A stretch of DNA of 64,000 bases, taken from assembly GCA_045532945.1 (NCBI GenBank), contig JAZSGZ010000013.1, positions 41,900 through 105,899 on the forward strand, given 5' to 3'. The notes under the pieces were generated by a model. That model worked only from the letters and a program-made list of their open reading frames with translations. It was not told where the DNA came from and ran no database searches. Positions 1 to 64,000 of the stretch are shown here, in pieces; within the stretch, counting starts at the first letter, position 1, and every line of letters begins with the position of its first letter. This stretch comes from Acutalibacteraceae bacterium. Lineage in GTDB: Bacteria; Bacillota; Clostridia; Oscillospirales; Acutalibacteraceae. The position numbers and the translations under genes were made by a program.

Positions 1-1
1 T

Positions 2-235
2 GCAATCGAGGGTACTTGGGATGCAGCACAGGGTCAGATTAAGGATGTTGTAAACAATGTTGTGTTTCCTGCTGTCGATTTAATCCTTGCTGTCCTTTTC
101 TTTGTTAAGCTTGGTACTGCTTACTTCGATTACAGAAAACACGGTCAGTTTGAGTTTACTGCTCCAGCAATTCTTTTCGCATGTTTGCTCTTTACACTTA
201 CAGCTCCTCTTTACATCTGGACAATTCTTTCATAA
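2..235 (+). CDS. small two-helix membrane protein, C-terminal part (start is upstream of the window); possible VirB2/TrbC-like T4SS subunit
   Basis: Frame open from the window edge to TAA 233-235 (...AVDLILAVLFFVKLGTAYFDYRKHGQFEFTAPAILFACLLFTLTAPLYIWTILS). Two hydrophobic segments. Heads the transfer cluster. Absent from the ORF track because it has no start codon. Confidence 0.4.
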   Translation, partial: AIEGTWDAAQGQIKDVVNNVVFPAVDLILAVLFFVKLGTAYFDYRKHGQFEFTAPAILFACLLFTLTAPLYIWTILS

Positions 236-245
236 GGAGCAAACT

Positions 246-653
246 ATGGATTTTTTTGAAAAAGAAATGCGAACCTTATTTGGAGATAACACAGTTATGT
301 CAGACCTCAAGTTTACAGGCAAAACTATGCTCGGAAGACTTGACGAAAACAAGCTGTGTAAGCTCCAGTTTGTAACAACAGGAACAGCAGGCAAATATAC
401 TGCAATTCAGTCAACCATAATCAATTCTGATGATGGTGTAATTGATAAACAGCTTTTCAAATTTTCTGATATAATCGGTTATTTCTGTAGTTCACTTTCA
501 GATAAAATTGAACCCTATATGTGGGATTATAATAAACCGGAGTGGTACACAAAAGTATCTCAGTCCGACAAAGCTAAAATTGCAGATACTGTCCTTGAGT
601 ATGTCGAAATGTTTCAGGACCAAAGCTATGCGATGGGTATGCAATTTAAATAA
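246..653 (+). CDS. hypothetical protein (135 aa) of the transfer module
   Basis: ATG 246 follows AAGGAG at 234-239. The track start at 87 would overlap the preceding membrane-protein gene. No recognisable motif. Confidence 0.5.
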   Translation: MDFFEKEMRTLFGDNTVMSDLKFTGKTMLGRLDENKLCKLQFVTTGTAGKYTAIQSTIINSDDGVIDKQLFKFSDIIGYFCSSLSDKIEPYMWDYNKPEWYTKVSQSDKAKIADTVLEYVEMFQDQSYAMGMQFK

Positions 654-740
654 AACTACAAGTTTTGAATTCCCATTTTATTGTACTGACTGTGGTTTTT
701 TAGTACTATTTTTCCATAATAAATATTTGTGGAGTTTAAT

Positions 741-1244
741 ATGGGAAATACTTGTTGTTTTACAGGTCACAGACCACAGAATTTACCATTTGGTTTTAAT
801 GAGGAAGAAGATGCATGCAAAAAATTAAAAGCATTACTGCTTAATTCAATTGTTTTGCTTATCACTAAATACAATGTTGACAATTTTATTTCAGGAATGG
901 CGTTAGGTGTGGATATGTATGCTGCTGAAATCGTATTAGAATTGAAGAAAACATACCCACACATTAAATTAGAAGCAGCTATTCCGTTTGAAGAACAATC
1001 AGTAAAGTGGTCAGAACCTTTTAGAGATAGATATTATGATATTTTAGCCAAATGTGATAAAGAATCTATGTTACAGTACCACTACACTTCAGATTGTATG
1101 CAAAAAAGGAATAAATATATGGTTGACAATTCCGATTATATAATTGCAGTTTGGGATGGAAAGCCAAGTGGAACAGGAAACACAGTAAAATATGCAAAAC
1201 AAAAAAATAAAAAAATCTTAATAATAAATCCATCGGATTTATGA
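741..1244 (+). CDS. SLOG-fold / DUF1273 (YpsA-like) family protein
   Basis: N-terminal CFTGHRPQNLPF motif, GMALGVD, and C-terminal ...VWDGKPSGTGNTVKYA, typical of DUF1273/SLOG proteins. ATG 741 sits after GGAG. Confidence 0.6.
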   Translation: MGNTCCFTGHRPQNLPFGFNEEEDACKKLKALLLNSIVLLITKYNVDNFISGMALGVDMYAAEIVLELKKTYPHIKLEAAIPFEEQSVKWSEPFRDRYYDILAKCDKESMLQYHYTSDCMQKRNKYMVDNSDYIIAVWDGKPSGTGNTVKYAKQKNKKILIINPSDL

Positions 1245-1280
1245 GAGCAAGACGAGGTTTTCTCGTCTTGCTCTTTTTTT
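1245..1280 (+). terminator. rho-independent terminator
   Basis: Perfect 12-bp stem gagcaagacgag / ctcgtcttgctc (1245-1256, 1262-1273) followed by T7. Confidence 0.8.
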
Positions 1281-1288
1281 GACAGGAG

Positions 1289-2233
1289 GTGCAGCCTTTG
1301 TTTGATTGGGTGACAGATATAGTTGAAGCCATAGGTGGTACTGTTTCCGAAACAGTTGCATCAATGGGTGAAGCTATTGCAGAATCAATATTCGGAGCAT
1401 TTCTCCAATGGATATATGAAATAGTATTCGGTGCAATAGCAGACTTTTTCACATACATCACTTCAATGGGAGCTGAATTATTTGATTTGGATTGGGTGAA
1501 AGCCGTAATCCTTCTTTTTACAACCTTCGGATGGGCATTGTTTGTTGCCGGAGTTGTAGTAGCCGTATTCGATACGGCAATTGAATATCAAAATGGTAGG
1601 GCTAACATCAAAAGCACAGCAATAAACATTTTAAAGGGTTTCTTTGCTTGTTCTTTAATTGGTGTTGTCCCAGTTGAGTTATATAAATTATGTATCACTT
1701 TACAAAACACTTTTGCACACGATTTAGCTTCGCTCGCAGGTGCAAATGCGGCTCGTGATATTGGGCAGTTGTGTTCAGATGTAATGAAAATATATTTCGA
1801 TATGAAGACAGGTTCATTACATATAAGTTTGTTTAGCTTACTTGCTCTTATTGCCTTTGCATACTGCGTTGTTAAAGTGTTCTTCCAAAACATTAAACGA
1901 GGTGGAATATTACTCATTCAGATGACTGTCGGTGCTTTATATATGTTCTCTGTACCAAGAGGATATACCGATGGTTTTAATCAATGGATGAAACAGATTG
2001 CTGCGTTATGTTTAACTGCATTTATGCAGACAACTTTGCTGTATCTTGGTTTAATGACATTCAAAACAAGTATGTTATTAGGTCTCGGTATTATGTTAGC
2101 AGCTAATGAAGTTCCACGAATTGCACAACAGTTCGGTCTCGATAGTTCAGTAAGAGTTAATATGATGAGTGTATTCCATGCATCAACTACTGCTGTAAAT
2201 TTGGGGCGAACAATTGTAAAAGCATTTAAATAA
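1289..2233 (+). CDS. VirB6/TrbL-like polytopic T4SS membrane protein
   Basis: About 310 aa with multiple hydrophobic helices, directly upstream of PrgI- and VirB4-like genes. AGGAGG at 1284-1289 makes the in-frame TTG 1298 the more likely start than GTG 1289. Confidence 0.55.
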   Translation: MQPLFDWVTDIVEAIGGTVSETVASMGEAIAESIFGAFLQWIYEIVFGAIADFFTYITSMGAELFDLDWVKAVILLFTTFGWALFVAGVVVAVFDTAIEYQNGRANIKSTAINILKGFFACSLIGVVPVELYKLCITLQNTFAHDLASLAGANAARDIGQLCSDVMKIYFDMKTGSLHISLFSLLALIAFAYCVVKVFFQNIKRGGILLIQMTVGALYMFSVPRGYTDGFNQWMKQIAALCLTAFMQTTLLYLGLMTFKTSMLLGLGIMLAANEVPRIAQQFGLDSSVRVNMMSVFHASTTAVNLGRTIVKAFK

Positions 2234-2247
2234 TTTGGAGGTGTAAA

Positions 2248-2508
2248 ATGAAAACATATATTTATCCACAGAACTTGAAAGCTACAGCAAATATATGGCT
2301 TTGGGGATTGAAAGAATTCTGCATTTTAGGAATCGCAGGTCTCATATCAATAGTTTTCTTGGTACGATTTACATTCGTAATTCCCTTTGCATTAACATTA
2401 TGCTATGGCTTTCTTACAATAAGAGTTGACGATATAACAATTCTTGATTTTATAAAATACGCAGGTAGATACCTTATATCTACACAGCAATACTTTGAAT
2501 GGAGGTAA
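2248..2508 (+). CDS. PrgI/VirB3-like small T4SS membrane protein
   Basis: 86 aa with two TM helices, immediately preceding VirB4 as in Gram-positive T4SS loci. GGAGG RBS present. Confidence 0.6.
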   Translation: MKTYIYPQNLKATANIWLWGLKEFCILGIAGLISIVFLVRFTFVIPFALTLCYGFLTIRVDDITILDFIKYAGRYLISTQQYFEWR

Positions 2509-2514
2509 CAGCCG

Positions 2515-3132
2515 ATGAAATTAAAAAGAAAAGATGTTTCGGTTCAGGAACTTTTGGGAATAAAGAGTTTTACAAAGTATGGGCTTTCCACTAAAAATGG
2601 AGAGCTTTTATTTTTTAACATTACTCCCACAAACATATCAGTTCTTTCAAAAGCAAGTATTGAAACAAAGATATATCACTTGATGATGGTTTTATCGTCA
2701 GTTCCCGATATTGAAATTGTGTGTGCCGATGCAAGTGAGTGCTTTGATGAGAACAAAAGATACCTGCAAGAAAGAAAACTTGCAGAGGAATCACATAAGG
2801 TCAGAAGAATAATTGAAAAGGACATTGTGTTCCTTGATAAAATCCAAACTGAAATGGCAACAGCCCGTCAGTTTATGTTAATCGGCAGATGTAAAAATGC
2901 AAAACCCGAACAGGTGTTTACCACACTTAATAACATAGAAAAGGTTATTTCTGAACAGGGATTCGAGGTTCAGAGAATGGGCAAGGATGATATAAAAAGA
3001 TTTATTGCCCTTTACTTTGATTCATCATTTAACGGTGAAAGACTTCCCGATGTTGACGGTCAGCAATATTTTGATTTAAGTGACGGTTTTTCAGGTTTTG
3101 ACAGAGAGGAGTTTTTTTATGAAAAGAAATAA
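2515..3132 (+). CDS. VirB4-family N-terminal domain encoded as a separate ORF (split or frameshifted VirB4)
   Basis: 205 aa resembling the N-terminus of Firmicutes VirB4/TcpF-type ATPases. Overlaps the next ORF by 14 nt. The T7 run at 3112-3118 sits at the junction, and loss of one T fuses both ORFs in frame. Confidence 0.55.
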   Translation: MKLKRKDVSVQELLGIKSFTKYGLSTKNGELLFFNITPTNISVLSKASIETKIYHLMMVLSSVPDIEIVCADASECFDENKRYLQERKLAEESHKVRRIIEKDIVFLDKIQTEMATARQFMLIGRCKNAKPEQVFTTLNNIEKVISEQGFEVQRMGKDDIKRFIALYFDSSFNGERLPDVDGQQYFDLSDGFSGFDREEFFYEKK

Positions 3133-4954
3133 GGAAGAAGTAATATTAACAGAGGAACAGAAAGAAGAAATTCGCACCAAAGATTTCTTTGACTGTGTCT
3201 GCCCAAGTACAATAAAGTTTCTTTCCGACCATTATATTGTTGGTGACAGTTTCCGTTGTGTATGGGCGATAAGAGAATATCCTCCAACAACAGAAGAACA
3301 GGCTATTCTCGCTCAGCTTGCAGACAGAAATGGTGTAACCCTTCGCATATATCATCGCTTGGTTGACCATACAGAGCAGCGTAAAATCATTCAGAATGCA
3401 ACAAGAAGAAACACTCTCAAAAGCACAGGTAATGATGTTAATGAAACTGTTGAAGCTGAAGGTAATTTACAGGATGTGGTTGACCTTCTCGCAAATATGA
3501 GAAAAAACAAGGAAGTCCTCCTTCATTGTGCCGTGTACATTGAACTTAAAGCAAAAAGCTATGAAGCACTCAAAGAACTTCAGAGTGACATATCAATGGA
3601 ACTTACTCGTTCAAAAATTATCGTTGACCGTCTTACATTAAGGCAGAAAGAAGGTTTCTTGTCGGTAATGCCTATGGGTTCAAACATGTTCGGTACACAG
3701 TTTGAAAGAGTATTGCCGGTATCAAGTGTAGCCAATCTCTATCCTTTCAACTTCTCAGGTAAAACCGATCCTCACGGAATATATATCGGACGAGATAAAT
3801 ACGGCACAAATATCCTTGTTGATTTCGACCACAGAGCTGAAGACAAAACCAATGCCAATGCCCTTATTCTCGGTAACTCAGGTCAGGGTAAAAGTTTCCT
3901 TATGAAACTTATGCTTACCAATATTCGTGAATCAGGAAAAAGAATTGTATGTCTTGACCCCGAATCTGAATATGAGGAATTGACAGAAACTCTTGGTGGT
4001 TGCTATATTGACCTTATGTCCGGTGAATACATCATAAACATACTTGAACCGAAGGAATGGTCTGATAATGAAAACGATTATAGCAAGGAAGATCCCGAAG
4101 CGTTCAGACGAGTTACAAGACTCAGTCAGCACATTGCTTTCTTGAAAGACTTTTTCAGAAGCTATAAAGATTTCACGGATGCACAGATTGATACTCTTGA
4201 AATTCTCCTCGGAAAGCTTTACGGTAACTTTGGTATTACCGATACAACCGATTTTTCAAGACTCAAGGCAACCGACTATCCTATTATGACTGACTTGTAC
4301 AATCTCTGCGATGCTGAATTCAAGGCATATAACAAAGAAGAAAAAAATCTTTATACAGAAGAAATACTTCAGGAAATCTGTCTTGGTATCAACTCAATGT
4401 GTGTAGGTGCTGAATCAAAATATTTTAATGGTTACACCAACATTACAGATGATGCCTTCTTGTGCTTCGGTGTTAAAGGTTTGCTTGATACCAACAAGCG
4501 ATTAAAGGATGCTATGTTGTTTAACATCCTCTCATATATGAGCAATCAGCTTTTAGGTGTGGGTAATACAGTTGCATCAATTGATGAGCTTTACCTCTTC
4601 TTAACCAATATGACTGCTATTGAATATATCCGAAATGCAATGAAACGAGTTCGTAAAAAGGACTCTGCTATTATTATTGCGAGTCAGAATATTGAGGATT
4701 TCTTAATTCCTACAATCCGTGAATTTACAAAACCAATGTTCAGTATTCCTACTCACCAATTCTTGTTCAACCCTGGTAGTATCAATCCCAAAGAATATAT
4801 GGAAGCTCTCCAGATAGAGCCGAGCGAATTTGAATTGATTAAGTATCCTGAACGTGGTACTTGCTTGTATAGATGTGGTAACGAAAGATATCTTCTCCAA
4901 GTTATTGCACCCGAATACAAGACTAAACTTTTCGGTAAATCAGGTGGTAGATAA
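3119..4954 (+). CDS. virB4: VirB4-like conjugative transfer ATPase (ATPase body)
   Basis: Walker A LILGNSGQGKSF. Walker B-like IDELYLF. GAGAGGAG RBS before ATG 3119. Confidence 0.85.
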   Translation: MKRNKEEVILTEEQKEEIRTKDFFDCVCPSTIKFLSDHYIVGDSFRCVWAIREYPPTTEEQAILAQLADRNGVTLRIYHRLVDHTEQRKIIQNATRRNTLKSTGNDVNETVEAEGNLQDVVDLLANMRKNKEVLLHCAVYIELKAKSYEALKELQSDISMELTRSKIIVDRLTLRQKEGFLSVMPMGSNMFGTQFERVLPVSSVANLYPFNFSGKTDPHGIYIGRDKYGTNILVDFDHRAEDKTNANALILGNSGQGKSFLMKLMLTNIRESGKRIVCLDPESEYEELTETLGGCYIDLMSGEYIINILEPKEWSDNENDYSKEDPEAFRRVTRLSQHIAFLKDFFRSYKDFTDAQIDTLEILLGKLYGNFGITDTTDFSRLKATDYPIMTDLYNLCDAEFKAYNKEEKNLYTEEILQEICLGINSMCVGAESKYFNGYTNITDDAFLCFGVKGLLDTNKRLKDAMLFNILSYMSNQLLGVGNTVASIDELYLFLTNMTAIEYIRNAMKRVRKKDSAIIIASQNIEDFLIPTIREFTKPMFSIPTHQFLFNPGSINPKEYMEALQIEPSEFELIKYPERGTCLYRCGNERYLLQVIAPEYKTKLFGKSGGR

Positions 4955-6009
4955 TGAGTGCTACCGTTGCCGCCGCTTTGAAAAAGATAGCGGTATCTAT
5001 ACTTACGAATCCGAAAATTCTAAAAAAAGTTTTATGTATTGTTCTTGTTCTTGTCATAGCACTTGCTACTCCACTACTCGCTGTTTATGCAGCTCTTACT
5101 GGTAAAGTAGAAGTTGATATTGATGGAATTGCAGAGAACTATATGGAGAACTTAAATGATGCACAAGTTAGAAAATTACAAAAAATGAATGACACAATGT
5201 TGGCTGTTGAATCTGCATTAAACGAAGCAGAACTCGGTGGGCATTATCGAGAAGCTCAGGTGCTGTATGCACTTGGGCTTTTTGATTTTTCAGACAATGA
5301 AAACTTCGCAAGTGATTTGGCAAGTTGCTTTAAAGATGACTTGTCAGATGCAGAATTGGTTGAGCTTGTTAACACAAAATTCGGTAGTGAAATAGATGCC
5401 GAAGAATACTCTACCGTAGTTAAAGATATTCGCAGTACCTACATTGACTCATCAGGATTTACCAATAACGGATACAAAAATAACATTGACCTTTGCATAT
5501 GGGCTGAAGAAGCAGTTGCAAATGGTTGGGGTTATGTATACGGAACATACGGAACAGTCCTCACACAAAAAATTCTCGACATAAAGGTAAAACAATATCC
5601 CGATGAGGTTGGTGGGAAATATGACTTCATCAAAAGTAATTGGCTTGGTGGTAGAACAGCCGACTGTGTAGGTCTCATAAAAGGATACAGTTGGCTTGAT
5701 GAAGCAACAGGTCAAATCAATTACGGAACGAATGGTATGCCCGATATTGGTGCTGACGGAATGTATTCTGCAGCTACGGAGAAAGGCACAATAGATACCA
5801 TTCCCGAAATACCCGGAGTAGCAGTTTGGCACAACGGTCACATCGGTATATATATCGGTGATGGTTATGTAATCCAAGCAGCTAACACAAAAAAAGGTGT
5901 TATAAAAACACCTTTGTCATATAACAGTTGGACTCATTGGTTGAAGATTCCATACATCACATACATCGAAGAAGAAACAACCAGTGAGCCGACAACAAAA
6001 ATTTTATAG
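4954..6009 (+). CDS. membrane-anchored NlpC/P60 cell-wall hydrolase (VirB1/TcpG functional analogue)
   Basis: N-terminal TM helix. C-terminal NlpC/P60 signature with Cys in GGRTADCVGLIKGY and His in WHNGHIGIYIGDG. Confidence 0.8.
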   Translation: MSATVAAALKKIAVSILTNPKILKKVLCIVLVLVIALATPLLAVYAALTGKVEVDIDGIAENYMENLNDAQVRKLQKMNDTMLAVESALNEAELGGHYREAQVLYALGLFDFSDNENFASDLASCFKDDLSDAELVELVNTKFGSEIDAEEYSTVVKDIRSTYIDSSGFTNNGYKNNIDLCIWAEEAVANGWGYVYGTYGTVLTQKILDIKVKQYPDEVGGKYDFIKSNWLGGRTADCVGLIKGYSWLDEATGQINYGTNGMPDIGADGMYSAATEKGTIDTIPEIPGVAVWHNGHIGIYIGDGYVIQAANTKKGVIKTPLSYNSWTHWLKIPYITYIEEETTSEPTTKIL

Positions 6010-6024
6010 AAAGAAGTTGATAAT

Positions 6025-6582
6025 ATGAGTACACGAAGTTTAATTGCAATGCAAATCGGTGCTGATAAATACAGAACGATTTATTGCCATAGTGATGGCT
6101 ATCTCTCACATAACGGTGCCTTGCTTATAGACCACTATGATACACCCGAAAAAGTAAAAGAACTTATCGATATAGGTGGTATTTCATGCCTTGCTCCGAA
6201 TCTTAATCCCGATCCTTCGAAACCTCATGGCTTTGAGTATACAACAAGGCAAGACGGTGTGGTTGTTGCATACGGTAGAGATCGTGGCGAAAAAGGTATG
6301 GAAGCTAAAGAGTATACGTTCAATGAGCTTGACGATCCCAATTCATGGGCAGATTACATCTATGTTTATACCGAAGAAAACCGTTGGAAATTCTTCAGGC
6401 ACGGTTATTCACAGGAAGGTTTAAAAGAAATTGAACCTGTTCTTAAATTCCAGTATGAGCAGTTTGGTGTTGAAAGACCCGAAGGTTATTATGGCTTCGT
6501 TACCCAAGAAATAATCGATGAGCTTGATAAAGACGGGCGAATTACTTATCTTGACTCATCACCAGATTTGGAGGTGAAATAA
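6025..6582 (+). CDS. hypothetical protein (185 aa)
   Basis: Good RBS and coding periodicity; contains YCHSDGYLSHNG but no family recognised. Confidence 0.5.
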   Translation: MSTRSLIAMQIGADKYRTIYCHSDGYLSHNGALLIDHYDTPEKVKELIDIGGISCLAPNLNPDPSKPHGFEYTTRQDGVVVAYGRDRGEKGMEAKEYTFNELDDPNSWADYIYVYTEENRWKFFRHGYSQEGLKEIEPVLKFQYEQFGVERPEGYYGFVTQEIIDELDKDGRITYLDSSPDLEVK

Positions 6583-6583
6583 T

Positions 6584-7651
6584 ATGTTTTTTCAAACTTC
6601 ATTAGATAGAAATGAGCAACAGGCCACAACTCAGTATTGTTCTATCGTGGAGGTTGTTGAGTTATCTGAAAATGATTTTAATCTTTTGAAAAACAATACT
6701 ATGAAGAATTTTGACTTCATTGCTGAATATGCAAATCTTATGCACAAGGACGAAACAGGAACGAACAGATGTGTCCTCTATCTTCGTAAGAATTATGATG
6801 AAGGTATTATTGTAAATTCAGAAGGAACTGAGTTTGCTAAAAACTTTGCATATCTTCCGCAAGCAAGAACTTTATACCTTGCTGACGAGTCTTTTACTCT
6901 GCAACAGTTTATGAAGTCGATGTTACATATCAGAAATGATATCGTTGACAAAGCGGTAAAAGATCAGGATGATGGTGTTTTCAAAATCGATTTGGATGAG
7001 ATACATAAGTTCTATAAACCCGAAATCTTTTCTCCTACACTTCTTTATGAAATGCTTCGTGACAGGATTGAATTTGATACAGTAGAATTTGATGACGAAG
7101 AATTCGGTATGCGACTTTCTTCTGAATATGCTATGTTTGAAGATGAATCTGTATACAGGGAATTGGAAAAAGAGGAAATCGACATAATGGTTGCAAAGCA
7201 TGTGCTATGGCTTTATGACGAACCCGGTGGAGTACAGGCAAACTTTTCAGGTTGTCTTGTTTCTAACTACGACTTTTCTGATAGGTCGTTAAACAGTTCT
7301 ATTTTGAACAACGCAAAGTTCGTAAATTGCAATTTCACTAATGCTGAGTTGTGCTTCTCAATTTCTGACCACACTAAATTCGTCGATTGCAGTATGATTC
7401 GAATTACCGGTGAGGAAATGTCTTGCAGAAGTACAAAGTTTAAAGGTTGCAATCTCTTTATGGCAATGCTTACACATTCGAATTTTTCTGATGCGTTATT
7501 TTCACGAACTTCAGTTAGCAATGCTAATTTTACTAATTGTTGCATTGATAATACCGAGTGGATACATACCGATGAAAATGAGGCTAATCTGCGTAACATT
7601 AGTATGGATGAACAGGCTTGGTCAGATGAAGATATGAATATGACAATGTGA
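6584..7651 (+). CDS. pentapeptide-repeat protein with an unknown N-terminal domain
   Basis: The C-terminal ~130 aa are tandem A(D/N)LXX-type pentapeptides (ANFSGCLVSNYDFSDRSLNSSILNNAKFVNCNFTNAELCFS...SNANFTNCCIDNTEW). Confidence 0.75.
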   Translation: MFFQTSLDRNEQQATTQYCSIVEVVELSENDFNLLKNNTMKNFDFIAEYANLMHKDETGTNRCVLYLRKNYDEGIIVNSEGTEFAKNFAYLPQARTLYLADESFTLQQFMKSMLHIRNDIVDKAVKDQDDGVFKIDLDEIHKFYKPEIFSPTLLYEMLRDRIEFDTVEFDDEEFGMRLSSEYAMFEDESVYRELEKEEIDIMVAKHVLWLYDEPGGVQANFSGCLVSNYDFSDRSLNSSILNNAKFVNCNFTNAELCFSISDHTKFVDCSMIRITGEEMSCRSTKFKGCNLFMAMLTHSNFSDALFSRTSVSNANFTNCCIDNTEWIHTDENEANLRNISMDEQAWSDEDMNMTM

Positions 7652-7661
7652 GGTGTTGTAC

Positions 7662-7868
7662 ATGAAAAAGGTTTCAATAAGCATTGAATATGATGAAACT
7701 AAAACGAAGGCTTTAAAGTACTTCCTCGAACAAAAAGGTAATAAAAGTGTTTCAGAAAAATTGGTTGAAACATTAGATTCATTATATAAAAAGAATGTAC
7801 CGTTAAATGTCAGAGATTACATTGAATCAAGTTCAGATAATTCTAATTCAAACACGGGTAATAAATGA
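7662..7868 (+). CDS. small hypothetical protein (68 aa)
   Basis: ATG 7662 after GAGGTG. Last ORF of the T4SS operon. Confidence 0.4.
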   Translation: MKKVSISIEYDETKTKALKYFLEQKGNKSVSEKLVETLDSLYKKNVPLNVRDYIESSSDNSNSNTGNK

Positions 7869-8027
7869 CACTTAACTGCTGTTTGTTGCCGTTTGTTTGC
7901 CCCAAATTGACGAGTTGTACGAAAAATGGTTAAAGTACCCGAACACACAATAAAAAGCCGATAAAAACGGACGTTCAGGCTCTTGTATATAACGAGTAAT
8001 TTCGTCCGATTTTTATTGCAGGAATAA

Positions 8028-8056
8028 GCACAGGGGTTGCAAAAGCATCCCTGTGC
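8028..8056 (+). promoter_or_regulatory. candidate oriT inverted repeat
   Basis: Perfect 8-bp inverted repeat gcacaggg-N13-ccctgtgc in the 350-nt non-coding gap directly upstream of the RHH accessory and relaxase genes. Confidence 0.3.
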
Positions 8057-8217
8057 GATTACAGCAGACGGCGATGCCGACTGCATAAAGGGTTTCAAGG
8101 CTTTCAAAAAGTGGACTCCTATATTTTACAATTTTCCTCCAATTATGAGAATTAGCCGATAAATCCCATCGTTTCAAGGATTTCATAAGGACTCCTATAA
8201 ATTCTAAGAAGGAAGTG

Positions 8218-8634
8218 ATGCTTATGGCAGTTGATCCAAACAAAAAGAAATTTCATTTGTGGGTATATCCCGATGTGTTAAATAAAGTAAAAGAAATGTA
8301 TCAAGATGATGGTTGCAAAAGTCAATCAGAGTTTATTGAGAAAGCAATAAGATTTTATTGCGGATATCTTTCAACACAAAATACTGATGAATATCTACCT
8401 GAACTAATTGATAATTCACTCAAAAGCAGAGTGCAAAATTTGGAAGATAAAATGTGTAATCAATTCTTCAAAAACACTGTAGAGTTATCAATGTTACTCC
8501 ATGTCTTTTCTGCTTTAAACAACATATCAGAAGCTCAATTAGATGATCTTCGTGCTACTTGTGTCAAAGAGGTGCGCTCTCTAAATGGTTCAATTTCTTT
8601 TAAAAATGCATTAAGATATCAAAGACATAGGTAA
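8218..8634 (+). CDS. ribbon-helix-helix relaxosome accessory protein (MobC-like)
   Basis: RHH-type signature SQSEFIEKAIRFY. Immediately precedes the relaxase gene. Confidence 0.5.
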   Translation: MLMAVDPNKKKFHLWVYPDVLNKVKEMYQDDGCKSQSEFIEKAIRFYCGYLSTQNTDEYLPELIDNSLKSRVQNLEDKMCNQFFKNTVELSMLLHVFSALNNISEAQLDDLRATCVKEVRSLNGSISFKNALRYQRHR

Positions 8635-8639
8635 AGTAT

Positions 8640-10016
8640 ATGGCAAGATTTGTTTTGAAATGGAGATATTTCAAATCATCTCCTAAAAGAAATTCTCAAT
8701 ATCTAAAGTACATTGCAACTCGAGATGGAGTAGAAAAGTGTGATGAAAGTTGGAGATATCAGCCTGCAACAATTGAGCAGCAAAGAATCATTTCTAGTTT
8801 AATAAAGGACTTTACAGATTCAATAAACACACCAATATATGAGGATTATTTATCAAACAAAACGAAAGGATTAGCTAGTGAATTCATTGATGATACGCTG
8901 GAAGAATACTTTGATTTAATAGATAAAAAAGAAAACTATATTGGGTATATTGCAAAGCGACCGCGAGTTGAAAAACAAGGAACACATGGTTTATTTTCAC
9001 TTCATGATGAAGAAATAAACCTTGAAATTGTCGCAAAAGATATTGCTAATCACGATGGTTTAGTCTTTACTACAATAATGTCTTTGAAACGAAATGATGC
9101 AGAAGCCTTAGACTATGCTCGTTCAATAAGATGGAAAGAATTATTAAAAAGAAACACAATTGCTATAGCAAAATCTATGAATATTCCTCCCTCTGATTTA
9201 AGGTGGTACGCAGCTTTTCATAATGAAACATATCATCCACATATACATTTGGTTGCTTATTCTGTAGGTAGAGAACCATACATAACTGAGAAACGTATAG
9301 ATAATCTTAAAAGAACTTTTGCAAAAGATATTTTTTCTTCTGAGATGCACAATATATATGTTGAACAAACAGACAGACGAAATGAATTGCGAAAAGAAGC
9401 AAAAAACAAGATTGAAGAATTGGTTTCTTTAATAAATGAAGGTCACTATTCTAATCCCATTGTCGCAGACTTATTAAAACAATTGGTAAGCGAATTAGAT
9501 AATTATTCAGGAAGAATGATGTATGGTTATCTTCCTAAAAAAGCGAAAAATCTAATTGATGGCATAGTTGATGAGATGGCATCAGATGAGAAAATAAAAG
9601 AACTATATGAGCTTTGGTATGAACAAAGAGAAATGATAGTTAAAATCTATCGTGAAGAAATACCACCTCGTGTACCATTATCTTCCAACAAAGATTTCAA
9701 AACTATTCGAAATGCAGTTCTGCAAGAAGCACTTAGACTCAAAGACATATCGGAATATCCTTTTATAGATGAAAATGTAGAGAAGATATATTTACCCGAA
9801 AAAGCTAAAGTCCCAGCTATTCCTGATTCATTTCAACCATCTAAAAAGTATCATTGGAAAACTGATATAGCACTTTCTTCTGCAAGATTATTTGCAAGGT
9901 TAACTCAAGCAATACAAGATAATTTCGAAGAAGATAGGCAGACTGATCAGCAAGTTGATAGAAAGGTGCTTAAAAAGATTCAAGAAAAGAAACATGCACA
10001 TGGATTAAAAATGTAA
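8640..10016 (+). CDS. MobL/MOBQ-type conjugative relaxase
   Basis: N-terminal YLKYIATRDGVEK motif and histidine triad HNETYHPHIHLVAY, characteristic of MobL-like relaxases. Confidence 0.7.
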   Translation: MARFVLKWRYFKSSPKRNSQYLKYIATRDGVEKCDESWRYQPATIEQQRIISSLIKDFTDSINTPIYEDYLSNKTKGLASEFIDDTLEEYFDLIDKKENYIGYIAKRPRVEKQGTHGLFSLHDEEINLEIVAKDIANHDGLVFTTIMSLKRNDAEALDYARSIRWKELLKRNTIAIAKSMNIPPSDLRWYAAFHNETYHPHIHLVAYSVGREPYITEKRIDNLKRTFAKDIFSSEMHNIYVEQTDRRNELRKEAKNKIEELVSLINEGHYSNPIVADLLKQLVSELDNYSGRMMYGYLPKKAKNLIDGIVDEMASDEKIKELYELWYEQREMIVKIYREEIPPRVPLSSNKDFKTIRNAVLQEALRLKDISEYPFIDENVEKIYLPEKAKVPAIPDSFQPSKKYHWKTDIALSSARLFARLTQAIQDNFEEDRQTDQQVDRKVLKKIQEKKHAHGLKM

Positions 10017-10108
10017 GTTTTATTTTAGTTTGTATATTTGAAATTAATGTGTGCATAGTATATAATAGTGATAACTAAAAAACATTAAGGTTTATCACTC
10101 ATACATTA

Positions 10109-10137
10109 TTGACACTAAACTACTTTTGTGGTACAAT
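10109..10137 (+). promoter_or_regulatory. near-consensus sigma-A promoter
   Basis: TTGACA (10109-10114), a 17-nt spacer, then TACAAT (10132-10137). Preceded by the dyad agtgataa-N17-ttatcact (10067-10099). Confidence 0.7.
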
Positions 10138-10145
10138 AATGATGC

Positions 10146-10238
10146 AAAAGGGATACGCAGTATCCGAAATGCATTGGCTTGGGTGTAAACTCTGGGGCCA
10201 TCGCAGGCGGGGAGTATATTCCTCGCCATTTTTTATTT
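10146..10238 (+). promoter_or_regulatory. structured 5' leader with terminator-like hairpin upstream of the DUF3800 gene
   Basis: Hairpin ggatac-gca-gtatcc (10151-10165). Second hairpin ggcgggg-N8-cctcgcc (10206-10227) followed by a T-rich run, just before the RBS and ATG 10247. Confidence 0.4.
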
Positions 10239-10246
10239 ATAAAAGG

Positions 10247-10939
10247 ATGTTTATCTTGAAGGAACTAAGTATATTTATTGATGAGTCAGGCGATTTTGGA
10301 GATGCGGTAAATCAATCTCCTTTCTATATTGTGACACTTATCTTTCACAATCAAGCTGACGACATTACTAATAATATAACGCGACTGAAGTCTTGGCTTG
10401 CTGAATGTGACATACAGGATGAATATGTACATACACACCCCATCATCCGGAAAGAATCCCCGTATAACAATTTGAATATTGATGAACGCAGAAAGATTTT
10501 AAACAAAATGTTGCGTTTTACTATCAGTTGTCCGATAAGATACTTCAATATCATTGTTAATAAACGAGAATGCAAAGATCGACATGCTTTATCGGCCAGT
10601 ATATCTAAGCAACTATCTAGATTCATAGAAGATAACCAAGAATACTTCTTTTCGTTTGACAGGATCGTTGTATATTATGATAATGGTCAAAATGAATTGA
10701 GTTATATCCTTAATGTGATTATGCACGCTAAATTAACAGCTGTTGAGTTTAAAAATGCTTCTCCGAAACAGTATCAGTTGTTACAATCTGCTGATTTTAT
10801 TTGTTCAATAGAGTTGCTCAAACAAAAAAGAGAAAACAATTTACTCACCAAATCTGAAACCAGCTTTTTCTACAAACCACAAGAATTGTATAAAAATTAT
10901 ATTAAGTCTGTAGAGAAAAAGAAATTCATAAAAAAATAA
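10247..10939 (+). CDS. DUF3800 family protein
   Basis: N-terminal LSIFIDESGDFGD motif typical of DUF3800. The track start at 10109 coincides with the promoter, so ATG 10247 (or TTG 10256) is preferred. Confidence 0.65.
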   Translation: MFILKELSIFIDESGDFGDAVNQSPFYIVTLIFHNQADDITNNITRLKSWLAECDIQDEYVHTHPIIRKESPYNNLNIDERRKILNKMLRFTISCPIRYFNIIVNKRECKDRHALSASISKQLSRFIEDNQEYFFSFDRIVVYYDNGQNELSYILNVIMHAKLTAVEFKNASPKQYQLLQSADFICSIELLKQKRENNLLTKSETSFFYKPQELYKNYIKSVEKKKFIKK

Positions 10940-10952
10940 ATTTTTTATATTA

Positions 10953-10992
10953 AACAGGTTGACTGAATTTACAGTCGACCTGTTATTTTTTT
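10953..10992 (+). terminator. rho-independent terminator
   Basis: 13-bp stem aacaggttgactg / cagtcgacctgtt (one G-U pair) followed by a T-rich tail (attttttt). Confidence 0.8.
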
Positions 10993-11010
10993 GAGAAAGA
11001 AGGTTCTACA

Positions 11011-11925
11011 ATGTCAAAATATATTCGTTTTTCTCCTGAACAAAAAGACAGAGCATATCATATGGATATTGCAGAACTCTTGCGTAAACAAGGCGATAAG
11101 CTGAGCCGATGTGGAAAAGAATATATATGGGAAAGCCCAACTGGAAAGGTATCTATTAGAAATAATGTTTGGTATCACCATTACGAGCAAGAAGGTGGTA
11201 ATGTTGTTAGTTTTCTTCAAAAGTTTTTTAATAAAACATACAGTGAAGCAATGGAGTATTTGCTTAATGAAAATGGTACTATTATATCGTATTCTTCACC
11301 TGTTCAAATACGAACCCAAGAATTAATAATGCCTCAAACAAATTCTAATATGAGAAGGCTGTATGAATATCTTATGAAAGACAGAGGGATTAGTAGAGAA
11401 ATAATCACTGCATTTGTTCATGCTAAAATGCTTCGAGAATCAGCAGATTACCATAATGTATTATTTATTGGATATGATTCCAATGGTGTTCCAAGACATA
11501 TTCATAAACGAGGAACAGCTAAAGAAAGTGCCTATAAAAGAAATGTTGCAGGTAGTGATAATAAATTTAGTTTCCATTGGCATGGTACCGGAAACGACAT
11601 TTATTTATTTGAAGCGCCAATAGATATGCTTTCGTTTATATCAATGTATCCCACTGAATGGAGAAACAACAGCTATGCAGCGGCATGCTCTGTTGCAGAT
11701 AATGTTTTGTTTCAATGTCTTGAAGATAACAAACATGTTGAACAAGTTTATATTTGTTTCGATAATGACAATGCCGGTCAAACAGCCGCACAAAGACTTT
11801 CGGATAAACTATTTATAAAAGGCATTAAATCAGAAATCCTCATTCCAACATTAAAAGATTGGAATGAGGATTTATTATTTTCTAAACAGGAGGTTGATAA
11901 AAAGTGGATGGTCCAATTATCTTAA
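11011..11925 (+). CDS. DUF3991/Toprim domain protein (conjugative primase-like)
   Basis: N-terminal VWYHHYEQEGGNVVSF (DUF3991-like). Toprim acidic motifs LFEAPIDMLSF and ICFDNDNAGQTAA. Confidence 0.7.
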   Translation: MSKYIRFSPEQKDRAYHMDIAELLRKQGDKLSRCGKEYIWESPTGKVSIRNNVWYHHYEQEGGNVVSFLQKFFNKTYSEAMEYLLNENGTIISYSSPVQIRTQELIMPQTNSNMRRLYEYLMKDRGISREIITAFVHAKMLRESADYHNVLFIGYDSNGVPRHIHKRGTAKESAYKRNVAGSDNKFSFHWHGTGNDIYLFEAPIDMLSFISMYPTEWRNNSYAAACSVADNVLFQCLEDNKHVEQVYICFDNDNAGQTAAQRLSDKLFIKGIKSEILIPTLKDWNEDLLFSKQEVDKKWMVQLS

Positions 11926-13781
11926 TTTTTGTGGGTATCGTAATGTTTGCTTTAATAGGTGGAATTACAATTGTTTCTCATATCTATAATCTTAACAGTA
12001 TCAAAAGTAAAACTGTCGGAGATGGTCAGCATGGAACAGCAAGATTTTTATCCAAACTTGAACAAAAGAAAGTGTATAAGCATGTTCCCTTTACTCCGGA
12101 TTTATGGAGAAAAAACAAAAATAAAAACGAATTACCACAAGGAGTTATTGTTGGATGCAGGACAATAGGTGGTCAAGATTATGCAATGGTTGATACTTCG
12201 GATGTACACACCATGATGATAGGTGCAGCTGGATGTGGTAAAACAGCATATTGGTTATATCCAAACCTTGAGTATGCTTGTGCATCAGGAATGTCATTTT
12301 TAACTACAGATACAAAAGGTGATTTGTATAGAAATTACGGTAACATTGCAAAAGAATATTATGGTTACGATGTTGCCATAATAGACCTTCGAAATCCAAC
12401 AAAATCGGATGGTAATAATTTGCTTCATCTTGTTAACAAATATATGGATTTATACAAGAATGAACCAAGTAATTTAACATATAAAGCTAAAGCTGAAAAA
12501 TATGCTAAAATTATTGGTAAGACGATTATATTTAGCGAAGGAGATGCGGCTTCATTTGGTCAAAATGCTTTCTTCTATGATGCAGCAGAAGGCTTGCTTA
12601 CCTCGTCAATTCTATTGGTTGCTGAATTTGCTCCACCCGAACAACGTCATATAGTTTCGGTATATAAACTTATTCAAGAGTTACTTGCTCCTGCACCTAA
12701 TATGGGTAAAGGTAAAACTCAATTTCATAAAATCATGGATAAGCTCCCGCCCGAACACAAAACCAAATGGTTTGCAGGTGCTGCACTTAACACAAGTGAC
12801 CAGGCCATGCAATCGGTTATGTCAACAGCAATGTCTCGTCTTAATGCATTTCTCGATTCAGAACTTGAACAAATACTTTGCTTTGATACGGCAATTGATG
12901 CCGAAAAGTTTTGTTCTAAAAAGAGTGCAATCTTTATTGTATTACCCGAAGAAAATCCAACAACATACTTCATGGTATCACTTCTTTTACAACAGTTATA
13001 TCGTGAAATACTTATGGTCGCAGATGAACAAGGTGGGGCATTAAAAGACAGAGTTATGTTTTATATGGACGAGTTCGGTACTCTTCCTGCAATCAGCTCT
13101 GCAGAAATGATGTATTCTGCATCTCGCTCAAGACGTCTGTCATTAGTAAGTATTATTCAGTCATTTCAACAGCTTGAAAAGAACTATGGCAGAGAAGGTG
13201 CTGCTATTATTCAGGACAACTGTCAGATAACTATTGCTAGTGGTTTTGCGCCTACTTCCGAAACGGCTGATATAATATCTAAATCGCTTGGTTCAAGAAC
13301 TGTAATGTCCGGTTCAGTATCAAGAAGTAAAAATGATCCATCTCAAAGTCTTCAAATGATAGAAAGACCATTGATGACTGCTGATGAGCTTAAATCGATG
13401 GATAAGGGTAATTTTATCGTTATGAAAACAGGTACGCATCCCTTTATATCTAAACTGAAACTGTTCTTTAAATGGGGAATAAAGTTTGATACAGACCCAT
13501 ATGTACCTAAAGATAAAGGTTCAAGAACTGTTAAATATACAAGTCGAAAGATTATTGAAGAGGCGATAAACGAGCTGTATCCATCCGAAGGAAAGATAAA
13601 TGACAGGGAAGAAAAATTCCCTGCAAACAAACCATTTAGCTCATCAGGTCAAGCATTAACTGAATATGAAGTTGAAGCAATACCTGAAGATGTTATGCAA
13701 GAACGGTCCGAATATATGGCTGAGCAAAAAGCACAACACACAGTCTTAAGAACTGAAAAAGGAGATATCAACAATGGATAA
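11904..13781 (+). CDS. virD4: VirD4/TraG-type type IV coupling protein
   Basis: N-terminal TM helix. Walker A GAAGCGKTAYW. Walker B-like VMFYMDEFG. GTG start 9 nt after AGGAGG. Confidence 0.85.
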   Translation: MDGPIILIFVGIVMFALIGGITIVSHIYNLNSIKSKTVGDGQHGTARFLSKLEQKKVYKHVPFTPDLWRKNKNKNELPQGVIVGCRTIGGQDYAMVDTSDVHTMMIGAAGCGKTAYWLYPNLEYACASGMSFLTTDTKGDLYRNYGNIAKEYYGYDVAIIDLRNPTKSDGNNLLHLVNKYMDLYKNEPSNLTYKAKAEKYAKIIGKTIIFSEGDAASFGQNAFFYDAAEGLLTSSILLVAEFAPPEQRHIVSVYKLIQELLAPAPNMGKGKTQFHKIMDKLPPEHKTKWFAGAALNTSDQAMQSVMSTAMSRLNAFLDSELEQILCFDTAIDAEKFCSKKSAIFIVLPEENPTTYFMVSLLLQQLYREILMVADEQGGALKDRVMFYMDEFGTLPAISSAEMMYSASRSRRLSLVSIIQSFQQLEKNYGREGAAIIQDNCQITIASGFAPTSETADIISKSLGSRTVMSGSVSRSKNDPSQSLQMIERPLMTADELKSMDKGNFIVMKTGTHPFISKLKLFFKWGIKFDTDPYVPKDKGSRTVKYTSRKIIEEAINELYPSEGKINDREEKFPANKPFSSSGQALTEYEVEAIPEDVMQERSEYMAEQKAQHTVLRTEKGDINNG

Positions 13782-14031
13782 CTATAGAAGAAAAGTCTAT
13801 GAAGTTGAGTTATCTTCACGTGCTAAATTGGTATACTTATATCTTGTAGACAGAGCTGACAAAGAAAACAAGTGTTTCCCAGGTATTAGAACTATAGCAA
13901 GACACTTGTCTATTTCGGAAAGTACTGTTCGTAGAGCATTAACAGATTTAGAAAAAGAGAAGTTGATTCGTAAAGAAATGCGAAAACGAGGTAACGGTTC
14001 TTTTTCAAGCAACACATATTATTTGTTGTAA
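13774..14031 (+). CDS. winged-helix DNA-binding protein
   Basis: 85 aa. GIRTIARHLSISESTVRRALTDLEKEKLI is a typical wHTH segment. Confidence 0.6.
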   Translation: MDNYRRKVYEVELSSRAKLVYLYLVDRADKENKCFPGIRTIARHLSISESTVRRALTDLEKEKLIRKEMRKRGNGSFSSNTYYLL

Positions 14032-14050
14032 AAAATCATCTAAAACTAAC

Positions 14051-14089
14051 AAGGGACTACTGCGCCTATATGGTGACAGTAGTCCCTTT
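14051..14089 (+). terminator. terminator hairpin closing the transfer module
   Basis: Perfect 12-bp stem aagggactactg / cagtagtccctt. Confidence 0.6.
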
Positions 14090-14124
14090 CATAGTGGATG
14101 GGCTAATAAGTATACAGTGAAGAA

Positions 14125-14159
14125 GGTAATAACAGAAGATGAATACCAAAGTTATTACC
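14125..14159 (-). terminator. terminator hairpin for the - strand ATPase operon
   Basis: 9-bp stem ggtaataac / gttattacc, 6 nt beyond the stop of the 14165-14797 gene. Confidence 0.5.
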
Positions 14160-14164
14160 TAAGA

Positions 14165-14797
14165 TTATTTTTTAATTAACTCATTGTTCCGATTAGTATT
14201 AAGTAATTCCAATGAAAAGTTTGTGTTCCCTGATTCTTTCCGTATTTGTTTTATAAGTTTTTTGGAATAATAAAAAATATTTTTATTATCTTTATCATTA
14301 CAATTGTTGATTATACAGTTTATAGTTGCGATCATTTTTGATGAAAAAGATATAGTAATTGCTGCTTTGTGTTTCTCTATGCAATCAAGAATATTGTTTT
14401 TTGCTTCAGTTGTAAAAGTTTTATCTAAAACTATAGGATTTAAAATTTTTGTTAGTTCTAAATACAGCTCTTTGTTGGTTTCAAATTGTTTTGACTCGTT
14501 TTCTTTTTTACGGCTGTAAACATTTAAGAAAAATGGAATCAGTATAGCAGTGATAATGATGCTTATAACAGGGGAAAATGGTTCTTTAATTTCATCTGGC
14601 AAAGTTGTATATGCCACTCCAAATAATATAAACAGTAATAACACAATGGCAATAATATACCCAAGCATTAGTTTTTGAAATATTCCATCACAAATATCAA
14701 AAGCCCTTTCAATTTTGGGATAGTTATTAAAAAAATTAATTAATCGTTTTTTGAAGCAAAGTATTATTTTGTTTTGGTGTTTGTTTGTTTTTTCCAT
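14165..14797 (-). CDS. two-TM membrane protein, co-operonic with the AAA_13 ATPase
   Basis: 210 aa with hydrophobic helices LMLGYIIAIVLLLFILFGVAY and VISIIITAILIPFFLNVY. Very AT-rich. No family recognised. Confidence 0.5.
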   Translation of the reverse strand: MEKTNKHQNKIILCFKKRLINFFNNYPKIERAFDICDGIFQKLMLGYIIAIVLLLFILFGVAYTTLPDEIKEPFSPVISIIITAILIPFFLNVYSRKKENESKQFETNKELYLELTKILNPIVLDKTFTTEAKNNILDCIEKHKAAITISFSSKMIATINCIINNCNDKDNKNIFYYSKKLIKQIRKESGNTNFSLELLNTNRNNELIKK

Positions 14798-14893
14798 TTT
14801 ATACCTTCTTTTGAATTTATTACTACAAATGACATTGACCTAAAGTCTATGTCATTTGTAGTTTATTCTTTTTGGTTTTATTATAAGTTTATA

Positions 14894-16987
14894 TTACGAA
14901 ACCTTTATTGTAGCTAATTCTTTATCACACTCATCAATAACAAATTGTGGTATGGTATCATATTCTCTTGGATTTAGTTGCCACACATAATCGTTTCCAA
15001 CATGGTATGTTTCGTTTACAAATTTTTTAACAACAGCATTTGGACTGTTTTCGTTATGTATAACTCTATATATTTGTAACTTTTCATAATTACTTGAGGC
15101 AGCATTATAAAGTTCAAGCAAGAAATTAATGTCCATAACTTTTTTGTGCTCAATAAAATAATCAAACCCAGGAATTGATTCACGAACTAAAATTTGTGCA
15201 GATGAAAACTCTTCATCAGTCATCGGTCTATCTTCTAAACTATTCCTTACATGTGGATAAGGATCTCTGTGCAAAAGACATGATGTCATTTGCCATATTA
15301 AACCTTTTTCATCTTCCACTTCGTATAAACGTCGTAAATAAATTGTTTTTATTATGTTATCAATCTCTAAAGTAAGATTATTTTTTGCAATTTTTTGTAT
15401 AGTGCAAATATTATTACTTTTTATTTCCGTTTCTATTAGTTTTCCGTCCTTAGTTGAGAGGAAACTCGCTTTAGGTGCAGGATTAAATTCACGTTTTTTT
15501 ACTTTCATAACATCAATAACAGTATTAAATTCGTGCGTTAACAATAAGACACTGCGGTTTTTTAGAGAGTTTTGAGATAAAAACAATAAATTTATCAATG
15601 CGAATTTTTTATTTCCATCAAAAGATGATATTGGATCATCAAGTATAATTAAGTCAGTATTATCCTTCTGCACAGTAAAAGCAAATAATGCTAAGGCTAA
15701 TGCATTCTTTTCACCGTAACTTAGATGCCTATTTATCGTTGTTAGTTCCAAATCAACATTTGCAGGTTTTAATATCATCCTATAATCACGATTGGTCTCT
15801 TCGATTATGTCTACGATATAATTATAGCCAGCACCGCGCAAAAACTCATTTATTGTGGCTTTATTGGCTTCAATAGTTCGTGCAATTAAAATGTTTTGCT
15901 GATTCACTTCACCTTGTAGTTTGCTTGCTAATCCTATTACTGTTTTTAAAGAACTATTTATAATATTTATTTTTTCCTCTGTTTTATTAGAAAACAAAAA
16001 TGGGAAATATGACAAATCAATCAAGAAACCATTCAATTCATCTGCTATTTTATCAACACTTTTAAGAGAATTATAATTTATGTTCCTAAGTCGCAAAAGA
16101 TTATTTAATAAATCCTTTACTTGGTTTTTAACTCTAACAAGGTATTCTTTTTGTTGCGAACTAATTGAAGAAACATTGTCCCTTATTTCTTGTATTTTAG
16201 TTGCTGTTGATTCAGAAAAGTAGGGGATAAGTTTTTCTAATAAAACCAAGACAGAATTAAGGTGTTCGATATCTTTTGATTTGTACTCCTCTGTTATTTT
16301 TAAAATTGTGTCCTTAGTGGTTGAAATGCTTCCAGAACAATATGGGCATTGATCTTCCATTTCCAAAAAATCTTTACCTGTTAATTGCCATTTTAACCAA
16401 GAAACATTTTTTCCACCTTCGCTATGTCTTAAATATGTACTGAATTTTTCCAGACCAGAAGGAATATGTTTGAGTTTGTTTCCCTTACTAATGGCTTTTG
16501 ATATAACACTATTGCTTGCTAATGTATCTGATTTTCCAAAACCAGATACGAACTGAGAGAATGCATCAATAAGTTCATTTAATTCTGGATGAGATGTGAA
16601 AGCAGTTGATACTTCTTCAAGTAGTCTTTCTATTTCTTTCATATGCTCATCATATTTAGGCGTTTTTACAAATATTGAAAAACTATCTTCTATAAGTTCA
16701 TCTTCTTTAAAAATATGACGATTTATATATTCCTCATTAAAAATAGAAACAGAACGAATTCCTTCTAAGCCACTTACATTGGGTAATGAAGCAGATGAAT
16801 TGCCAATGTTTGAATAAGGAATTAATTCTTCTTTTAAATTGTCATCATTATTAACAAAGGCTTCAATAACCTTAGAAATAGTTGATTTACCGGTTCCATT
16901 AACACCATATTTGATGTTTAAACAACCTTCGGCAATTTCAACTTGTCCGTTAGTTATGTTATTACAGTTTGTGAAATTAAGTATCAT
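14894..16987 (-). CDS. AAA_13-type ABC/SMC-like ATPase with CxxC zinc-hook-like insert (RloC/PrrC-like candidate defence ATPase)
   Basis: Walker A GVNGTGKST. CPYC at about residue 214 in a predicted coiled-coil insert. ABC signature LSYGEKNAL. Walker B LIILDDPISSFD. C-terminal domain contains RRLYE...LLHRDPYPH. Confidence 0.65.
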   Translation of the reverse strand: MILNFTNCNNITNGQVEIAEGCLNIKYGVNGTGKSTISKVIEAFVNNDDNLKEELIPYSNIGNSSASLPNVSGLEGIRSVSIFNEEYINRHIFKEDELIEDSFSIFVKTPKYDEHMKEIERLLEEVSTAFTSHPELNELIDAFSQFVSGFGKSDTLASNSVISKAISKGNKLKHIPSGLEKFSTYLRHSEGGKNVSWLKWQLTGKDFLEMEDQCPYCSGSISTTKDTILKITEEYKSKDIEHLNSVLVLLEKLIPYFSESTATKIQEIRDNVSSISSQQKEYLVRVKNQVKDLLNNLLRLRNINYNSLKSVDKIADELNGFLIDLSYFPFLFSNKTEEKINIINSSLKTVIGLASKLQGEVNQQNILIARTIEANKATINEFLRGAGYNYIVDIIEETNRDYRMILKPANVDLELTTINRHLSYGEKNALALALFAFTVQKDNTDLIILDDPISSFDGNKKFALINLLFLSQNSLKNRSVLLLTHEFNTVIDVMKVKKREFNPAPKASFLSTKDGKLIETEIKSNNICTIQKIAKNNLTLEIDNIIKTIYLRRLYEVEDEKGLIWQMTSCLLHRDPYPHVRNSLEDRPMTDEEFSSAQILVRESIPGFDYFIEHKKVMDINFLLELYNAASSNYEKLQIYRVIHNENSPNAVVKKFVNETYHVGNDYVWQLNPREYDTIPQFVIDECDKELATIKVS

Positions 16988-17030
16988 TTTTTAACATCCT
17001 TTCAAATGTTGTTTTAGTAAAGAGCGTTCT

Positions 17031-17059
17031 TTTAAAGGATAACTATTTGTTATCTCTTA
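17031..17059 (+). repeat. 29-bp dyad-symmetric site, copy 1 (candidate tyrosine-recombinase core site)
   Basis: tttaaaggataactatttgttatctctta is the exact reverse complement of 20682-20710. Internal arms gataac / gttatc flank the asymmetric spacer tattt. Confidence 0.85.
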
Positions 17060-17074
17060 AAAGGGTTGAAAAAC

Positions 17075-18319
17075 ATGTATAATCAAAAAATAGAAAACGC
17101 AGTAAATTTAATTAACGATTTTTATACTTACCATGAGTGCACAATACCATTATGTGCTGCTGAAAATATAATTTCACCTTTTTGCAAAATACCTTTAAAT
17201 GGTAATTTCCAAGAAAGATATATTATGGGGGGGACAACACACTATGACATTAATAACAATTTTATAGGTAGTCAATATTTGTTACCAATCTACAAATCAA
17301 TTGAAGATTGTTGCAAGGAGTTGTTTAATGCAAATTATGTTGATGCAAAAACGCTATCAGGAATGAACTGTGTTACCACCTTATTAATGAGTTTAACTCA
17401 AATTGGTGATAAAATAGTATTGCTTGAAGAAGATGCAGGTGGACATCCATCTGTAATTGAAATATGCAAGAGGCTTGGTTTAAATATAATATATACACCT
17501 TTTGATTATGATAATTACACAATAGATTACCAACAATTAAATTCTCTTATCGCAAAAGAAAAGCCCAATTATTTGTGTTTAGCACCATCTGATATCATTA
17601 TCCCAGTTTCAATTGAAAAAATTGAATTAAGTCAAACGATATTGCTGTATGATGTCAGTCAACTTTTAGGTTTAATTGCCGGAAATATTATAGAAAACCC
17701 TTTAGAAATTAACCCAAACATAATAATATTTGGTGGTACACATAAGACCCTGCCAGGTCCTACTCACGGACTTATAATGACCAATTCTGTTAATTTAGCA
17801 GAGGTTCTTGAAGAAAGAGTTAGTCCTGAATTCATAAGGAACACTCAAATGAATCAAGTTTTAAGCCTTCTTTTCACATTAATTGAGTTTAATGATTTTG
17901 GAAAATCATATATGGAGAAAATAGTAACAGTGGCCAATGACCTCGGTAAATTGCTAGAAAAACGCTCTTTCAATGTAGCAAAAACTGAGGAGAAATATAG
18001 TAATACACACCAAGTATTTATTAAATGTTCAAAAGAGGAAATGAACACGATATACGATAACGCAATTTTAACAGGAGTTACCCTAAATAAGAAGGAACGC
18101 AAGTTATTCGGTGGTTACGGAATAAGACTTGGAGTACAAGAAATAGCCCGATATGGTTGGAATCATAACGATTTAGAAATCATTGCCGATATTCTATCTT
18201 TATTAAGAACGGAAAACTTTGATACAAAAGCATTTAAACAATTTTCAAGAAAATTATCTCCCAAATGCATAGATTTCACATATAAGGATTCTCTTGGAGA
18301 AATTTTACATCATAAATAA
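17075..18319 (+). CDS. divergent serine hydroxymethyltransferase-like PLP-dependent enzyme
   Basis: PLCAAENIISPF compares with SHMT ELIASENF. GGTHKTLPGPTHGLI compares with SHMT TTHKTLRGPRGG (PLP lysine). About 415 aa, as for GlyA, but otherwise highly diverged. Confidence 0.6.
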   Translation: MYNQKIENAVNLINDFYTYHECTIPLCAAENIISPFCKIPLNGNFQERYIMGGTTHYDINNNFIGSQYLLPIYKSIEDCCKELFNANYVDAKTLSGMNCVTTLLMSLTQIGDKIVLLEEDAGGHPSVIEICKRLGLNIIYTPFDYDNYTIDYQQLNSLIAKEKPNYLCLAPSDIIIPVSIEKIELSQTILLYDVSQLLGLIAGNIIENPLEINPNIIIFGGTHKTLPGPTHGLIMTNSVNLAEVLEERVSPEFIRNTQMNQVLSLLFTLIEFNDFGKSYMEKIVTVANDLGKLLEKRSFNVAKTEEKYSNTHQVFIKCSKEEMNTIYDNAILTGVTLNKKERKLFGGYGIRLGVQEIARYGWNHNDLEIIADILSLLRTENFDTKAFKQFSRKLSPKCIDFTYKDSLGEILHHK

Positions 18320-20649
18320 CTGTAGGCACAAAGGGTTAAATGTTTCTGCTTTAAAAGCAATTGCATTTTTTTCAAGACCATTATGCTCAAGATATGACAA
18401 CATTTCTTCGTCAATAGGCTCTCTTTTTAATATTGTTAAAATTAAATTGGCTAGCATTTCATTAATGGTTAAATTGTGTTCTCTGGAAATTTTAATGGTT
18501 TTAATCAAAAGATTAATTTGCTCATTTTTGCAATTGTTATATATAAATTTAATAGCATCATACTCAGTTAAGATAATTCCTATATAAGACATAGTTTCTA
18601 AGTTTTTATCGCCATTTTTGTGAGAAAAATCTATTGCCTTACAATAATTATCTATCGCTTTATTGTGTTCTTGCATAAAACGATAGTATTCTCCTAACTC
18701 AAAATACATTGTATATATTAATCTTTTTTTTAGTTTTTCGTATCCAAGGAAAGCTTGTTCTAGTTGACCTTTTGCTTGTGTAGGAATATTTCCAGGGGTA
18801 CTATTGGAAATAAGGTATCTTGTATGATTCCTATAATATAATAATTTCGCGGCATTATCATTGTTCTTATTAATTAGAGCAAGAGTTTCTGTAAACATCT
18901 CTTCCAAGTTTTGATATCTTGTTTCTTTAGCAAAAAGATGTGGGTTAGACATATAAATAATGGTTAATTCCAAGTTAATTGTAAGTATTAATTTGGAAGA
19001 GTTTAAACTATTCGCTATTTCTAAAGCTCTGAAATAATAAATAATCGCATCTGAATAACACCCTATGTGTCTAAATGAGTGTGCGATTTTCATATCTATT
19101 GTCATTTCGAAATTTCTATCACAATTACTGGTTCCATTGATTTTGGATAGTATTATTTGAAACCAATATATTGCAGTATCATACATGCTTTGTAAATGAA
19201 ATAAATCAGCTAATTGAATGGCTAAATCTAATTGACCCATTTCAACAGCATAAGATATTAATATCCCTTCATTATCAAAAAATCTTTTTGCCGTAGGATA
19301 ATCACCTACACTTAATAATGCTAATATAAACCCATGTGCTATTTTATAATACATGTCATCTTTTATATTTTGATTACCATCTCGAAAGTAATGATTCCCA
19401 AAAGATATCAAAAACATATATTGTTCTTTCTGTATTGACTCATCTATACATTTGATGATTAAATTTTTATATGATGACAGATCCCTTCTCTTTAATAAAA
19501 CAGAATAGATGGAACAACTTTGTATATTTTTTCCCTTTTCATAAAAAAACAACAACCTTTTAATATCTTCATAATAAGAGAATTGAACAATGTTGTAAGT
19601 TATGTAGTCTCTTATAATATCATGCATTTTGATTGTTTTTTTGAATTCATTATATTTTATAAGAGAATACGAATTTATTTTTTTTAAAACTCTCATATTT
19701 GTATTAATTCTATTATCAAAGTTTGTTAGGAATGATACTTCAATTTCGGTATTAACCAAACTTAACAGCGCAATGTAAACTATAACCAAAGCTAAATTTG
19801 AATCTTCTCTTTTTAGATCATAAAATATTTTATCAATGTATTCATTATAAAATTCTCTATTGCAATGATCATCGTTTGAAATCATTAAATCAACCATTAT
19901 TGGTAAACCATTAGAACCTTCACATATTTCCTTTAGTACTTCAGGAGAAAGTTTCTTTTGACATTTTTTCGCGTACTCGTCTATGTCATCTACTTTAAAC
20001 TCTATTATTTCTATCTTCGGTTTATCATTACCTGATTTTGGAAGTGATAGTTTTTCTATAGAACCTAAAACAAAAACAAATTTTAAAGAGTAAGGTTGTA
20101 CATTTTTAATTAAATCTTCCACTGCGTTTTCGGTACATTTATTTGTAATGTTATCTAAAACAATTATAATCTTTTTATAAAAAAAAGAAGTTCTTAACAT
20201 TGTCTTTATTGCATTGTCAAGATTTTTGCTTTTTCCATTAGACAATATTTCGACAAGTTTATTAGTTAAAATATCATCACCTTCAATATTATTTACTTCA
20301 TAATAAATAACTTTTGTTCTTAATCTATCTATATAACTATAAGTCTTCTTTAGTTTTTTTAGTTCGGAACTTTTAATGGATATTTTATTGTTGATAAAAT
20401 CAGATACATACTTTAGAAAATAAGTTTTTCCTACACCTTTTTCCCATACACATTTATTATCTTTTTATCAGATTTGATCATTTGTATAAGAGTGATAATT
20501 TGATAATTCCTATCCGTGAATTTCTCATGTTCTACAAGTTGTCTTTTAGTTGTTTTAACAATGAATTTGCTAATAATCCCCAAAATAGTCAATACAGAAA
20601 CAACGCATGCTAATATTTTATAAACTGTATCTATGGAATTGATTTGCAT
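18305..20649 (-). pseudogene. membrane-anchored STAND-like P-loop NTPase with C-terminal TPR array; frameshifted within the Walker A motif
   Basis: The 87-aa ORF (TM helix, ends ...INVYGKKV*) and the 646-aa ORF frame (open from 20464, reads GVGKTYFL...) join into GKKGVGKT if one base is added at the A5 run (T5 on + strand, 20438-20442). Walker B IIIVLDN. Multiple TPR-like repeats. Alternative starts at 20667 and 20694. Confidence 0.65.
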
Positions 20650-20681
20650 GTTACAACCCTCTTTCATAAAATCCAATACTG

Positions 20682-20710
20682 TAAGAGATAACAAATAGTT
20701 ATCCTTTAAA
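20682..20710 (-). repeat. 29-bp dyad-symmetric site, copy 2 (inverted)
   Basis: taagagataacaaatagttatcctttaaa, a perfect inverted copy of 17031-17059. Confidence 0.85.
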
Positions 20711-20780
20711 TTTTATTTATGTACACTCGACAAGACAAGGTTTTTCCGTCATAATTACATAAAAAACGGAGGTTTTGTCA

Positions 20781-21683
20781 GTGAGTTTACAATCTGAAAT
20801 TAACAACTATATTGCAGTTTGCGAAAATCTCAAAGGTTTAAGTAAACTGACAATAAAGGCATATAAGATTGATTTAAAACAATATCAAGATTATGCCAAT
20901 GATTTAGACTGGCTTTCTAAAGAGTGTATGACCACATACATCGACCATTTATATAAAGCTTACAGTCCTAAAAGTGCTAAAAGAAAAATAGCATGTCTAA
21001 AAGCATTTTATAGATATCTGGAAATGGAAGACATCATAGAATACAATCCATTTCACAAAATAAAAATCAAATATAAAGAACCAATTGTATTGCCAAAGAC
21101 CATTTCATTAAACGATATAAAGAATATATTGATTTTTTCGTATAATCAAAAAGAAAACAGTAAAACAGACATTCAAAAAGAAACAAGATTACGGGATGTA
21201 TTAATTTTAGAAATGTTATTTTCAACGGGAATGCGTGTATCTGAAATTTCACACTTATCTGTTGATGATATCAATTTGATTGACGGTACAATTCGTATAT
21301 TTGGTAAAGGGTCAAAGGAAAGAATAATGTGTCTTACAAATGAATCTGTTCTCGAACTCTTAAGTGAATATATAAACACTCAAAATAAAACATCAAGCTA
21401 TATGTTTACAAACCGTTTAGGAAACAGGTTGTCCGAACAGTCAATAAGAAACATGGTAAACCACTATGCCTGCGCAGCCGGTGTAACGCAACACATAACG
21501 CCTCATATGTTCCGTCACACCTTTGCCACGGCTCTGCATGATGAAGATGTAGATATTAGGTATATTCAACAACTGCTTGGCCACAGTTCAATTTCAACAA
21601 CCCAAATCTACACTCACATCAGTACAAACAAAATACATAAGCTTCTTGAAGAAAAACACCCAAGAAACAAAATATTAATTTGA
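20781..21683 (+). CDS. XerC/XerD-like tyrosine recombinase
   Basis: C-terminal catalytic region HMFRHTFATAL...LLGHSSISTTQIYTH (R-H-R-Y family). GTG 20781 lies 8 nt after GGAGG; the track start is TTG 20775. Confidence 0.85.
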   Translation: MSLQSEINNYIAVCENLKGLSKLTIKAYKIDLKQYQDYANDLDWLSKECMTTYIDHLYKAYSPKSAKRKIACLKAFYRYLEMEDIIEYNPFHKIKIKYKEPIVLPKTISLNDIKNILIFSYNQKENSKTDIQKETRLRDVLILEMLFSTGMRVSEISHLSVDDINLIDGTIRIFGKGSKERIMCLTNESVLELLSEYINTQNKTSSYMFTNRLGNRLSEQSIRNMVNHYACAAGVTQHITPHMFRHTFATALHDEDVDIRYIQQLLGHSSISTTQIYTHISTNKIHKLLEEKHPRNKILI

Positions 21684-21690
21684 TTTATGA

Positions 21691-21730
21691 ACCTTCTACA
21701 CAATTGTTGTGTGGAAGGTGTTTTTTCTTT
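21691..21730 (+). terminator. rho-independent terminator
   Basis: 12-bp stem accttctacaca / tgtgtggaaggt (one G-U pair) followed by a T-run. Confidence 0.75.
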
Positions 21731-21756
21731 TAAAGGATAATATTTAATTATCTATT
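21728..21756 (+). repeat. degenerate third copy of the dyad site (direct relative to copy 1)
   Basis: tttaaaggataatatttaattatctatta matches copy 1 at about 23/29 positions. The 16-mer ttcttttaaaggataa (21725-21740) is identical to 17027-17042. Confidence 0.6.
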
Positions 21757-21769
21757 AATGAGGTGCAAA

Positions 21770-24451
21770 ATGAAGGTATTAAAAATCAATTCTATCGGAG
21801 GGCTATATCACGAAATGTTTGAACCTGATCCTGAGTTCTTTTGCTCAAAAATCAATGTGTCGAACTGCTTTATTGATGCAAACTCATTTTTTTGGTCAAA
21901 ACATTTTTCTGTATCAAAAATTAATGAACTAATAGATGTGTTATCTTTTAATAAGTCTAACATTTATAGCTTTTGTCCTCAATATAAGGCTGTTTTATCC
22001 AATCGTGAGCTCTTTGTACAAAAAGTAGTTGAAGCACCTAAAAAACTGTGTTATGAAGCTAACACTCCCCAAGAGTTTTTTTCGTGTTTAGAAACTATTT
22101 CGATATTGTGTAAACTATATTCAGATTTTGAATATTTTCCTTTTAACCTAAACATACAAAATGGATTTAATTTAAATGAAAACAATTCATATGAAATTTA
22201 TAACAATTGCCTTAATCCTAAAAAAAATCCATACTATAATTTTGTTGTTGAAGAAATAATCCCTATAATTAAAGAAAATAATCCAGATATATTATTCCTT
22301 TATGGTCAAATGAGTTATTATTTTGCAACTTTATCTTTATTAATTAAGCAATTTAATCCACAAATTCATATTTGTTTATCAAGGCACTCATCGGAATACT
22401 ATTCGATGAACAAAATCATTCCACTTTTAAAGCAAAACAAATATCTTTTCAAAATAATTGACAGTATTATTCTTGACTCATTCGAAGAAACAGAAGGAAA
22501 ATTAATTTCCTCATTGAAGAACAATGAACGCATTGATTGTGTTCCTAATATTTTATTTATCAATGACAGCAAAGAAATAATTGAGACTAACTTCTCTGAA
22601 CCTTGTTTCACAAATGATTATTCAATTTATAAAAGGATGCATAACGAAAAAAACACCAACAAGAAAGTTTATGATATTCATTTTGATCCATATATAAAAT
22701 GTCATTGGGATAAGTGTTCATTTTGTGGTATTAACAAAAAATACCGTAATAGAGATTTGTGTTATTCTGAACAAACTTTCAATAGAAAAGCTACTAGTCT
22801 TAATTTGTTGTCTCAAGAATGCGACTATTTGTGGTTTATAGATGAAGCGTTATCACCAGACAAGTTGAGAAATATAGCTGTTAGTTTTATTAATGCAAAA
22901 ACTGGTTTTAAATGGCAAGCTAGATGTCGAGCGGATTATGGTTTGCTTGAGAATGGTTTGCTTGAGAATGGTCTGCCAGAATTACTAGCTAAATCTGGAT
23001 TAAGAGAACTTCGCATAGGATTAGAATCCGGCTCTTATAAGGTACTTAAACTCATGAATAAATTTGATGAAAATTTTAATTTGAGTTTAATAGAATCTAT
23101 TGTTTCGACATACGAAAAAAATGGAATATCTATACACTGTCCTATGATAATAGGATTCCCACAAGAAGAAGATATCGACCGTCAGTATACTTATGAGTTT
23201 TTGTTAAAGCTTTCAAAGAGCCATCCTTCATTTACATTCAATTTAAATATTCTAAATTTAGATGTAAGTAGTGAACTATATAAAAATTGGGCAAATTATC
23301 AACTTGATAAATTGGAGTATCCTTGTGAGCCACAATATTTTTTGGGAAATTCGATTGCGTGGATTGATAGCCTTAAACATAACAAATTATCAATAGATGT
23401 AAATAATTTTATGCGAGAGGTACTTTTTCCATGGATACCTGCTGATTCCTTAATATCGCCTACTATATTTTATCGGTTATGCGAAACCAGTAGAAACACC
23501 CTTCGATGGAAATCTATAGGTACTTGGTATAAAAGCAAACAATTATTTTCTTCAGATATGAATTTAACATTATCGAATAAAGTTTCGATTAGTCAAAGCG
23601 AAGATAGAGTGTTTTTTTATCAATGGAACTCACATCACTATTTACATGGAAACACCTATCTTTATAATTTGCTTGTTGAATTCAAAATAAGCTCTAAGGT
23701 TTCAAAAGTAATTAATAAATTAAATGGTCTTGATCCTAACGTGTATGTAAAAGAAGAGTTAATTTCATTAATAAACAAATTGTTTGAGTTCGGTTTTTTA
23801 GAAGGAGAGTATATTTTTAGTGATTTAAAAAATCTTGGTGATATAGAAAAGGCATATGACTCTATATATCAAGAGGGAAACCTTATATATAAAATTGAAC
23901 CAGATAGATTATTAATAGATTGGCAAAATATTCTCGTTCCAGGTCAAGCTTTAGAATTAGGTGTAGGCTTGGGAAAAAACATAGATTTTCTTTTAGATAA
24001 AGGTTTTTCTGTAACTGGTGTGGATATTTCATCCGTAGCTATAGAAAAGCTAAATAAAAAGTACCATAGCTCCAATTGTTCTTTTTTTGTAAACAATATA
24101 AATACTTTTGAAATTCCTCGTGAAAAATATTCATTAATTATATGTTCTTTAGTTTTATCATATCTAAACGATACTGAACTCATTCTTTTATCTAATAAGA
24201 TTAAAAATGGTTTGTGTAAAGGAGGATTCTTTTATCTAACTGATTTGTCAGAAAGAGATCCTCTTTCTATAAAGCCAAACAATCAAACAACCGATCATAG
24301 GAATTTTTTTAGTTGTTCAAAAATTCAAAGTTTATTTAAAGAATTGGATATCATTGAGTTGAGCGATGTTTATAGAAAAAATCCGCATAGGATTGGCTGT
24401 GAAAATGCTTTTGGACTTATTAACTATTTAGGTTATAAACCCAAGTCATAA
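21770..24451 (+). CDS. fusion protein: B12-binding-like N-domain, radical SAM core and class I SAM-dependent methyltransferase
   Basis: Cys triad KCHWDKCSFCG has Cx4Cx2C spacing, confirmed from codons at about 22699-22728. C-terminal motif I LELGVGLGKN and LIICSLVLSYL indicate a Rossmann methyltransferase. ATG 21770 follows GAGGTG. Confidence 0.6.
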   Translation: MKVLKINSIGGLYHEMFEPDPEFFCSKINVSNCFIDANSFFWSKHFSVSKINELIDVLSFNKSNIYSFCPQYKAVLSNRELFVQKVVEAPKKLCYEANTPQEFFSCLETISILCKLYSDFEYFPFNLNIQNGFNLNENNSYEIYNNCLNPKKNPYYNFVVEEIIPIIKENNPDILFLYGQMSYYFATLSLLIKQFNPQIHICLSRHSSEYYSMNKIIPLLKQNKYLFKIIDSIILDSFEETEGKLISSLKNNERIDCVPNILFINDSKEIIETNFSEPCFTNDYSIYKRMHNEKNTNKKVYDIHFDPYIKCHWDKCSFCGINKKYRNRDLCYSEQTFNRKATSLNLLSQECDYLWFIDEALSPDKLRNIAVSFINAKTGFKWQARCRADYGLLENGLLENGLPELLAKSGLRELRIGLESGSYKVLKLMNKFDENFNLSLIESIVSTYEKNGISIHCPMIIGFPQEEDIDRQYTYEFLLKLSKSHPSFTFNLNILNLDVSSELYKNWANYQLDKLEYPCEPQYFLGNSIAWIDSLKHNKLSIDVNNFMREVLFPWIPADSLISPTIFYRLCETSRNTLRWKSIGTWYKSKQLFSSDMNLTLSNKVSISQSEDRVFFYQWNSHHYLHGNTYLYNLLVEFKISSKVSKVINKLNGLDPNVYVKEELISLINKLFEFGFLEGEYIFSDLKNLGDIEKAYDSIYQEGNLIYKIEPDRLLIDWQNILVPGQALELGVGLGKNIDFLLDKGFSVTGVDISSVAIEKLNKKYHSSNCSFFVNNINTFEIPREKYSLIICSLVLSYLNDTELILLSNKIKNGLCKGGFFYLTDLSERDPLSIKPNNQTTDHRNFFSCSKIQSLFKELDIIELSDVYRKNPHRIGCENAFGLINYLGYKPKS

Positions 24452-24464
24452 GGAGGTGAATTAA

Positions 24465-24626
24465 ATGAAAAAAGTTGGAATAGAAGTGGAGTTTGATGGA
24501 AAAGCTATAAACTTGACTTCTAAAGACTCCGCCTCTGTTATTGTTGCAACTCCTGCAACTGGCGGTGGCGGTGGCGGAAATAGCGGTGGCGGAAATAACG
24601 GCACCAACAACGGTGGTGGGAAATAA
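24465..24626 (+). CDS. 53-aa Gly/Asn-rich peptide, candidate RiPP precursor (not in ORF track)
   Basis: AGGAGG at 24451-24456, ATG at 24465. Sequence MKKVGIEVEFDGKAINLTSKDSASVIVATPATGGGGGGNSGGGNNGTNNGGGK, stop TAA 24624-24626. Lies 13 nt after the rSAM/MT stop. Confidence 0.6.
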   Translation: MKKVGIEVEFDGKAINLTSKDSASVIVATPATGGGGGGNSGGGNNGTNNGGGK

Positions 24627-24646
24627 CACTACCTACCCAAAACTCA

Positions 24647-24677
24647 GGGTGAAAAGGATTATTAAACCTTTTCACCC
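24647..24677. terminator. bidirectional terminator hairpin between convergent genes
   Basis: 11-bp stem gggtgaaaagg / ccttttcaccc. Overlaps the 3' end of the pentapeptide-repeat gene. Confidence 0.65.
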
Positions 24678-26284
24678 GATGAATCGTCATCATTTTCTTC
24701 AACTATTTCAATATAATATTCGCGTAATGGCAATGATTCCTCGTCAGGACTATTTAATTCAATTTTAATGGATTTAATGTTTTCTTTGATTATTGATGGA
24801 ACTAAGAGTTTCTTTTTGGGTTGTTCCTCAAGTTGCTTTTTGCGTTCTTCTAATTTTAAAATTGACATTTCAGTTTCTATCTGTTTACTTTTAATTTTTT
24901 CTTGTAATAAAGCGTTTTCAAGATGTGCTTTTTTTACATTAGCATCTTGTAAAACTTTTTCCGTTCTCGCTGATTGATATTCTTTGTAGACCGTTAAAAG
25001 ATGTTTAACAAATTTTATTGCAGTAGTTGAATAAGCACAAAATTGAATGAAATCTATTATGTATTCATATAGATTAAAAACGGAATCGCTTAAAAAGAAT
25101 TCAAACAACGGAGGTGAATTATGTCTAACACTAAAGTAATAGTTGCTTTGAGGCAAAACTTGTTTGACTGTTGTTTCAAATAATTCTATAAAACATATCC
25201 AACTATTATAATCCTCAGAATTAAAATTTGTATGACAAGTTATTGTCATTTGAGGCATTGAAAAAGGATTATCAATAAGTAATTTTTTGATTTCTAAAAC
25301 TTCATGTAGGTATATCTGATATTCATGATTATTCATTTCCGCTATGTGACTGTTAAATATGATTGCATTATATAATTTTTTTAAGTTTTCTTTTGTAAAG
25401 AAGTAATTTATAGAAGATAATTTGCAAAGATAACGTATGGTTCTAAAGTCTCTTTCTTTAAGAGCTTTATCTAATCCCATAAGAATATAAACCAATGCTT
25501 TTTCTTGATGTCCAAGAAATATATTTATATTAGCAAGTGCAAAAAATTCTTCTTTTTTATATAAATATGGTTGTATAGGTATGAGCAAATCAAAAAATTC
25601 ATTAACTTGAATTTCTTTGCCGGCTGCAGCATATTTTATTGTTACGTTCATGTTATCCTTTAACTCTAGTAACAATCCAAAGGATTTTAAAATTCCCCAA
25701 AAAGGCAAAACAACTCCATTAAATATAGGACTTACAAATGTTGAATATTCCAAATTCCCATGAATTAAATCGCATTGTTCAAAAACACAATTTTTAAACT
25801 GTGCATTTTCAAACGAGCAATGAGCAAATTCTGAACAAACAAATTTGCTTCCTACAAAATAGCCTTCATCAAAAACACTTGCATTAGCAAGAAAATGATT
25901 AAATTCAACGCCTGAAAAGTTTGATTTGTTACATCCACAATTATCAAAAAAACACATGTTTAAAAATTTAGAGTTTGAAAAATCACTACTTGTCATTCCT
26001 GAATCCTTAAAACGAGTTTCATTAAATGTACAGTTAATGATCTTTGAAGAAATACCATTTATTCCATCAAAGTGAACTTTGTTAAATACACTATTATAAA
26101 ATTGAGGTTGCTTAACACACTGACCTTGATAATCTGCTCCAATCACGGAGTCCGCAATATATGCAGATACATAATCATTACCTGAAAAATTACTAGGGTC
26201 TAGACTCTTCATTATATTTTCAGCGTTAATGTATTCAATTTGAGAAAAACCCTCATTGCTATTGAAGAAATCTAAATTACTCAT
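24662..26284 (-). CDS. pentapeptide-repeat protein with helical/coiled-coil C-terminal region and acidic tail
   Basis: Residues about 60-190 are tandem pentapeptides (FNKVHFDGINGISSKIINCTFNETRFKDSGMTSSDFSNSKFLN...FENAQFKNCVFEQCDL). The C-terminus has a KQ/E-rich coiled coil and EENDDDSSGEKV. Confidence 0.75.
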   Translation of the reverse strand: MSNLDFFNSNEGFSQIEYINAENIMKSLDPSNFSGNDYVSAYIADSVIGADYQGQCVKQPQFYNSVFNKVHFDGINGISSKIINCTFNETRFKDSGMTSSDFSNSKFLNMCFFDNCGCNKSNFSGVEFNHFLANASVFDEGYFVGSKFVCSEFAHCSFENAQFKNCVFEQCDLIHGNLEYSTFVSPIFNGVVLPFWGILKSFGLLLELKDNMNVTIKYAAAGKEIQVNEFFDLLIPIQPYLYKKEEFFALANINIFLGHQEKALVYILMGLDKALKERDFRTIRYLCKLSSINYFFTKENLKKLYNAIIFNSHIAEMNNHEYQIYLHEVLEIKKLLIDNPFSMPQMTITCHTNFNSEDYNSWICFIELFETTVKQVLPQSNYYFSVRHNSPPLFEFFLSDSVFNLYEYIIDFIQFCAYSTTAIKFVKHLLTVYKEYQSARTEKVLQDANVKKAHLENALLQEKIKSKQIETEMSILKLEERKKQLEEQPKKKLLVPSIIKENIKSIKIELNSPDEESLPLREYYIEIVEENDDDSSGEKV

Positions 26285-26331
26285 AAAACCTCCATGATAA
26301 TTAAATATTATCCTTTATTTGTTTTTAATTT

Positions 26332-27108
26332 TTACTTATATAGTTTTTCATCGATTAATAATTCACTTTTAAGATCATCATAATTACCGTACAATGATTC
26401 TATTGTGTTGTTATAATACTTTGCGTACCAAATATATTTACTATAAATATTATCCCTGTCTTTTGTTTCTATTAGATTTTTAATAATTGAAGATTTAATT
26501 TCGTTAAGATAATATGGATATTCTTCTGGAACATCTAATTCTTCATGCTGAGATAAAAAATCTAAATATATTTGTTTATCTTCTTCATCTTGTTTTAATA
26601 AACTTCTTAGATATTCTGCTTCTTCTTCACATGTATTAGCATATCCGGGTGATTTTAATCCATTGGCAATAGCTATAGTATCCACAATAATTCTAGGCGT
26701 GATGGCATGATTTTGCTCCATTTCATATGCAGTAATCATAGCAGGACCAAAACAAACATTTCTCTTGTGATACAATAAACCAAAAGTTACGCCACCACGA
26801 ACAAAAATCCCATTAATATTAAGTTGCAAACAAATAAATACTAAATCCATTAACAAGAAAAATAGTCCACCTCTGGTGTCACCAGGATATGATATAACTA
26901 TGCTATCAGAAAATACAGAAACTTCCTTTTTGGTTGTATCATATTGAGCAAGAAAACCATGATAATTTTCATTCCTAACTTCTGATATATAATTCAAAGC
27001 ATTGCTTATAGTTTCAAAATCGCTATTATCTTGTGTTGTTTTTTGCACTAAATCTTTAAACCCTAAAATATCTAAAAATACAATAAATCTATTTTCGTAA
27101 GACTTCAT
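26332..27108 (-). CDS. class III nucleotidyl-cyclase-like protein (stand-alone)
   Basis: Four motifs match the cyclase homology domain: FIVFLDILGFKDLV (FADIVGFT), VFSDSIVISY (IGDAxM), VRGGVTFGLLY (RIGIHTG) and FGPAMITAYEME (GxxVNxAARLE). ATG 27108 follows GGAG; the track N-terminal extension runs into the promoter repeat. Confidence 0.45.
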   Translation of the reverse strand: MKSYENRFIVFLDILGFKDLVQKTTQDNSDFETISNALNYISEVRNENYHGFLAQYDTTKKEVSVFSDSIVISYPGDTRGGLFFLLMDLVFICLQLNINGIFVRGGVTFGLLYHKRNVCFGPAMITAYEMEQNHAITPRIIVDTIAIANGLKSPGYANTCEEEAEYLRSLLKQDEEDKQIYLDFLSQHEELDVPEEYPYYLNEIKSSIIKNLIETKDRDNIYSKYIWYAKYYNNTIESLYGNYDDLKSELLIDEKLYK

Positions 27109-27159
27109 TTCAAATATCTCCTTAAAATTAATACTTACATCAGTGAAGATGTGCAAAAT

Positions 27160-27262
27160 TGTTCTACTTATATATGACAAATTTCGCGAAATACTTCAAA
27201 AAATTTTTGTGATTTTTATCTTTTCTACTTTTTGCACAAAATGATGTTGCGAAAATTGTCGA
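27160..27262 (-). promoter_or_regulatory. conserved promoter-like element, copy A
   Basis: In gene orientation: TTTTGTGCAAAAAGTAGAAA box, A/T tract, TTGAAGTATTT, then GTCATATATAA. Homologous to 28582-28690 and 44965-45044. Confidence 0.6.
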
Positions 27263-27279
27263 AAATTGCTATGTATCAG

Positions 27280-28533
27280 TTAAACTAAAACTGGTTCGGT
27301 GTCTCTTGGTGTGAAATCAACAATTTGTTCAGCAGACTCAAGTTGTGTTATGTTATCCAAATAACTAACGGCGTTAAACATGTTAACAATCCCGTACTTA
27401 ACCGGAATATCAGCAGTTTCACAAGAATTATATAGAATCTGCTTTATTTGTTCATTGTTTAAATTGGGGTATTGAGTTTTTATCATTGCACAAACAGAGG
27501 TTACAAACGGTGCAGCACAGGAGGTTCCTGTAAACTCAACATAATCTCCATCGGCATACGTGGATGGTAGTTTTAGGTTTTCTCCCGGTGCGGCTACTTT
27601 TACCCAGTCACCGAAAGCTGCCTTTTTGTATAATTTCTCTGATTGATTAATTGCAGTAACAGATATAACACCATCACAAGCAGCAGGGTACTGCGGTTGT
27701 GTGCTTTTTACGTTACCTACAGATGCAATGTGTAATGGTTTTGATATCCCGCTATTGAATTTAGCAAACATACCATAACTGCTATTTATAAAATCTACGC
27801 CATCAAGTTCCGCTTGCATTTCAGCCAAATGCAAAATGGATAGCGTTGTTTCATTATCAGTGAAAATTTTATATGATATAAACTTCACATTGGGGAGAGT
27901 GTTTTCCATCAGAACGCTACAGACCCTTGCTCCGTGTCCTGTACTGGACGTAAAAGGACTTTCAGGTTCTTCTGTAAAACAATGTGCTTCTAAAAGTCGA
28001 TGAGCAAAGTCCTCATTTCCCGTTTCAACACCGTCATCGATTATACCTACTACAACATCAGGTAAATCATCAAGGCTTTTGTTTTTCAATATGTATTCAA
28101 ACGCTTCCTTACTTTTGGTGCGTTCATATCCCCAAGAGTGCTGAATTTCAGCTCTGTGAAGTGAAAGTTTAGATGTGTCAGATGAGTGTGTTTTTTCCAG
28201 TTCAATTACAATATCAGGTACAACAAGTTTTATATTAGGATTTTTGGTGTATTTGGTGAAAGCTGAGAAGGCATCAAGGGGAGTAGCATACTGCAAAATG
28301 TGCATATCACCATAGCCTGAAATATGGTCTATTGCTCCATATTTATCAAAAGCTACATCAGCGTAAACAATTAATCGTTTTGATGTGAAATGCTTTTGGA
28401 TAGAATCTTTTTTGTCATTGTTATTGTTGAAACTATAGTAGTTTATAAATTGTAAAACTTCTTTTGAAAAACCTTTTAATTCAGAAGAATGGGGAGTAGT
28501 ATTCTGAAAATTGTTGTTTGCATTTTGAATCAT
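27280..28533 (-). CDS. subtilisin-like S8 serine peptidase without a signal peptide
   Basis: Catalytic triad contexts VVGIIDDGV (Asp), STGHGARVCS (His) and GTSCAAPFVTS (Ser). I9-like prodomain. No N-terminal hydrophobic signal. Confidence 0.8.
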   Translation of the reverse strand: MIQNANNNFQNTTPHSSELKGFSKEVLQFINYYSFNNNNDKKDSIQKHFTSKRLIVYADVAFDKYGAIDHISGYGDMHILQYATPLDAFSAFTKYTKNPNIKLVVPDIVIELEKTHSSDTSKLSLHRAEIQHSWGYERTKSKEAFEYILKNKSLDDLPDVVVGIIDDGVETGNEDFAHRLLEAHCFTEEPESPFTSSTGHGARVCSVLMENTLPNVKFISYKIFTDNETTLSILHLAEMQAELDGVDFINSSYGMFAKFNSGISKPLHIASVGNVKSTQPQYPAACDGVISVTAINQSEKLYKKAAFGDWVKVAAPGENLKLPSTYADGDYVEFTGTSCAAPFVTSVCAMIKTQYPNLNNEQIKQILYNSCETADIPVKYGIVNMFNAVSYLDNITQLESAEQIVDFTPRDTEPVLV

Positions 28534-28581
28534 TGAATCATCCGTTTTTATTAATATATTATTACTATAACTTTAAATATA

Positions 28582-28690
28582 GTTTCTATTTATATATGAC
28601 GGTTTTCGCTAAATACTTCACAATTTTTTTGCGTTTTTTGCTTCTTTTTATCACTTTCTACTTTTTGCACAAAATAAATTTTGTCGATTT
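28582..28690 (-). promoter_or_regulatory. conserved promoter-like element, copy B
   Basis: Same box order as copy A (TTTTGTGCAAAAAGTAGAAA ... GTGAAGTATTTAGCG ... GTCATATATAA), with a 12-nt insertion. Confidence 0.6.
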
Positions 28691-28719
28691 GTGGGTTTTG
28701 CTGCCTTTTTGGTACTCTT

Positions 28720-28770
28720 TTTAAGAAAAACAGAGATTATCGTATTGGAAATTAGTAACGATAATCTCTG
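28720..28770 (-). terminator. terminator of the RHS/protease/lipoprotein operon
   Basis: 13-bp stem cagagattatcgt / acgataatctctg (28731-28770), followed on the - strand by tttttcttaaaaa. Confidence 0.7.
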
Positions 28771-28850
28771 CAATTTGTTTTAGGGTGAACTAAAATTATT
28801 TTTGAAATGGTAACACACAAATTGTGTTAATTATCTTTGTATTGGGTTTA

Positions 28851-29309
28851 TTAGAATAAAATATTAGAGCTATTTTCATTTCCTTCTGAAATACATAACA
28901 CACCATTGTGTTCGTTTTCAAAAGCTTGAATGTATATTTTGTTCTCGGCTCCGGTATATACTTTGCCGAATTCAACCATTTCATTACTGCTTTTGTATTG
29001 AACCCATACAGAGCCAATTTCCTTCATAGAGTCGTCCAAAATGGGTTCTTTTATTATCTTAGCTTTTTCAAGTTGGTCATTTAATTCTTGGCTTATGGTT
29101 GCATTAACCTTATTGCCGAACATTTCAAAATATACCTTTTCATAAACAGAATCCTCAAATACTTGTTTTTCTGTGGTAGTTCTGTTTGGGAAGGTTATGA
29201 TAACCTCGGTTGTATTTTTTATGTTTGTATTATTTGTACCTTTATCAGAGCAAGCTGAAAAACATAAGATAGCAATGATTAATAATAAAAAGCTTATTAT
29301 TTTTTTCAT
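28851..29309 (-). CDS. small lipoprotein
   Basis: Signal peptide with lipobox MKKIISFLLLIIAILCFSAC. Confidence 0.65.
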   Translation of the reverse strand: MKKIISFLLLIIAILCFSACSDKGTNNTNIKNTTEVIITFPNRTTTEKQVFEDSVYEKVYFEMFGNKVNATISQELNDQLEKAKIIKEPILDDSMKEIGSVWVQYKSSNEMVEFGKVYTGAENKIYIQAFENEHNGVLCISEGNENSSNILF

Positions 29310-29321
29310 ATCAATCCTCCT

Positions 29322-32300
29322 TTAACCTGCTAAAACCAAGTTCACAACCTGAGCATAATCTTCAACAGTTATTTCTTGGTCCAAGTTTGTATCTGCTGCA
29401 AGGAAATATTCATCCTCTAATGTTGCTAAATTATTAGCAACCAAAGCTACGACAGATGCATCTATAACATCTACTGCGCTATCGCCATCAACGTCACCTT
29501 CAACAATTAGTGTGTAATGTTCTCGATTAGACATATTGTAAATAACAAATTCAGAACCAGTACCATACCAAGAATATTCTTTATATACTAAAGACGGCAA
29601 AGAAGAATAGCTTGTGTTTTCTTGAATTCCAATGATATTAAAGAAATCCTTACAACCTGTTGTTTTGGTGTAAATTAAATTATTATCAAAATCAATGTGT
29701 GTATTGGGAAGGGAAACCATATAATAAAGCCTATTCTGACACATAGAACTTTTAATTATAACTTGACTAACAATATTACCATCAATATCTTTATCCGTAC
29801 TTGTCATAATACAATAATAATAAGGGTATGATTTGTAATCATCAGGATTAAATGTTTTATCTGTTGCATTTGTTATAGGTTTGTCATCATAGTTACCTTG
29901 AATTTTATCCTTTGAACCGTACCATTGATAAGTTCTATTAAATCCTCTTGCATCAAATTCAAGTGGCTCGTATGAATACTTATCCCAAATGGGCTCAATA
30001 TCCTCAACAACGGCAGTTTCTTGCGATATGTTTATAAACTCAATATCATTTTTCTCTGCCCATTGTTCTGCATAGCTATTTACACCTGATGTACCATAGA
30101 CTACGTATTCGATATACTCATTTTTGTAGTCTTTAGCAGGGACACAGTGTTTAAGGGTTGAGGGAAAGATTAAATCTACACTAACAGGTTGATAATACGA
30201 ACTATACCAACATTTACCACCACTTAAAGTATCTGGTAAATCATAAATGTATTCAACGTTAGATAGCAAAACTGTTTTGATGGGACTTGCCTCAAAAAAA
30301 GCAGACCCAATACTTGTGATTTTCGGTAAATCAATTACACTGAGCTTGGAACATTTATTGAACATATTGCGAGTGGATTCGGGATTATCTACTGTGAGAA
30401 TTTCATCAACCAAATCATATTTATCTAAAAAATCCGCTTTGGGAGCATACATAACCCTTAGATATGTGTTGAAAGCAAATGCATCGTTACCTATGCTTTC
30501 ACATTCAGGTAAATATATTTCTCGCACCTTTGCAACATTGTAAAAGGCCTCATTACCAACCTTTTTAACTTTAGGAAATACTGCTCCCAAAAAACTCGAT
30601 TGATAAAATCCAGCCTGCATTATTTCCTCGCAGTTTGGAAATTGTACCTCATATAGATTTGGTAAAAACGAAACGCCATAATAACCAATGGTTTTAATCC
30701 CGTTACCAATTATAAAATCCAAGGTCTCATTTTCATTAAATGCTCCATACTGCTCATCAAGTGTCATAGGGCGTTCATACCTGTCTAACGTATCTCCTAG
30801 AACCTCAACTGTATCAGGAAGAATAACACCATATAACTCTGCTTTATAAAATCCGCTATCCCATGAAATTTCTTTTACTGTTATTCCGTTTATTACTTCA
30901 GGGATTTTAAGATATTTGACATTGCCTGTATATCCCGTTAAAACCCCTTTTTCGTTTACCGTGAACATATCATCAGTACCTAAAACCAATGAACAAAACT
31001 TACCAAAAACATAATTACTTTTATTGCCGTCTTTATAAGCAACAGCACGTATTTTTGCTGAATCATCATATAGTGTAATTGGTTCGGTATATAAAAATCC
31101 ATTTGTGGGCGATGGATATGAATAGTCGGTTGTATAATATATATTTGAACCTGATTCGGCTGAAAGCTCTAATGTGATTTCACCAACATATTTACCCGGT
31201 TCGATACTGAATTGAGGTGCGGATAATGAATCTAAACCAAATAATTTTAAAGGATTTACAATACCGCTACCGAAAAAGTTGGTAACGTATTCTTCATCAG
31301 TTCCCGAACCGCAATTTATCACGGCTCGGATTCGTTCTTCAAAAGAACATTTTTGATTAACGCTCAAATACATTGCATATACACTTACCATAAATGGTGA
31401 AGAAAAAGATGTTCCAGCACTTGAGGTAATTTTATTATTCAAGGAGATTAAACTCATATCAGTACCAGGGGCCATTATGTCTATGTGTTTTCCGAAGTTA
31501 GTAAAATTTGCGGGCGCATTATATTTAGTGCTTGCACCAACACTAAAAATATATTCAGAGGATGTTAAAGGCGAGCCTGCAGTGAACTGAACATCGCTAC
31601 CCTCATTTCCAGCACTTGTAAAAACAGCGCAATACGAGGACCATGCATATTCAAGCGTTTCATCAAGTAGTTTAAAGCTAGGGGAGGAACCTAAACTAAT
31701 ATTTATCACATTAGCTCCATTACTAATTGCCTGAAGAATAGCTGCACACAAGAGAGTGTAACTTTCTATTGCACCATACCTGTTTACACAACGATAGTTT
31801 GCTATTTTAACATTTGGAGTTGTACAGTTAGCAATGAGGCTTGTTACCTTTGTTCCATGTCCTTGATAATCTTGTTCAGAATTCTCATCACCATCACCGG
31901 CATTATTAAAACCTGTCGGTATTAATCTGTCTTGTAAATATTTGCAATTTAAATCCACCCCAGTGTCGACAACAGCTACAATGACTTTTGGTAAGTTTTG
32001 GTTTTTATATTTTTCCAAAACCAAATCCATCCCCGTTGCTTCCAAATACCAATCATTTTTATAATTCTCGTAGGTTAATTCGGTACTGTTGGTAGTTTCT
32101 TCTGTTGTTAAAGCGACAGCATTGTAGGAAAAGTCATACTCAACAGAAATGATATCCGGATTATTTTTATATTGCTCATAGGCGTAGTTTATATCTTCTT
32201 CACTTTTAAACTGTAAAATATAGAAATCAAAAAAACCACTTACTACATCAACTGCATTATATGTATCAATAGGCTTATCAGACTGAACGATAAGACGAGG

Positions 32301-32531
32301 ACAATAATTGATTTCGATTTCTTCGTATGTGTTTTCTGTTGTTTGTTCTTCCTCAATAAATTCGGGAGTAACAAACTCAGATTCACTATATTCGTTTATC
32401 ATTTCATTTACATCTTTGCAGAATTCTTCTATGCTTTCTGAAACAATAACCTCTTCCATTGCTGAAACAGGAATACATATCATTGATGCAAGTAATGAAA
32501 CACTTAAAATAAAACTTATTGTTTTCTTCAT
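29322..32531 (-). CDS. secreted S8 peptidase with BspA-type leucine-rich repeats and a C-terminal dockerin
   Basis: Signal peptide present. Triad contexts AVVDTGVD, HGTKVTS and GTSFSSPFM. LRR_5-like repeats (...IGNDAFAFNTYL...). Dockerin Ca-loops DVDGDSAVDVIDA and DTNLDQEITVEDY. Confidence 0.8.
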   Translation of the reverse strand: MKKTISFILSVSLLASMICIPVSAMEEVIVSESIEEFCKDVNEMINEYSESEFVTPEFIEEEQTTENTYEEIEINYCPRLIVQSDKPIDTYNAVDVVSGFFDFYILQFKSEEDINYAYEQYKNNPDIISVEYDFSYNAVALTTEETTNSTELTYENYKNDWYLEATGMDLVLEKYKNQNLPKVIVAVVDTGVDLNCKYLQDRLIPTGFNNAGDGDENSEQDYQGHGTKVTSLIANCTTPNVKIANYRCVNRYGAIESYTLLCAAILQAISNGANVINISLGSSPSFKLLDETLEYAWSSYCAVFTSAGNEGSDVQFTAGSPLTSSEYIFSVGASTKYNAPANFTNFGKHIDIMAPGTDMSLISLNNKITSSAGTSFSSPFMVSVYAMYLSVNQKCSFEERIRAVINCGSGTDEEYVTNFFGSGIVNPLKLFGLDSLSAPQFSIEPGKYVGEITLELSAESGSNIYYTTDYSYPSPTNGFLYTEPITLYDDSAKIRAVAYKDGNKSNYVFGKFCSLVLGTDDMFTVNEKGVLTGYTGNVKYLKIPEVINGITVKEISWDSGFYKAELYGVILPDTVEVLGDTLDRYERPMTLDEQYGAFNENETLDFIIGNGIKTIGYYGVSFLPNLYEVQFPNCEEIMQAGFYQSSFLGAVFPKVKKVGNEAFYNVAKVREIYLPECESIGNDAFAFNTYLRVMYAPKADFLDKYDLVDEILTVDNPESTRNMFNKCSKLSVIDLPKITSIGSAFFEASPIKTVLLSNVEYIYDLPDTLSGGKCWYSSYYQPVSVDLIFPSTLKHCVPAKDYKNEYIEYVVYGTSGVNSYAEQWAEKNDIEFINISQETAVVEDIEPIWDKYSYEPLEFDARGFNRTYQWYGSKDKIQGNYDDKPITNATDKTFNPDDYKSYPYYYCIMTSTDKDIDGNIVSQVIIKSSMCQNRLYYMVSLPNTHIDFDNNLIYTKTTGCKDFFNIIGIQENTSYSSLPSLVYKEYSWYGTGSEFVIYNMSNREHYTLIVEGDVDGDSAVDVIDASVVALVANNLATLEDEYFLAADTNLDQEITVEDYAQVVNLVLAG

Positions 32532-32597
32532 TTGTTACTCCCTCTTTCGGTTTAAATTACTCAGTTGCGTATAATTGAATAACTATATAATAGGTCA

Positions 32598-35500
32598 TTA
32601 TAAAGTGATATAAATACCATTTGCTGTTGCAAATGATTTAATGGATGGAGCTGCTAACCAAATCTTAAGGTATTTGTCTGCATTGGTGTCTGTTTCAGTT
32701 ATAGAAATGATTTCACTATTTCTATTACTTACAATCCAACCATCGCCCCAAGTAGCGTTAACTCTGTTAATAGCACTTTCTGCATAATTACCTACACAAC
32801 GTGCAAAAAGATTTGATGCAATTCTTTCAACACTCATATTTTTTATATTTCTGCCATTAAGATAATCCCATGTACCTGACTCGCTTATTATTTTAGATGC
32901 ATACAGAGTGCAGAAAGGTCTTGAAAGGAAAGCTTTGTCCATATCCACCTGAATACCACGTGATTGGTCACTTGTGAAAGTGAATTTGTTTCTGTCCCAT
33001 TCCGCATTTGCATCATGATTGTTAATAAGATTATTGTTGCAAATAATATGCGAGTTTATCTTAAGTGGTTCATCGGTGGGGGATGTAAGTTCTTCTAAGG
33101 ATGTCTCATTAAGAGTACGACCCCAAGTTGGTGAATAACATTTGTTTTGGATAAAATATGTACCCAATTCGTAGTCATATAAATATCCTTTATATGTGCA
33201 AGGATTATACATAACTTCTATAGTATTGAAAACTTCTTCAAGGGTTGTATTTCCTTTTACATCCATATAAAGACTTCCAAAAGCATCATAGATGAATTCA
33301 ACAATTATTTCACCTTCTACATTTACTAATCCACAAACATTATCGGAAGAATCTTTAAGGAAATAGTAGGGTATTCCTGTGGGGCTTATAATTCCACAAG
33401 GCGATCCCAGATTATCATACAAAATGTTCGTGTACATATATTCTTCTGAGCCTTCATCAAGTAAAACCAGTTGCATATTAGATAATTGACCATTTTCCCA
33501 AACATAATTAATCTGTTGCTGTTCTACAAAAGGATCAGGATCAGTATTACTCTCAGGGGCATATTCGTGTACTGTTTTATTAATTCTGAAACCATTTTCA
33601 TCGTAAGCAAAAGTCAATTTTTGTTCAGGTGTTGAACCGGAATAAATTATTGCACTTGTAAGTTGGTTACCATTCCAACTTAAATCTGCTACAATTGTTT
33701 CGTTAACGGTATTTTTACCAATATATTTAAGGGGGTTACCATAACTGTCGTATGGGATTTCAAAACTGTTTTCAACAGTCGTATTAGCAAGGTTACCTTC
33801 GGAATCGTATGAAAAGCTTTTTTCTTCATACTTTATCATTTGTCCTAAAGAATCATATGTGAAATATTGAATAGATTCAGGCTCAACAGGTGTAATACGC
33901 ATATTGTTGAATGCAGACCAATCAATAGTATTCCATGTTTCGTATGTTACATTTTCCAAAATGCCAATTAATGTTGCATCAATACCACTTATTGCAACAT
34001 CTTCAGAAAGAATTTTTTCAATAATATTGCCATTGTCATCATACACATAGAACTCACAACCCAATGGACTTAAGGTAGCAGTTACCTGGTTGGCTTCGTC
34101 ATATTGATAGTAACTTTCCATATAGCAACTACCATCGTGGTAAAATCTATATACAAAACGAATATTGCCATGACTATCATATGCATAATTATAGGTGAAG
34201 TCATTTGTAGTTGTGTTACCAATTGTTAGTTCATTAGTGATGCTTTCGATCAAATTGCTCGTTCTATTACCAGGAATAGATTCATCAGGTTCAAGAGTTT
34301 TATATGTATAGTTATTAGTTAAGCCAAATACTATAGAGTCAGAATCTGTTGAACCTAATAAATTGGTCTCTAAAGTGAAATATTTTGAAGAAATTCTACC
34401 AAAATAATCTGTTACTACATTGTTGCTACCGTTAGTAGCGACAATTGACTCAGAGTCAACTATTGAAAGTTTTTCGCTATAAAATTCCGAATAAAGTTCA
34501 GTTGTTGTTCCAATAGTTGTTTCGGTAATTGGGGTTTTTGAAATTGTTTCATATTCATTAACGCCACTTACAGATGAAATAAAAGTTTCAACAGTATTTA
34601 TATCTTCTTGTTCTTTTGAATATACCAATGTTCCTATATCGTTTTGTAAATAGTAAATCTCAATTTTTGAATCTGTGCACTTGATTTTTATGTCGTGTGA
34701 TAAATCAACAGAACTTATTATAGTTTCAGAAATATGACCATCTGAATATGTATACATGTAAGATCCAACAACAGTATAGTCATTATTTTCATCAAGCTTA
34801 TAACCGGTGATATTAGTTATTTCACCATTTTCGTTATATGAATATTCTAACTTGTATCCGTTTGAATAAACAATAGAACCTATATTGTTATTGACATAGG
34901 TATAATCTACTAAATTGTTTGTTTGAGGCATCTCTGAAGAAAGCTCATTTTTGTTTATGTTGGTTAAGTTACCAATATCATCATAGGTGAAATTGTAACT
35001 ATAATTGTTATTAGAAACAGTAGTTATACGATCGGAAGAATCGTATGTGTAGTTTGTTAACAAATCAAGATTTTCACCTGTTACACTATTGATAGTTTGC
35101 GACACCTTTTTCAAAAGACCCGCACGATTGTATTCGAACTCAATTGGATTTGATATATAGTTGCCATCAAGTGCAGAACCTTTTTCAGAAAGCAAAGTTG
35201 ATCTTCCACTATAATCGAAGAACGTTGATGCATCATTAAAATCAGTGGTGTTGATAAGATTTTGTCCATTTGAAGAATATTTATATTCTTGCAACATATA
35301 GGTTGAGCCGTCTGAAATGTATTCTTTGATTACAGTACCATCCTCAGTAATCGTTGTTGTTATTGGGTCTGATAAGGAAACACCGGGCATAGTAGCGGAA
35401 CCATCTTCTGGAACTGCTTCATAAACATAGACATTATCTAAATAGATTTCACCAAGTTGTCCTTCAGCATATATAGATACTGTAGCGGCACATTCAATAT

Positions 35501-37856
35501 CTGATTTAAATGAGCATAATCGTATTTGTTCTTCTTCTAATAAAGATACGTCGAAAGGTAATTCAAATGCACCTAAAGATATATCTGTACCAGGTACGAA
35601 CAATTCAATAGTTGCTTTTAAAGCATAATCGTCGCTAGGGATACTATCAGCAACAATGATTTCTGCTGAAAAAACATATGTTGTATCTGCTTTAAGATTT
35701 TGAGACCCTGGAATTTCAGGATCTTCTTCGATAGTTTGACGTATACCAAGAGTAGTTCCAGCGTTATCGTTTTCAATTATAACTCTTTGGTTGTCAGCGT
35801 CATAATCTGGCATTCCTGTTAAAAATTCCTCCCACAGACATTCGTCAAGGGGACTATCAAAACAACCATTGTCAAGTAAATTGTGTATCTCACTGTAATC
35901 AGATTTTTTTAAGGCATAAGAATCAATAGAGTTTCCCTCGTAGTTAACGCCCATGACATTATTACCATAATAGTATGTAATTAACTGAAAATCTGCGTTA
36001 TATCGCTGTGTTTCTTTTTGAATAAGGGTACCTTCAAAAACCCTTTCGAATGTATTATCTGATGTGATTGTAAAAGTATTAAGTACTTCATTATTTTTCT
36101 TCTGCGTATATCCGGTTAAATATGAATTATCTTCACTCTTGTAATAGAGTTCGGTGATGGTTCCATCAGTGCCTTGAATATACAGCAACTTGCCGTTTAA
36201 ATCATAAGTGTATGCAACACGTATAGGAATATCGTTTTCACTTGGATAAGTGAAAGTGCTCGTAATTGTATTGTCTGTTACTGTGTTTAAAACATCAATT
36301 ACCAAAGGTGTGTTGTCAAACAAAATATACTGGTTTTCAGAATCTTTGACTTCAATCTTATTTGCGTAAATATAATCAGTATCATTGACGGTATATGCAG
36401 AATACGAAATTAAATACTGATTACCTACAGCATCTGTGAGTTTGCTAATGACTAACTGATCCGTATTAGAAAAATAAGAGTATTCCACTTTTAATTCTTT
36501 ATCAGCCTTTTTTATGTATTCAATTCTGCCAACAGAATTGAACCAATATTCAATACCATTGATATCTACATAACAATCCTGATATATATCACCAACAGTG
36601 GTTGAATTTAAAGCAGATTCGGTAATATGGAATGTAGCTCCATCTACATAATCCCTATTCGTATCTTGCTCCCAAACTTGGTATTGGTCAATAGTTTCCA
36701 CATTTTCAGGTTGCTTGAAATCAATTATTGTTCCTTGGGGCAATATTAGTGTTGCATATGGTCCTGCAACGGATAAGCCATAATTATAATTCCATTCACT
36801 GCTTACATTAGCATAAGAATTAAGTGAAAATTTTGCGGAATCAATAGTTTTTGTTAATGTAACAGGTAACAAAGAGCAATCAAGTCCGGCAATAGTCTGT
36901 TCAAGTTTATATGCATTTGTTACATCATTTATTGAGAGAACACCCGCCCTGCCCAAATCTAATGTATGGTATGTAAATGAAGAATCATTTGCTGACACAT
37001 CTTTATAACTTATAGATAAAATTACGGAAGTGATCTCAAATCCATTACCTTTAATTCCAGATCCAACTAAGGCTACGCCATTATTATCAACAATATCTCT
37101 TTCCCATTTGGAATATATATCAGTTATATCAAAAGAATATTCGCTTTTTGTTTTGTCGTACAGTTTATAATAAATATTTTTGCATGTATTAATAGCTGCA
37201 TAAGTTGAGGAATCATCTTCAGATGTAATGTGTTTTAAATATAAGGGTCTGCTGTTGTTCCTCTGGCTTTCAGAAATACTTACGCTTAAAGTAGCTGAAA
37301 GCAAAACTTGGTTGGCCATAGAAAACCTTGTTATTTCTGATGGTTTTATAACCAATGCACCATTAGAAAGTAAAGTGTATTTTGAATTGGTGTATGAAGC
37401 GTTACCTACACAATTTACTGTTATAGGTGAAACATTATCATGCAAGGAAAAAGTATTAATTTTATCAGAATTGGTGTTAGCAGTTTCAATATACGCTTTT
37501 ACCATTTCTTCAGCTTCTGAAATCGTTGACGGAGTTTCGTTTAAACAATCATCAATATTAACCCACTTATCTTCGATGAATTCATGGATTGCAACAGGGG
37601 AAACATAAGTATAATATGTGCCATCTGTCATTAAAAATGTCTTGGAAAACTCATCACGTTCTTCTTCAACTTCTCTGATAATATTATCTGAATAATCATT
37701 TGAAGAGGAATTGATGGTTGCATTTTCTGACAAGATTTCTGTAGTATCTATTGTTGTAGCTAAAACATTCATAGGCAATGCGATACTTGCTACAAGAGTG
37801 GTTGACAGAATACTAGCAGCTAACTTTAAACAAAATCTTTTTGTTGATTTTTTCAT
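32598..37856 (-). CDS. secreted RHS/YD-repeat protein with unclassified ~200-aa C-terminal domain (polymorphic-toxin architecture)
   Basis: Signal peptide present. Many YD repeats (YTYDxxGNL types). RHS core end YKGYLYDYELGTYFIQNKCYSPTWGRTLNETS, followed by a novel tail. Confidence 0.8.
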   Translation of the reverse strand: MKKSTKRFCLKLAASILSTTLVASIALPMNVLATTIDTTEILSENATINSSSNDYSDNIIREVEEERDEFSKTFLMTDGTYYTYVSPVAIHEFIEDKWVNIDDCLNETPSTISEAEEMVKAYIETANTNSDKINTFSLHDNVSPITVNCVGNASYTNSKYTLLSNGALVIKPSEITRFSMANQVLLSATLSVSISESQRNNSRPLYLKHITSEDDSSTYAAINTCKNIYYKLYDKTKSEYSFDITDIYSKWERDIVDNNGVALVGSGIKGNGFEITSVILSISYKDVSANDSSFTYHTLDLGRAGVLSINDVTNAYKLEQTIAGLDCSLLPVTLTKTIDSAKFSLNSYANVSSEWNYNYGLSVAGPYATLILPQGTIIDFKQPENVETIDQYQVWEQDTNRDYVDGATFHITESALNSTTVGDIYQDCYVDINGIEYWFNSVGRIEYIKKADKELKVEYSYFSNTDQLVISKLTDAVGNQYLISYSAYTVNDTDYIYANKIEVKDSENQYILFDNTPLVIDVLNTVTDNTITSTFTYPSENDIPIRVAYTYDLNGKLLYIQGTDGTITELYYKSEDNSYLTGYTQKKNNEVLNTFTITSDNTFERVFEGTLIQKETQRYNADFQLITYYYGNNVMGVNYEGNSIDSYALKKSDYSEIHNLLDNGCFDSPLDECLWEEFLTGMPDYDADNQRVIIENDNAGTTLGIRQTIEEDPEIPGSQNLKADTTYVFSAEIIVADSIPSDDYALKATIELFVPGTDISLGAFELPFDVSLLEEEQIRLCSFKSDIECAATVSIYAEGQLGEIYLDNVYVYEAVPEDGSATMPGVSLSDPITTTITEDGTVIKEYISDGSTYMLQEYKYSSNGQNLINTTDFNDASTFFDYSGRSTLLSEKGSALDGNYISNPIEFEYNRAGLLKKVSQTINSVTGENLDLLTNYTYDSSDRITTVSNNNYSYNFTYDDIGNLTNINKNELSSEMPQTNNLVDYTYVNNNIGSIVYSNGYKLEYSYNENGEITNITGYKLDENNDYTVVGSYMYTYSDGHISETIISSVDLSHDIKIKCTDSKIEIYYLQNDIGTLVYSKEQEDINTVETFISSVSGVNEYETISKTPITETTIGTTTELYSEFYSEKLSIVDSESIVATNGSNNVVTDYFGRISSKYFTLETNLLGSTDSDSIVFGLTNNYTYKTLEPDESIPGNRTSNLIESITNELTIGNTTTNDFTYNYAYDSHGNIRFVYRFYHDGSCYMESYYQYDEANQVTATLSPLGCEFYVYDDNGNIIEKILSEDVAISGIDATLIGILENVTYETWNTIDWSAFNNMRITPVEPESIQYFTYDSLGQMIKYEEKSFSYDSEGNLANTTVENSFEIPYDSYGNPLKYIGKNTVNETIVADLSWNGNQLTSAIIYSGSTPEQKLTFAYDENGFRINKTVHEYAPESNTDPDPFVEQQQINYVWENGQLSNMQLVLLDEGSEEYMYTNILYDNLGSPCGIISPTGIPYYFLKDSSDNVCGLVNVEGEIIVEFIYDAFGSLYMDVKGNTTLEEVFNTIEVMYNPCTYKGYLYDYELGTYFIQNKCYSPTWGRTLNETSLEELTSPTDEPLKINSHIICNNNLINNHDANAEWDRNKFTFTSDQSRGIQVDMDKAFLSRPFCTLYASKIISESGTWDYLNGRNIKNMSVERIASNLFARCVGNYAESAINRVNATWGDGWIVSNRNSEIISITETDTNADKYLKIWLAAPSIKSFATANGIYITL

Positions 37857-38002
37857 AGTATTTAATCTCCTTTTGTTTTTATTTTTTGAAACTTAATTCT
37901 AAAAGAATGTCACCTCCAAAGAAATCAGATACTATATTTCACCTTCATAATAATAGATACAAATTAAAAAGTAAGGTGTGTTGCAAAAAAATGAAAAAAA
38001 GC

Positions 38003-38034
38003 GACAAAAAAATAAACGATCAATAAAGATCGCT
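38003..38034 (-). terminator. terminator after the histidine kinase gene
   Basis: On the - strand: aagcgatc-tttatt-gatcgttt followed by atttttttt. Confidence 0.55.
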
Positions 38035-38037
38035 TAT

Positions 38038-39327
38038 TTATACAGGTATTAAAATTGTAATTTTGAATTCGTTGTTATCATATATCCATTCAAGCTCGCC
38101 ATTGTAATTTTTTAATGCTTTAAGAACACTTTTTATACCAAATCCATGTATGTTTTTGTTTTCCTTGGTGGAAATAAGCATTTCTTTGTTTTCTACAGGT
38201 TTTGTTGAGCAACTGTTTTTTACTACGATTTTGTGGAATTTATTATCGCTTTCTAAAAATAAATTAATATATGGGTTTATTTCTTTTTCGGCTCTTTCAA
38301 CAGCATTTCCCAGAAGGTTATCAAGAATGGAAGATAAATCGTAATCATTGATGAAAGACAGATTTTCGTTTAGCGAGACGGTATTGAACTGTATATGTTT
38401 ATCTTTGCAAAGCAAAGCATATTTGTTAATTATCACATCCAGCAATTTGTTTTTTGTTTTAGCTTTAATGGATATTTCATTTGACCTATCGTACATATCT
38501 TTGATGTATTGCTTAACATTTTCTTCTGTTGTCAGGTTTCCAATGTTTATAAGATTGTTGCGAATATCGTGTATAAAAATTCGTGTTTCTTCATCTTTCT
38601 TTTCGAGAATATCAAGATATTCTAAGTTTATTGCTTGTTTTTGTTCAACCATTTCTATATCGTGAAGTTTCTTTTGGTTTGTGATGTCTCTCTCGTGCAC
38701 AGCAAAAACAACAATGTTTGCAATAAACATGAGAACTTCGGCAACTACACACATAGCCGTGGATAATACTGATGATTCAAAGAATTGACTTTGAACTCGT
38801 AGAACAACGGTTATAAAGAAAGTGGTAATAGGTAATATCGTTAAATATATAGAAATTTTCGTTCCTTCTTTTTTTATGCGTTTTTTAGCAAAGGAAGAAA
38901 TTATAGTTAAAAGTATAAAATATAAAAATTTTGCCGCAAAAGCTTCTTCGATAAATATAATAATATCGTTTTTGAAATGTGTTACCTCTAAGTTTAGCAT
39001 GTGTGAAACTATGAATAAAACAGTATATTCCGCAATCCACATTAATGCTACAAGTAATAAAGAATGGAAAAACGCAAGTTTTCGGTCACATTTGAAACCT
39101 AATAAAAGAACTAATCCAAACAAAATGAGTGTTGCTATGATGTTTATAGCTTCACTAAAGAAAAGGTTCAGTAGTAACCACAGAATAATATTTGCAGAAA
39201 AACAAATACATATGGTTGTTTTAAAGTTCGTTTTATAAGGGAAAAGACGATAACCATACCAAAATACTAAATATGTATTTAATAAATATATCAGAAGGGT
39301 TAATGCGTATATCATTGGTTTGCTCAT
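38038..39327 (-). CDS. agrC: AgrC-like (HPK10) membrane sensor histidine kinase
   Basis: About 6 N-terminal TM helices. HDIRNNL H-box. GHKL C-terminus NIHGFGIKSV. Adjacent to a LytTR response regulator. Confidence 0.75.
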   Translation of the reverse strand: MSKPMIYALTLLIYLLNTYLVFWYGYRLFPYKTNFKTTICICFSANIILWLLLNLFFSEAINIIATLILFGLVLLLGFKCDRKLAFFHSLLLVALMWIAEYTVLFIVSHMLNLEVTHFKNDIIIFIEEAFAAKFLYFILLTIISSFAKKRIKKEGTKISIYLTILPITTFFITVVLRVQSQFFESSVLSTAMCVVAEVLMFIANIVVFAVHERDITNQKKLHDIEMVEQKQAINLEYLDILEKKDEETRIFIHDIRNNLINIGNLTTEENVKQYIKDMYDRSNEISIKAKTKNKLLDVIINKYALLCKDKHIQFNTVSLNENLSFINDYDLSSILDNLLGNAVERAEKEINPYINLFLESDNKFHKIVVKNSCSTKPVENKEMLISTKENKNIHGFGIKSVLKALKNYNGELEWIYDNNEFKITILIPV

Positions 39328-39329
39328 TC

Positions 39330-40037
39330 TTACATCCCTCTTTCTGCATACAAGAACATTTTTGTTCTGAATTCTTTTTGTTTTTTAGGAGCGATTGATA
39401 TATCTGTTGTTTTTTCGTCATATTCCAAAACGAGAGAAGTGCGATTAAAGCTTTTAATGAAATTAAAGTTAACAATAAAGCTTGTGTGAGGTGAATAGAA
39501 ATTAACTTCATTTAATTTTTCTTTCCAAAACTCAATCTTTTCTTTAGAAACATATTCACCATCAGTTGTGATGATACGAGTTTTTCGTTTGTATATTTCG
39601 CAATATACTATTGTGTTAGTTGATATAATTGCAGAATTATTATCGGCACATATGATTTTTATTTCTTTGTTTGAGATTGAAAGTAGTGCCGCATCTAATG
39701 AACGATACAAACGAATTATATCCAATGGCTTTTGTAAAAATCTATATGCACCTATTTCAAAAGCATCATCAAGATAATCAGAGTAAGCAGTAACCATAAA
39801 TATAATTATATTGTTGAATTTTTGTTTAAGCTTTTTACCAATTTCAACACCACTTATAGAAGGCATTTCTACATCAAGAAACGCCATATCAAAGCATATA
39901 TCACTATCAAGAAGCTCGTTGCCATCTTCATATGAGTAAATTTCGGTGCTTATCGTTTTGTCATTGAAATAGTTAACCAATGCATTTTCAACATCTTTTA
40001 TAATTTTCTTATCATCGTCACAAATCGCAATTTTCAC
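39330..40037 (-). CDS. agrA: LytTR-family response regulator (AgrA-like)
   Basis: Receiver domain KIAICDDD...FLDVEMP, plus a C-terminal LytTR domain. GTG 40037 follows GGAGGG. Confidence 0.8.
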   Translation of the reverse strand: MKIAICDDDKKIIKDVENALVNYFNDKTISTEIYSYEDGNELLDSDICFDMAFLDVEMPSISGVEIGKKLKQKFNNIIIFMVTAYSDYLDDAFEIGAYRFLQKPLDIIRLYRSLDAALLSISNKEIKIICADNNSAIISTNTIVYCEIYKRKTRIITTDGEYVSKEKIEFWKEKLNEVNFYSPHTSFIVNFNFIKSFNRTSLVLEYDEKTTDISIAPKKQKEFRTKMFLYAERGM

Positions 40038-40121
40038 AATTACCCTCCAAAAAATAAATGCCGTAAACATTATTTTAAGTTTACGGCATTAAAAATAGTT
40101 TGTCAAATGTTATTTGGAGTA

Positions 40122-40442
40122 TTATTTATGACTGTCAACAAGAGCTTTTACGAATATTTTCACTACACCCATTTCTTCATCTGTGCATTCTCGTAGGTAT
40201 TCTTCTATTTCATCAATGTCATTTTTCTTAGCAACACCTAATGTGAAGTAATCGACAGTTACATTTAAAGCTGTAGCTATTTCATACAACAATTGTATAT
40301 TGGTTTTTGTTCTACCAGTTTCAATTGCAGATATATGTTTGGCAGATACGCCAACCTTTTCTGCTAAATCCTCTTGAGTTATGTTTAATTGTCTTCTTCG
40401 TGTGCCGATTCTGAATCCCATCATTTTTAAATTTAATTTCAT
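40122..40442 (-). CDS. XRE-family HTH regulator
   Basis: LNITQEDLAEKVGVSAKHISAIETGRT. ATG 40442 chosen over the longer track ORF. Confidence 0.7.
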   Translation of the reverse strand: MKLNLKMMGFRIGTRRRQLNITQEDLAEKVGVSAKHISAIETGRTKTNIQLLYEIATALNVTVDYFTLGVAKKNDIDEIEEYLRECTDEEMGVVKIFVKALVDSHK

Positions 40443-40660
40443 ATAACCACCATATGTGATTTTATCATCAAATTTAATTATTAAACACTCCCTTGTATTA
40501 GAGTTCTCTAATATGAGGTTGTAATATGAACTTTTCAATAGATAATTTTACCAATTATTTCGAAAATGATTATTTTCATATTCTTTTGTGATTTATTTGT
40601 GAAATATATTGAAAATAAAATAATACACAATTATATTGCTTTTAGATGGGAGGTGAAAAA

Positions 40661-40822
40661 ATGAATGTGAAAAACAAAATTCAGGTGAAAACTGCATCTG
40701 TAATTAAAAAGGCGGTTAATCATTCTTGCAAGGTTGATGCTAATTCAACAACGTGTCTTTCAATTTATCAGCCTAAAGCACCGGCAGCACTTAAAAACTT
40801 CAGTAAGTTTAATAAAGAATGA
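40661..40822 (+). CDS. agrD: AgrD-type cyclic-lactone autoinducer peptide precursor (not in ORF track)
   Basis: GGGAGGTG RBS present. Sequence MNVKNKIQVKTASVIKKAVNHSCKVDANSTTCLSIYQPKAPAALKNFSKFNKE. A Cys plus 4 residues followed by a QPKAP motif, as in clostridial AgrD. Stop overlaps the agrB start (ATGA). Confidence 0.7.
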   Translation: MNVKNKIQVKTASVIKKAVNHSCKVDANSTTCLSIYQPKAPAALKNFSKFNKE

Positions 40823-41409
40823 TTAGCAGTATCGCTTCAAAGGTTGTAAAAAAACTTATTGATAGTGCAGTTATCTCTGACACTGAGCAAGAACTATATT
40901 TATATGGATTCTTTGTATTGATTTCACAGATACTATATTTCACTTTAACAATAATATTTGGAATTATATTGGATATAGTTCTTGAAAGTGTTGTTTTCTA
41001 CATTGCTTTTCAATTTATCAGAAGGTATGCCGGTGGAATACATGCTTCAAGTGAATTGAAATGTGCAGTTGCAACCACAACATCAATATTTCTTTGCCTG
41101 TTTTGTGTTAAGTTGTGTGAAACAAGTAATATACAGGTTTTTGTTTTGATGCTTACAGCATTATCATCTGCTTTTATATTTGTTTTTTGTCCGCTTGATA
41201 CACCTGAAAAACCACTTACTGAAAAAGAATATAAATATTTTCGCAAGATTTCCAGAATAGTGTTAATGGTTTTGTTAGTTGTTATTATTGTCTGTGTAAT
41301 TATAAAATCAAATGTAGCATATTCTGTGTGTTTTGGCATAATACTAGAATCCTTTTTGTTAATTGCCGGAAGATTAAAAAGATTCTATAACAGAAAATAT
41401 GTTGGATAA
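40819..41409 (+). CDS. agrB: AgrB-family autoinducer-processing membrane protease
   Basis: Polytopic membrane protein with the conserved FIRRYAGGIHA motif. Confidence 0.8.
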   Translation: MISSIASKVVKKLIDSAVISDTEQELYLYGFFVLISQILYFTLTIIFGIILDIVLESVVFYIAFQFIRRYAGGIHASSELKCAVATTTSIFLCLFCVKLCETSNIQVFVLMLTALSSAFIFVFCPLDTPEKPLTEKEYKYFRKISRIVLMVLLVVIIVCVIIKSNVAYSVCFGIILESFLLIAGRLKRFYNRKYVG

Positions 41410-41788
41410 TAATATATTTGGTGTGTTTCTTAAAGAGCAACGCAAGCAGAAAGGCGTCTCGCTAAGAGTACTTGCGGACAAATTAAATGTATCACATTCA
41501 TACTTGTCAAATATAGAAAATGGTAAAAAACCACCACCAAGTAATGCTTTGCTAATTGAAATTGCTTCAGCGTTATCATTAGATTACAAATCAAAAACGT
41601 TACTTTTTGATATTGCTTCGGAAATAAAAAATATTAATAACAAAGATATTAGTGCTCCAGCAGATATTTCAAAATACTTGATGGAAAAACCGTCTTTAAA
41701 AGTATTGATACGAGAAGCTGATAAACATGGTTGTTCAAATGAGTTTTGGGAAGAAGTATTGCAAGTTGTTAAAGATATGTCCCAGTAA
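41399..41788 (+). CDS. XRE-family HTH regulator
   Basis: VSLRVLADKLNVSHSYLSNIENGKK. Confidence 0.75.
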   Translation: MLDNNIFGVFLKEQRKQKGVSLRVLADKLNVSHSYLSNIENGKKPPPSNALLIEIASALSLDYKSKTLLFDIASEIKNINNKDISAPADISKYLMEKPSLKVLIREADKHGCSNEFWEEVLQVVKDMSQ

Positions 41789-41803
41789 AATGGGATATAT
41801 TTT

Positions 41804-42040
41804 TTGACGAAAATGGTAACCAATGGTGAACAAGAAAATATGATTATAATTACACGGGTTGTACCCGTATCTATTAACGTTAAGAAGGTTCATTGTCCAG
41901 TGTGTGGAGCAAGATTATGTGATGTAAAAAAGAGTCAGCAAATTAGTGAGGAGTTTTTAAATAATGATTATTTAAATGGTATCATTATAAAATGCTATAA
42001 ATGTGGGAGAAAATTTAATATAGTTACTAAAGACTTATAA
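41804..42040 (+). CDS. small zinc-ribbon protein
   Basis: Two CxxC pairs (CPVCGARLC ... CYKCGRKF). Start uncertain: TTG 41804, ATG 41813 or ATG 41840. Confidence 0.5.
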   Translation: MTKMVTNGEQENMIIITRVVPVSINVKKVHCPVCGARLCDVKKSQQISEEFLNNDYLNGIIIKCYKCGRKFNIVTKDL

Positions 42041-42076
42041 AAAAGATTAAATTATATGTACAGTGCACCATAGTGA

Positions 42077-42117
42077 TAGGAGCCTGACGAGTTTTCGTCA
42101 GGCTCCTATTATTTTTT
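42077..42117 (+). terminator. rho-independent terminator
   Basis: Perfect 14-bp stem taggagcctgacga / tcgtcaggctccta followed by ttatttttt. Confidence 0.85.
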
Positions 42118-42234
42118 GAACTTGATGGAAACAGAAAGGTCAAAATGAAATTTATATGGCAACCCTACATAGCTGAATATCCATAATCTCCAGTTTTTGA
42201 AAACTGAAATTCAAAAACAAAGGAGATTATAAAA

Positions 42235-42690
42235 ATGTATAAAAATAAAAAATTTGATTACGATTTATGGACAACCAATGATGATGGCGTTAAGCGTTAC
42301 TGGGTAAGAATCCGTGCAACACAGGAAGTTGTTGAAGTAGATCTCAAAACCTTGCGTTTTTTAAGAACTGAAGAGAAAAAGATATATCGAGCCATAGAAG
42401 ATGCTCGTAATAATGCAGGTACAGTTTTGTCATATGAAATTTTTGAAGATGAAGAAGTTTCGGGTGAATGGTTGATAGATGAAAAAGACTTAGAAACTCA
42501 AGTACTTATGCAAACAGAAATTGATGCCGTTGTGAAAACACTCACATCCAAACAGTTTTGGGTTTATAAGAATTGCATATTGGAAGGTATGGAGTTGCGA
42601 GAATTTGCAAGAAAAAACAACTTATCTTACTCAACGGTTAAAGACATAAGAGATGCAATAAGAAAAAAATTTCAAAAAAGTTTTAATTGA
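42235..42690 (+). CDS. sigma-70 region-4-like HTH protein (ICE regulatory)
   Basis: The C-terminus LTSKQFWVYKNCILEGMELREFARKNNLSYSTVKDIRDAIRKK resembles a sigma region 4 / LuxR-type HTH. Confidence 0.5.
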   Translation: MYKNKKFDYDLWTTNDDGVKRYWVRIRATQEVVEVDLKTLRFLRTEEKKIYRAIEDARNNAGTVLSYEIFEDEEVSGEWLIDEKDLETQVLMQTEIDAVVKTLTSKQFWVYKNCILEGMELREFARKNNLSYSTVKDIRDAIRKKFQKSFN

Positions 42691-43114
42691 TACCCGCTCA
42701 AAAGCTAAAAAAATGTCCGTTGTCAAGTAGAGGGGGTTAAAACCTCGAATGCACTTTGACAACAGAATAGATATTTTATCAAGTACGTTGCTATTATTCT
42801 TGCAGAGGCAAGAGCCACGATAGGACTGCGCCATGATCTGACAGAACAGATGTTGTTTTTATTAACAACATCTTGTTCTGTTGTGGGAGCGATAAACAGT
42901 TGCTATAGATATCAAATAGCTTTTGATATGGCGATAACCGATAATAGTGATAATGATACTCCTGTTTAGTCACAGGTCGAGCGTGATAAAACCGTCGCAA
43001 CCAATGAGGGCAGTTGGCAGAGAACCTGCCGAGGGTGAAATTCCCGTGGAGCTGAGTAGCTATCAGCCGCTTGATAAGATTCAAAAGTATTTCTTCAAAA
43101 CATGGAGGTTAGCT

Positions 43115-43264
43115 ATGGATTTACATAAGGTACAAGAAAACACTTATACAACCACTATTGATGGTTCGATTATTACATTAAAATTTTCAAAAGAGCCTAA
43201 TGAAGTATTAGTAAAAAATATTAAAGAATGTTTGTTGAATTCTATTGTAAAATTATCAAAATAA
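43115..43264 (+). CDS. small hypothetical protein (49 aa) preceding the recombinase
   Basis: GGAGG at 43103-43107, ATG at 43115. The track ORF 42947-43264 extends into structured non-coding sequence. Confidence 0.4.
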   Translation: MDLHKVQENTYTTTIDGSIITLKFSKEPNEVLVKNIKECLLNSIVKLSK

Positions 43265-43327
43265 TGCTGGATATATAAATGTTGTTGTGATAGTGTTGTG
43301 TCGAAATCAAGTAAAGGTGGTGCACTA

Positions 43328-44914
43328 ATGGCTGGCGAAAGAGTGTATTGTTTATATCGTGTATCAACTTCAAAGCAAGTTGATATGGATGAACATAATT
43401 TAGCGGATATCCCTATGCAACGAAAAGCTTGCAGAGAGTTTGCTAAAAAAATGGGTTGGGACATTATTCGTGAGGAACAAGAAAACGGAGTATCCGGATT
43501 CAAAAAGAGTGCTGCTGAAAGAGATAAGATACAACTTATTAAAGAGCATGCCGTAAAAGGTTTGTTTGACATATTACTAGTTTTTATGTTTGACAGATTA
43601 GGAAGGAAATCAGATGAGACACCATTTATTGTAGAATGGCTCTGCTCACAAGGTATTAAGGTTTGGAGCGTCAATGAAGGTGAACAACGCTTTGACTCTC
43701 ACACAGATAGACTCACCAACTACATAAGATATTGGCAGGCTGATGGTGAAAGCCAAAAAACTGCAATCAGAACAAGAACTGCCATGGAACAAATGGTCAT
43801 GGATGGCAGATGGCGTGGTGGTATACCACCATTTGGATATAGAGCTGTAAAAAGCGGTATAGTTAACAAAAGAAAACATGAAGTATATAAATTGGAGATA
43901 AACGAAGAAGAAGCTGTAATAGTAAGACTGATATTCGACCTATCTGCAAATAGTGGATATGGAAGATGGAAAATTGCTACCATATTAAATGAACGTGGTT
44001 ATAAAACTCGTAGTGGTGGTACATGGGTAGATTCAAGTGTAGGACATATACTTCATAACAATATTTACATAGGTATGTTAAAGAATGGTTCGGCAATATC
44101 GGGACCGTATGAAGAATTAAGAATTATTGATGATGTTACTTTCTATAAAGTACAAAAACAAACAAATTTACGAACTAATGAAAAAAACAATGAAAGAACA
44201 ATACCTTTAAATATATCGGGTCAATCACTGTTATCCGGTAATGTGTTCTGCGGACATTGTAAAGGCAGACTCACATTAACAACCAATGGTGAAACCCGAA
44301 AACATGTAGACGGTACATCTGTACACAGAAGAAAAGTCAGATACGTTTGCTATAATAAAACAAGAAAAAAATTAAACTGCGATGGCCAAACAGGATACAC
44401 TATGCGTATCTTGGATGAAAAGGTCATCGCAGTTTTACATATGATTTTTGATAAAATGAAAGATATGACACCACAGGAAATGGCAAGTCATATTCATGAC
44501 AAACAGATGTCAAATTTAAAAATTGAGTTATCGGCAGCAAAAGCAAAATTTGATAAAGCGGAGAAAGAATACAATGCCTTAAAAAGTGAAATTGTAAAAT
44601 CTATCCAAGGTGAAAGCAAGTACAATGCAGATATACTATCGGAGCTTTTGATATCAGCTCAAGAAACGTTAGAAACTGCAAAGAAAAGTTATTTAGAAGC
44701 TCAAAACAACTATACTCAAGGTGAATTACAAATACAGGAATTAACTAACAACTATACTCGAATACTCAGATGGTCAGAGATTTTTGATGAGAGTCCTATG
44801 GAAACCAAAAAACAAATAGCTAGTATGATAATAAATAGAGTGTATGTTTATGAAGGTTATCGGTTGGAGTTTGAGTTTAATATTAATTTTGAAAACATTT
44901 GCAAAAACAAATGA
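43328..44914 (+). CDS. large serine recombinase (ICE integrase)
   Basis: Resolvase catalytic domain with YCLYRVSTSKQ. Recombinase and zinc-ribbon region CGHCKGRL...VCYNK. C-terminal coiled coil. Confidence 0.85.
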   Translation: MAGERVYCLYRVSTSKQVDMDEHNLADIPMQRKACREFAKKMGWDIIREEQENGVSGFKKSAAERDKIQLIKEHAVKGLFDILLVFMFDRLGRKSDETPFIVEWLCSQGIKVWSVNEGEQRFDSHTDRLTNYIRYWQADGESQKTAIRTRTAMEQMVMDGRWRGGIPPFGYRAVKSGIVNKRKHEVYKLEINEEEAVIVRLIFDLSANSGYGRWKIATILNERGYKTRSGGTWVDSSVGHILHNNIYIGMLKNGSAISGPYEELRIIDDVTFYKVQKQTNLRTNEKNNERTIPLNISGQSLLSGNVFCGHCKGRLTLTTNGETRKHVDGTSVHRRKVRYVCYNKTRKKLNCDGQTGYTMRILDEKVIAVLHMIFDKMKDMTPQEMASHIHDKQMSNLKIELSAAKAKFDKAEKEYNALKSEIVKSIQGESKYNADILSELLISAQETLETAKKSYLEAQNNYTQGELQIQELTNNYTRILRWSEIFDESPMETKKQIASMIINRVYVYEGYRLEFEFNINFENICKNK

Positions 44915-44964
44915 AATGAATATTTACATTTCTTGAATTGCTTTTTCACCCAAAAATAAAACTG

Positions 44965-45044
44965 TTTTTTTGTGGAAAAAGTCGAATTTTGTAAAAACTG
45001 AAAAATTTTTTGAAGTATTTGCAATATTTTGTCATATATATATG
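44965..45044 (+). promoter_or_regulatory. conserved promoter-like element, copy C
   Basis: TTTTGTGGAAAAAGTCG ... AAAAATTTTTTGAAGTATTTGC ... TTTGTCATATATATA. Aligns with copies A and B. Lies 35 nt upstream of the FRG gene. Confidence 0.6.
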
Positions 45045-45078
45045 CAGGGTAATTCAATTAAGAAAGGAATAAATACAG

Positions 45079-45945
45079 ATGTATTATTTTAGTCAAGTAC
45101 AAATTAATAGTATAGGTAGTTATATCGAAGAAGTAATTAGAATGAAATATATCTGCGACTCGTCCAAAGAATATTTCCAGTGGTATAGAGGACATGCCGA
45201 TGCATCTTGGGAACTTTTACCCAAAATTCAAAGGGGTTTTAATGGAGCTGACGAAGAATTGTTTCGTAAAGAAAGGTTTTACACTAATGATTTTCAAGCT
45301 CGAGCAAGCATTTTTAAATCACCCAAGCCTAAACTTAATGAATATGCCAATTGGCTTACTTTAATGCAACACTATGGGCTTCCTACTAGACTGTTGGATT
45401 GGTCTAGATCGCCACTAGTTGCATTATACTTTGCCGTTTCCGAAGAAACTGAAATTGAAAAAGATGCTTGTGTATGGGTCTTAACTCCAGGTAAATTGAA
45501 TGAGTTAGAAAGACTAGAAAAATCTTCTCAAGTAGATGATAAAGAATATGATAATACATTTATATATAATATGGAACACAAAACAGTATCAACGATGATT
45601 TATACAGCATTTAAGCGCTGGGAGTTAAGCGATAACAAAAAAGCGATAACACCAGAAGATAAAAAATTTGATTACAGATTTAAAACACTAAGAGATAAAA
45701 TAGTGGCTTGCTATCCGACAGAATCAGACTCTAGAGTTTATAATCAGTTGGCTGCATTTACAGTACATAATTCCACAAGAAAATTAGAAGATATATGTAA
45801 TGATAAAACACTTATGAAAATAATTATTCCTCATGAATTTAAACAAACATTATTATATGAATTGCGTGTTTGTGGAATAACCGATAGTTATATATATCCG
45901 GATTTGGAACATTTAGCAAAAGAACTTGAAAGTTTTATAGATTAA
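45079..45945 (+). CDS. FRG-domain protein
   Basis: WYRGH...W.LLPK and LMQHYGLPTRLLDWSRSPLVALYFAV match the FRG domain signature. Confidence 0.7.
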   Translation: MYYFSQVQINSIGSYIEEVIRMKYICDSSKEYFQWYRGHADASWELLPKIQRGFNGADEELFRKERFYTNDFQARASIFKSPKPKLNEYANWLTLMQHYGLPTRLLDWSRSPLVALYFAVSEETEIEKDACVWVLTPGKLNELERLEKSSQVDDKEYDNTFIYNMEHKTVSTMIYTAFKRWELSDNKKAITPEDKKFDYRFKTLRDKIVACYPTESDSRVYNQLAAFTVHNSTRKLEDICNDKTLMKIIIPHEFKQTLLYELRVCGITDSYIYPDLEHLAKELESFID

Positions 45946-46004
45946 CTTTTGGGTATTATCAACTTATATTTTTATTAAAATACACCTTGGTGGGGAGTGT
46001 AAAT

Positions 46005-48275
46005 ATGTTAGAATTAAAAGTTTTTATTGCATCTTCAGGAGAATTATCAGAAGAAAGAGAAGTTCTAAAAACATTTATTAATACTGAAAGTGATTTTTAT
46101 CATGATTTTGGTCTTTATATAAAACCAATTATGTGGGAATTGGAGTCAAAAAAATTTGCGGAAGGAAGAAAACAAGAAGAGTATAACGAATTGCTAAGAA
46201 ATTGTGATATAGCAATTTTTATGTTTGGCACAAAAGTAGGTAATTATACTAAGGAAGAATTTAATGTTGCTGTAAAGAACAAACGAAAAAATAATATACC
46301 AAAATATATTTTCACCTATTTTAAAGAGGGTAAAATATCATCTGGAAAACTTTCCAAAGAAGATATAGTAAACCTACGAGCTGTTTTTGATTTCAAAAAA
46401 CAAATAGCCAACAATCATAAACAAGTTTATGATTTCTTTTATAATATTGATGATTTACGACTGAAAATTGGTCGCGAAATAAATAAAATAGTTCTTCCAT
46501 TAATTGTTGATAAAAAGAATACTATTCAAATTGGTAAATCCCAGGAATTTATTGATTTGTACAATAGTATAGAGCCAGCATTCCAGACAATATATAAAAA
46601 CACCATAATTGATTCTGCAATAAATCAATTATACTTACTACGGAGATACAATATAAAACCTAAACTCAGTCAATTAAGCGAAGAAGAATTTTATGTATTG
46701 TGTAACACAATAATTGATAGTACACAAAGAGGTTCGGAGATTAAAGCTCTTTCTATGATGTTGAAGTGCGAATGGAACAACTCTAATCACGAAAAAAGTT
46801 TTTGGAAGTCAAATGCTGATGCCGTATCTAGACAAGCAATGTTGGAAAGAATATTTATAGTAAAAAGAGATGAAGCACACCGGATAAAAAACATCCCACA
46901 AATACTTCAACATATCGAAAATGATAGTGAATATTTAAAACCTTATGTAGTTGAAAAAGAGTATCTCCAAGAAAACAATCCTGAACTTCTTAAAAGAGCA
47001 CAGGAGGGCTTTATATTAATAAATGATCAGACTAATAGAGTTGCTCTTTTAGATAACGATCCACAGAGTGGTATGCGTGGAACACCAATTTTTGATAATG
47101 AGGAACTTAACAATTTAGAAAATATTTTTAACGATATAAAAAATATTGCTGTTCCTTTAAATGAATACCTGAAAGAAATAAAATTATCTCATTACAAAAA
47201 AGAAATGTTCTCTGTATTTGTTACCACTGAATGCAATTTGAACTGTGATTATTGTTTTACTAACAAATACTCTGATAATCATCAAAATCAAACTATAGAT
47301 TTTGATTTTGTCAAAAAGGGTATTGATGACTATTTTGCAACAGATTATTTGCGCCATATTAGATTTTTCGGTGCAGGAGAGCCTACAGTAAAACTAGAAC
47401 TAATAAAAAAAATATGTTCATATGCTGTTGATAAAGGCGGAGAAGCGGTAACCTTTGAAATACAAACCAACGGTGCTTTTAATGACAATACTGCGTATTG
47501 GCTTTCACAAAATATTGATGTAATATGGATCTCCTGTGATGGAACACCGGAGATGCAAGATTTACATAGGTTGTGTTTGGATAAAACAAAAAAATCATCT
47601 CAACTTATAGAAAAAAATATAAAGATCCTAAAAAAAAGCAAGAAGTGCTTCGTTGGAATAAGAGCAACAATAACAAACGAAAATATCAACAGGCAACTTG
47701 AAATGATTGATTATTTTTATAGCTTAGGTATAACCGAAATATGGGTAGATCCACTATTTCCTTCTGTTGCAGAAACAATTGAAAAAGTTGATTTTGATAA
47801 TATGCATTTTGCTAAAAAATTTCTTGAAGCATCTAGATATGCCAATGACAAAGGAATATTTTATGGCAGTATAATGACATGTAATTTTGGTGATTCTGTA
47901 ACCAAACACTGTAGAGCATGCATTCCGGTACCTCATTTAACAACGGATGGTTATGTATCTGCTTGTGATATGGCATTATTTGGAGAAGACAAAAATCATA
48001 TGAGCGATTTTATATACGGTAGATGGAATTCTAATACAAAAGAAATAGAATATGATCAAGCAAAAATAAAAAAACTGCAGTCACGTAGTACTGAAAATAT
48101 GAATCATTGTAACGATTGCCCATCTAAAGATCATTGCGGAGGTTATTGTTTGGGGGAAGTACTTAACGAGACAAAAGATTTATTTGGAAGAAAAAAAGGC
48201 GTTTGCGAAGCAATAAAATATTTAGATAAAAATATGGAAAATAGACTTCGAAACTATAAACATACACATCCTTAA
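46005..48275 (+). CDS. three-part fusion: DUF4062/TIR-like N-domain, unknown middle domain, radical SAM with full SPASM domain
   Basis: N-terminus KVFIASSGELSEEREVL. rSAM CNLNCDYC (Cx3Cx2C) and GAGEPT. SPASM GYVSAC ... CNDCPSKDHCGGYC (Cx2Cx5Cx3C). ATG 46005 follows GGTGGGGAG. Confidence 0.7.
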   Translation: MLELKVFIASSGELSEEREVLKTFINTESDFYHDFGLYIKPIMWELESKKFAEGRKQEEYNELLRNCDIAIFMFGTKVGNYTKEEFNVAVKNKRKNNIPKYIFTYFKEGKISSGKLSKEDIVNLRAVFDFKKQIANNHKQVYDFFYNIDDLRLKIGREINKIVLPLIVDKKNTIQIGKSQEFIDLYNSIEPAFQTIYKNTIIDSAINQLYLLRRYNIKPKLSQLSEEEFYVLCNTIIDSTQRGSEIKALSMMLKCEWNNSNHEKSFWKSNADAVSRQAMLERIFIVKRDEAHRIKNIPQILQHIENDSEYLKPYVVEKEYLQENNPELLKRAQEGFILINDQTNRVALLDNDPQSGMRGTPIFDNEELNNLENIFNDIKNIAVPLNEYLKEIKLSHYKKEMFSVFVTTECNLNCDYCFTNKYSDNHQNQTIDFDFVKKGIDDYFATDYLRHIRFFGAGEPTVKLELIKKICSYAVDKGGEAVTFEIQTNGAFNDNTAYWLSQNIDVIWISCDGTPEMQDLHRLCLDKTKKSSQLIEKNIKILKKSKKCFVGIRATITNENINRQLEMIDYFYSLGITEIWVDPLFPSVAETIEKVDFDNMHFAKKFLEASRYANDKGIFYGSIMTCNFGDSVTKHCRACIPVPHLTTDGYVSACDMALFGEDKNHMSDFIYGRWNSNTKEIEYDQAKIKKLQSRSTENMNHCNDCPSKDHCGGYCLGEVLNETKDLFGRKKGVCEAIKYLDKNMENRLRNYKHTHP

Positions 48276-48314
48276 AAATCTTCGTAAGTATATTAATAAA
48301 GTCAAGGAGTTTTC

Positions 48315-49106
48315 ATGAAAAAAGATAATACTTTTTGGATATATTGGAAAAGCAATGTATTGAAAAACAAAGATATTATTAGCCTCATGTTTTCAATATG
48401 TACGCTTATCCAGACTAGTATTTTGTATTGGATATATAACAAATACGGCCAATTCTTAGAACAATACCATAATATTTTTTATGCAGGAATAATTGTACTT
48501 TTCTTTGTAATGTTATTAAGTTTTTTAATACACATATGTACAGAGTCAATTGAAAAATCTGTTGATGAGTTTTCTAAAGCAGAGAAAATAAAATGTTGTA
48601 AAAGAGATTTGCTAACACCTACACCACAAGAATATCAAAAAGCAATGAAAATAATTTCACTAAATGAGATTGAAGACATAGAAAGCAACATCTCCAAAGA
48701 TGGAAAGATATGGGTGCTCACATCCAATGTTAACCTAGAAACAACAATTAGTACAATATCTCAAATTATATTAGATAATTTGAGTCGAAGCATTGAATAT
48801 AAGTATTTTATTCCTAACACACGAAATAATGCTGCAAAATTTCTCGAATTGCATGAAAAGTATAAAGAATATCCAACCTTTCAAATATTAAAAATCGACG
48901 AAAAATACAAATTGTTATTTGAGAATTTTGATGTCATTATTTATTATCCGAACAAGAATCACAAAGAAGGCAGAAAAGCTTTTATTTGCATTAAATTTTC
49001 AGATAATGAAAATGAAATCTTGTTTAGGCAACTTTCGGAGGAGGATACCGAAAACCTCGTTAGCCATTTAATAAGAATAGAAGTTGAGGAATCTTTAACA
49101 TGTTAA
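48315..49106 (+). CDS. membrane protein (2 TM) with cytoplasmic C-terminal domain; paralogue of the next gene
   Basis: Two N-terminal helices. C-terminal domain IWVLTSN...IEYKYFIP...FDVIIYYP...AFICI. Confidence 0.55.
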   Translation: MKKDNTFWIYWKSNVLKNKDIISLMFSICTLIQTSILYWIYNKYGQFLEQYHNIFYAGIIVLFFVMLLSFLIHICTESIEKSVDEFSKAEKIKCCKRDLLTPTPQEYQKAMKIISLNEIEDIESNISKDGKIWVLTSNVNLETTISTISQIILDNLSRSIEYKYFIPNTRNNAAKFLELHEKYKEYPTFQILKIDEKYKLLFENFDVIIYYPNKNHKEGRKAFICIKFSDNENEILFRQLSEEDTENLVSHLIRIEVEESLTC

Positions 49107-49867
49107 GGAATAGAATTAAAAAAATTTTTTATATATCATCATGCATAATAGCAATTCTTTCGTTTGCCATTAAAGTTATAATTGATAAAATTGGCTCAAC
49201 ATCGTTGAACATCTCTTCACATACTTATATTAAAATATTAGTGTTTTCTATTATCTTTACATTAATGGTGTATACTCTTCTAATATACTTTAAGTATAAT
49301 AATGATACTAGACGTAGTGCTTGCTCTTGCATTTATGATCCTAAATTTTTGTGCTGCTTTTTACATGCTAACCATCTCAAAGAATTTTATGGAGAAAATT
49401 CTAAAATATTTGATGATGTTGAATTAGCAGAAATTGAAATAAATGTGAAAACTAAAGAAATCTGGCTTTTATCTCCAGATTTTTCTTGTGAAGAAGGAAA
49501 TAATACTTTTGATTACGTTGTAAGTACAAGATTGAGAGAGGGAGTACATTACCGATTTGTTGCATTAGATACTCCGATTTCTAGAGAACGTGCAAGGAGA
49601 ATTTTCAAGAAATACAGTACCATAGTTACACGAAAGTATATTCATTTTTATTTAATAACTAGTGATGAATATTCATTATTTCTATCTCTATATTCTTTAG
49701 CAATTTATAATCCAACTAATATTGATACAGAAGCTTATGTATGTATTGGTGAAACAGGTAATAACGAAAACGCAATTTATGCAAAGCTTAACGAAAAACA
49801 CACGCAATTAGCTACCGAAACTGTTAGAGAACTACTCGAAAATAGTAAAGAAATTAAAATTATTTAG
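49100..49867 (+). CDS. membrane protein (2 TM) with cytoplasmic C-terminal domain; paralogue of the previous gene
   Basis: Overlaps the upstream gene by 7 nt. C-terminal domain IWLLSPD...VHYRFVAL...YSLAIYNP...AYVCI. Confidence 0.55.
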   Translation: MLRNRIKKIFYISSCIIAILSFAIKVIIDKIGSTSLNISSHTYIKILVFSIIFTLMVYTLLIYFKYNNDTRRSACSCIYDPKFLCCFLHANHLKEFYGENSKIFDDVELAEIEINVKTKEIWLLSPDFSCEEGNNTFDYVVSTRLREGVHYRFVALDTPISRERARRIFKKYSTIVTRKYIHFYLITSDEYSLFLSLYSLAIYNPTNIDTEAYVCIGETGNNENAIYAKLNEKHTQLATETVRELLENSKEIKII

Positions 49868-50089
49868 ATAGAATTATACACTAATGATACATATAACTTA
49901 TTAATAATTAGCAAAGTTGTGTTTTGCTTTTAAACCCGATAAAATGGACAGAACATTCATAACAACTTTTGCCGATAAGATAATAAATAAAGTTGATAAG
50001 CATTATTAACTTGCAAAATTGTCAATAGTTTTTATAACATGGTGCATAGAGTTTTTATGACAATCAATAAAATAATATTATACGGTGTC

Positions 50090-50214
50090 TTTTATTGATT
50101 TTTGTGCCAAAAGTGGTTGCGATAATTTAGAATGAAGACTTGTTAGGAACAAAAAGTCTTTTGTTTTATAATTAAAATTCATTTCTGAGGATGTTTATCT
50201 GTTAATTCGGGAGA
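50090..50214 (+). repeat. direct repeat, left copy
   Basis: Core ggatgtttatctgttaattcgggaga (50189-50214) matches 51935-51960 at 25/26 positions. Upstream blocks ttttattgatttttgtgcc and gttttataattaaaatt also recur at 51657 and 51901. Confidence 0.7.
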
Positions 50215-50347
50215 ATTATGAAATGGCATTTAGATGTACTGAGACTTCTTAAATATTGTTTTATTGATTGACCACATTGGAAAAGTATGTTATATTTTAT
50301 TCGAGTTGAGGTGATTTGTTATAGCAACCAAGAAAAAGCTTCCTAAT

Positions 50348-51604
50348 GTGGCACTAAGAGATTCGGATATTATAATAAATAGAATGGATCATCCGTCTTG
50401 TGTAACTGCATTCATTCGTTGTGTCAATCTTGCAATAAAGCGTAAGCGAAAAAGTTTGAATGTAATATGTAAGTGTGAAAGAAACAGTATTTTTCCAGAT
50501 GCATGTCTGCCAATTTCGGCACTTATTCAAAATTATAAAAAGTTTTATGATGTGGATTTCAATATAGTTATAAATGATAATATGTATTTGCAACAATGTC
50601 ATTTTGACTCTCCCATAGACCCAACATTAGAAGAATTAGAAAAATGCAGAAATCCCTTAAATAAAATATTTATGTATTCTTACAAGGAAGGTAATGCCGG
50701 ACAGGTTGGCAAGCTAGTTCAAGCATATATTGATTGTATCAGTAGAACAACACAATGCGAAGATGGTGTGCTTTCAGGATTAATTTGGTGTATCAATGAA
50801 GTTATGGACAATGTTTTGGTTCATAGCAAAGAAAATACCGGTTATATTATGGCACAATATCACAGAAAAAAGAAAATTCTTGCAATTTGTGTTTATGACT
50901 GCGGTATAGGTATTTTCGAATCGCTTTCTGAAAGCAAGCATAAACCCGCAACAGAAATTGATGCTCTCACTATGGCAATTCAAGAGGGCGTTGGTGATGG
51001 TAAAGGTCAGGGAAATGGACTTTATGGTTTGTATCAGATTGTTGATGAAAATGGTGGAAAATTGACAATTACTTCGGGTAAATCATCAATAATGCTGAGA
51101 AACGGAGCTTTAGAAAAATTCGATAATGGTGTTTTGGTCGCAGATAAACATGCAGGTACTATTGTTGATTTTCAACTTGATTTGTCAAAGAAAATTGATA
51201 TACAGTCAGCTTTAAAAAGTTTAGATGGTTTTGATGGCTTTGATATTCGTATAGACGATATGTGGCAAGACGACGATTGGTTAAAATATGATGTTTATAA
51301 GAATTGCAGCGGTACGGGAACAAGATTAGCAGGAAAAGAATTAAGAAATGATGTTCTCAATATTATGCGTAAAACAAATGCACCTATGATTTTAGACTTT
51401 TCTTCAGTTAAAGCATGTAGTTCATCATTCATTGATGAATTTATAGCAAAACTAATGGTTGAAATAGGTCCTTTAGAATTTAACAAGACTATAAAAATCA
51501 TCAACATGAATCAATTGGTTTCTCATTTGTGTGAACGTTCAATACTTATGCGTATGCATCAAAGTTGGCAAGAGATAATTGAAACTGACGAAGATGTAGA
51601 TTGA
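50348..51604 (+). CDS. GHKL (histidine-kinase-like) ATPase fused to a DUF4325/STAS-like domain
   Basis: N-box INEVMDNVLVHS. G1 box VYDCGIGI. G2 box GKGQGNGLYG. The C-terminus ILDFSSVKACSSSFIDEFIAKL is typical of DUF4325. Start uncertain: GTG 50348 or ATG 50384. Confidence 0.6.
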   Translation: MALRDSDIIINRMDHPSCVTAFIRCVNLAIKRKRKSLNVICKCERNSIFPDACLPISALIQNYKKFYDVDFNIVINDNMYLQQCHFDSPIDPTLEELEKCRNPLNKIFMYSYKEGNAGQVGKLVQAYIDCISRTTQCEDGVLSGLIWCINEVMDNVLVHSKENTGYIMAQYHRKKKILAICVYDCGIGIFESLSESKHKPATEIDALTMAIQEGVGDGKGQGNGLYGLYQIVDENGGKLTITSGKSSIMLRNGALEKFDNGVLVADKHAGTIVDFQLDLSKKIDIQSALKSLDGFDGFDIRIDDMWQDDDWLKYDVYKNCSGTGTRLAGKELRNDVLNIMRKTNAPMILDFSSVKACSSSFIDEFIAKLMVEIGPLEFNKTIKIINMNQLVSHLCERSILMRMHQSWQEIIETDEDVD

Positions 51605-51718
51605 TTTAATAAGAAAAAACACAATATGTTGTTCGTTTCCAAAAATTCTCGTGATTTTTTATTGATTTTTATGCAAAAAAAGTGTTTACTTTTTTACAAA
51701 AATGCATATAATAAAATA

Positions 51719-51893
51719 TAGAAATAACACATTTTGTGTGATTTCTATGCCTATGATATTCAACTTCAGTTGAGAGAATGTTGAATTAAGGCCCTCGTAT
51801 GGTTATGCATGAGCCGGTTCTCAACTATGTCTTTAAGACAAAAAATGCTATTATACAGAAATGAGGCTTTTCGGAAACGAAAAGCCTTTTTCT
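51719..51893 (+). ncRNA. candidate small RNA (promoter to terminator, no plausible ORF)
   Basis: Perfect TATAAT at 51707-51712. Internal hairpins at 51718-51746 and 51759-51787. Strong terminator at 51864-51900. The longest ORF inside is 8 codons. Confidence 0.3.
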
Positions 51894-51900
51894 GTGTTTT
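51864..51900 (+). terminator. rho-independent terminator
   Basis: 10-bp stem aggcttttcg / cgaaaagcct with a GAAA loop, followed by tttttctgtgtttt. Confidence 0.8.
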
Positions 51901-52143
51901 GTTTTAGATTAAATTGTATCAAAATGTTTGTTGGGGATGTTTACCTGTTAATTCGGGAGAGCGTTTGACTGGCAGTCAAGAGGTCTCGAACCCATAGTCC
52001 ATCTCGTGCGGTTCGCCTTGGCGGAGCACGAGGGACATAAAATCGGGGGAATTCGCTCATTCTCCGTCTTTATTGAAATACCTGTGCGTTTATGGTATAC
52101 TTTTATAAATAAATTACAACGCTGTATCTGTGAGGTATGTAAT

Positions 52144-53274
52144 ATGGGAATTTATGATATTGCCGCATTTGTCTGGCCGTCATATACAGGTGACGAGCCC
52201 CGTACACGTATTTTTTGGCCTGATGGCATTGGTGAATGGCAGACAGTGAAGGCTATGACCGATAAAGGATATGAGGGTTGCCGTTGGCCTCGTGTTCCTT
52301 TGTGGGGCTATGTAAATGAGGCGGATAGCTCCGTTATGGAAATGCAGATTGATTGTGCCGTTTCATACGGAGTAAATGTTTTTATTTATGACTGGTACTG
52401 GTATGATAACAGACCTTTTCTTGAAAATTGCCTTAACGACGGTTTTCTCAAGGCAAAAAACAACGAGAAAATGAAGTTCTGCCTTATGTGGGCAAACCAC
52501 GATGCAACACATTTATGGGATAAACGCAATTCGGACCGTGATTTATCAACAGTTATTTGGAGCGGAGTGGTGACACCGAAGATTTTTTCTGAGATATGCG
52601 ACAGAACTATAGAAAAATACTTTAAGAAGAAAAATTACTATTGTATCAACGGTTGTCCTGTTTATATGATTTTTGATATTGATAATTTTATTCGTTCATT
52701 CGGCACAAGTGACGAGTGTAAAAAGGGGATAGAGGAGTTTCGTCAAAAGACTATAGCCGCAGGCTTTAGGGGACTTTATTTTCAGGTTGTTCATTGGCGC
52801 AACCGTGTGTTCAACTGGCTTCGTGACGATGATTCACAAAAAGGTGCTGACTCTGCTCAGATGTACGATTATCTTGGCGTTGACTCGGTAACAAGCTACA
52901 ATTGGGGTTGCTCAACAGACTTTGACGGAAATTATACCGATGTTGCGGACAGATATATTGATGCGGTTACGGAGGAATCGCAGAGGCTTACTGTACCGTT
53001 TTATCCGAATATTTCCGTGGGCTGGGACAATAATGTGCGTTTCAATGATTTTGTTCCCGGTGTAGTGGTGAATAACACTCCCGAAAACTTCCGACTTGCC
53101 TGTGAGAAAATAAAAGGCTTTGCAGATGCTTCGATAAAAAACGGAGTTATGAAAGCCCCCTTTGTAACCGTAAACAGTTGGAATGAATGGACTGAAACAA
53201 GCTATCTTCAACCTGATGATCTTTACGGTTACGGTTACCTTGAAGCAATAAAAGATATTTTTGACGAGGGATAA
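52144..53274 (+). CDS. GH99-like / WbsX-like glycoside hydrolase family protein
   Basis: PLWGYVNEADSSVMEMQIDCAVSYGVNVFIYDWYWYDNRPFLE resembles the WbsX/GH99-like core. ATG 52144 follows GAGG. Confidence 0.5.
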   Translation: MGIYDIAAFVWPSYTGDEPRTRIFWPDGIGEWQTVKAMTDKGYEGCRWPRVPLWGYVNEADSSVMEMQIDCAVSYGVNVFIYDWYWYDNRPFLENCLNDGFLKAKNNEKMKFCLMWANHDATHLWDKRNSDRDLSTVIWSGVVTPKIFSEICDRTIEKYFKKKNYYCINGCPVYMIFDIDNFIRSFGTSDECKKGIEEFRQKTIAAGFRGLYFQVVHWRNRVFNWLRDDDSQKGADSAQMYDYLGVDSVTSYNWGCSTDFDGNYTDVADRYIDAVTEESQRLTVPFYPNISVGWDNNVRFNDFVPGVVVNNTPENFRLACEKIKGFADASIKNGVMKAPFVTVNSWNEWTETSYLQPDDLYGYGYLEAIKDIFDEG

Positions 53275-53276
53275 TT

Positions 53277-54086
53277 ATGAGTAAGTTTGAGTTGTTCAGT
53301 GACGTGTCCTACGGCACTCACGAAAGGCATAAATTTGATGTTTTTATACCCGAAGCTGTAAAAAACAAATCGGGCGCAATACTCTTTATTCACGGCGGCG
53401 GTTGGCATGATGGTGACAAAACAATTCATCACAAGGATTGTCGGTATTTCTGTGATTTGGGGTACATATGTGCTACAATGAACTATCGCTTTGTTACAGA
53501 TGAACTGACTGTTTTTGACGAGCTTGATGACATAACCTGTGCCGTTAAAAAGCTGAAAGAATTTTTGTCTGAAAAAGGTTATAATATTGAAAATCTGATT
53601 TTGTCCGGTGGGTCAGCAGGGGCGCACCTGTCACTTATGTATGCTTACACATGGGTAAACGAAGCTCCTGTAAACCTTGTTGCGGTGTGTGCTTACTGTC
53701 CGCCTGTTAACTGTGCAAAGCCCGATTTTCTTATGGGTCTTGCAGATGAGTTTGAGGAATGGAAAAACGGACTTATGTCACAATGCTGCGGATTTACAAT
53801 TACAAGAGAAACATTTATGAATGAAGCACAACAAAAAGCGCTTTATAACATTTCGCCCGAAAAATATCTATCACCCGATTGTATTCCCACAGCAATATTC
53901 TACGGAAAATCCGATGAGCTTATTCCCTCACCACACATAGAGGAATTTATACGACTCCTTAATGAAAATAACATAAAAAATGATGTTTTATTATATGAAA
54001 ACTCTGGTCACGCTCTCGACAAAGACCCCGAAACTGCCCAACGGGCAAGGGATATCATAGAAAATTATGCAAAAATGTATTTGTGA
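53277..54086 (+). CDS. alpha/beta hydrolase (esterase/lipase type)
   Basis: Oxyanion motif ILFIHGGGW. Nucleophile elbow GGSAGAH. C-terminal GHALD. Confidence 0.75.
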   Translation: MSKFELFSDVSYGTHERHKFDVFIPEAVKNKSGAILFIHGGGWHDGDKTIHHKDCRYFCDLGYICATMNYRFVTDELTVFDELDDITCAVKKLKEFLSEKGYNIENLILSGGSAGAHLSLMYAYTWVNEAPVNLVAVCAYCPPVNCAKPDFLMGLADEFEEWKNGLMSQCCGFTITRETFMNEAQQKALYNISPEKYLSPDCIPTAIFYGKSDELIPSPHIEEFIRLLNENNIKNDVLLYENSGHALDKDPETAQRARDIIENYAKMYL

Positions 54087-54200
54087 TAAGGCGATTTATG
54101 ATGAGCAAGTTTCTTGAGGATTTTTTGGAATACGTAAAGCAAAACAACAGCAAATGAACGAAAAACAAAAGCAGGGTTCGGATTGAACTCTGCTTTCGAT

Positions 54201-54626
54201 TTATATAGTTTTTCTCAATTTTTCATTCGTCTTTTTTACAGTGTGCTTTACACAGATGTAAACCGTTATCCACACAATCGCATAGATAGCAATGAAAATG
54301 CCTGTGAAAATGCCGAAAACCTTGAGGTTGAAGGGGATCCAGGTGTTGATAAGGTAGCAGATTGAATATGCTACATAGAGCACACCGAAGTGCCAGCCGA
54401 TGGATTTGTTGAGTCCCCATTCCTCTATCTGATTGAAAACGCTTGCACCTGCGTGCACGAATGCAAGCAGATAAACCGAAACAATACCAAGCAGTATTTC
54501 TGTTCCGTTGAAGGTGGTTTCGGGATGAACCTTCTCAACTATAAAGTATATTATGGCCAATATAATAGGCCCGAAACCACCAAACATCATGCCTCTTAAT
54601 AAAAATTCCTTCGCGTATCTGTTCAT
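54201..54626 (-). CDS. DUF3021 family membrane protein
   Basis: Four-TM 141-aa protein translationally coupled to a LytTR regulator, the usual DUF3021 partner. Confidence 0.6.
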   Translation of the reverse strand: MNRYAKEFLLRGMMFGGFGPIILAIIYFIVEKVHPETTFNGTEILLGIVSVYLLAFVHAGASVFNQIEEWGLNKSIGWHFGVLYVAYSICYLINTWIPFNLKVFGIFTGIFIAIYAIVWITVYICVKHTVKKTNEKLRKTI

Positions 54627-55066
54627 AATTTTACACCTAACCTTTCTTTTACTTTTTTCAGATTACGTCTTGAAATATAGTCGCGATATCCGTTCTTGAA
54701 AACTACGCAGATTGCCCCTGAAAACGTTGCCTGTAGCTTTTCAATACATCGCACGTTAGCAATACATGACTGATTTATCCTGATGAAGTTATCGTCGAGC
54801 ATATTCTCAATCTGATAAAGCCGTGATTTAACCCTGTATTTTTTATCGGTCAGCGCAAAGACTTTGTCGTTTTCACTTGTAAAGCAGTTTACGTTGAACA
54901 GATTTAATTTTACTGCTTCGTAATCTTTATAACCAATCAAATCCTGATTGTTTTCAGATACAAGTCTTTCAATTTCTGTAACAAGCTCGGTTTTCTCGTG
55001 AGTATAAATTAAAACCTCCTCGTCTTTTGATTTGTCTATGATTATTCTGATATTCGTTTTAACCAC
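54623..55066 (-). CDS. LytTR-domain DNA-binding protein
   Basis: 147 aa. LytTR-like C-terminal core FIRINQSCIANV... Confidence 0.65.
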   Translation of the reverse strand: MVKTNIRIIIDKSKDEEVLIYTHEKTELVTEIERLVSENNQDLIGYKDYEAVKLNLFNVNCFTSENDKVFALTDKKYRVKSRLYQIENMLDDNFIRINQSCIANVRCIEKLQATFSGAICVVFKNGYRDYISRRNLKKVKERLGVKL

Positions 55067-55174
55067 CTTGCTTTCCTGAGTGTTCCTCGTGATTTTATTT
55101 TATGTTGACTTTTCGGAAATTTCAAGGAATTCTCGGTGTTTGGTATATTTGGTTTGATAAGCGGTATTATTACA

Positions 55175-55222
55175 TTCGGAAAAGAAAAGCTGTCTGCTAC
55201 CTTGTGGGGCATCAGACAGCTT
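55175..55222 (-). terminator. rho-independent terminator of the sulfatase gene
   Basis: 10-bp stem aagctgtctg / cagacagctt, 5 nt after the stop, followed on the - strand by a T-rich tract. Confidence 0.75.
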
Positions 55223-55226
55223 GTGT

Positions 55227-56543
55227 TTAATACTTTTTTGCCTTGCACGGCTTGTGGAATATAGGCATTTTTTCACCTGCATTTACCATTTCCCGGGCCA
55301 GAAGTGTCCGCATCTGCTGTAAAACCTTGGAGTAATTTTCATCCTTCACAAGATTATTCTTCTCGCAGGGGTCGTTTTTCAGGTCGTAGAGATAATCGTC
55401 AAAGTAATGAACAGCCCTCGGCTTGTGCCAGCCCGATCCGATTGCCCTCGCTGAATATTTCCATTCCTTTGTGCGGACTGCTCTGCCTATATGTGACTCG
55501 CTTATCTGAATGAATACACAATCCCTTTCAGGCGCATCTGTGCCATTTACAGGCAAAGCATTGCCTGAATAGCTTTCGGGGATTTCTATACCTGCCAGAT
55601 TAAGTATTGTGGGAGGCAGGTCAATAAGGCTTGCAAGTGCATCGGTATTTTCTGCTACAGGTATTGCACCGCCACCAAAAACAAGGGGAGTGTGAATACA
55701 GGAGTCGTGACAGCTGCGTTTGTATTCAAAATTACGTGTTTTGAAGTGGCACCCGTGGTCACTTGTATAAATAATTATCGTGTTATCATATATGCCCTTT
55801 TCCTTAAGTGTATCAACAAGCTTGCCCACGTTTTCGTCAAGCCTGTTGATAGCCGCGATGTAATCGGGGTATTCTTTTTTGTAGTCACCGCTTAAAAATG
55901 ATAAATCCTCGGGGATGGGGTAATCCTTATATTTATCAATAGCTTCCTTAGGTCCTTCAAAGTGACCGTGGTCATTCTGGTGGTGAGGCTCAAGCTGTGA
56001 AATGAACATAAAGAACGGCTTTTCACCGTTGTGGTTGTTTATGTATTCAACCGCAAAATCATTTATACAATCTGCACGGTAGCCTGTGAACTCAACTTTA
56101 TTTCCTTTTTCATCGAAAACGTATCCGTCATAGCCGTGTGATGTGAATTCAAGTACGTCTGCACCGCGCCAATATTTGTAACCGCCTTGTTTTTCAAGGG
56201 GGACAGCGGTTTTTTCACAATGACAGCCTCTGCCGGGAGCTCTGTCTGATGCAAGGTGCCATTTGCCGATATATGCAGTATCGTAGCCGTTTTCATTAAA
56301 GTGGTCGGCTAAAGTTTTTGAATTTTCCTGCAACGGAATACCGTTCCAATAGCATTTGTTTTCTGTGGCATACTGACCTGTCTGCAAGCAGGCGCGGGCG
56401 GGACCGCACACAGGCTGACATGTGAAGGAATTTTCAAACAATAATCCTTGCTCACCAAGTGTCCACACATTCGGCATAATGTTTTCATTAAGAGTATCCC
56501 AACGCTGTTGGTCTGAAAAATAAAATATAATGTTCGGTTTCAT
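55227..56543 (-). CDS. sulfatase (Cys-type, formylglycine-dependent)
   Basis: IIFYFSDQQRWD and the CxPxR motif QPVCGPARACLQTG. Confidence 0.8.
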   Translation of the reverse strand: MKPNIIFYFSDQQRWDTLNENIMPNVWTLGEQGLLFENSFTCQPVCGPARACLQTGQYATENKCYWNGIPLQENSKTLADHFNENGYDTAYIGKWHLASDRAPGRGCHCEKTAVPLEKQGGYKYWRGADVLEFTSHGYDGYVFDEKGNKVEFTGYRADCINDFAVEYINNHNGEKPFFMFISQLEPHHQNDHGHFEGPKEAIDKYKDYPIPEDLSFLSGDYKKEYPDYIAAINRLDENVGKLVDTLKEKGIYDNTIIIYTSDHGCHFKTRNFEYKRSCHDSCIHTPLVFGGGAIPVAENTDALASLIDLPPTILNLAGIEIPESYSGNALPVNGTDAPERDCVFIQISESHIGRAVRTKEWKYSARAIGSGWHKPRAVHYFDDYLYDLKNDPCEKNNLVKDENYSKVLQQMRTLLAREMVNAGEKMPIFHKPCKAKKY

Positions 56544-56671
56544 AAAAAACTCCTGTAATAGTTATACATCCACTATATCACCGTAAAGTGCTCATATCAA
56601 GATTTTTTATATGTGAATAATACAAAAAAATCGGGGCAATCTCTTTTTAAAATGATATAAGAGGTGTTTTT

Positions 56672-57106
56672 ATGGTAGAACAGGATACAATAAGACTTCT
56701 GCGAGAGTGCGATGCAGGTGTTAAAATGGGTATTTCATCTATCGATGATGTGCTCAATAAGGTGAAGTCGGATGCTCTCAGACAGTACCTCGTTGATTGT
56801 CGCAACGAGCACGTAAGATTGCAGGATGAAATCAACATTTTGCTTGAAAATTATCAGGATGACGGCAAAGAGCCTAACCCTATTGCAAAGGGTATGTCCT
56901 GGATGAAAACAAATGTGAAGCTTGCAGTTGAGGAGTCAGACGAAACCATTGCTGACCTTATGACAGACGGTTGCAATATGGGTGTGAAATCGCTTAACAA
57001 GTATCTTAACGAATACGAGGCGGCAAACGAAAAAAGTAAGGATATATGTAAAAAGCTTATCAATCTTGAAGAGAAGCTGATCACGGATATCAGAGGATAT
57101 CTGTAA
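56672..57106 (+). CDS. hypothetical helical protein (possibly a ferritin-like four-helix bundle)
   Basis: 144 aa with a good RBS (AGAGGTG). No firm motif. Confidence 0.4.
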   Translation: MVEQDTIRLLRECDAGVKMGISSIDDVLNKVKSDALRQYLVDCRNEHVRLQDEINILLENYQDDGKEPNPIAKGMSWMKTNVKLAVEESDETIADLMTDGCNMGVKSLNKYLNEYEAANEKSKDICKKLINLEEKLITDIRGYL

Positions 57107-57111
57107 AAACG

Positions 57112-57147
57112 AAAAACGCATCTACCGAAAGGCGGATGCGTTTTTCT
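57112..57147 (+). terminator. rho-independent terminator
   Basis: aaaaacgcatc ... gatgcgttttt stem followed by a T-run. Confidence 0.75.
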
Positions 57148-57324
57148 TAGGGGTAAATATGGAAATAAGGAGATAGGAATGAAAACAATGTAATCAACGG
57201 TGGGATTGGCGTTTCCCGTTCCGTTGATTACACTATACATCATAAAAATAAATTGGGTATTAAAAACTTATGAACAATTAAAAATAAACAATGAACATTT
57301 TGTGAATTTGGAATTATCTCTGTT

Positions 57325-58494
57325 TTATTTTAAAAATCTTGAATTCTTCTTCTGCTCAATTGTAACAGAGCCGTCCCCGGCAATGCTTGTGAGAGTGCAG
57401 CCCTGGAGCCACTCGCTTTCAGGTAAATATACGGCGTTGTTGTATCCGCCGAGTCCGTAAAGGTTGTAATCACTGCTCTGGGTGTATACAAGATATATAC
57501 CCTCGTAGAGTGCAGCCCAGTCATTTACATGGTCGTGACCGGAGAAAACCGCTTGGGCACCCATTTCCTTCATAGCATCAAACAGACCGCTGTTGTGTGG
57601 TGAGCAACCCGGCAGCTCGTACTGTACACCATAAATGAGCTCCGCCTTGCCTGTAGGTATGTATCTTTCGTTTTCATCCTTCTCTGTACCGAAAACCTCG
57701 GCATATTCGGGAATAGGGATATGCATATAAAGGAGTGATTTCACTTCGCCATATTTCTTTTTGAGTGAGGTGATTTCCTTTTTGTACCACTCTATCTGAG
57801 AGGGCTTGATGTAGTCATATCCATTCTCAAAAGAAACTTTATCATTTGTTTTGTGGGGCTCGCAGATGTCTCTGCCTGAATCAAACAGAACTAAGCTTTG
57901 TCTTAATTCGGACTCCGAATTCATTATATTTATCACATAGTTTCCGTAGCCGAAGAGGGTAGGGTCACCAAATTTTGAAAGGCAGTACGGGGAATCCGTA
58001 AGGCTTTTGAAAAGAAGATATTTGTAATATTCCTTTTCTTCTCTTGCCTCGTGGTTACCGAAAACATAAGCCCAATAAACCCCCATTTTTTCGAAAAGCT
58101 GACTGAACTGGATTGCATCAATCTGCTGATACTTTGCCTGGATACAGTCACCGGTGAAAATAACAAGATCAGGCTTTATTTCCTCAATGTTATCAATCAT
58201 CAACTGCATTACCTTGTCGTTAAGGTCATAGTCCTCGCCTGTATGCATATCGGTGAAAGTGAGAATCTTAAAGGGAGAGCTGTCGTAGCTGCCGTCGGGG
58301 TTGAACTTTCCGATGTAGGTTGATGTTTCGTTTTCTTTTATGATTCTGACATTTGAACCGATGTGTGGAATCCTTAAGGATGAAAGGAACAGGTTTCTTG
58401 CAAGCTTTCCCTTTGAAAGGTTGTACAGGGGCCTTTCTGCCTTAAGTGTGAGACGGATGCCGTTTTGCTGTATGAAAGTGCGTAATGGTTTCAT
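57325..58494 (-). CDS. calcineurin-like metallophosphoesterase
   Basis: Motifs VIFTGDCIQ, FGNHEAR and FSGHDHVND. Confidence 0.8.
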   Translation of the reverse strand: MKPLRTFIQQNGIRLTLKAERPLYNLSKGKLARNLFLSSLRIPHIGSNVRIIKENETSTYIGKFNPDGSYDSSPFKILTFTDMHTGEDYDLNDKVMQLMIDNIEEIKPDLVIFTGDCIQAKYQQIDAIQFSQLFEKMGVYWAYVFGNHEAREEKEYYKYLLFKSLTDSPYCLSKFGDPTLFGYGNYVINIMNSESELRQSLVLFDSGRDICEPHKTNDKVSFENGYDYIKPSQIEWYKKEITSLKKKYGEVKSLLYMHIPIPEYAEVFGTEKDENERYIPTGKAELIYGVQYELPGCSPHNSGLFDAMKEMGAQAVFSGHDHVNDWAALYEGIYLVYTQSSDYNLYGLGGYNNAVYLPESEWLQGCTLTSIAGDGSVTIEQKKNSRFLK

Positions 58495-58793
58495 AAAATA
58501 CCTTCTTCAAATGTTAATTTTTACTATACCACAATATAACACATAAAAGTGGTTATTTCAATAGCAAAGAGGTTTAAAAAACGGCATATATTGTGCTCGT
58601 ATTTGTATGATTTTGAAAATACATACAAATTATTGTGGTCTCTTTTGTGCAATAGGTAGATTCTTGCTTTTTCGCCGTTTTTTTCAATAAAAAGCCTTAC
58701 ATTTGCTTGCATTTGTGGTATACTACATATAGAGGTTTTCTGACTTATTTTTTACAAGAAATTGTGCTTTTTGAGCATTTCGGGGGTGTTGAG

Positions 58794-59264
58794 TTGAAGA
58801 CGTTGTTTGTGTATTGTTCAGGCGATGATACGGTAAATTCCCTTTGCAGTGAAAGTGTTCTCAGAAAACGTGATACAAAAGCTCTTGAGCTCAACCGTGA
58901 TACTCATAAGTCTGCCTTCAGCCGTTATTTCGGCATTAACCGTGTACGCAGATTTTCATCCGTCGGCAGCTACGGTGTGGACGTTGAGGATTTCGATAAA
59001 ATCATTTTTGCCTGTGACGAGTATATGGGTGAGATTCCTCCTGAGGTTTGTGCTTTTATAACAAAGAATGATCTTCGCTATAAAACTATTGACTGTATTG
59101 TTTTCGGTGACGGCAGAAATGTGAAAAAGGCAAAGGATATGCTTCGTAACAGGATTTCTCTTTCGGGCGGTACTGTCAGAAACATCATCAGTATTTCCAT
59201 AAAAGAGCTCAAGCGTGAGGAGGAGGACGTGCTCTTCAGCGTGCGCCACAGAATGGCGGTTTAA
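58794..59264 (+). CDS. hypothetical protein
   Basis: Frame of track ORF 58707-59264. TTG 58794 follows GGGGGTG and is the more plausible start. No motif recognised. Confidence 0.35.
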   Translation: MKTLFVYCSGDDTVNSLCSESVLRKRDTKALELNRDTHKSAFSRYFGINRVRRFSSVGSYGVDVEDFDKIIFACDEYMGEIPPEVCAFITKNDLRYKTIDCIVFGDGRNVKKAKDMLRNRISLSGGTVRNIISISIKELKREEEDVLFSVRHRMAV

Positions 59265-59492
59265 TTCACAGTTAATTCATACACAGTTTTTAGTTTATTT
59301 GTATTTTATTTCTAGTGTATAAAATTTGCACAGTTTTTTTGGTCAATTTTACATTTTCTTTTGAGCCGTTTTCGTTGACACGAGACGGTTTTTTTGTTAT
59401 ATTTATTATGTACAATTTATCATAGGGTGGACTGTGTTCTTTTTGCCGCCCTATAGTCAAAATCCGGTTTTTATTGAAAGGAAGATAACCTG

Positions 59493-61343
59493 ATGAAGAA
59501 AAGCTTATCATTCGTTATGTGCGTGATTATGCTCGTTTCGATCTTTTCTGTTCTGAGTGTTACTGCGAGCGCTGTTTCGCCGCTGAATGCTATGAGAATT
59601 GAATCGAGCTCCTTTGAAAATGATTACGTAACATACAACATTTATCTTAAAAAGAATGTTACCCTTAACGGTGCTATTATAAGGGTGGTTTATGATGCAT
59701 CCGTTCTTCAGCCCGTTTGTGCTAATGACGGTGCATTTATGAGGAAGGATTCTTACGGAGACCCTGTGCAGAATGTTCCCGGTTTTTATACTTCCGGCAA
59801 TTCCATTGACGGAACAAATATTTTTACAATCGGTTACGTTACCCTTAATGCGTACAGCACGGGCTCGAGCGAGAAGGGCTTTATGACACTTAAGTTTAAA
59901 GCAATTCACCCCGACAGACCCCAGACACAGGTTAAGTTCTACTGTATGGAATTCAACAGCACTGACCCGAATCTTAATATCCCCAAGACTGATACTTATC
60001 CTGAAGGTATGTACACACACACAACCTCAACAATCAGCAGACTTAAGCTGAGCTCAGTTGTTGCCACCGGCACAGGCCTTAGAGTTACGTGGCAAAAGGG
60101 TGCAGGTGCCGCAAACTACAGAGTTTTCAAATTAAATAAAACAACAAACAAGTATGATCTTATTGCTACTGTGCCTGCAACACAGACTTTTTATGATGAT
60201 AATACCGTGAAGTCCGGTGAAACTGCAACATATTCAGTAAGAGCCCTTGATAAGAACGGTATTCTTGACTCAGGTTTTGCGGGTAGTATATCGGGTTCAT
60301 TTGTTGTTGCACCTGCAAAGGTTTCGACCTCGGTTCAGCCCACGGGCATGAAGGTGGGTTGGACTCTTGTATCAGGAGCAACCTCCTACAAGATATACAG
60401 ACGTGAAGCGGGTACATCGACCTGGACTTATGTTGCCGACGCAAAGAAAGATGCAACAACGTACATTGATGTACAGGCGCCCAGCGGAAAAAGACTTGAG
60501 TACGGTGTTAAGGCTTGTGTGAGCAGCGGTTCGAGTGCCACAAAGATATCTGCACCTATGTGGTTTTATAAAGCTCCCGTGTTTACATTGACTGCGGTTA
60601 CCGGCGGTGTAAATGTTAAATGGAGTGCTGTAGCGGGTGCTGCGAAGTATAACGTTTATCGTAAATACAATGGTGCAAAGAGCTGGACATATATTGCTAC
60701 TGTCAGTTCAACGTCGTATCTTGACAAAGCGGCTGTTTCCGGCAGAAATATTGATTATACTGTAAAAGCGTATGGAGCAAACGGAAACAGCGCATATGTT
60801 TCAAAGCGTATTGCTTATGTTGGTGTTCCTCACCTCACAAGTATTACCAATGCTACAAATGGTATTACGGTCAAGTGGAGTGCGGTACAGAATGCAAGTG
60901 GCTACAGAGTTTACAGACGTGCCGCGGGCGAGAAATCCTGGACATATCTTACAACCACAACGGCTGTATCATATACGGATAAGAATGTTAAAAGCGGTGT
61001 TTACTATAAGTACACCGTAAGAACTGTTTTCTATAAACTGTACAGTAATTTTGAAAGCGGCTTGCTTATCAAGTGTGTAGCAACACCAAAGCTTACATCA
61101 ATTGCCAACAGTTCAGCAGGTATTACGGTTAAGTGGAATACCGTAAGCGGTGCAAACGGCTACAGAGTTTATCGCCGTGGTGCAGGTCAGACTACATGGA
61201 CCTACCTCGGAACAGTAACCGGCGGTTCATATACGGATAAAAATGTTGCTAAGGGTCAGTATTACAGATATACGGTAAGAGCTGCATCCGGCAATGTATT
61301 CAGCGGTTTTGATACAAACGGTCTTGTTACCAAGCGTTCATAA
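59493..61343 (+). CDS. secreted surface protein: cohesin-like N-domain plus about 7 FN3-like repeats
   Basis: Signal peptide present. N-domain ...IRVVYDASVLQPV. Repeats follow the pattern W..V.GA.GYRVYRR...W.Y......YTD..V..G..Y.YTVRA. Confidence 0.65.
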   Translation: MKKSLSFVMCVIMLVSIFSVLSVTASAVSPLNAMRIESSSFENDYVTYNIYLKKNVTLNGAIIRVVYDASVLQPVCANDGAFMRKDSYGDPVQNVPGFYTSGNSIDGTNIFTIGYVTLNAYSTGSSEKGFMTLKFKAIHPDRPQTQVKFYCMEFNSTDPNLNIPKTDTYPEGMYTHTTSTISRLKLSSVVATGTGLRVTWQKGAGAANYRVFKLNKTTNKYDLIATVPATQTFYDDNTVKSGETATYSVRALDKNGILDSGFAGSISGSFVVAPAKVSTSVQPTGMKVGWTLVSGATSYKIYRREAGTSTWTYVADAKKDATTYIDVQAPSGKRLEYGVKACVSSGSSATKISAPMWFYKAPVFTLTAVTGGVNVKWSAVAGAAKYNVYRKYNGAKSWTYIATVSSTSYLDKAAVSGRNIDYTVKAYGANGNSAYVSKRIAYVGVPHLTSITNATNGITVKWSAVQNASGYRVYRRAAGEKSWTYLTTTTAVSYTDKNVKSGVYYKYTVRTVFYKLYSNFESGLLIKCVATPKLTSIANSSAGITVKWNTVSGANGYRVYRRGAGQTTWTYLGTVTGGSYTDKNVAKGQYYRYTVRAASGNVFSGFDTNGLVTKRS

Positions 61344-61372
61344 AAACAGTAAGAAGTTAAGGAGGAATTAAA

Positions 61373-64000
61373 TTGAAAAGATTTATTTCTGTTTTGCTTT
61401 GCTGTGTTATGTTGATGTCTGCTTTTTCAGCAGCATTCACAGTATCGGCAGCAAATGCAAGTGATTATCTGAAGGTTTCGACCGCAGGTATGAAGGATGG
61501 AATTATCACATATACTATCAGCCTTCTTCCGGGTCAGAATAAGCTTATCGGCTCTATCGTTCATGCTGTATATGACAGCAGTGCACTCAGGGTTGTAAGT
61601 GAAGCAACCGGAGCTGCAGGCGGTGCAAACCCTTATGTTTCAGGTGTATACGAGACAGATGCGGTTTATAATGATGCTAATAAATATTCATTGGCGTATA
61701 TGAGCACAAGCGGAGTAAATATCACAGCCGAAAAGGATTTCTTCACAATTACATTTGAGGTGATTGCGGAGGATGGTTCAATGGCAGATGTAGAATTCCG
61801 TTGCCTTGAACACAGAACCGATGACGGTAATAGCGAAAATGACGTTCAGAGAACTGATGATGGTGTAAGCTTTTATTCAGACAGCTTCCTTACTCTTGAT
61901 ACTCCTGCAGTAACAAAGGTTTATTCAACAGACAAGAATCTTGTTGTTGAATGGGGTACAGTTTCCGGTGCAGAGTTCTATAACGTATATCGCAAGGTAT
62001 CAGGTGCTTCTGCATTTGAGAGAATTGCTGAAAATGTGGTAGGCACAAGCTACACGGATAACACAATCGTTATCGGTACAGAGTATGAATATACAGTATC
62101 TGCAGGCAATGGAAACGGTGAAACAGCATGCAACACGAATGGTGTTGTTGGCTTCAACTTCGGTACAATTGAAACACTTTCCGCAACTCCTTCAGTTGAT
62201 GGTATTACTGTTAGCTGGGGTGCACTTCAGAAGACAGAGTATTACGAGGTATACAGAAAAGAAGCAACAGAGCCTGAAAATGCATGGGTTAAGGTTGCAT
62301 CTGTTCTTAATACAAGCACAAGCTACAAGGACACAGCAATTATCAGCGGTGTTAATTACAACTATAAGGTGGAGGCTATCAGGGGTACATACCGTGCAGG
62401 TACAAGTGCAGCTATTCCCACAGTTAAATACCTTAAGACAACAGCCCCCGCAGTGAACAAGGTTTATTCAACTTCCGGCGCTCTCGTTGCAGAGTGGGGT
62501 GCTGTTGAGAATGGTGCATCATATAATGTTTACCGTAAAACAGCTTCTTCCGCTTGGGAGAAGATTGCATCAAATGTGAAAACTACAAATTATGTAGATA
62601 GCACTGTTGCACTCGGTACAGAGTATTTCTATTCGGTATCAGCAGTTAATGAACTTGAGTGTGAAACTGCATATAACAAAACAGGTGTTGCCGGTCTTAA
62701 TTTTGGTACAATTACAACGCTGAGTGCTGTTGCAGCTCCTTACGGTGCAACAGTTACCTGGGGTGCACTTCAATATGCTGAAAGCTATGAGGTGTACAGA
62801 AAAAGAGCAACTGAGTCAGACAGTGCGTGGGTAAAGGTTGCAACTACAACCAAGACCACATATACAGACGAAACCATTGAAAGCTTCATTGAGTATAACT
62901 ACAAGGTTGAGGCTATCAAAGGTATTTACCGTGCAGGTACAAGTGCTGCTATTCCGACAGTCAAATTCCTTTCTGCACCCGAGTTTGCAGTTGCAAACAC
63001 AGAAAACGGTATCGAGCTTTACTTCAACAATGTCAACGGTGCCACAAAATATGTTATCGAGAAAAAGACAGGTACAGGTAGCTTTGTGAAGCTTGCAGAG
63101 GTTTCTCCTGCAGACGGTGTTTATGTTGATAAGGCCATCGTTGTTAACGGTACTTACACATACAGAATTCAGGCATTTAGTTCAGATGTGAATCTTAACA
63201 GTAAGACTGTAACAAATAACGCGATTACAAGGCTTGCTACACCTGAAAAAATGGTATCAATTGCCGTAGATGTTGCCGGTATGACAATAACATGGACTCC
63301 TGTTGCAGGTGCTACAAAGTACAATGTTTACAGAAAAGAGATTGACGGCAAGGCATATGCAGTTATCGGTACTGCAACAGGTACAACTTATACAGATAAG
63401 ACTGCCAAGAGCAATGTAGTATACACATATACTGTTTCTGCCGCAAATGATACAGGCTGTGGTGCATATATAGCAAAGGGTATCACAAGACTCTTCCTTG
63501 CAACACCTAAGCTTCTCAGCCGTGAAAATGTTGTTAACGGTGTTAAGATTACATGGTCTGCGATTGAGGGTGCAACAGGCTACAGAGTTTACAGACGTGG
63601 CGCAGGTGCCAAGACATGGACATATCTTGGCACATTCAGCTCATCAAAAACATATTATGTTGATTACGGCAAGGATTCTACCGGTAAAAATATAGGTATG
63701 AAGAATGGTGAGTATTATAGATATACGGTAAGAGCAACAACAGAAAACCGTGGGTCAAATGTGACATATCCCGGTGGATATAATCAAACCGTACTTAGCG
63801 GATTCGATCCTACAGGTTTGTATCTTAAGTATGTTGCAACACCCAAGCTTATTAGTGTAACAAACGCTTCAACAGGTCTTCAGATTAAGTGGAATGCTGT
63901 TAGCGGTGCAACAAAATACAGAGTTTACCGTCGTGGTGCAGGTGCGAAATCTTGGTACTACCTCGGTGAGGTAAAAGGTACAACATATACTGATACAGGC
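61373..64000 (+). CDS. paralogous secreted cohesin-like/FN3-repeat protein, 5' part (runs off the window)
   Basis: AAGGAGG at 61359-61365, TTG at 61373. Signal peptide LKRFISVLLCCVMLMSAFSAAFTVSA. The frame was read codon by codon to 64000 with no stop. Absent from the track because it has no stop. Confidence 0.7.
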   Translation, partial: MKRFISVLLCCVMLMSAFSAAFTVSAANASDYLKVSTAGMKDGIITYTISLLPGQNKLIGSIVHAVYDSSALRVVSEATGAAGGANPYVSGVYETDAVYNDANKYSLAYMSTSGVNITAEKDFFTITFEVIAEDGSMADVEFRCLEHRTDDGNSENDVQRTDDGVSFYSDSFLTLDTPAVTKVYSTDKNLVVEWGTVSGAEFYNVYRKVSGASAFERIAENVVGTSYTDNTIVIGTEYEYTVSAGNGNGETACNTNGVVGFNFGTIETLSATPSVDGITVSWGALQKTEYYEVYRKEATEPENAWVKVASVLNTSTSYKDTAIISGVNYNYKVEAIRGTYRAGTSAAIPTVKYLKTTAPAVNKVYSTSGALVAEWGAVENGASYNVYRKTASSAWEKIASNVKTTNYVDSTVALGTEYFYSVSAVNELECETAYNKTGVAGLNFGTITTLSAVAAPYGATVTWGALQYAESYEVYRKRATESDSAWVKVATTTKTTYTDETIESFIEYNYKVEAIKGIYRAGTSAAIPTVKFLSAPEFAVANTENGIELYFNNVNGATKYVIEKKTGTGSFVKLAEVSPADGVYVDKAIVVNGTYTYRIQAFSSDVNLNSKTVTNNAITRLATPEKMVSIAVDVAGMTITWTPVAGATKYNVYRKEIDGKAYAVIGTATGTTYTDKTAKSNVVYTYTVSAANDTGCGAYIAKGITRLFLATPKLLSRENVVNGVKITWSAIEGATGYRVYRRGAGAKTWTYLGTFSSSKTYYVDYGKDSTGKNIGMKNGEYYRYTVRATTENRGSNVTYPGGYNQTVLSGFDPTGLYLKYVATPKLISVTNASTGLQIKWNAVSGATKYRVYRRGAGAKSWYYLGEVKGTTYTDTG

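What the first reader, a model, noticed from the sequence alone, without database searches (positions are those of the whole stretch)
17027..21756. Perfect 29-bp dyad-symmetric inverted repeats bracket a 3.6-kb two-gene segment next to a tyrosine recombinase: candidate invertible or excisable cassette
Positions 17031-17059 (tttaaaggataactatttgttatctctta) are the exact reverse complement of 20682-20710. Each copy is itself an imperfect dyad, with 13-nt arms tttaaaggataac / gttatctcttaaa around the asymmetric spacer tattt. That is the layout of tyrosine-recombinase core sites, where the spacer sets the polarity.

A XerC/D-like recombinase gene (20781-21683) sits just outside the right copy. After its terminator lies a third, degenerate copy (21728-21756, about 23/29 identical). 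It shares an exact 16-mer with 17027-17042 and is in direct orientation to copy 1. All three copies end 14-16 nt before a start codon (17075, 20667, 21770).

Recombination between copies 1 and 2 would swap the 5' ends of the convergent SHMT-like and STAND genes between the two flanking promoter regions. Recombination between copies 1 and 3 would excise a circle of about 4.7 kb carrying both genes plus the recombinase. A multi-kb, gene-swapping inverton in a defence-like island would be unusual. The alternative reading is a shared operator or 5'-UTR element for three transcription units.
Basis: partly seen in the sequence, partly recalled or inferred. Interest (0 to 1): 0.85.

Follow-up and report, generated by a model that had tools for sequence, protein, structure and literature searches.

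The report
Two flippable gene cassettes, one recombinase
A Xer-like recombinase gene on a gut Clostridia conjugative element sits between two multi-gene segments that it evidently flips end to end; public assemblies hold such segments in both orientations, and the same arrangement recurs widely with swappable, partly anti-phage, cargo.

Summary
17031-17059 and 20682-20710 are a perfect 29-nt inverted repeat, where none is expected by chance.

The "degenerate third copy" is half of a second perfect 22-nt inverted pair (21731-21752 / 26296-26317). The recombinase gene therefore lies between two invertible segments, A (3.6 kb) and B (4.6 kb).

Inversion is seen directly:
- Segment B is flipped in a MAG contig with a 100% identical recombinase, and the breakpoints lie inside the repeat.
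- A-type segments are flipped between samples in three related loci. Two of them carry the same SHMT-like / NTPase-TPR gene pair as segment A.
- A Logan contig equals segment A exactly, repeat to repeat.

Across 18 site pairs the outer arm TAAAGGATAAY is conserved and the centre varies. The centre is identical within each pair and differs between A and B, so excision between copies 1 and 3 is unlikely.

Cargo changes exactly at the sites and includes Thoeris. I read this as a site-specific inversion platform for promoterless, convergent defence-like cassettes. What inversion does to expression is inferred, not shown. I found no description of it in the paper library.

The parts
17031..17059 (+). 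Site A1, the left core site of invertible segment A. Layout: outer arm TTTAAAGGATAA, centre CTATTTG, inner arm TTATC(TCTTA).
   Evidence: Perfect 29-nt inverted repeat with 20682-20710. The near-identity block shared with MAG contig L178 begins at exactly 17031; the last flank mismatch is at 17030. Logan contig L179 starts at this base.
17075..18319 (+). SHMT-like PLP enzyme gene (414 aa), promoterless and facing site A1.
   Evidence: Pfam SHMT 3.1e-17. NCBIfam scores are below the cut-offs for true SHMT. Homologues are paired convergently with an NTPase-TPR gene and sit next to a tyrosine recombinase in L144/L145, L184-L186 and Akkermansia L182.
18305..20667 (-). Membrane-anchored P-loop NTPase-TPR gene facing site A2. 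In the window it is split into two ORFs (20431-20667 and 18305-20245) by a 1-nt deletion at about 20438.
   Evidence: Frame analysis shows the Walker A motif YGKKGVGKT spanning the frameshift. The A-run is A5 in the window and A6 in L179 and L006, where the ORF is 787 aa. TPR hits. Its 3' end overlaps the SHMT-like gene by 15 nt.
20682..20710 (-). Site A2, the right core site of segment A.
   Evidence: Logan contig L179 ends at this base.
20710..20755 (.). Back-to-back promoter-like hexamers between A2 and the recombinase gene. Minus strand: TTGTCT-17-TAAAAT (20738-20710), reading into segment A. Plus strand: TCGACA-17-CATAAT (20727-20755), reading into the recombinase gene.
   Evidence: Consensus scan; the total number of hits in the region is not above the shuffled expectation. 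The TAAAAT box next to the site is conserved in six loci, but the -35 box is not. This is inference only.
20781..21683 (+). Xer-like tyrosine recombinase (300 aa), the presumed invertase for both segments.
   Evidence: A homologous recombinase lies next to the site pairs in the related loci read, down to 54% identity (L044/L150); similar motifs follow recombinases of 48-53% identity, and one of them, L155, has a repeat pair. The element also carries a large serine recombinase at 43298-44914, a likely integrase for the element itself.
21691..21729 (+). Intrinsic terminator of the recombinase gene, directly abutting site B1.
   Evidence: A 13-bp stem followed by a T-run. It is present at this position in all 10 B modules that follow this recombinase, with compensatory stem changes in L016/L017.
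21731..21752 (+). Site B1, the left core site of invertible segment B (TAAAGGATAATATTTAATTATC).
   Evidence: Perfect 22-nt inverted repeat with 26296-26317. It is the breakpoint of the inversion between the window and L006.
21770..24451 (+). Fusion gene for a radical-SAM-like domain (Pfam match below its cut-off) and a class I SAM methyltransferase (893 aa), facing B1 in the window.
   Evidence: In L006 it faces B2 instead.
24662..26284 (-). Pentapeptide-repeat protein gene (540 aa), facing B2 in the window.
   Evidence: Pentapeptide genes recur in B-type cassettes of L005, L008 and L012.
26296..26317 (-).
26332..27290 (-). A fixed 282-aa gene that reads into B2 with no terminator, together with the promoter-like repeated element upstream of it (27176-27290).
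   Evidence: Co-directional gene ending 14 nt before the site. The element is repeated at 28534-28720 and at about 45001-45045, and it forms the B2 outer flank in L008, L011 and L014.

Best explanation
The region is a site-specific DNA inversion system.

The recombinase and its sites. A Xer-like tyrosine recombinase (20781-21683) recognises asymmetric, dif-like core sites. Each site has a conserved outer arm TAAAGGATAAY, a variable 5-7-nt centre, and a short inner arm RTTATC. The recombinase gene lies between two independent pairs of inverted sites. Pair A (17031-17059 / 20682-20710, centre CTATTTG) brackets a 3.6-kb cassette. Pair B (21731-21752 / 26296-26317, centre TATTTAA) brackets a 4.6-kb cassette. 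The centres are identical within a pair and differ between pairs. Each cassette can therefore only flip. It cannot be excised or recombine with the other.

The cassettes. Each consists of promoterless gene sets that converge, often with overlapping 3' ends. Their start codons lie 11-16 nt inside the sites, so transcription must come from the fixed flanks.

Effect on expression (inferred). For segment B the flanks are clearly unequal. B1 follows the recombinase terminator. B2 is fed by a co-directional gene with a promoter-like element upstream. Flipping would exchange which gene set sits in the well-transcribed position and which sits in the insulated position, where it is read in antisense.

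Exchangeable cargo (inferred). The same scaffold in related elements holds entirely different cargo, delimited exactly at the sites. The sites therefore also appear to serve as docking points for cassette exchange.

Shown here: the sites, the inversions and the modular cargo. Inferred: that this recombinase catalyses the reaction, the expression outcome, and the exchange mechanism.
For: 1. The repeats are perfect and non-random.

2. Both orientations are seen, with breakpoints inside the repeats:
- Window against L006 for segment B. The recombinase is 100% identical and the cassette 99.5% identical.
- L001 against L002. A 2.68-kb cassette is 100% identical and inverted, and the flanks are 99.9-100% collinear.
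- L144 against L145. A 3.7-kb SHMT-like/NTPase-TPR cassette is inverted.
- L184 against L186. The same cassette type is inverted relative to its flanks.

3. Logan contig L179 equals window 17031-20710 exactly and begins and ends with the 29-nt repeat. Several other contigs stop at the sites. About 36 of 120 SHMT-like homologue clusters have a longest contig of cassette size.

4. Site logo from 36 sites in 18 pairs. In the outer arm, A at -3 is 36/36 and G at -1 is 35/36; neither position was imposed by the search pattern. There are 13 different centres. The conserved arm is always on the outside.

5. The GATAAY-N5-RTTATC core next to a tyrosine recombinase also appears in Akkermansia (L182). 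It follows recombinases of 48-54% identity in L150, L152, L155 and L158.

6. Flank asymmetry of B. In all 10 B modules that follow this recombinase, a terminator sits at B1 and a co-directional upstream gene at B2.

7. Modular cargo. The same site carries different cargo in different loci, and homology breaks at the inner edge of the site. The block that is 99.4-100% identical between the window and the MAG starts at base 17031, while the flanking backbone is 79-97% identical.

8. A large serine recombinase elsewhere in the element (43298-44914) can account for integration of the element.
Against: - The window's own segment A was not found flipped in a contiguous contig. The evidence for it is by homology (L144/L145, L184/L186) and from the contig L179 that ends at both repeats. 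Strain mixture could partly explain L179, because position 17030 differs between two known backbones.
- No read-level data were available.
- No experiment links this recombinase to the reaction.
- The expression outcome is inferred. Promoter-like hits in the region are no more frequent than in shuffled sequence. The flanks of A modules carry divergent genes and show no clear promoter/terminator asymmetry.
- One B cassette (L011/L014) is a Thoeris type I pair, ThsA and ThsB. By established knowledge these two work together, which argues against strict either/or expression.
Confidence: 0.82

Rival explanations
1. The repeats are shared operators or 5'-UTR elements (a protein-binding palindrome or an RNA hairpin) that co-regulate four transcription units. 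No DNA rearrangement takes place.
For: All four copies lie 11-16 nt upstream of start codons. The core is a dyad, and C-G changes to T-A on both half-sites between pairs A and B.
Against: Four independent pairs of near-identical loci differ by a clean inversion whose breakpoints lie inside the repeats. The dyad is not kept in L005, where the core is GATAAC...ATTATC. The centre varies freely between loci but is identical within each pair. That is the signature of a recombination overlap region, not of an operator. A regulatory side-role for the bound recombinase is not excluded.
Confidence: 0.03
2. The sites mediate excision or integration of circular cassettes, integron-like or as a small mobile element. 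An example would be recombination between the directly repeated copies 1 and 3 to release a 4.7-kb circle.
For: Copies 1 and 3 are in direct orientation and share the outer arm. Cargo between the sites differs among related elements. L001 retains only a solo B1-like site with a mutated arm.
Against: The centres of A (CTATTTG) and B (TATTTAA) differ at 5 of 7 positions. By established knowledge of tyrosine recombinases, strand exchange needs identical overlap regions. Sites with identical centres are always inverted, never direct, in the loci examined. In every locus the recombinase gene keeps its place and orientation between the pairs. The integron-integrase model scores far below its cut-off, 103.7 against 265 bits.
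Confidence: 0.05
3. Inversion is real but incidental. The main role of the paired inverted sites is cassette capture and exchange between co-resident elements, by double site-specific crossover as in engineered recombinase-mediated cassette exchange. Inverted sites merely protect the cargo from deletion.
For: The A site GGATAACTAATAATTATC carries at least five unrelated cargos (L010, L011, L012, L015, L144). The B site with centre TTCTCAA carries two (L008; L011/L014). Homology breaks exactly at the sites. The near-identical module shared by diverged backbones starts at base 17031. A Thoeris pair, which needs both genes, sits in a cassette.
Against: The right boundary of the shared block (about 27020-27160) is not at a site, so homologous recombination contributed there. 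Frequent, recent flips between otherwise identical sequences suggest that inversion itself is active and maintained. So does the conserved terminator/operon asymmetry at B. This rival is compatible with the best explanation and does not exclude it.
Confidence: 0.25
4. The orientation differences are assembly artefacts, or they result from general (RecA-dependent) recombination between short inverted repeats.
For: All the evidence comes from assemblies, mostly of metagenomes. Inverted repeats can confuse assemblers.
Against: The repeats are 20-29 nt long. That is shorter than the k = 141 implied by the MEGAHIT-style contig names (k141_...) and shorter than typical reads, so they should not create ambiguous paths. 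It is also far too short for efficient RecA recombination (established knowledge). The same motif, always beside a homologous recombinase, recurs in different phyla. Flips are seen in four independent locus pairs from different assemblers.
Confidence: 0.03

Closest known systems
Mycoplasma vpma/vsp (Xer1, Mbr) and vsa (HvsR) gene-switching inversions
   Same: A Xer-like tyrosine recombinase is encoded in the locus. Recombination sites lie in the 5' untranslated leaders, within 72 nt of the start codons. Gene-sized inversions connect alternative promoterless genes to a fixed promoter (PMC2268961).
   Different: The cargo here is not a paralogous family of surface lipoproteins. It is unrelated cytoplasmic enzyme/NTPase pairs, including known anti-phage systems. 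There are two heterospecific site pairs instead of one shared site type. Cassettes are convergent and often overlap at their 3' ends. The cargo is exchangeable and carried on conjugative elements. A single unique promoter is not demonstrated.
Promoter invertons and intragenic invertons of gut bacteria (Bacteroides Mpi/Tsr, C. difficile RecV; PhaseFinder-type surveys)
   Same: Short inverted repeats plus a nearby recombinase, reversible inversion, heterogeneity within gut populations (abstracts listed; otherwise from my own knowledge).
   Different: In those systems the invertible DNA is usually a promoter of a few hundred bp or part of one gene. Here whole multi-gene segments of 2-7 kb flip while the regulatory signals stay fixed.
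Type I R-M hsdS 'epigenetic invertons' and gene-altering programmed inversions (PsrA/CreX; PMC7672463, PMC9881135)
   Same: Tyrosine recombinase next to inverted repeats, defence-related cargo, and phase variation by inversion. One such hsdS locus, with its own recombinase, lies right beside the SHMT/NTPase cassette in L184-L186.
   Different: Those repeats lie inside coding sequences and reshuffle protein domains. Here the repeats lie upstream of start codons and the proteins are unchanged. The NAR 2023 survey does not mention this gene pair: 'hydroxymethyltransferase' occurs 0 times in its text.
Integrons (IntI, attI/attC), including chromosomal integrons that store defence cassettes (bioRxiv 10.1101/2024.07.02.601686, listed)
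   Same: A tyrosine recombinase beside promoterless, exchangeable cassettes that depend on external transcription. The cargo is rich in defence genes.
   Different: There is no integron-type integrase (score below cut-off). There are no attC hairpin sites at cassette 3' ends. Cassettes are bounded by identical inverted core sites, hold convergent gene sets, and flip rather than excise.
Engineered Cre/lox or Flp/FRT systems with heterospecific or inverted sites (cassette exchange, FLEx switches)
   Same: The logic is the same. Identical spacers recombine and different spacers do not. Inverted sites give inversion without loss. Two such pairs allow independent switches and cassette exchange (from my own knowledge).
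   Different: Those are laboratory designs. This would be a natural counterpart. Heterospecificity and exchange are inferred from sequence, not tested.

Membership tests
Tyrosine (lambda-integrase/Xer-type) site-specific recombinases | C-terminal catalytic domain with the R-K-H-R-H/W-Y residues, plus an N-terminal SAM-like core-binding domain | tested here: met
   Pfam Phage_integrase 1.8e-43 and Phage_int_SAM_1 2.4e-11. R152, K176, H242, R245, H268 and Y277 are invariant in 25 homologues. Best solved relative is XerD, 1a0p.
Housekeeping XerC/XerD chromosome-dimer resolvases | Score at or above the curated equivalog cut-off, and action on a single chromosomal dif site | tested here: not met
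   XerD model 246.9 bits against a cut-off of 329.6; XerC model 245.2 against 335.15. The gene lies in the accessory region of a conjugative element, between four paired sites.
Site-specific DNA inversion switch (inverton in the broad sense) | A pair of inverted repeats bounding the segment | tested here: met
   29-nt and 22-nt perfect inverted pairs.
Site-specific DNA inversion switch (inverton in the broad sense) | Both orientations exist in nature, with breakpoints inside the repeats | tested here: met
   Segment B: window against L006. A-type segments: L001/L002, L144/L145, L184/L186. For the window's own segment A there is only indirect evidence, the repeat-to-repeat contig L179.
Site-specific DNA inversion switch (inverton in the broad sense) | Inversion depends on the adjacent recombinase | not testable with these tools
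   Only co-occurrence is available. A homologous recombinase lies beside the site pairs in the related loci read, down to 54% identity, and a tyrosine recombinase does so in another phylum.
Tyrosine-recombinase core site (two binding arms around a 6-8-bp overlap region) | Arms conserved across loci; a central region free to vary between loci but identical between recombining partners | tested here: met
   Logo of 36 sites. The outer arm TAAAGGATAA is nearly invariant, with 13 different centres among 18 pairs. Centres were identical within every pair found; pairs were detected by identity, so solo sites are not informative. The cleavage positions are unknown.
Single-promoter gene-switching loci (Mycoplasma vpma type) | One unique promoter outside the invertible DNA, with the alternative genes otherwise silent | tested here: inconclusive
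   B modules: terminator at B1 and co-directional feeding gene at B2 in all 10 that follow this recombinase. A modules: no clear asymmetry. Promoter scans are not above background. The Thoeris cassette argues against strict silence.
Shufflon (R64 Rci type) | Three or more sites of one specificity, so that several segments invert singly or in groups | tested here: not met
   There are only two sites per specificity. The A and B centres differ at 5 of 7 positions. No A-by-B rearrangement is seen in any locus.
Integron | IntI-type integrase, attI, and attC-bounded co-oriented cassettes that excise as circles | tested here: not met
   Integron integrase models score 103.7 bits against a cut-off of 265 and 74.8 against 435. 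Cassettes are convergent and bounded by inverted identical sites.
Known anti-phage defence systems (cargo of the window's two cassettes) | Match to a PADLOC model of a known or candidate system | tested here: not met
   There is no PADLOC hit for the SHMT-like, NTPase-TPR or pentapeptide proteins. Only the methyltransferase domain hits mad2, at 2.3e-9. Sister cassettes do match: Thoeris ThsA 4.1e-63 and ThsB, PDC-S15, TIR-TM. So does the neighbouring gene 14894-16987, PDC-S06 at 2.5e-240.

The most novel reading that the evidence does not exclude
This is a natural, widespread 'flip-and-swap' platform.

A dedicated Xer-like recombinase and heterospecific inverted core sites give each mobile element two independent two-state switches. 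Each strand of a cassette is a separate promoterless programme. Typically one strand encodes an NTPase-TPR or pentapeptide protein and the other encodes small-molecule enzymes. Orientation decides which strand is read from the single fixed expression site.

The same sites would also let whole cassettes be exchanged between co-resident elements by double site-specific crossover. This would be a natural form of recombinase-mediated cassette exchange, distributing candidate and known anti-phage systems across gut bacteria of several phyla.

The recurrent SHMT-like / NTPase-TPR / recombinase trio would then be a new phase-variable defence system.
Probability: 0.3. Interest if true: 0.9.

Novelty: new variant of a known kind. 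Interest (0 to 1): 0.8.

Why it matters
Phase variation by DNA inversion is well known for promoters, surface proteins and restriction specificity subunits. Here whole multi-gene cassettes, apparently cytoplasmic and defence-like, flip beside a dedicated recombinase.

The architecture is conserved from Clostridia to Akkermansia. It is also modular, with the same sites carrying different cargo.

If the expression model holds, gut bacteria hedge between alternative immune or metabolic programmes with a compact two-state device. The platform would then point to uncharacterised gene pairs as candidate defence systems. Examples are SHMT-like plus NTPase-TPR, ATP-grasp plus NTPase-TPR, and pentapeptide plus PLP or radical-SAM enzymes.

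The heterospecific site pairs and a small single recombinase could also be useful as orthogonal genetic switches.

There is a practical point too. These loci break short-read assemblies at the sites and leave cassette-sized orphan contigs, so they are probably under-reported.

Tried and rejected
- Megablast of 14000-27300 against the plasmid and phage collections found nothing.
- Exact-sequence look-ups of the window's SHMT-like and 646-aa proteins failed. The SHMT-like protein was recovered only through the homologue search, as P0121. The 646-aa ORF is a frameshift fragment.
- The general site pattern scanned against viral contigs gave mostly single, chance matches. Only L044 was real.
- The metagenome scan for the window's exact A core gave four loci. 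Two contigs end at the site and two are unrelated. None is a flipped copy of the window's own cassette.
- A single-protein scan of viral contigs with the recombinase found nothing. An alignment query reached relatives of 46-54% identity.
- I looked for a promoter inside the site itself, with -10 at GATAAY or -35 at TTTAAA. No consistent partner hexamers appeared across the four copies. The consensus promoter scan is not enriched over shuffles.
- I considered strict either/or expression of the two gene sets. I downgraded it because of the convergent Thoeris ThsA/ThsB cassette.
- Six literature searches found no description of this arrangement. The library does not cover most subscription journals.

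Full report
OBSERVATION

Positions 17031-17059 and 20682-20710 are an exact 29-nt inverted repeat. A search allowing 3 mismatches finds only these two copies. None appears in 100 dinucleotide-preserving shuffles.

A relaxed core pattern (AAGGATAAY-NN-TT-N-RTTATC) finds four copies: 17035 (+), 20706 (-), 21733 (+) and 26315 (-). With the third it forms a perfect 22-nt inverted repeat, TAAAGGATAATATTTAATTATC, at 21731-21752 and 26296-26317.

The gene between the two pairs (20781-21683) encodes a tyrosine recombinase with both Pfam domains. The catalytic R, K, H, R, H and Y residues are invariant among 25 homologues. It resembles XerC/XerD but scores below their curated cut-offs. Its nearest solved structure is XerD.

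ANATOMY

Segment A (17031-20710) holds two genes:
- An SHMT-like PLP enzyme gene on the plus strand (17075-18319).
- A convergent gene for a membrane-anchored P-loop NTPase with TPR repeats. Its 3' end overlaps the first gene by 15 nt.

In the window the NTPase gene is split into a 78-aa and a 646-aa ORF. The cause is a 1-nt deletion in an A-run inside the Walker A codons. Two other assemblies have A6 there and an intact 787-aa ORF.

Segment B (21731-26317) holds a fusion gene for a radical-SAM-like domain (Pfam match below its cut-off) and a methyltransferase (plus strand), and a convergent pentapeptide-repeat gene (minus strand).

All four start codons lie 11-16 nt inside a site, each preceded by a ribosome-binding sequence. 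The genes therefore have no room for promoters of their own.

The surroundings are a conjugative element. It carries a MobL relaxase, a Toprim/DUF3991 protein, a coupling protein and a large serine recombinase at 43298-44914. Its accessory region has low G+C. The gene just left of site A1 (14894-16987) matches the PADLOC candidate defence family PDC-S06 over its full length.

DIRECT EVIDENCE FOR INVERSION

(a) Segment B of the window. The contig JAZUSK010000021.1, from an Acutalibacteraceae MAG (L006), carries a 100% identical recombinase. L006 1-1562 aligns with window 20192-21752. L006 1541-6112 aligns with window 26317-21731, inverted, at 99.5% identity. L006 6091-8598 aligns with window 26296-28771. 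The junctions overlap by exactly the 22-nt repeat.

(b) L001 and L002. Two metagenome contigs carry a 94% identical recombinase. Their flanks are collinear at 99.9-100% identity. A 2.68-kb cassette is inverted at 100% identity, bounded by the 22-nt repeat TAAAGGATAACTAATTGTTATC.

(c) L144 and L145 (recombinase 64% identical). Their flanks are 99.98-99.99% identical. A 3.7-kb cassette is inverted at 99.95% identity. Its cargo is an SHMT-like gene (45% identical to the window's) and an NTPase-TPR gene (26% identical). This is the same cassette type as segment A.

(d) L184 and L186, from a gut Clostridium. Here the SHMT-like gene is 68% identical to the window's. The 3.6-kb cassette is inverted relative to its flanks, with breakpoints in AAAGGATAACTATAAATTAT.

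(e) The window's own segment A. A Logan contig from run SRR32209773 (L179, 3,681 bp) equals window 17031-20710 at 99.84% identity. It begins and ends with the 29-nt repeat. From memory, Logan assemblies use k = 31. A 29-nt repeat alone would then not break the graph, so the break at both outer edges suggests two alternative junctions at each end. Strain mixture could explain the left end, because base 17030 differs between two known backbones. It explains the right end less easily.

Other contigs also stop at or near these sites: L010, L138, L139, L146, L147 and L152. About 36 of the 120 best SHMT-like homologue clusters have a longest contig of 3.6-3.8 kb or 4.85-5.15 kb, which is cassette size.

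The repeats (20-29 nt) are shorter than the k = 141 implied by the MEGAHIT-style contig names. Misassembly across them is therefore an unlikely cause.

THE SITE

I compared 36 sites from 18 distinct pairs.
- The outer arm reads T-A-A-A-G-G-A-T-A-A-Y. A at -3 is 36/36 and G at -1 is 35/36, and neither position was imposed by the search pattern.
- The central 5-7 nt vary freely, with 13 different centres.
- The inner arm is only RTTATC, followed by a weak T-rich stretch.
- The conserved arm is always on the outside of the segment.
- In every pair found the two centres are identical. Where one locus has two pairs, their centres differ.

This is the layout of a tyrosine-recombinase core site, with binding arms around an overlap region that must match between partners (established knowledge). 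It resembles dif sites, which have ATAA / TTAT at the inner ends of the arms.

The window's centres are CTATTTG for A and TATTTAA for B. They differ at 5 of 7 positions. No related locus shows such a product. The recombinase gene always has its 5' end toward A2 and its terminator toward B1.

The same core, GATAAC-TATTT-ATTATC, bounds an SHMT-like/NTPase-TPR pair directly after a tyrosine recombinase gene in Akkermansia (L182). [quoted passage not shown] Similar sites follow recombinases of 48-54% identity in IMG/VR contigs.

WHAT INVERSION DOES (INFERRED)

Segment B. The flanks are consistently unequal. In all 10 B modules that follow this recombinase, B1 directly follows the intrinsic terminator of the recombinase gene. 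The terminator stem shows compensatory changes in L016/L017. B2 is preceded by a co-directional gene that ends 2-284 nt away, usually with no terminator.

In the window that gene is the 282-aa ORF (26332-27180). Upstream of it lies a promoter-like element of roughly 100 nt. A second copy lies at 28534-28720 and a partial copy at about 45001-45045. The same element forms the B2 flank itself in L008, L011 and L014.

I therefore read B2 as a well-transcribed position and B1 as an insulated one. In the window the pentapeptide gene occupies B2. In L006 the radical-SAM-like methyltransferase gene does.

Some cassettes are interleaved. In L005, L015 and L142 the order is: site, a gene pointing outward, a gene on the other strand, a gene pointing inward from the far site, site. 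Each strand then reads as one transcription unit entered from outside. Together with the frequent 3' overlaps, this fits transcription of one strand at a time.

Three points weaken the model:
- A modules have divergently transcribed neighbours on both sides, and only weak promoter-like hexamers such as 20738-20710.
- Promoter-like matches are not enriched over shuffles.
- One B cassette (L011/L014) is a convergent Thoeris type I pair: ThsA (SIR2-STALD, 4.1e-63) and ThsB (TIR). These are known to act together, so the 'silent' position cannot be fully silent.

My best reading is that inversion exchanges a high-expression and a low-expression position. It is not an absolute on/off switch.

MODULAR CARGO

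Every cassette examined consists of gene sets that read inward from the two sites. The contents differ widely:
- NTPase-TPR with ATP-grasp enzymes (L010, L012, L015, L142).
- NTPase-TPR with SHMT-like enzymes (window, L011, L144, L184, L182).
- Pentapeptide proteins with PLP or radical-SAM enzymes (window, L005, L008, L012).
- Mrr-STAND-TPR proteins with sugar or carbamoyl transferases (L007, L015).
- Thoeris (L011/L014).
- A TIR-TM-like protein with a small P-loop protein (L017).
- An FRG-domain protein of family PDC-S15 (L001).

Identical sites carry different cargo. The A site GGATAACTAATAATTATC carries at least five. Homology between elements stops exactly at the inner edge of the sites.

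The window and the MAG differ by 3-21% in the backbone. They are 99.4-100% identical from base 17031, the first base of A1, to about 27020. This points to exchange of modules with one boundary at a site. The right boundary is not at a site, so homologous recombination was also involved. Exchange by double site-specific crossover is a plausible inference, but it is untested.

COMPARISON WITH KNOWN SYSTEMS

The closest known mechanism is the Mycoplasma vpma/vsp/vsa type. There a locus-encoded Xer-like recombinase acts on sites in the 5' leaders and places alternative promoterless genes behind a fixed promoter (PMC2268961).

The present system differs in several ways:
- The cargo is unrelated, mostly cytoplasmic, and defence-like.
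- It has two heterospecific pairs around one recombinase.
- The cassettes are convergent and overlap at their 3' ends.
- The cargo is exchangeable.
- It is carried on conjugative elements and occurs in more than one phylum.

It is not an integron, because the integrase model scores below its cut-off and the cassettes flip rather than excise. It is not a multi-site shufflon. It is not an hsdS-type gene-altering inversion, although one of those lies next door in L184-L186.

Six literature searches, and a term search of the 2023 survey of programmed inversions, found no description of it. The library does not cover most subscription journals.

VERDICT

The excision hypothesis is not. The operator alternative is rejected as a sole explanation.

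I classify the finding as a new variant of a known kind of system. Its interest is high, because it is active, widespread, modular and apparently undescribed.

Noticed in passing
window 20431-20445 (A-run at about 20438): The NTPase-TPR gene of segment A carries a 1-nt deletion in a homopolymer (GGGAAAAAGG against GGGAAAAAAGG in L179 and L006), inside the Walker A codons. It splits a 787-aa gene into 78-aa and 646-aa ORFs. This could be a sequencing error, a pseudogene, or slipped-strand phase variation.
   Followed up: yes
window 22938-22967: A perfect 15-nt tandem duplication (ATGGTTTGCTTGAGA twice) in the radical-SAM-like methyltransferase gene adds five residues in frame (GLLEN repeated). 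The extra copy is absent from L006.
   Followed up: partly
window 14894-16987: This AAA_13 ATPase gene matches the PADLOC candidate defence family PDC-S06 over its full length (2.5e-240). Between the window and the MAG contig L178 it is the most diverged stretch (79-88% identity), lying between a 94-97% backbone and the 99-100% cassette block. It is absent at this position in L001.
   Followed up: partly
window 27176-27290, 28534-28720 and about 45001-45045: A promoter-like element of roughly 100 nt (core ...TTTTTGAAGTATTT-N9-TTGTCATATATA...) lies upstream of the 282-aa gene and the S8 peptidase gene. A partial copy lies upstream of an FRG-domain gene. The same element is the outer flank of site B2 in L008, L011 and L014, and it follows the solo site in L001. 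Sigma-70/ECF-type sigma factor genes lie near several related loci.
   Followed up: partly
window 43298-48275: A large serine recombinase (43298-44914) is followed by an FRG-domain gene (45079-45945) and a 762-aa radical-SAM protein gene (45987-48275). These are probably the element's integrase and another defence-like pair near the end of the element. G+C rises from about 30% to about 41% after roughly 52 kb.
   Followed up: no
window 38038-41409: An agr-like quorum-sensing set: a GHKL histidine kinase (38038-39327), a LytTR response regulator (39330-40070), an HTH protein (40122-40538) and AgrB (40819-41409). The same set lies beside a homologous recombinase in L148/L149.
   Followed up: no
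L184-L186 (about 2500-7800 in L184): The SHMT-like/NTPase-TPR cassette lies next to a Type I R-M locus that has its own 331-aa tyrosine recombinase. The hsdS gene arrangements differ between L184, L185 and L186. Two different inversion systems therefore sit side by side.
   Followed up: no
L182/L183 (Akkermansia), 6009-10628: The recombinase stop codon (TGA) lies in the outer arm of the site. The 26-nt inverted repeat contains the start codon and first codons (ATG GAA A) of both cassette genes. Whichever gene faces the recombinase is therefore fused into its transcription unit, 23 nt downstream.
   Followed up: partly
L011, L013, L014, L015 (site A2 region): In these loci a 210-aa membrane-protein gene lies between the recombinase and site A2. 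Its stop codon is the TAA of the site's GGATAA arm. In the window (14165-14797) and in L001, a 210-aa ORF that I did not compare with it lies on the far side of segment A, in divergent orientation.
   Followed up: no
one search hit list; L180, L181: Many SHMT-like homologues are known only from contigs of 3.6-3.8 kb or 4.85-5.15 kb whose two ends are inverted repeats. Short-read assemblies seem to strand these cassettes as orphan contigs. Names given by the sources place homologues in Erysipelotrichales, Lactobacillus, Bacteroidales, Fusobacterium and Akkermansia.
   Followed up: partly
L001 10944-10980: A solo B1-type site with a mutated arm (AAAGTATAATATTTAATTATC) follows the recombinase terminator. 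It has no partner site and no B cassette, and may be a decayed module.
   Followed up: partly

Follow-up and report, generated by a model that had tools for sequence, protein, structure and literature searches.

Among described systems, the closest counterparts of the locus reported here include DNA-inversion switches, of which surface structures are the classical targets. In the vpma and vsa loci of Mycoplasma, inversion picks among paralogous surface lipoproteins, yielding antigenic variation. STAND/NLR-type sensors, the class to which one of the two genes described below belongs, are costly and prone to autoimmunity. Avs/NLR-like sensors and STAND conflict systems share the order of an N-terminal output domain, a STAND NOD, and a C-terminal TPR sensor (PMC7159879, PMC8195603). 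The hsdS shufflons, which belong with the gene-altering inversions or epigenetic invertons, combine inverted repeats with an adjacent recombinase and exchange parts of one coding sequence (PMC9881135).

The window (i.e., the whole stretch of 64,000 nucleotides analysed, from an Acutalibacteraceae bacterium) contains, at 17031-20710, two tail-to-tail genes between perfect 29-nt inverted repeats, with an XerC/D-like tyrosine recombinase gene alongside. An intact gene for a 414 amino acid SHMT-like PLP enzyme lies on the + strand (17075..18319), and a gene for a TM-anchored STAND NTPase with a TPR array on the - strand (18305..20648); by ORF coordinates their 3' ends overlap by exactly 15 nt (18305-18319), as the preliminary description had it. 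Sites A (17031..17059) and B (20682..20710) match at 29/29 positions. The core of site A, GGATAAC-TATTT-GTTATC, is in the 5' UTR, 15 nt ahead of the start codon of the SHMT-like gene, and site B is 33 nt upstream of the NTPase ATG. With palindromic sites scored on both strands, the core motif occurs four times in the window against 0.45 expected by chance and is enriched over shuffles. We judge it probable, at about 0.72, that 17031-20710 is a programmed invertible cassette acting as a two-state, either/or switch between the STAND sensor and the SHMT-like enzyme.

The surroundings are indeed a very AT-rich accessory island: the GC content is 0.26-0.31 over 14-27 kb of the window; upstream it is 0.32-0.39, and at the end of the window about 0.39-0.45. 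A conjugative or integrative element with MobL, VirD4, and a large serine recombinase encloses the region. The small tyrosine recombinase (20775..21683, + strand; Pfam Phage_integrase, E 2e-43; NCBIfam XerD/XerC-like, about 245 bits, under the cut-offs) begins 64 nt from site B and is the presumed invertase of this cassette and of a second one on its other side. Homologous recombinases adjoin most cassette loci, although none was found within 8 kb of the cassette in contigs L001, L003, and L006.

Near-identical cassettes occur in both orientations, with the breakpoints in the repeat. The cassettes of L001 and L003 are 99.96% identical and collinear with their flanks reversed; both flanks are common to the two contigs at 97-99% identity, so that the reversal is confined to the inter-repeat segment, and the breakpoints fall inside the 17-bp core. 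L002 and L005 likewise have reversed flanks and breakpoints within the core; L009 and L011 are inverted by gene order only. Contig L008 spans exactly 17031-20710 of the window, its left end being site A and its right end site B, and further contigs end exactly at repeats (L016, L019 from a Neglectibacter isolate, L060 from the Paenibacillus isolate DSM 19942, L079, L098, and L094). By a manual count from the homologue table, the longest contig falls into one of two narrow size classes, 3.5-3.9 kb or 4.5-5.4 kb, for 48 of the 120 best enzyme homologues. Inversion of this cassette in the present species is predicted from the repeat-bounded contig, from the inversions of homologous cassettes, and from that of the second cassette. 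The earlier proposal that an invertible cassette carries the gene pair as its payload is borne out: the repeats bound the pair, and natural inversions occur at the repeats in homologous loci.

The repeats could alternatively be operator sites, or the terminal repeats of a small mobile element whose two orientations arose by independent insertions and not by reversible inversion. The palindromic core does lie upstream of four genes, L001 and L002 carry the same cassette, together with 58 nt of the promoter flank, in different genomic contexts, and the module 17031-26317 is 99.5-99.9% identical to that of a related MAG, while its flanks are 86-96% identical. We nevertheless regard this explanation as highly improbable, given the shared flanks and reversed inter-repeat segment of L001 and L003, the single-isolate assemblies that break exactly at both repeats, and the tyrosine recombinase adjacent in most loci.

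The cassette leaves no space for separate promoters of its genes, and transcription must therefore come from outside. In the proposed either/or switch, the XerC/D-like recombinase would recombine inverted core sites, RATAAY-N5-RTTATY, that lie in the 5' UTRs of both genes; one flank would provide a promoter abutting the site, and the other a terminator or no promoter. One orientation would then express the membrane-anchored STAND/TPR NTPase, the other the SHMT-like PLP enzyme, plus a PhnM-like hydrolase in a three-gene version of the cassette in which that hydrolase accompanies the enzyme; whichever gene is ON, its transcript would extend across the other in antisense. A predicted sigma-70-type promoter (TTGTCT-17-TAAAAT; 20710..20738, - strand) directly adjoins site B and points into the cassette; it comes from a consensus scan only (9/12), and the window-wide promoter scan found no enrichment over shuffles. 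At the left flank of the cassette in the window, neither a clear promoter nor a clear terminator was found. Promoters are predicted at the analogous flank position in L001/L002/L003/L005 (TGATATAAT, about 6 nt off the repeat), L072 (TTGACT-17-TAAAAT), L031, and L090, and predicted terminator hairpins abut the opposite repeat in L001/L003 (-14 kcal/mol) and L005 (-13.3 kcal/mol). In L031, L050, and L090, the recombinase gene reads directly into the cassette with the terminator absent, and the "OFF" gene may thus be weakly transcribed. In most loci the site is no more than about 60 nt from the start codon, the ribosome-binding site often being within the repeat. In the current orientation of the window, the intact enzyme gene, at a flank without a recognisable promoter, is predicted to be OFF, whereas the STAND gene faces the predicted promoter, on the ON flank, yet is frameshifted.

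Convergent, overlapping genes, sites in both 5' UTRs, and asymmetric predicted promoter and terminator flanks together point to alternate and not joint expression, and as read from the sequence the two products would be mutually exclusive. This runs against the preliminary description, in which the enzyme was a partner or effector of the STAND protein. In a two-component defence of that kind, the STAND/TPR protein would sense an invader, the SHMT-like enzyme would be its co-expressed effector or obligate partner, and inversion would be incidental or an on/off switch of the whole system. Against such an arrangement speak the convergence of the genes, whose 3' ends overlap with no intervening terminator, the asymmetric predicted flanks, and the position of the sites between outside DNA and each ribosome-binding site, with internal promoters not evident. 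We return to this possibility below because the conservation of the pair bears on it as well.

In the window, the STAND gene is split between two - strand ORFs, one at 18305-20245 (646 aa), with IIIVLDN and the TPR matches, and one at 20431-20694 (87 aa), terminating ...VYGKKV*. A homopolymer in the Walker A codons (20438..20442, - strand; A5 on the coding strand) is one base short, a single gap relative to the metagenome contig L008. That contig is 99.84% identical, has T6 where the window has T5, and encodes an intact 781 amino acid STAND protein from MQINS; the Walker A of the related MAG contig L093 is also intact and reads through GKKGVGKT. It follows from these two copies that the NTPase gene of the window is either frameshifted or affected by a homopolymer sequencing error. 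The GKKGVGKT P-loop noted earlier is thus present in L008 and L093, but in the window it requires repair of a 1-nt deletion, after which the protein is 781 aa long; its true start is probably the ATG at 20648 rather than the TTG at 20694.

The STAND NOD comprises the Walker A GKKGVGKT (L008, L093) and the Walker B IIIVLDN. An AlphaFold model of a 53% identical homologue (pLDDT 85) has an all-helical repeat region at residues about 360-770, and its top Foldseek matches were 6mfv (STAND-TPR, E 1e-11), followed by Avs3, CED-4, Apaf-1, and the plant NLRs NRC2/3. Weak Pfam matches to ATPase_2, AAA_22, and NB-ARC were found among STAND relatives, and TPR_12 and TPR_1 exceed the Pfam cut-offs in the C-terminal part of the protein. 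The assignment of this gene as a membrane-anchored STAND/TPR NTPase is supported by these structural matches, and the protein fits the superfamily layout of a P-loop NOD followed by helical and winged-helix domains. The effector role once suggested for the enzyme is not supported, since the effector slot is the STAND protein's own N-terminus, which varies among relatives: a TM helix in the window, and a GT4-conflict or PRTase-CE domain in others. Pairing with the enzyme persists in close relatives whose TM helix is replaced by a GT4 "conflict" effector (P0148), although another GT4 variant, P0143, is unpaired. The repaired protein gave zero matches to the PADLOC v2.0.0 defence models, including Avs; with the same models, P0122 gave a weak TPR match alone and the GT4 variant none. 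The STAND arm is most likely an NLR/Avs-like conflict sensor, complete in itself, whose N-terminal slot carries the output, and it would presumably serve in defence.

The enzyme ORF (17066/17075-18319) has an ATG at 17075 with an AAGGG ribosome-binding site. Both SHMT hallmarks pointed out for this gene are there, within CAAENIISPF and GGTHKTLPGP, and it was rightly set apart from housekeeping GlyA: Pfam SHMT (PF00464; E 3e-17) scores 62.7 bits against a cut-off of 27, whereas the NCBIfam SHMT subfamily model (NF000586) scores 159.5 bits, under its 335 cut-off, about equal to the fluorothreonine transaldolase model (NCBIfam, 151.9 bits, also below the curated cut-off). By sequence, then, the enzyme is in the SHMT superfamily and outside the GlyA subfamily; the closest solved structure is M. 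jannaschii SHMT (E 1e-56). Its PLP core is kept. K224, D193, H124, and R351, invariant in 25 family members, align with K229, D200, H126, and R363 of E. coli GlyA, i.e., the Schiff-base Lys (T-H-K-T), the Asp to the pyridine N, the stacking His, and the Arg for the substrate carboxylate. The E. coli GlyA sequence in this alignment is one we take to be correct, support for which comes from 11 landmark residues that fall at their published numbers. E57, Y65, and N347 of E. coli GlyA are needed for tetrahydrofolate-dependent hydroxymethyl transfer, as known from B. stearothermophilus and E. coli mutants; the enzyme has M51, F63, and K340 at these positions, invariant or nearly so in the family, and the equivalent of H203 is an invariant Q. 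These replacements make the earlier label "folate/one-carbon-type" doubtful. The enzyme arm would most likely be of the aldolase or transaldolase type, independent of folate, and related to enzymes of surface-glycan clusters.

With the patterns used, the enzyme family was found in 77 of 185,579 species genomes, and every locus is in either a cassette or a glycan cluster. Such rarity, along with the mobile context, speaks against this gene being the organism's sole glyA. In about 45 of the 77 members, the enzyme is fused to a domain resembling sugar-1-phosphate nucleotidyltransferases, and these members adjoin LicD, GT2 glycosyltransferases, and flippases; the nearest relatives of the enzyme are in such surface-glycan clusters, without a STAND gene. 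A phase-variable surface or metabolic trait might thus be envisaged, in which the enzyme makes or alters a surface-glycan building block, the STAND protein is a membrane-bound signalling ATPase, and inversion generates surface heterogeneity as in classical invertons. The fused and neighbouring glycan functions, the glycosyltransferase domain on some STAND relatives, and the surface targets of classical inversion switches all fit this idea. The cassette loci themselves, however, have none of the nucleotidyltransferase, LicD, and glycosyltransferase genes found in the glycan clusters, and are surrounded not by glycan genes but by defence and toxin-antitoxin genes; moreover, GT4-STAND fusions have been read as counter-invader effectors (PMC8195603). 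We therefore think a surface trait unlikely.

The neighbourhood of the cassettes is rich in defence genes. The 101 flanking ORFs from 14 loci include Nhi, AbiO, DolAB, GajAB, PD-T4-6, dGTPase, MADS components, and SoFic; SIR2-HerA is beside the cassette in L004, PDC-S06 in the window, and a type I R-M system in L009, and one homologous cassette directly adjoins an hsdS shufflon. The gene pair is also conserved elsewhere: together with the same repeat type and a recombinase, it occurs in about 21 of the 77 enzyme-carrying species genomes, in several bacterial phyla. Twenty of the 77 loci have a solo enzyme with a convergent STAND gene, and one further locus, truncated where its contig stops, shows the recombinase but no readable STAND gene. 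Where the STAND gene is readable (20 loci), the 3' ends overlap in 18, by 11-27 nt. When the STAND proteins are taken as the starting point, the enzyme is the partner of P0128 and P0202, and P0157 is overlapped by a convergent partial ORF. The core RATAAY-N5-RTTATY borders the cassette in 19/22 loci examined, and core-bearing loci span Bacillota, Bacteroidota, Ignavibacteriota, and Acidobacteriota.

Such tight pairing over phyla and over STAND N-terminal variants is an argument for the two-component defence, as a functional partnership would equally predict strict co-inheritance of two unrelated genes. The defence-rich neighbourhoods agree with it, and STAND sequences drift apart faster than those of the enzyme (53% vs 70% and 31% vs 51% identity), as expected of a sensor. 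On the other hand, the STAND protein has an effector slot of its own (TM helix, GT4, or PRTase), and the closest relatives of the enzyme do without STAND; together with the gene layout, this leaves joint action improbable.

A purely alternate model leaves unexplained why the alternate gene is always an SHMT-like enzyme. Tentatively, the either/or cassette may represent a class of gene toggles, widespread and moved by horizontal transfer, in which an Xer-like recombinase flips compact cassettes of two convergent, unrelated genes between a promoter and a terminator flank; the commonest would hard-wire an NLR-like immune sensor and a PLP enzyme of the aldolase or transaldolase type as states that exclude each other, and the enzyme state would be a second protective or compensating state, different in mechanism, and not a passive OFF. 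An active second state would account for the same enzyme being the constant alternate. Under such a scheme, the enzyme state might involve, e.g., altered nucleotide-sugar or surface chemistry.

A second toggle (21731-26317) lies on the other side of the recombinase gene and is presumed to use the same recombinase. Its ends, site C (21731..21752; GGATAAT-ATTTA-ATTATC) and site D (26296..26317), match at 22/22 positions. One arm (21758..24451, + strand) encodes a B12/radical-SAM-like domain fused to a SAM methyltransferase (Pfam Methyltransf_25, weak Radical_SAM; weak NCBIfam match to the PhpK-family radical-SAM methyltransferase), and the other (24662..26284, - strand) a 540 amino acid pentapeptide-repeat protein (Pfam pentapeptide families). 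Between the recombinase gene and site C is a strong predicted intrinsic terminator (21691..21719, + strand; 13-bp stem and T-run, -18.2 kcal/mol), proposed to be the OFF flank. Site D lies between the stop codon of an upstream 282 amino acid gene (26332..27180, - strand; no Pfam, NCBIfam, or PADLOC match) and the GGAGG ribosome-binding site of the pentapeptide gene; the transcript of the 282-aa gene would read through site D into whichever gene faces it, and the pentapeptide-repeat gene, directly downstream in the current orientation, is predicted to be ON. Relative to the window, this cassette is inverted in MAG GCA_045606645.1 (contig L093), with breakpoints in the 22-bp repeat, and the Logan contig L094 (4572 nt) covers it from repeat to repeat. 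It might be a further instance of the enzyme-or-sensor logic of the toggle class.

If the either/or switch is real, it would be a reversible, population-level hedge against the cost of a STAND sensor, and an instance of natural whole-gene swapping behind a fixed promoter beyond Mycoplasma and Bacteroides. That a single enzyme family is so strictly paired with the sensor then raises the question of which SHMT-fold activity is needed exactly when the sensor is off. Because such cassettes break assemblies at their repeats, they leave thousands of orphan 3.7-kb and 5-kb contigs, and operon-based defence searches would be misled into taking the pair for a two-gene system. The conserved 17-19 bp core site and small recombinase could also serve as a compact genetic-toggle tool.

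Compared with Avs/NLR-like sensors, whose domain order it shares, the STAND protein of the window has a single TM helix as its N-terminus and no PADLOC Avs match, and its gene is inside an invertible cassette opposite an SHMT-like gene; by term search, neither that location nor that opposing gene for a STAND gene appears in PMC7159879, PMC8195603, or PMC13581612. With GlyA and the SHMT-fold L-threonine transaldolases (ObiH, LipK, and fluorothreonine transaldolase), the enzyme shares the fold-type I PLP signature, i.e., the T-H-K-T lysine, the PLP-binding Asp, the stacking His, and the carboxylate-binding Arg; it falls below the curated cut-offs of both the GlyA and fluorothreonine transaldolase models, with E57, Y65, H203, and N347 replaced by M, F, Q, and K, and it is accessory and mobile where GlyA is housekeeping. 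The hsdS shufflons and related invertons have the same inverted repeats, adjacent recombinase, intra-species orientation variants, and defence-island context, but here entire genes change position with respect to a promoter, and each coding sequence stays intact; the text of the inversion survey (PMC9881135) leaves SHMT unmentioned and has TPR proteins in an enrichment table only. There is also a likeness to vpma (Xer1) and vsa (HvsR) of Mycoplasma, where an XerC/D-like recombinase acting at a site in the 5' UTR likewise brings complete silent genes behind a fixed outside promoter. The present cassette differs in that its genes, an unrelated STAND sensor and PLP enzyme, form one compact convergent pair, with a predicted terminator at the silent flank and a distribution over several phyla.

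The SHMT-like gene of the window (17075–18319, + strand) is intact, has an AAGGG ribosome-binding site in the ORF listing, and encodes a 414 amino acid protein containing CAAENIISPF and GGTHKTLPGP (Pfam SHMT match, E = 3e-17). The convergent STAND gene is read in two − strand frames: a 646 amino acid C-terminal frame (18305–20245) with IIIVLDN and TPR repeats, whose 3′ end overlaps the enzyme gene by exactly 15 nt, and, upstream of it, a short N-terminal ORF (20431–20694) ending in VYGKKV and a stop codon. The ORFs, motifs, Pfam match and overlap bear out the preliminary description of an SHMT-like gene convergent with a membrane-anchored STAND/TPR gene. The very AT-rich accessory island in which it placed them is also real; GC content is 0.26–0.31 over 14–27 kb, and the region is cargo of a conjugative/integrative element. 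The Walker A motif reported at the same time, GKKGVGKT, takes a frame repair to read in the window. One more A in the run GGGAAAAAGG yields that motif and fuses both STAND frames, and it is read through in a related MAG and in L008, a metagenome contig 99.84% identical to the window, which has T6 rather than T5 at 20438–20442 and an uninterrupted STAND gene (781 amino acids from MQINS). The window NTPase itself is frameshifted within Walker A, through either mutation or a homopolymer sequencing error. Its shortened product (P0121) had no record in the protein look-up.

Perfect inverted repeats of 29 nt (sites A, 17031–17059, and B, 20682–20710; core GGATAAC-TATTT-GTTATC) enclose the pair. A related repeat (core GGATAAT-ATTTA-ATTATC, 22/22 match; sites C, 21731–21752, and D, 26296–26317) bounds a second convergent pair, and the gene of a XerC/D-like tyrosine recombinase (20775–21683) lies between the two cassettes. 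Beyond these four sites the motif does not occur in the window, for a chance expectation of 0.45 matches. The second pair consists of a B12/radical-SAM-like protein fused to a SAM-methyltransferase (21758–24451, +) and, convergent with it, a 540 amino acid pentapeptide-repeat protein (24662–26284, −).

The earlier idea that the enzyme and STAND genes are the payload of an invertible cassette is confirmed by natural inversions with breakpoints at the repeats. When two related loci, L001 and L003, were compared by BLAST, the 4.96-kb cassette was collinear and 99.96% identical, with both flanks (97–99% identical) reversed, and the matching segments overlapped solely in the 17-bp core GATAATCCAATATTATC. 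A similarly clean inversion distinguishes L002 from L005 by BLAST, and the gene order of L009 and L011 shows a flip between hsdM and the recombinase. Own-species evidence for the first cassette comes from L008, whose 3681 nt span exactly 17031–20710. The interval 21731–26317 is a second invertible cassette, presumably served by the same recombinase: compared with the window, MAG GCA_045606645.1 carries it in the opposite orientation, the junctions falling within the 22-bp repeat, and a 4572-nt Logan contig runs through it from repeat to repeat. The alternative that the repeats are operators was rejected, as the inversion breakpoints fall within the core. The A/B sites probably do not recombine with the C/D sites, given their different 5-nt spacers (TATTT and ATTTA, respectively).

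The module comprising the first cassette, the recombinase and the second cassette (17031–26317) is 99.5–99.9% identical to that of the related MAG (L007/L093), whereas its flanks are 86–96% identical, which suggests a recent strain-to-strain exchange of the module. On the left, the identity level changes at site A; on the right, at least 165 nt past site D are still identical.

Searching the protein collection gave 636 homologues of the enzyme. One genome per species was scanned, giving 77 loci that were sorted by local HMM searches, and the pair is conserved in other genomes: 20 of the 77 loci have a solo enzyme of ~415 amino acids with a convergent STAND gene, overlapping at the 3′ ends by 11–27 nt in 18 of them. 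One further locus (L029), cut by the contig end, has the recombinase and no readable STAND gene. Complete genomes are also among the carriers of the cassette, an example being Paenibacillus amylolyticus CP194938. The 15-nt overlap of the window recurs at the locus of P0022 (an enzyme homologue 51% identical), together with an extra upstream amidohydrolase gene; at that of P0009 (68% identical) the overlap is 11 nt, and a tyrosine recombinase adjoins, with a Type I R-M system on the opposite side. A tyrosine recombinase adjoins the cassette in most solo-enzyme loci, and the inverted core RATAAY-N5-RTTATY surrounds it in 19 of the 22 loci examined, drawn from Bacillota, Bacteroidota, Ignavibacteriota and Acidobacteriota. 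Contigs that end at both repeats are the assembler output expected when the reads hold both orientations; L016, L019, L060, L079 and L098 stop in exactly this way, and two of these belong to isolates (Neglectibacter sp. X58 and Paenibacillus taichungensis DSM 19942). For 48 of the 120 best of the 636 homologues, the longest contig was 3.5–3.9 kb (two-gene cassette) or 4.5–5.4 kb (three-gene cassette).

In the window, each of the four sites separates outside DNA from the facing gene's ribosome-binding site. The SHMT-like ATG follows the end of site A by 15 nt and the NTPase ATG that of site B by 33 nt, while site D falls after the stop codon of the preceding gene and before the GGAGG of the pentapeptide gene. 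At other loci the ribosome-binding site is often inside the repeat, which in L077 takes in the start codon as well. Because the sites thus sit in 5′ UTRs, often covering the ribosome-binding site, transcription must enter from outside; the 3′ ends of the convergent enzyme and STAND genes overlap, and no terminator separates them.

The two flanks differ in predicted signals. Cassettes of the P0022 type have TGATATAAT, a predicted promoter, ~6 nt from the repeat on one flank; L001 and L002 have it facing STAND, L003 and L005 facing the enzyme operon. On the opposite flank a hairpin and T-run abut the repeat (−14 kcal/mol in L001/L003, −13.3 in L005). Similarly, L072 has TTGACT-17-TAAAAT at one side and a GC-rich hairpin at the other, and L009 has promoter-like hexamers towards the recombinase and a hairpin towards hsdM. 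In the window, a consensus scan places TTGTCT-17-TAAAAT against site B, a predicted terminator with a 13-bp stem (−18.2 kcal/mol) abuts site C, and a gene lies directly before site D. The recombinase gene of L031, L050 and L090 continues into the cassette without a terminator. All promoter and terminator calls are predictions, and the whole promoter scan was not enriched over shuffles. A unit would accordingly start with a promoter and a site, continue through one gene in sense and its partner in antisense, and close with a second site and a terminator. That a folate enzyme acts as the effector of the STAND sensor, as proposed earlier, is not supported by overlapping convergent genes, sites in 5′ UTRs and asymmetric predicted flanks; the best-supported reading has the recombinase drive a toggle, with an NLR-like sensor as one state and an SHMT-fold enzyme as the other.

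In the window, the predicted promoter points at a STAND gene that is frameshifted, and the intact enzyme gene has before it a 43-nt flank without a recognizable promoter. As it stands in this sequence, the locus may thus yield no functional form of either protein. Losing STAND while it is in the ON position would fit a fitness cost, the alternative being a homopolymer sequencing error.

Upstream of site D, a 282 amino acid protein gene (26332–27180; motifs FLDILGF and FSDSIV, no family match) lies on the same strand as an S8 subtilase gene (27280–28533). The two may be one operon, and if so, read-through across site D into whichever gene of the second cassette faces there is predicted. The 282 amino acid and pentapeptide proteins may have a Hailong-like role, the sole sign being a weak, sub-threshold match of the effector HalA to the pentapeptide repeat region; the 282 amino acid protein matched nothing in the Hailong comparison by NCBIfam search.

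Among solved structures, that of the archaeal SHMT from M. jannaschii is nearest to the enzyme (E 1e-56), followed by 7k34 (E 1e-39), a PDB entry deposited as a threonine aldolase, and by bacterial GlyA (~1e-30). NCBIfam scores for SHMT (159.5 bits, cut-off 335) and fluorothreonine transaldolase (151.9) are about equal. Residues were numbered on what we take to be the E. coli GlyA reference sequence, 11 landmark residues at their published numbers supporting this. Y55, H126, D200, H228, K229 and R363 are kept in the enzyme family; Y65, H203 and N347 are invariantly replaced by Phe, Gln and Lys, E57 is invariantly or nearly so Met, and R235 is Ala or Thr. In work on bacterial SHMT mutants, the folate-dependent reaction required E57, Y65 and N347, but folate-independent aldol cleavage did not. 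Because the equivalents of all three are replaced, the family is judged more likely, from its residues, to be of the aldolase/transaldolase type than a one-carbon enzyme.

In about 45 of the 77 loci the enzyme domain is fused to an N-terminal sugar-1-phosphate nucleotidyltransferase-like domain (~770–810 amino acids; e.g., L018 6939–9245, and L039), and LicD, GT2 glycosyltransferases and flippases of polysaccharide clusters adjoin. The fusion form looks like an uncharacterized step of surface-glycan decoration. In a neighbor-joining tree (midpoint-rooted, no outgroup), the glycan-cluster forms are one clade and the cassette forms the deeper, more diverse rest. The extra gene of three-gene cassettes encodes a PhnM-like amidohydrolase (NF011990, 377.7 bits, cut-off 233) and lies upstream of the enzyme gene, overlapping it (L001 6830–8008; L019 59–1264). 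With a weak PhpK-like radical-SAM match, this hydrolase hints at a phosphonate theme, which we treat as a lead only. PADLOC gave no match for the enzyme or the PhnM-like protein.

The AlphaFold model of a STAND homologue 53% identical to that of the window (pLDDT 85, pTM 0.81) has a long N-terminal helix (residues 2–32) that forms the hydrophobic anchor, together with an alpha/beta NOD, helical domains and a TPR solenoid. In a Foldseek search of the PDB, the Pyrococcus STAND-TPR protein 6mfv ranked first (E 1e-11), ahead of Avs3, CED-4, Apaf-1 and plant NRC NLRs, which upholds the STAND/Avs-like architecture originally assigned; a STAND profile run against PDB sequences found TPR proteins only. 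Word-indexed homologue searches, with a single sequence or a 22-sequence profile, returned just 14–15 matches because TPR words swamp the candidates, and an exhaustive search of representatives was required; it gave 94 at E ≤ 1e-30, nearly all of 730–830 amino acids and matched over their full length.

The TM helix is replaced at the N-terminus by a GT4-conflict glycosyltransferase domain in three relatives and by PRTase-CE in one. One GT4 variant (P0148; L097 3343–9178) is convergent with an SHMT-like gene, with a tyrosine recombinase adjoining and the same kind of flanking repeat; another (P0143; L095) is alone on a 4-kb contig with one upstream site and no SHMT-like gene. The N-terminus, judged by domain content, therefore behaves as an exchangeable output module of a self-contained sensor whose enzyme partner is constant. 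GT4-STAND fusions are read as counter-invader effectors in PMC8195603.

Next to site A, and divergently placed, is the gene of a 697 amino acid AAA_13/ABC-type ATPase (14894–16987), a full-length match (797.7 bits) to PDC-S06, a PADLOC candidate defense family. Among 101 ORFs flanking 14 cassette loci, PADLOC detected Nhi, AbiO, DolA+DolB, GajA+GajB, PD-T4-6, dGTPase, MADS components and SoFic, and Type I R-M, SIR2-HerA and PemK/HicB stand beside other cassettes. This defense-island signature, although association only, speaks for a role in conflict, at least on the part of the STAND arm.

The element in the window encodes a MobL relaxase, a Toprim protein, a VirD4 coupling protein and a large serine recombinase (43298–44914). 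Further defense-type cargo occupies 45079–51604: an FRG-domain protein (45079–45945, PDC-S15 match), a radical-SAM protein (45987–48275, viperin-like match) and a DUF4325 protein (50348–51604, partial DrmA-like match). Two very large genes fill AT-rich cargo at 29322–37856, encoding a 1069 amino acid S8 subtilase with LRR_5, Fn3-associated and dockerin domains and a 1752 amino acid protein with no Pfam match. AgrB, a HATPase_c_5 kinase and a LytTR response regulator make up an agr-like quorum-sensing set (38038–41409), and the SHMT/STAND cassettes of L002 and 2–3 of 14 other loci have the same set nearby, which may reflect either functional linkage or shared mobile-element cargo.

Plasmid DNA similarity gave no match. 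Literature on SHMT-TPR-recombinase, inverton, anti-phage STAND, LicD and NLR phase variation topics held no description of the enzyme/STAND cassette, and term searches of PMC9881135, PMC13581612, PMC7159879 and PMC8195603 gave no mention of it. The STAND protein is like Avs in design but falls outside the catalogued Avs families, as its C-terminal fragment, the repaired protein, the homologue and the GT4 variant matched no PADLOC v2 model. In Mycoplasma and Bacteroides, site-specific inversion is known to bring alternative genes under the control of one fixed promoter. The class of mechanism is therefore already known, and what is new here is the content of the cassette and its strict pairing.

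Follow-up and report, generated by a model that had tools for sequence, protein, structure and literature searches.

A probable phase-variable cassette pairing a poly-glycine peptide and its radical-SAM enzyme with a pentapeptide-repeat protein

The Mu G segment, the P1 C segment (Gin/Cin) and the Salmonella Hin switch each consist of an invertible segment with inverted repeats, a recombinase encoded beside it and a promoter outside. The region described here, part of a 64,000-nucleotide stretch of Acutalibacteraceae DNA (the window; Table 1), has a similar layout: a segment of several kilobases with short inverted repeats and an adjacent recombinase gene, in which two convergent units could each be joined to a fixed outside promoter. 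It differs in that the recombinase is an Xer-like tyrosine enzyme instead of a serine invertase, and in that the units are functionally unrelated rather than alternative alleles of one protein. Unlike the Mu and P1 segments, the cassette is chromosomal, occurs in anaerobes and was not found on phages.

Tyrosine-recombinase shufflons and the 'epigenetic invertons' of Type I R-M hsdS genes (PMC7672463, PMC9881135) also place an Xer-like recombinase by inverted repeats, can carry several sites and cassettes per locus (two cassettes and four sites in the window), and are phase-variable systems of host-associated bacteria. They recombine within homologous coding sequence to give new alleles, whereas the cassette exchanges entire genes, with the crossover in their 5' untranslated regions. 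We read the region as a probable phase-variable cassette of two units, in which a RiPP-type pair alternates with a pentapeptide-repeat protein (PRP) and which is flipped by the Xer-like recombinase (REC). No published description of a poly-Gly peptide/enzyme/PRP cassette was found in the literature.

Table 1. Features of the two cassettes and their flanks (window coordinates; a dot marks features without strand).
Feature	Position	Strand	Details
Core site S1 GATAACTATTTGTTATC	17038-17054	.	Left end of cassette 2; inverted partner of S2
Divergent SHMT-like PLP enzyme	17066-18319	+	First gene in cassette 2, by S1; SHMT E 3e-17, below NCBIfam cut-offs
KAP-like P-loop NTPase-TPR gene	18305-20694	-	Other end gene of cassette 2
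Core site S2 GATAACAAATAGTTATC	20687-20703	.	Matches GATAAY-N5-RTTATC
Xer-like tyrosine recombinase (REC)	20775-21683	+	Phage_integrase E 2e-43; XerD/XerC models ~246 bits, below cut-off
Terminator-like hairpin	21691-21719	+	13 pairs and T run, -18.2 kcal/mol; between REC and left repeat
Left inverted repeat TAAAGGATAATATTTAATTATC	21731-21752	.	Core S3 21736-21752; inversion breakpoint
Radical-SAM enzyme	21770-24451	+	893 aa; ORF from 21758; profile matches, AlphaFold2 model, Foldseek
Cx4Cx2C motif CHWDKCSFC	22700-22726	+	Presumed [4Fe-4S] ligands
Peptide RBS AAGGAGGTG	24450-24458	+	Identical site in L001, L002, L004-L006
Precursor-type peptide gene	24465-24626	+	53 aa MKKVGIEVEFDGKAINLTSKDSASVIVATPATGGGGGGNSGGGNNGTNNGGGK; leader 24465-24560 including IEVEFD; Gly/Asn/Ser/Thr core 24561-24623
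Intergenic hairpin	24647-24677	.	15-nt arms 24647-24661 / 24663-24677, between both stop codons; overlaps PRP stop
PRP	24662-26284	-	540 aa; profile matches, predicted structure
Right inverted repeat	26296-26317	.	Core S4 26296-26312; inversion breakpoint
Flank gene f10	26332-27180	-	282 aa, no family match
S8 peptidase	27280-28533	-	In flank operon; outside conserved unit

The enzyme, peptide and PRP genes all lie inside a 4587-bp segment (21731-26317) bounded by perfect 22-nt repeats that are 100% complementary. The repeat core is dif-like, GATAAY-N5-RTTATC; four copies are present in the window against 0.02 expected, and over 25 loci have the cassette bordered by this core. The segment has inverted in place in three lineages. 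In the near-identical locus L004 it aligns to the window in forward orientation at 99.5% identity, with both flanks aligned in reverse; the breakpoints fall in the 22-nt repeats and the alignment switches strand at the left repeat. Inverted segments were also found in L035 relative to L034 and L036, and in L063 relative to L064. The three genes form one invertible cassette that has a tyrosine recombinase of its own; REC is the presumed invertase, and its homologues adjoin the cassette in 19 loci, 11 with the recombinase facing the enzyme end and 8 with it facing the PRP end. The original prediction had mentioned neither inverted repeats nor a recombinase or an invertible cassette.

These inversions could alternatively be by-products of mobility in an integron- or transposon-like cassette and not a regulatory switch. 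Such mobility would fit the cassette shared by L038 and L070 (97.5% identity) between unrelated flanks, the different context of the enzyme and peptide in L005, two genome bins in which recombinase and cassette are 99.5-99.9% identical but the other flank only 84%, and the direct orientation of S2 and S4, which could allow excision. However, inversion took place between identical flanks in three lineages, the sites fall exactly between promoter and RBS, and neither a circular junction nor a target duplication was found; we regard this explanation as very unlikely, noting that a mobile cassette may also be a switch.

The position of the sites argues for the phase-variable reading. The repeat ends 5-17 nt ahead of the enzyme start and 11 nt ahead of the PRP start, and in L031, L032 and L091 it includes the start codon of both genes, in L091 together with the RBS. 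Each end gene starts just inside its site and therefore has to be transcribed from outside, and because the sites lie between outside promoters and both RBSs, inversion probably swaps the transcribed unit. The f10 stop codon is 14 nt from the right repeat, so the f10 operon probably reads into the cassette, that is, into the PRP gene in the window orientation; a scan revealed no terminator between them. In L004 this flank abuts the enzyme end instead. On the other side, a strong terminator parts REC from the cassette in the window; this hairpin recurs unchanged in L004, and L046 carries a comparable one.

A mechanism is proposed in which the adjacent recombinase would invert the segment at the dif-like sites and thereby change which unit joins which flanking promoter. 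Unit A would comprise a class-B-like radical-SAM enzyme that binds the leader of the 53-aa peptide and then acts on its Gly-run core; unit B would be the PRP, convergent to unit A. In the window orientation the PRP gene, at the tail of the S8/f10 operon, would probably be ON, and the enzyme and peptide genes, which face the REC terminator, probably OFF. Because of that terminator, the assignment depends on read-through from the f10 operon. Expression of the two units would thus be orientation-dependent, and, judged from sequence, cells probably switch between expressing one or the other.

Candidate promoters were sought around the sites. In L034, L036, L055 and L064, TTGCTA-17-TATAAT lies in the gap that separates the recombinase stop codon from the repeat, and in L030 TGGTATAAT lies upstream of a site that RBS and gene follow. 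The repeat directly adjoins or overlaps the stop codon of the recombinase in L007, L022, L032 and L038. A promoter scan of the AT-rich window region scored no better than shuffled sequence. In some lineages the repeats reach 145-230 bp, and promoters could lie inside the cassette. In M. hydrothermalis the enzyme side has an intergenic stretch of ~500 nt that could hold a second promoter, in which case both units might be expressed in both orientations, from swapped promoters.

The enzyme was analysed by profile searches and structure prediction. MgmA, a class B radical-SAM enzyme, methylates Gln in MCR at its C-alpha; neither OxsB nor AprD4 is a methylase. The probable start codon, preceded by GAGGTG, gives a protein of 893 aa from an ORF ending with TAA at 24449-24451. 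Its domain order is an N-terminal helical domain, a Rossmann-like domain, the radical-SAM core, an RRE-like domain (aa 598-673; a beta-sheet and three helices in the AlphaFold2 model, pLDDT 91.3) and a class I methyltransferase (aa ~690-893). The methyltransferase is clear from Pfam (Methyltransf_25, E 1.4e-11, aa ~720-860). Radical_SAM matched at only 18 bits, and this and all B12-rSAM models scored under their own cut-offs (PhpK, rSAM_ocin_1 and ApyD matched weakly); Pfam gave no RRE match in the C-terminal part. With the structure model, Foldseek returned MgmA (E 7e-12), OxsB, CysS, AprD4, TsrM and small methyltransferases. The modelled fold is that of a cobalamin-type radical-SAM enzyme (MgmA, OxsB, CysS, TsrM) with an RRE-like domain added.

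Class B enzymes (MgmA, PoyB/C, CysS, TsrM, OxsB) share with the model a Rossmann-like domain, a radical-SAM barrel and OxsB-like extra domains, and RiPP C-methylase models are among the weak matches. In contrast to their Cx3Cx2C motif, the enzyme has the non-canonical Cx4Cx2C originally read from the codons, in which C311, C316 and C319 (893-aa numbering) are invariant in 73 homologues; curated models stay far below cut-off, and the RRE-like domain is the enzyme's own. The fused class I methyltransferase is present in the window's lineage and optional in the family, a distinct one with 69 cluster representatives at E<=1e-30 among 1.84 billion.

Both the uncalled 53-aa ORF and its strong RBS are in the sequence as originally described, with the ATG at 24465 after a 13-nt gap from the enzyme stop. 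ORFs with the same leader motif (phi-phi-x-F-D) and a Gly run accompany enzyme homologues in about 45 loci (44 unique peptides), directly behind the enzyme gene or elsewhere in the cluster. The proposed co-occurrence of ORF and enzyme therefore holds, and the ORF can be taken as a genuine, conserved precursor-type peptide gene. Enzyme-peptide pairs range over Clostridia, Desulfobacterota and other anaerobes (Acutalibacteraceae, Lachnospiraceae, Blautia, Christensenellaceae, Streptococcaceae, Desulfobacterium and Maridesulfovibrio). The ORF belongs to a widespread family of predicted poly-glycine precursor peptides, each with an unusual radical-SAM enzyme. The Gly run varies from 6 to 27 residues, and in the 25 peptides that fit the strict leader pattern the motif lies 17-33 residues ahead of the core (27 in the window).

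That the ORF is untranslated and its GGN run a mere DNA repeat would fit the lack of any protein-family match to the peptide in profile searches, yet it is scarcely tenable in view of the strong RBS, leader conservation at the protein level across phyla, and a stop codon 0-2 residues past the core in most of the 44 peptides. The glycine frame is moreover held while the third codon position varies (GGC 266, GGT 173, GGA 62, GGG 6; positions 1-2 always GG), and the leader differs from that of the 75%-identical locus L006 by synonymous changes in 11 of 21 differing codons.

Polytheonamide and other proteusins likewise combine a ribosomal peptide with B12-type radical-SAM enzymes and a class I methyltransferase, and Asn N-methylation had been suggested by analogy. 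They differ in that no family model matched the peptide here, the core is a homopolymer and the methyltransferase fusion also occurs with Asn-free cores; a PoyD-type epimerase was absent from the inspected loci. By sequence comparison, the window's Gly/Asn core is a diverged, lineage-specific member of a family characterised by a nearly pure Gly run. Because of this, and because fusion to the methyltransferase is also seen in enzymes paired with cores of pure poly-Gly (L028-L030, L091), a reading as Asn N-methylation would not apply generally. The Gly run would be the substrate of the enzyme, for which C-alpha hydrogen abstraction and iterative C-methylation is the most parsimonious proposal.

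The convergent PRP gene recurs as a partner: of the 40 loci whose sequence extends 2.3 kb or more downstream of the enzyme, 22 contain it. Its model (pLDDT 80.6) comprises a beta-helix (aa 40-195), a helical domain (227-340), an alpha/beta domain (345-400), a hydrophobic helix (~402-428), a coiled coil and a C-terminal beta-hairpin. The hairpin it was said to share with the peptide gene does lie between the two stop codons and is possibly a bidirectional terminator, although the terminator scan did not flag it.

Microcin B17 (McbA-G) also combines a Gly-rich precursor with a nearby PRP gene, and the original prediction followed this logic: the modified Gly/Asn peptide would be a secreted gyrase poison, the PRP a co-expressed McbG/Qnr-type immunity factor and the S8 peptidase the leader protease. 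The beta-helix indeed most resembles QnrB1, AlbG (McbG-like) and MfpA, the PRP accompanies enzyme and peptide as counted above, and the L004 orientation would co-transcribe the S8/f10 operon with unit A. However, the PRP reaches 17-25 bits with Qnr/SmQnr models against cut-offs of 240-460, and is 2.5 times the length of gyrase protectors, with ~350 additional residues including the hydrophobic helix. The core consists almost entirely of Gly, with Cys/Ser rare or absent, no McbBCD-type genes were seen in the module and no azole-forming enzymes in the inspected loci, and the cassette contains neither a McbEF-type exporter nor a protease. The S8 gene is indeed nearby, but it was found only in the window and L004, in one lineage's flank, which speaks against a leader-peptidase role. 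Finally, the two units are alternatives at opposite ends of an invertible segment with promoters outside, an architecture that argues for alternative or swapped expression and that a co-expressed immunity factor fits poorly. We thus consider the microcin-like scheme unlikely. All its sequence elements are present, and the peptide-enzyme coupling, fold and PRP partnership stand, but the S8 role and general Asn N-methylation do not. Within the phase-variable cassette, the PRP would represent an antagonist or an alternative state.

An anti-phage or abortive-infection module is a further, rather less likely possibility, with the PRP as a membrane-associated effector like HalA, the modified peptide as its ligand or guard, and phase variation limiting cost. 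In Hailong (HalA/HalB), similarly, a protein with a pentapeptide-repeat-like domain is encoded beside genes that make a homopolymer, oligo-dA in place of poly-Gly, and the PRP has a possible membrane helix; among NCBIfam models HalA matches the PRP best (E 9e-7), the HalA structure is also on the Foldseek list, and the hydrophobic helix is conserved (KD19 up to 2.4). Defence-like neighbours are frequent (Kiwa in L002; adenosine deaminase and an LRR protein in L018, L020 and L026; KAP NTPase-TPR genes; an AAA_13 protein in the window), and defence loci are typical targets of programmed inversions (PMC9881135); in that survey pentapeptide-repeat proteins were depleted among the targets. Against this, the HalA similarity does not extend beyond the generic repeats and has a TM-score below 0.2, the locus lacks a nucleotidyltransferase and is convergent and invertible instead of an operon, and PADLOC gave no system-level match. 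Further enzymes of the family are encoded in clusters that look biosynthetic (SPASM rSAM, AMP-ligase, GT2), and no member was found on phages or plasmids.

REC lies between the cassette and a second one, whose S1 site with its flanks is the reverse complement of S2 at 28 of 29 nt. Genes of cassette 2 recur at other loci: a homologue of the SHMT-like PLP enzyme follows a core site in L030 too, and KAP NTPase and TPR genes precede the enzyme in L013, L016 and L039 (a TPR gene only in L037). In the window the KAP-like gene lacks one base in a T5/A5 run (20438-20442), which breaks it in two; with a base inserted, the ORF is whole again at 796 aa and includes the motif GKKGVGKT.

Every sequence element of the original prediction was confirmed, namely the enzyme with its CHWDKCSFC motif, the ribosome-binding site (RBS) and the 53-aa ORF behind it, the convergent pentapeptide-repeat protein (PRP), the hairpin and the S8 peptidase. 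The stop codon of the enzyme (24449–24451) overlaps the RBS of the peptide, AAGGAGGTG. Among 90 related loci fetched from genomes and metagenomes (numbered with the prefix L), approximately 45 carry a short ORF 3′ of the enzyme gene, mostly with a good RBS, and 44 unique peptides were obtained; in a few clusters the short ORF is placed elsewhere rather than directly 3′ of the enzyme. The predicted RiPP-type pairing of enzyme and peptide thus holds, as does the association with the PRP, which is a conserved neighbour gene in the homologous loci.

The peptides consist of two parts, a conserved leader and a distinct core. The N-terminal half features a φφxFD leader motif (IEVEFD, ILAVFD, IIFDG and similar), and in the 25 peptides matching a strict pattern this is followed after 17–33 residues by a run of 6–27 glycines that ends in one or two other residues. 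The core has a median length of 16 residues and is 92% glycine. Within the glycine runs, the first two codon positions are invariably G and only the third varies (GGC 266, GGT 173, GGA 62, GGG 6), and 11 of the 21 leader codons that differ from the 75%-identical locus L006 are synonymous. The family-wide leader and glycine run, the third-position variation and the synonymous leader changes indicate, at the level of sequence, that the ORF is a translated and selected peptide of precursor type, and we regard it as very probably a genuine precursor. The Gly/Asn/Ser/Thr core in the window is a diverged member of this poly-Gly family, and the window peptide has no match to NCBIfam or Pfam models. 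Enzymes with a fused methyltransferase are also paired with pure poly-Gly cores (L028–L030 and L091), which shows that the methyltransferase is not tied to Asn. In the near-identical loci L033–L036 the length of the glycine run varies (G6, G6, G7 and G11) with the frame always kept, which could reflect either a hypervariable GGN tract or collapse in the assemblies.

Homologues of the enzyme are numerous and occur in two forms, one of approximately 880–900 aa and one of approximately 680 aa that lacks the methyltransferase. The three cysteines of the Cx4Cx2C motif are invariant in 73 sequences, and this motif, together with a partial TIM barrel whose fold matches radical-SAM structures, places the enzyme in the radical SAM superfamily. 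Profile searches bore out the proposed domain architecture in part: the class I SAM methyltransferase was recovered above the Pfam threshold (Methyltransf_25, 45 bits versus a cut-off of 27; TehB, 36 bits), whereas Radical_SAM remained below it (18 versus 29.5 bits) and the curated class B models were far from their cut-offs (29–61 versus 282–750 bits for TIGR04479, TIGR03975 and NF050148). The weak NCBIfam matches, all far below cut-off, were to PhpK-type enzymes, a RiPP C-methylase (TIGR03975), ApyD and the MCR glutamine C-methylase. An AlphaFold2 model (pLDDT 91.3, pTM 0.87) matches the cobalamin-type radical-SAM structures MgmA, OxsB, CysS and TsrM and the related AprD4, and its C-terminus matches small methyltransferases, in agreement with the sequence; PDB matches of this domain include TehB, phosphoethanolamine N-methyltransferase and BamL. 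As modelled, the enzyme is a divergent relative of class B radical-SAM enzymes with predicted cobalamin binding. Residues 598–673 are modelled as four β-strands in a small sheet followed by three helices, the layout of a RiPP recognition element, and the ~680-aa homologues end just past this region; a Pfam search with the C-terminal ~100 residues of the radical-SAM part of four homologues gave no PqqD match. Searched exhaustively, 1.84 billion cluster representatives yielded only 69 at E≤1e-30, beyond which there is a sharp drop to generic class B enzymes that match the core alone. By sequence, the family is thus small and distinct, and source annotations call its members only "radical SAM protein".

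We consider it likely that the enzyme acts on the glycine run. Methylation as the chemistry is doubtful. A homopolymeric glycine core offers only backbone and Cα positions for modification; the reaction, whether Cα methylation, cross-linking or oxidation, would probably be one not yet seen on ribosomal peptides. The streptococcal "GGG" family was considered as a relative, but its GggB is a sactipeptide enzyme that makes streptosactin and was judged unrelated. A full-text literature search brought up neither a poly-Gly radical-SAM peptide nor an invertible RiPP/PRP cassette, and the poly-Gly precursor had no counterpart in the literature searchable here.

Two of the functional links originally proposed were not supported. 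For the microcin-like immunity logic, no McbBCD-type genes were seen among the neighbours examined, the PRP scores below the thresholds of the Qnr family, and the core in the window lacks cysteine. The S8 peptidase was rejected as a leader peptidase because such peptidases are limited to the flank of the window lineage. For a proteusin of the polytheonamide type, neither a peptide model match, such as to an NHLP-type leader, nor a PoyD-type epimerase was found in the loci inspected. By the criteria applied, the system is thus neither microcin B17-like nor a proteusin, and the PRP is not a Qnr family member. PADLOC identified no anti-phage system and gave only generic matches to a methyltransferase (mad2) and a subtilase.

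The PRP homologues (490–560 aa) are specific to the context of the enzyme/peptide cassette. Members of the Qnr/MfpA/McbG/AlbG group are all-β-helix proteins of approximately 200 aa; the model of the PRP (pLDDT 80.6) combines such a helix with four further structural elements in 540 aa, and its scores are far lower than the family thresholds (SmQnr, 24.7 versus 460 bits; Qnr, 16.9 versus 240 bits). Profile and fold searches of the PRP returned no match outside the repeat domain, and none for the C-terminal 350 residues. The hydrophobic helix, which is conserved in the PRP family, may be a membrane anchor. A role in immunity seems rather improbable; the candidate roles are antagonist or immunity protein, alternative state and membrane effector. 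There is a loose resemblance between the C-terminal β-strand motif (IKSIKIELNSPD...LPLREY) and the peptide leader (IEVEFDGKAINLTSKD).

Features of the cassette and its surroundings (window coordinates; PRP elements in residues)
Feature	Position	Strand	Remarks
Second cassette, sites S1 and S2	17038–20703		S1 at 17038, S2 at 20687
Xer-like tyrosine recombinase	20775–21683
Inverted repeats	21731–21752 / 26296–26317		TAAAGGATAATATTTAATTATC; 22 nt, 100% complementary
Enzyme ORF	21758–24451	+	likely start ATG 21770 behind GAGGTG, giving 893 aa
Peptide ORF	24465 (ATG)–24626	+	53 aa, sequence exactly as originally predicted
Hairpin	between the convergent peptide and PRP genes		15-nt arms
PRP	24662–26284		540 aa; converges on the peptide gene
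PRP β-helix	residues 40–195		most like QnrB1, AlbG and MfpA
PRP helical domain			from structure model
PRP α/β domain			from structure model
PRP hydrophobic helix	residues ~402–428 (25000–25080)		conserved; Kyte–Doolittle 19-residue means 1.4–2.4
PRP coiled coil			from structure model
PRP C-terminal β-hairpin			conserved
S8 peptidase	27280–28533		flank of the cassette

Clustering of the neighbouring genes revealed two more conserved genes, the PRP and an Xer-like tyrosine recombinase. A feature absent from the original prediction is an invertible cassette, a probable switch. The enzyme/peptide unit and the PRP lie together between perfect inverted repeats, the left of which ends 17 nt before the enzyme ATG and the right 11 nt before the PRP ATG. 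L004, from an Acutalibacteraceae genome bin, matches window positions 21731–26317 with 99.5% identity in one orientation, whereas its recombinase flank (99.9%) and its flank with the S8 peptidase and the 282-aa gene f10 (84%) match in the opposite orientation, and the alignments overlap exactly within the repeats. The same exchange of flanks is observed in two unrelated lineages (L035 versus L034/L036; L063 versus L064), all of these being comparisons between different samples. By our own count, the recombinase faces the enzyme end in 11 assemblies and the PRP end in 8. The repeats from Desulfobacterium to Lachnospiraceae have a dif-like core in common, GATAAY-N5-RTTATC, in many cases with TAAAG before it, and repeats with this core were found in more than 25 loci; the window contains four such sites versus 0.02 expected. 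The recombinase (Phage_integrase, E 2e-43), in which the RKHRH-Y residues are readable, adjoins the cassette in 19 loci. The cassette thus features bounding inverted repeats, both orientations between the same flanks and a site-specific recombinase alongside, and it almost certainly inverts. Many contigs have the length of the cassette (about 4.57 kb or 3.8–4.1 kb) or end exactly at a repeat. Taking this to prove the presence of both orientations in one sample was rejected for Logan unitigs, since a repeat that equals the assembler's word size in length interrupts the graph in any case. Contig ends in the short-repeat contigs L009 and L042 are suggestive of coexisting orientations.

Several variations on this architecture were observed. 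L034 (1–220) and its relatives L033, L036, L055, L064 and L066 have inverted repeats of 145–230 bp with two to four core-like sites and, in L034, an internal hairpin (GCTCAG...CTGAGC) recognized by eye, a layout suggestive of multiple crossover points or of shared leaders with a regulatory role. L038 (5951–9751) and L070 (5951–9745) share a cassette interior (97.5% identity) between different repeats and unrelated flanks, and the window and L004 are 99.5–99.9% identical over recombinase and cassette with only 84% in the other flank, patterns that suggest cassette exchange or recent transfer. Genes judged by reading to encode IS-type transposases interrupt the module in L010 (3830–10900), where the peptide and PRP genes occur twice in inverted orientation around the enzyme, and in L005 (8935–10377), where an IS-like gene takes the place of the PRP.

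The sites lie too close to the RBSs for a promoter to fit in between, and in L031, L032 and L091 the start codons of both end genes lie inside the repeat, in L091 with the RBS. In some lineages, fixed promoters that lie outside the cassette can be read directly from the sequence: L034, L036, L055 and L064 carry TTGCTA-17-TATAAT after the recombinase stop and before the repeat, and in L030 TGGTATAAT lies upstream of a site that is followed by an RBS and an SHMT-like gene. For the lineages with 145–230-bp repeats an alternative is that the promoters are internal to the cassette. In L007, L022, L032 and L038 the stop codon of the recombinase adjoins the repeat or runs into it, an operon-like arrangement, and the window lineage has a strong terminator 3′ of the recombinase. 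On the other side of the window cassette, f10 (26332–27180, minus strand) ends 14 nt from the repeat and a terminator is absent. Since a terminator lies behind the recombinase and none between f10 and the repeat, transcription of the S8/f10 operon in the window orientation would probably extend to the PRP as its final gene, with the enzyme and peptide silent; L004 would represent the opposite state. Promoters on both flanks would instead make inversion a promoter swap rather than an ON/OFF switch. From the positions of sites, RBSs and promoters, we lean towards orientation-dependent expression. A consensus promoter scan (42 sites versus 43.8 expected from shuffles) carries no information.

The switch would work like the Mu G segment, Hin and the tyrosine-recombinase shufflons; unlike these, the cassette exchanges, at the 5′ ends, two gene sets that are unrelated to each other. 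It would be a clear case of an inversion in which neither alleles nor a promoter but two sets of genes with different functions change places. A survey of programmed inversions found pentapeptide-repeat proteins to be depleted among inversion targets (PMC9881135), and the enzyme/peptide/PRP cassette is absent from it.

The sites S1 and S2 are inverted partners that bound a second invertible cassette with the same type of site, containing a divergent SHMT-like gene (plus strand) and a KAP-like NTPase-TPR gene (minus strand), and the recombinase is located between the two cassettes. In the distant locus L030, a core site is likewise followed by an SHMT-like gene (13364/13394). The NTPase-TPR gene is interrupted within its P-loop by a five-T run (20438–20442; A5 on the coding strand), and one added base restores GKKGVGKT in a 796-aa ORF; the split could reflect a sequencing error, a pseudogene or slippage-based phase variation. 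Just left of this cassette (14894–16987), a 697-aa AAA_13 ATPase is followed by a 210-aa protein without a family match, and with the AAA_13 and NTPase-TPR genes the neighbourhood resembles a variable or defence-type island. In the interval 29322–40538, the operon of the flank, which would read into the first cassette, also codes for a lipoprotein, for an RHS-repeat protein of 1752 aa and for a secreted S8 protease that has BspA-type LRRs and a dockerin, and upstream of it are an agr-like GHKL kinase, a LytTR regulator and an HTH protein.

The enzyme–peptide pair is also found in biosynthetic-looking clusters that have no PRP, either with an α/β hydrolase, a SPASM radical-SAM enzyme, an AMP-ligase and a GT2 (L050 and L060) or with a phosphotriesterase-like protein and a second radical-SAM enzyme (L019, L024 and L025; SPASM-type in L019). 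Elsewhere it adjoins defence-like genes. In L002 (1854–3409) a 71%-identical enzyme lies directly 3′ of the Kiwa genes KwaA/KwaB, and in L018, L020 and L026 an ~860-aa adenosine-deaminase-domain protein and an LRR protein precede the enzyme and peptide. Searches for carriers among mobile elements turned up no relatives on phages or plasmids: a single weak partial match came from viral contigs, phage records gave none, and the plasmid matches were at domain level only.

The locus combines known kinds of system, a radical-SAM RiPP pathway and programmed inversion. A tentative and rather speculative reading is a new RiPP class in which a cobalamin-type radical-SAM enzyme rewrites a genetically encoded poly-Gly "blank", for instance through iterative Cα methylation to D-Ala/Aib-like residues, and in which inversion makes production bistable, alternating producers with cells expressing the PRP as antagonist or immunity protein. 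If this is true, the product would be a helix of approximately 16 residues, long enough to span a membrane, and the outcome a division of labour in a clonal gut population; the switch would tie phase variation to the biosynthesis of peptide natural products. Routine annotation misses the peptide gene, and neither the cluster nor its ON/OFF state would be picked up by genome-mining tools.

The family extends across gut Clostridia and sulfate reducers, with Lachnospiraceae bacterium COE1 and Maridesulfovibrio hydrothermalis AM13 as cultured members. The latter is fully sequenced and carries the complete module (L093; FO203522.1, ~1,800,391–1,805,351), with the cassette itself at about 1,800,391–1,804,406. 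The module comprises the enzyme, a 63-aa peptide ending in G23, the PRP, the recombinase and 22-nt repeats, and the strain is a ready experimental system.
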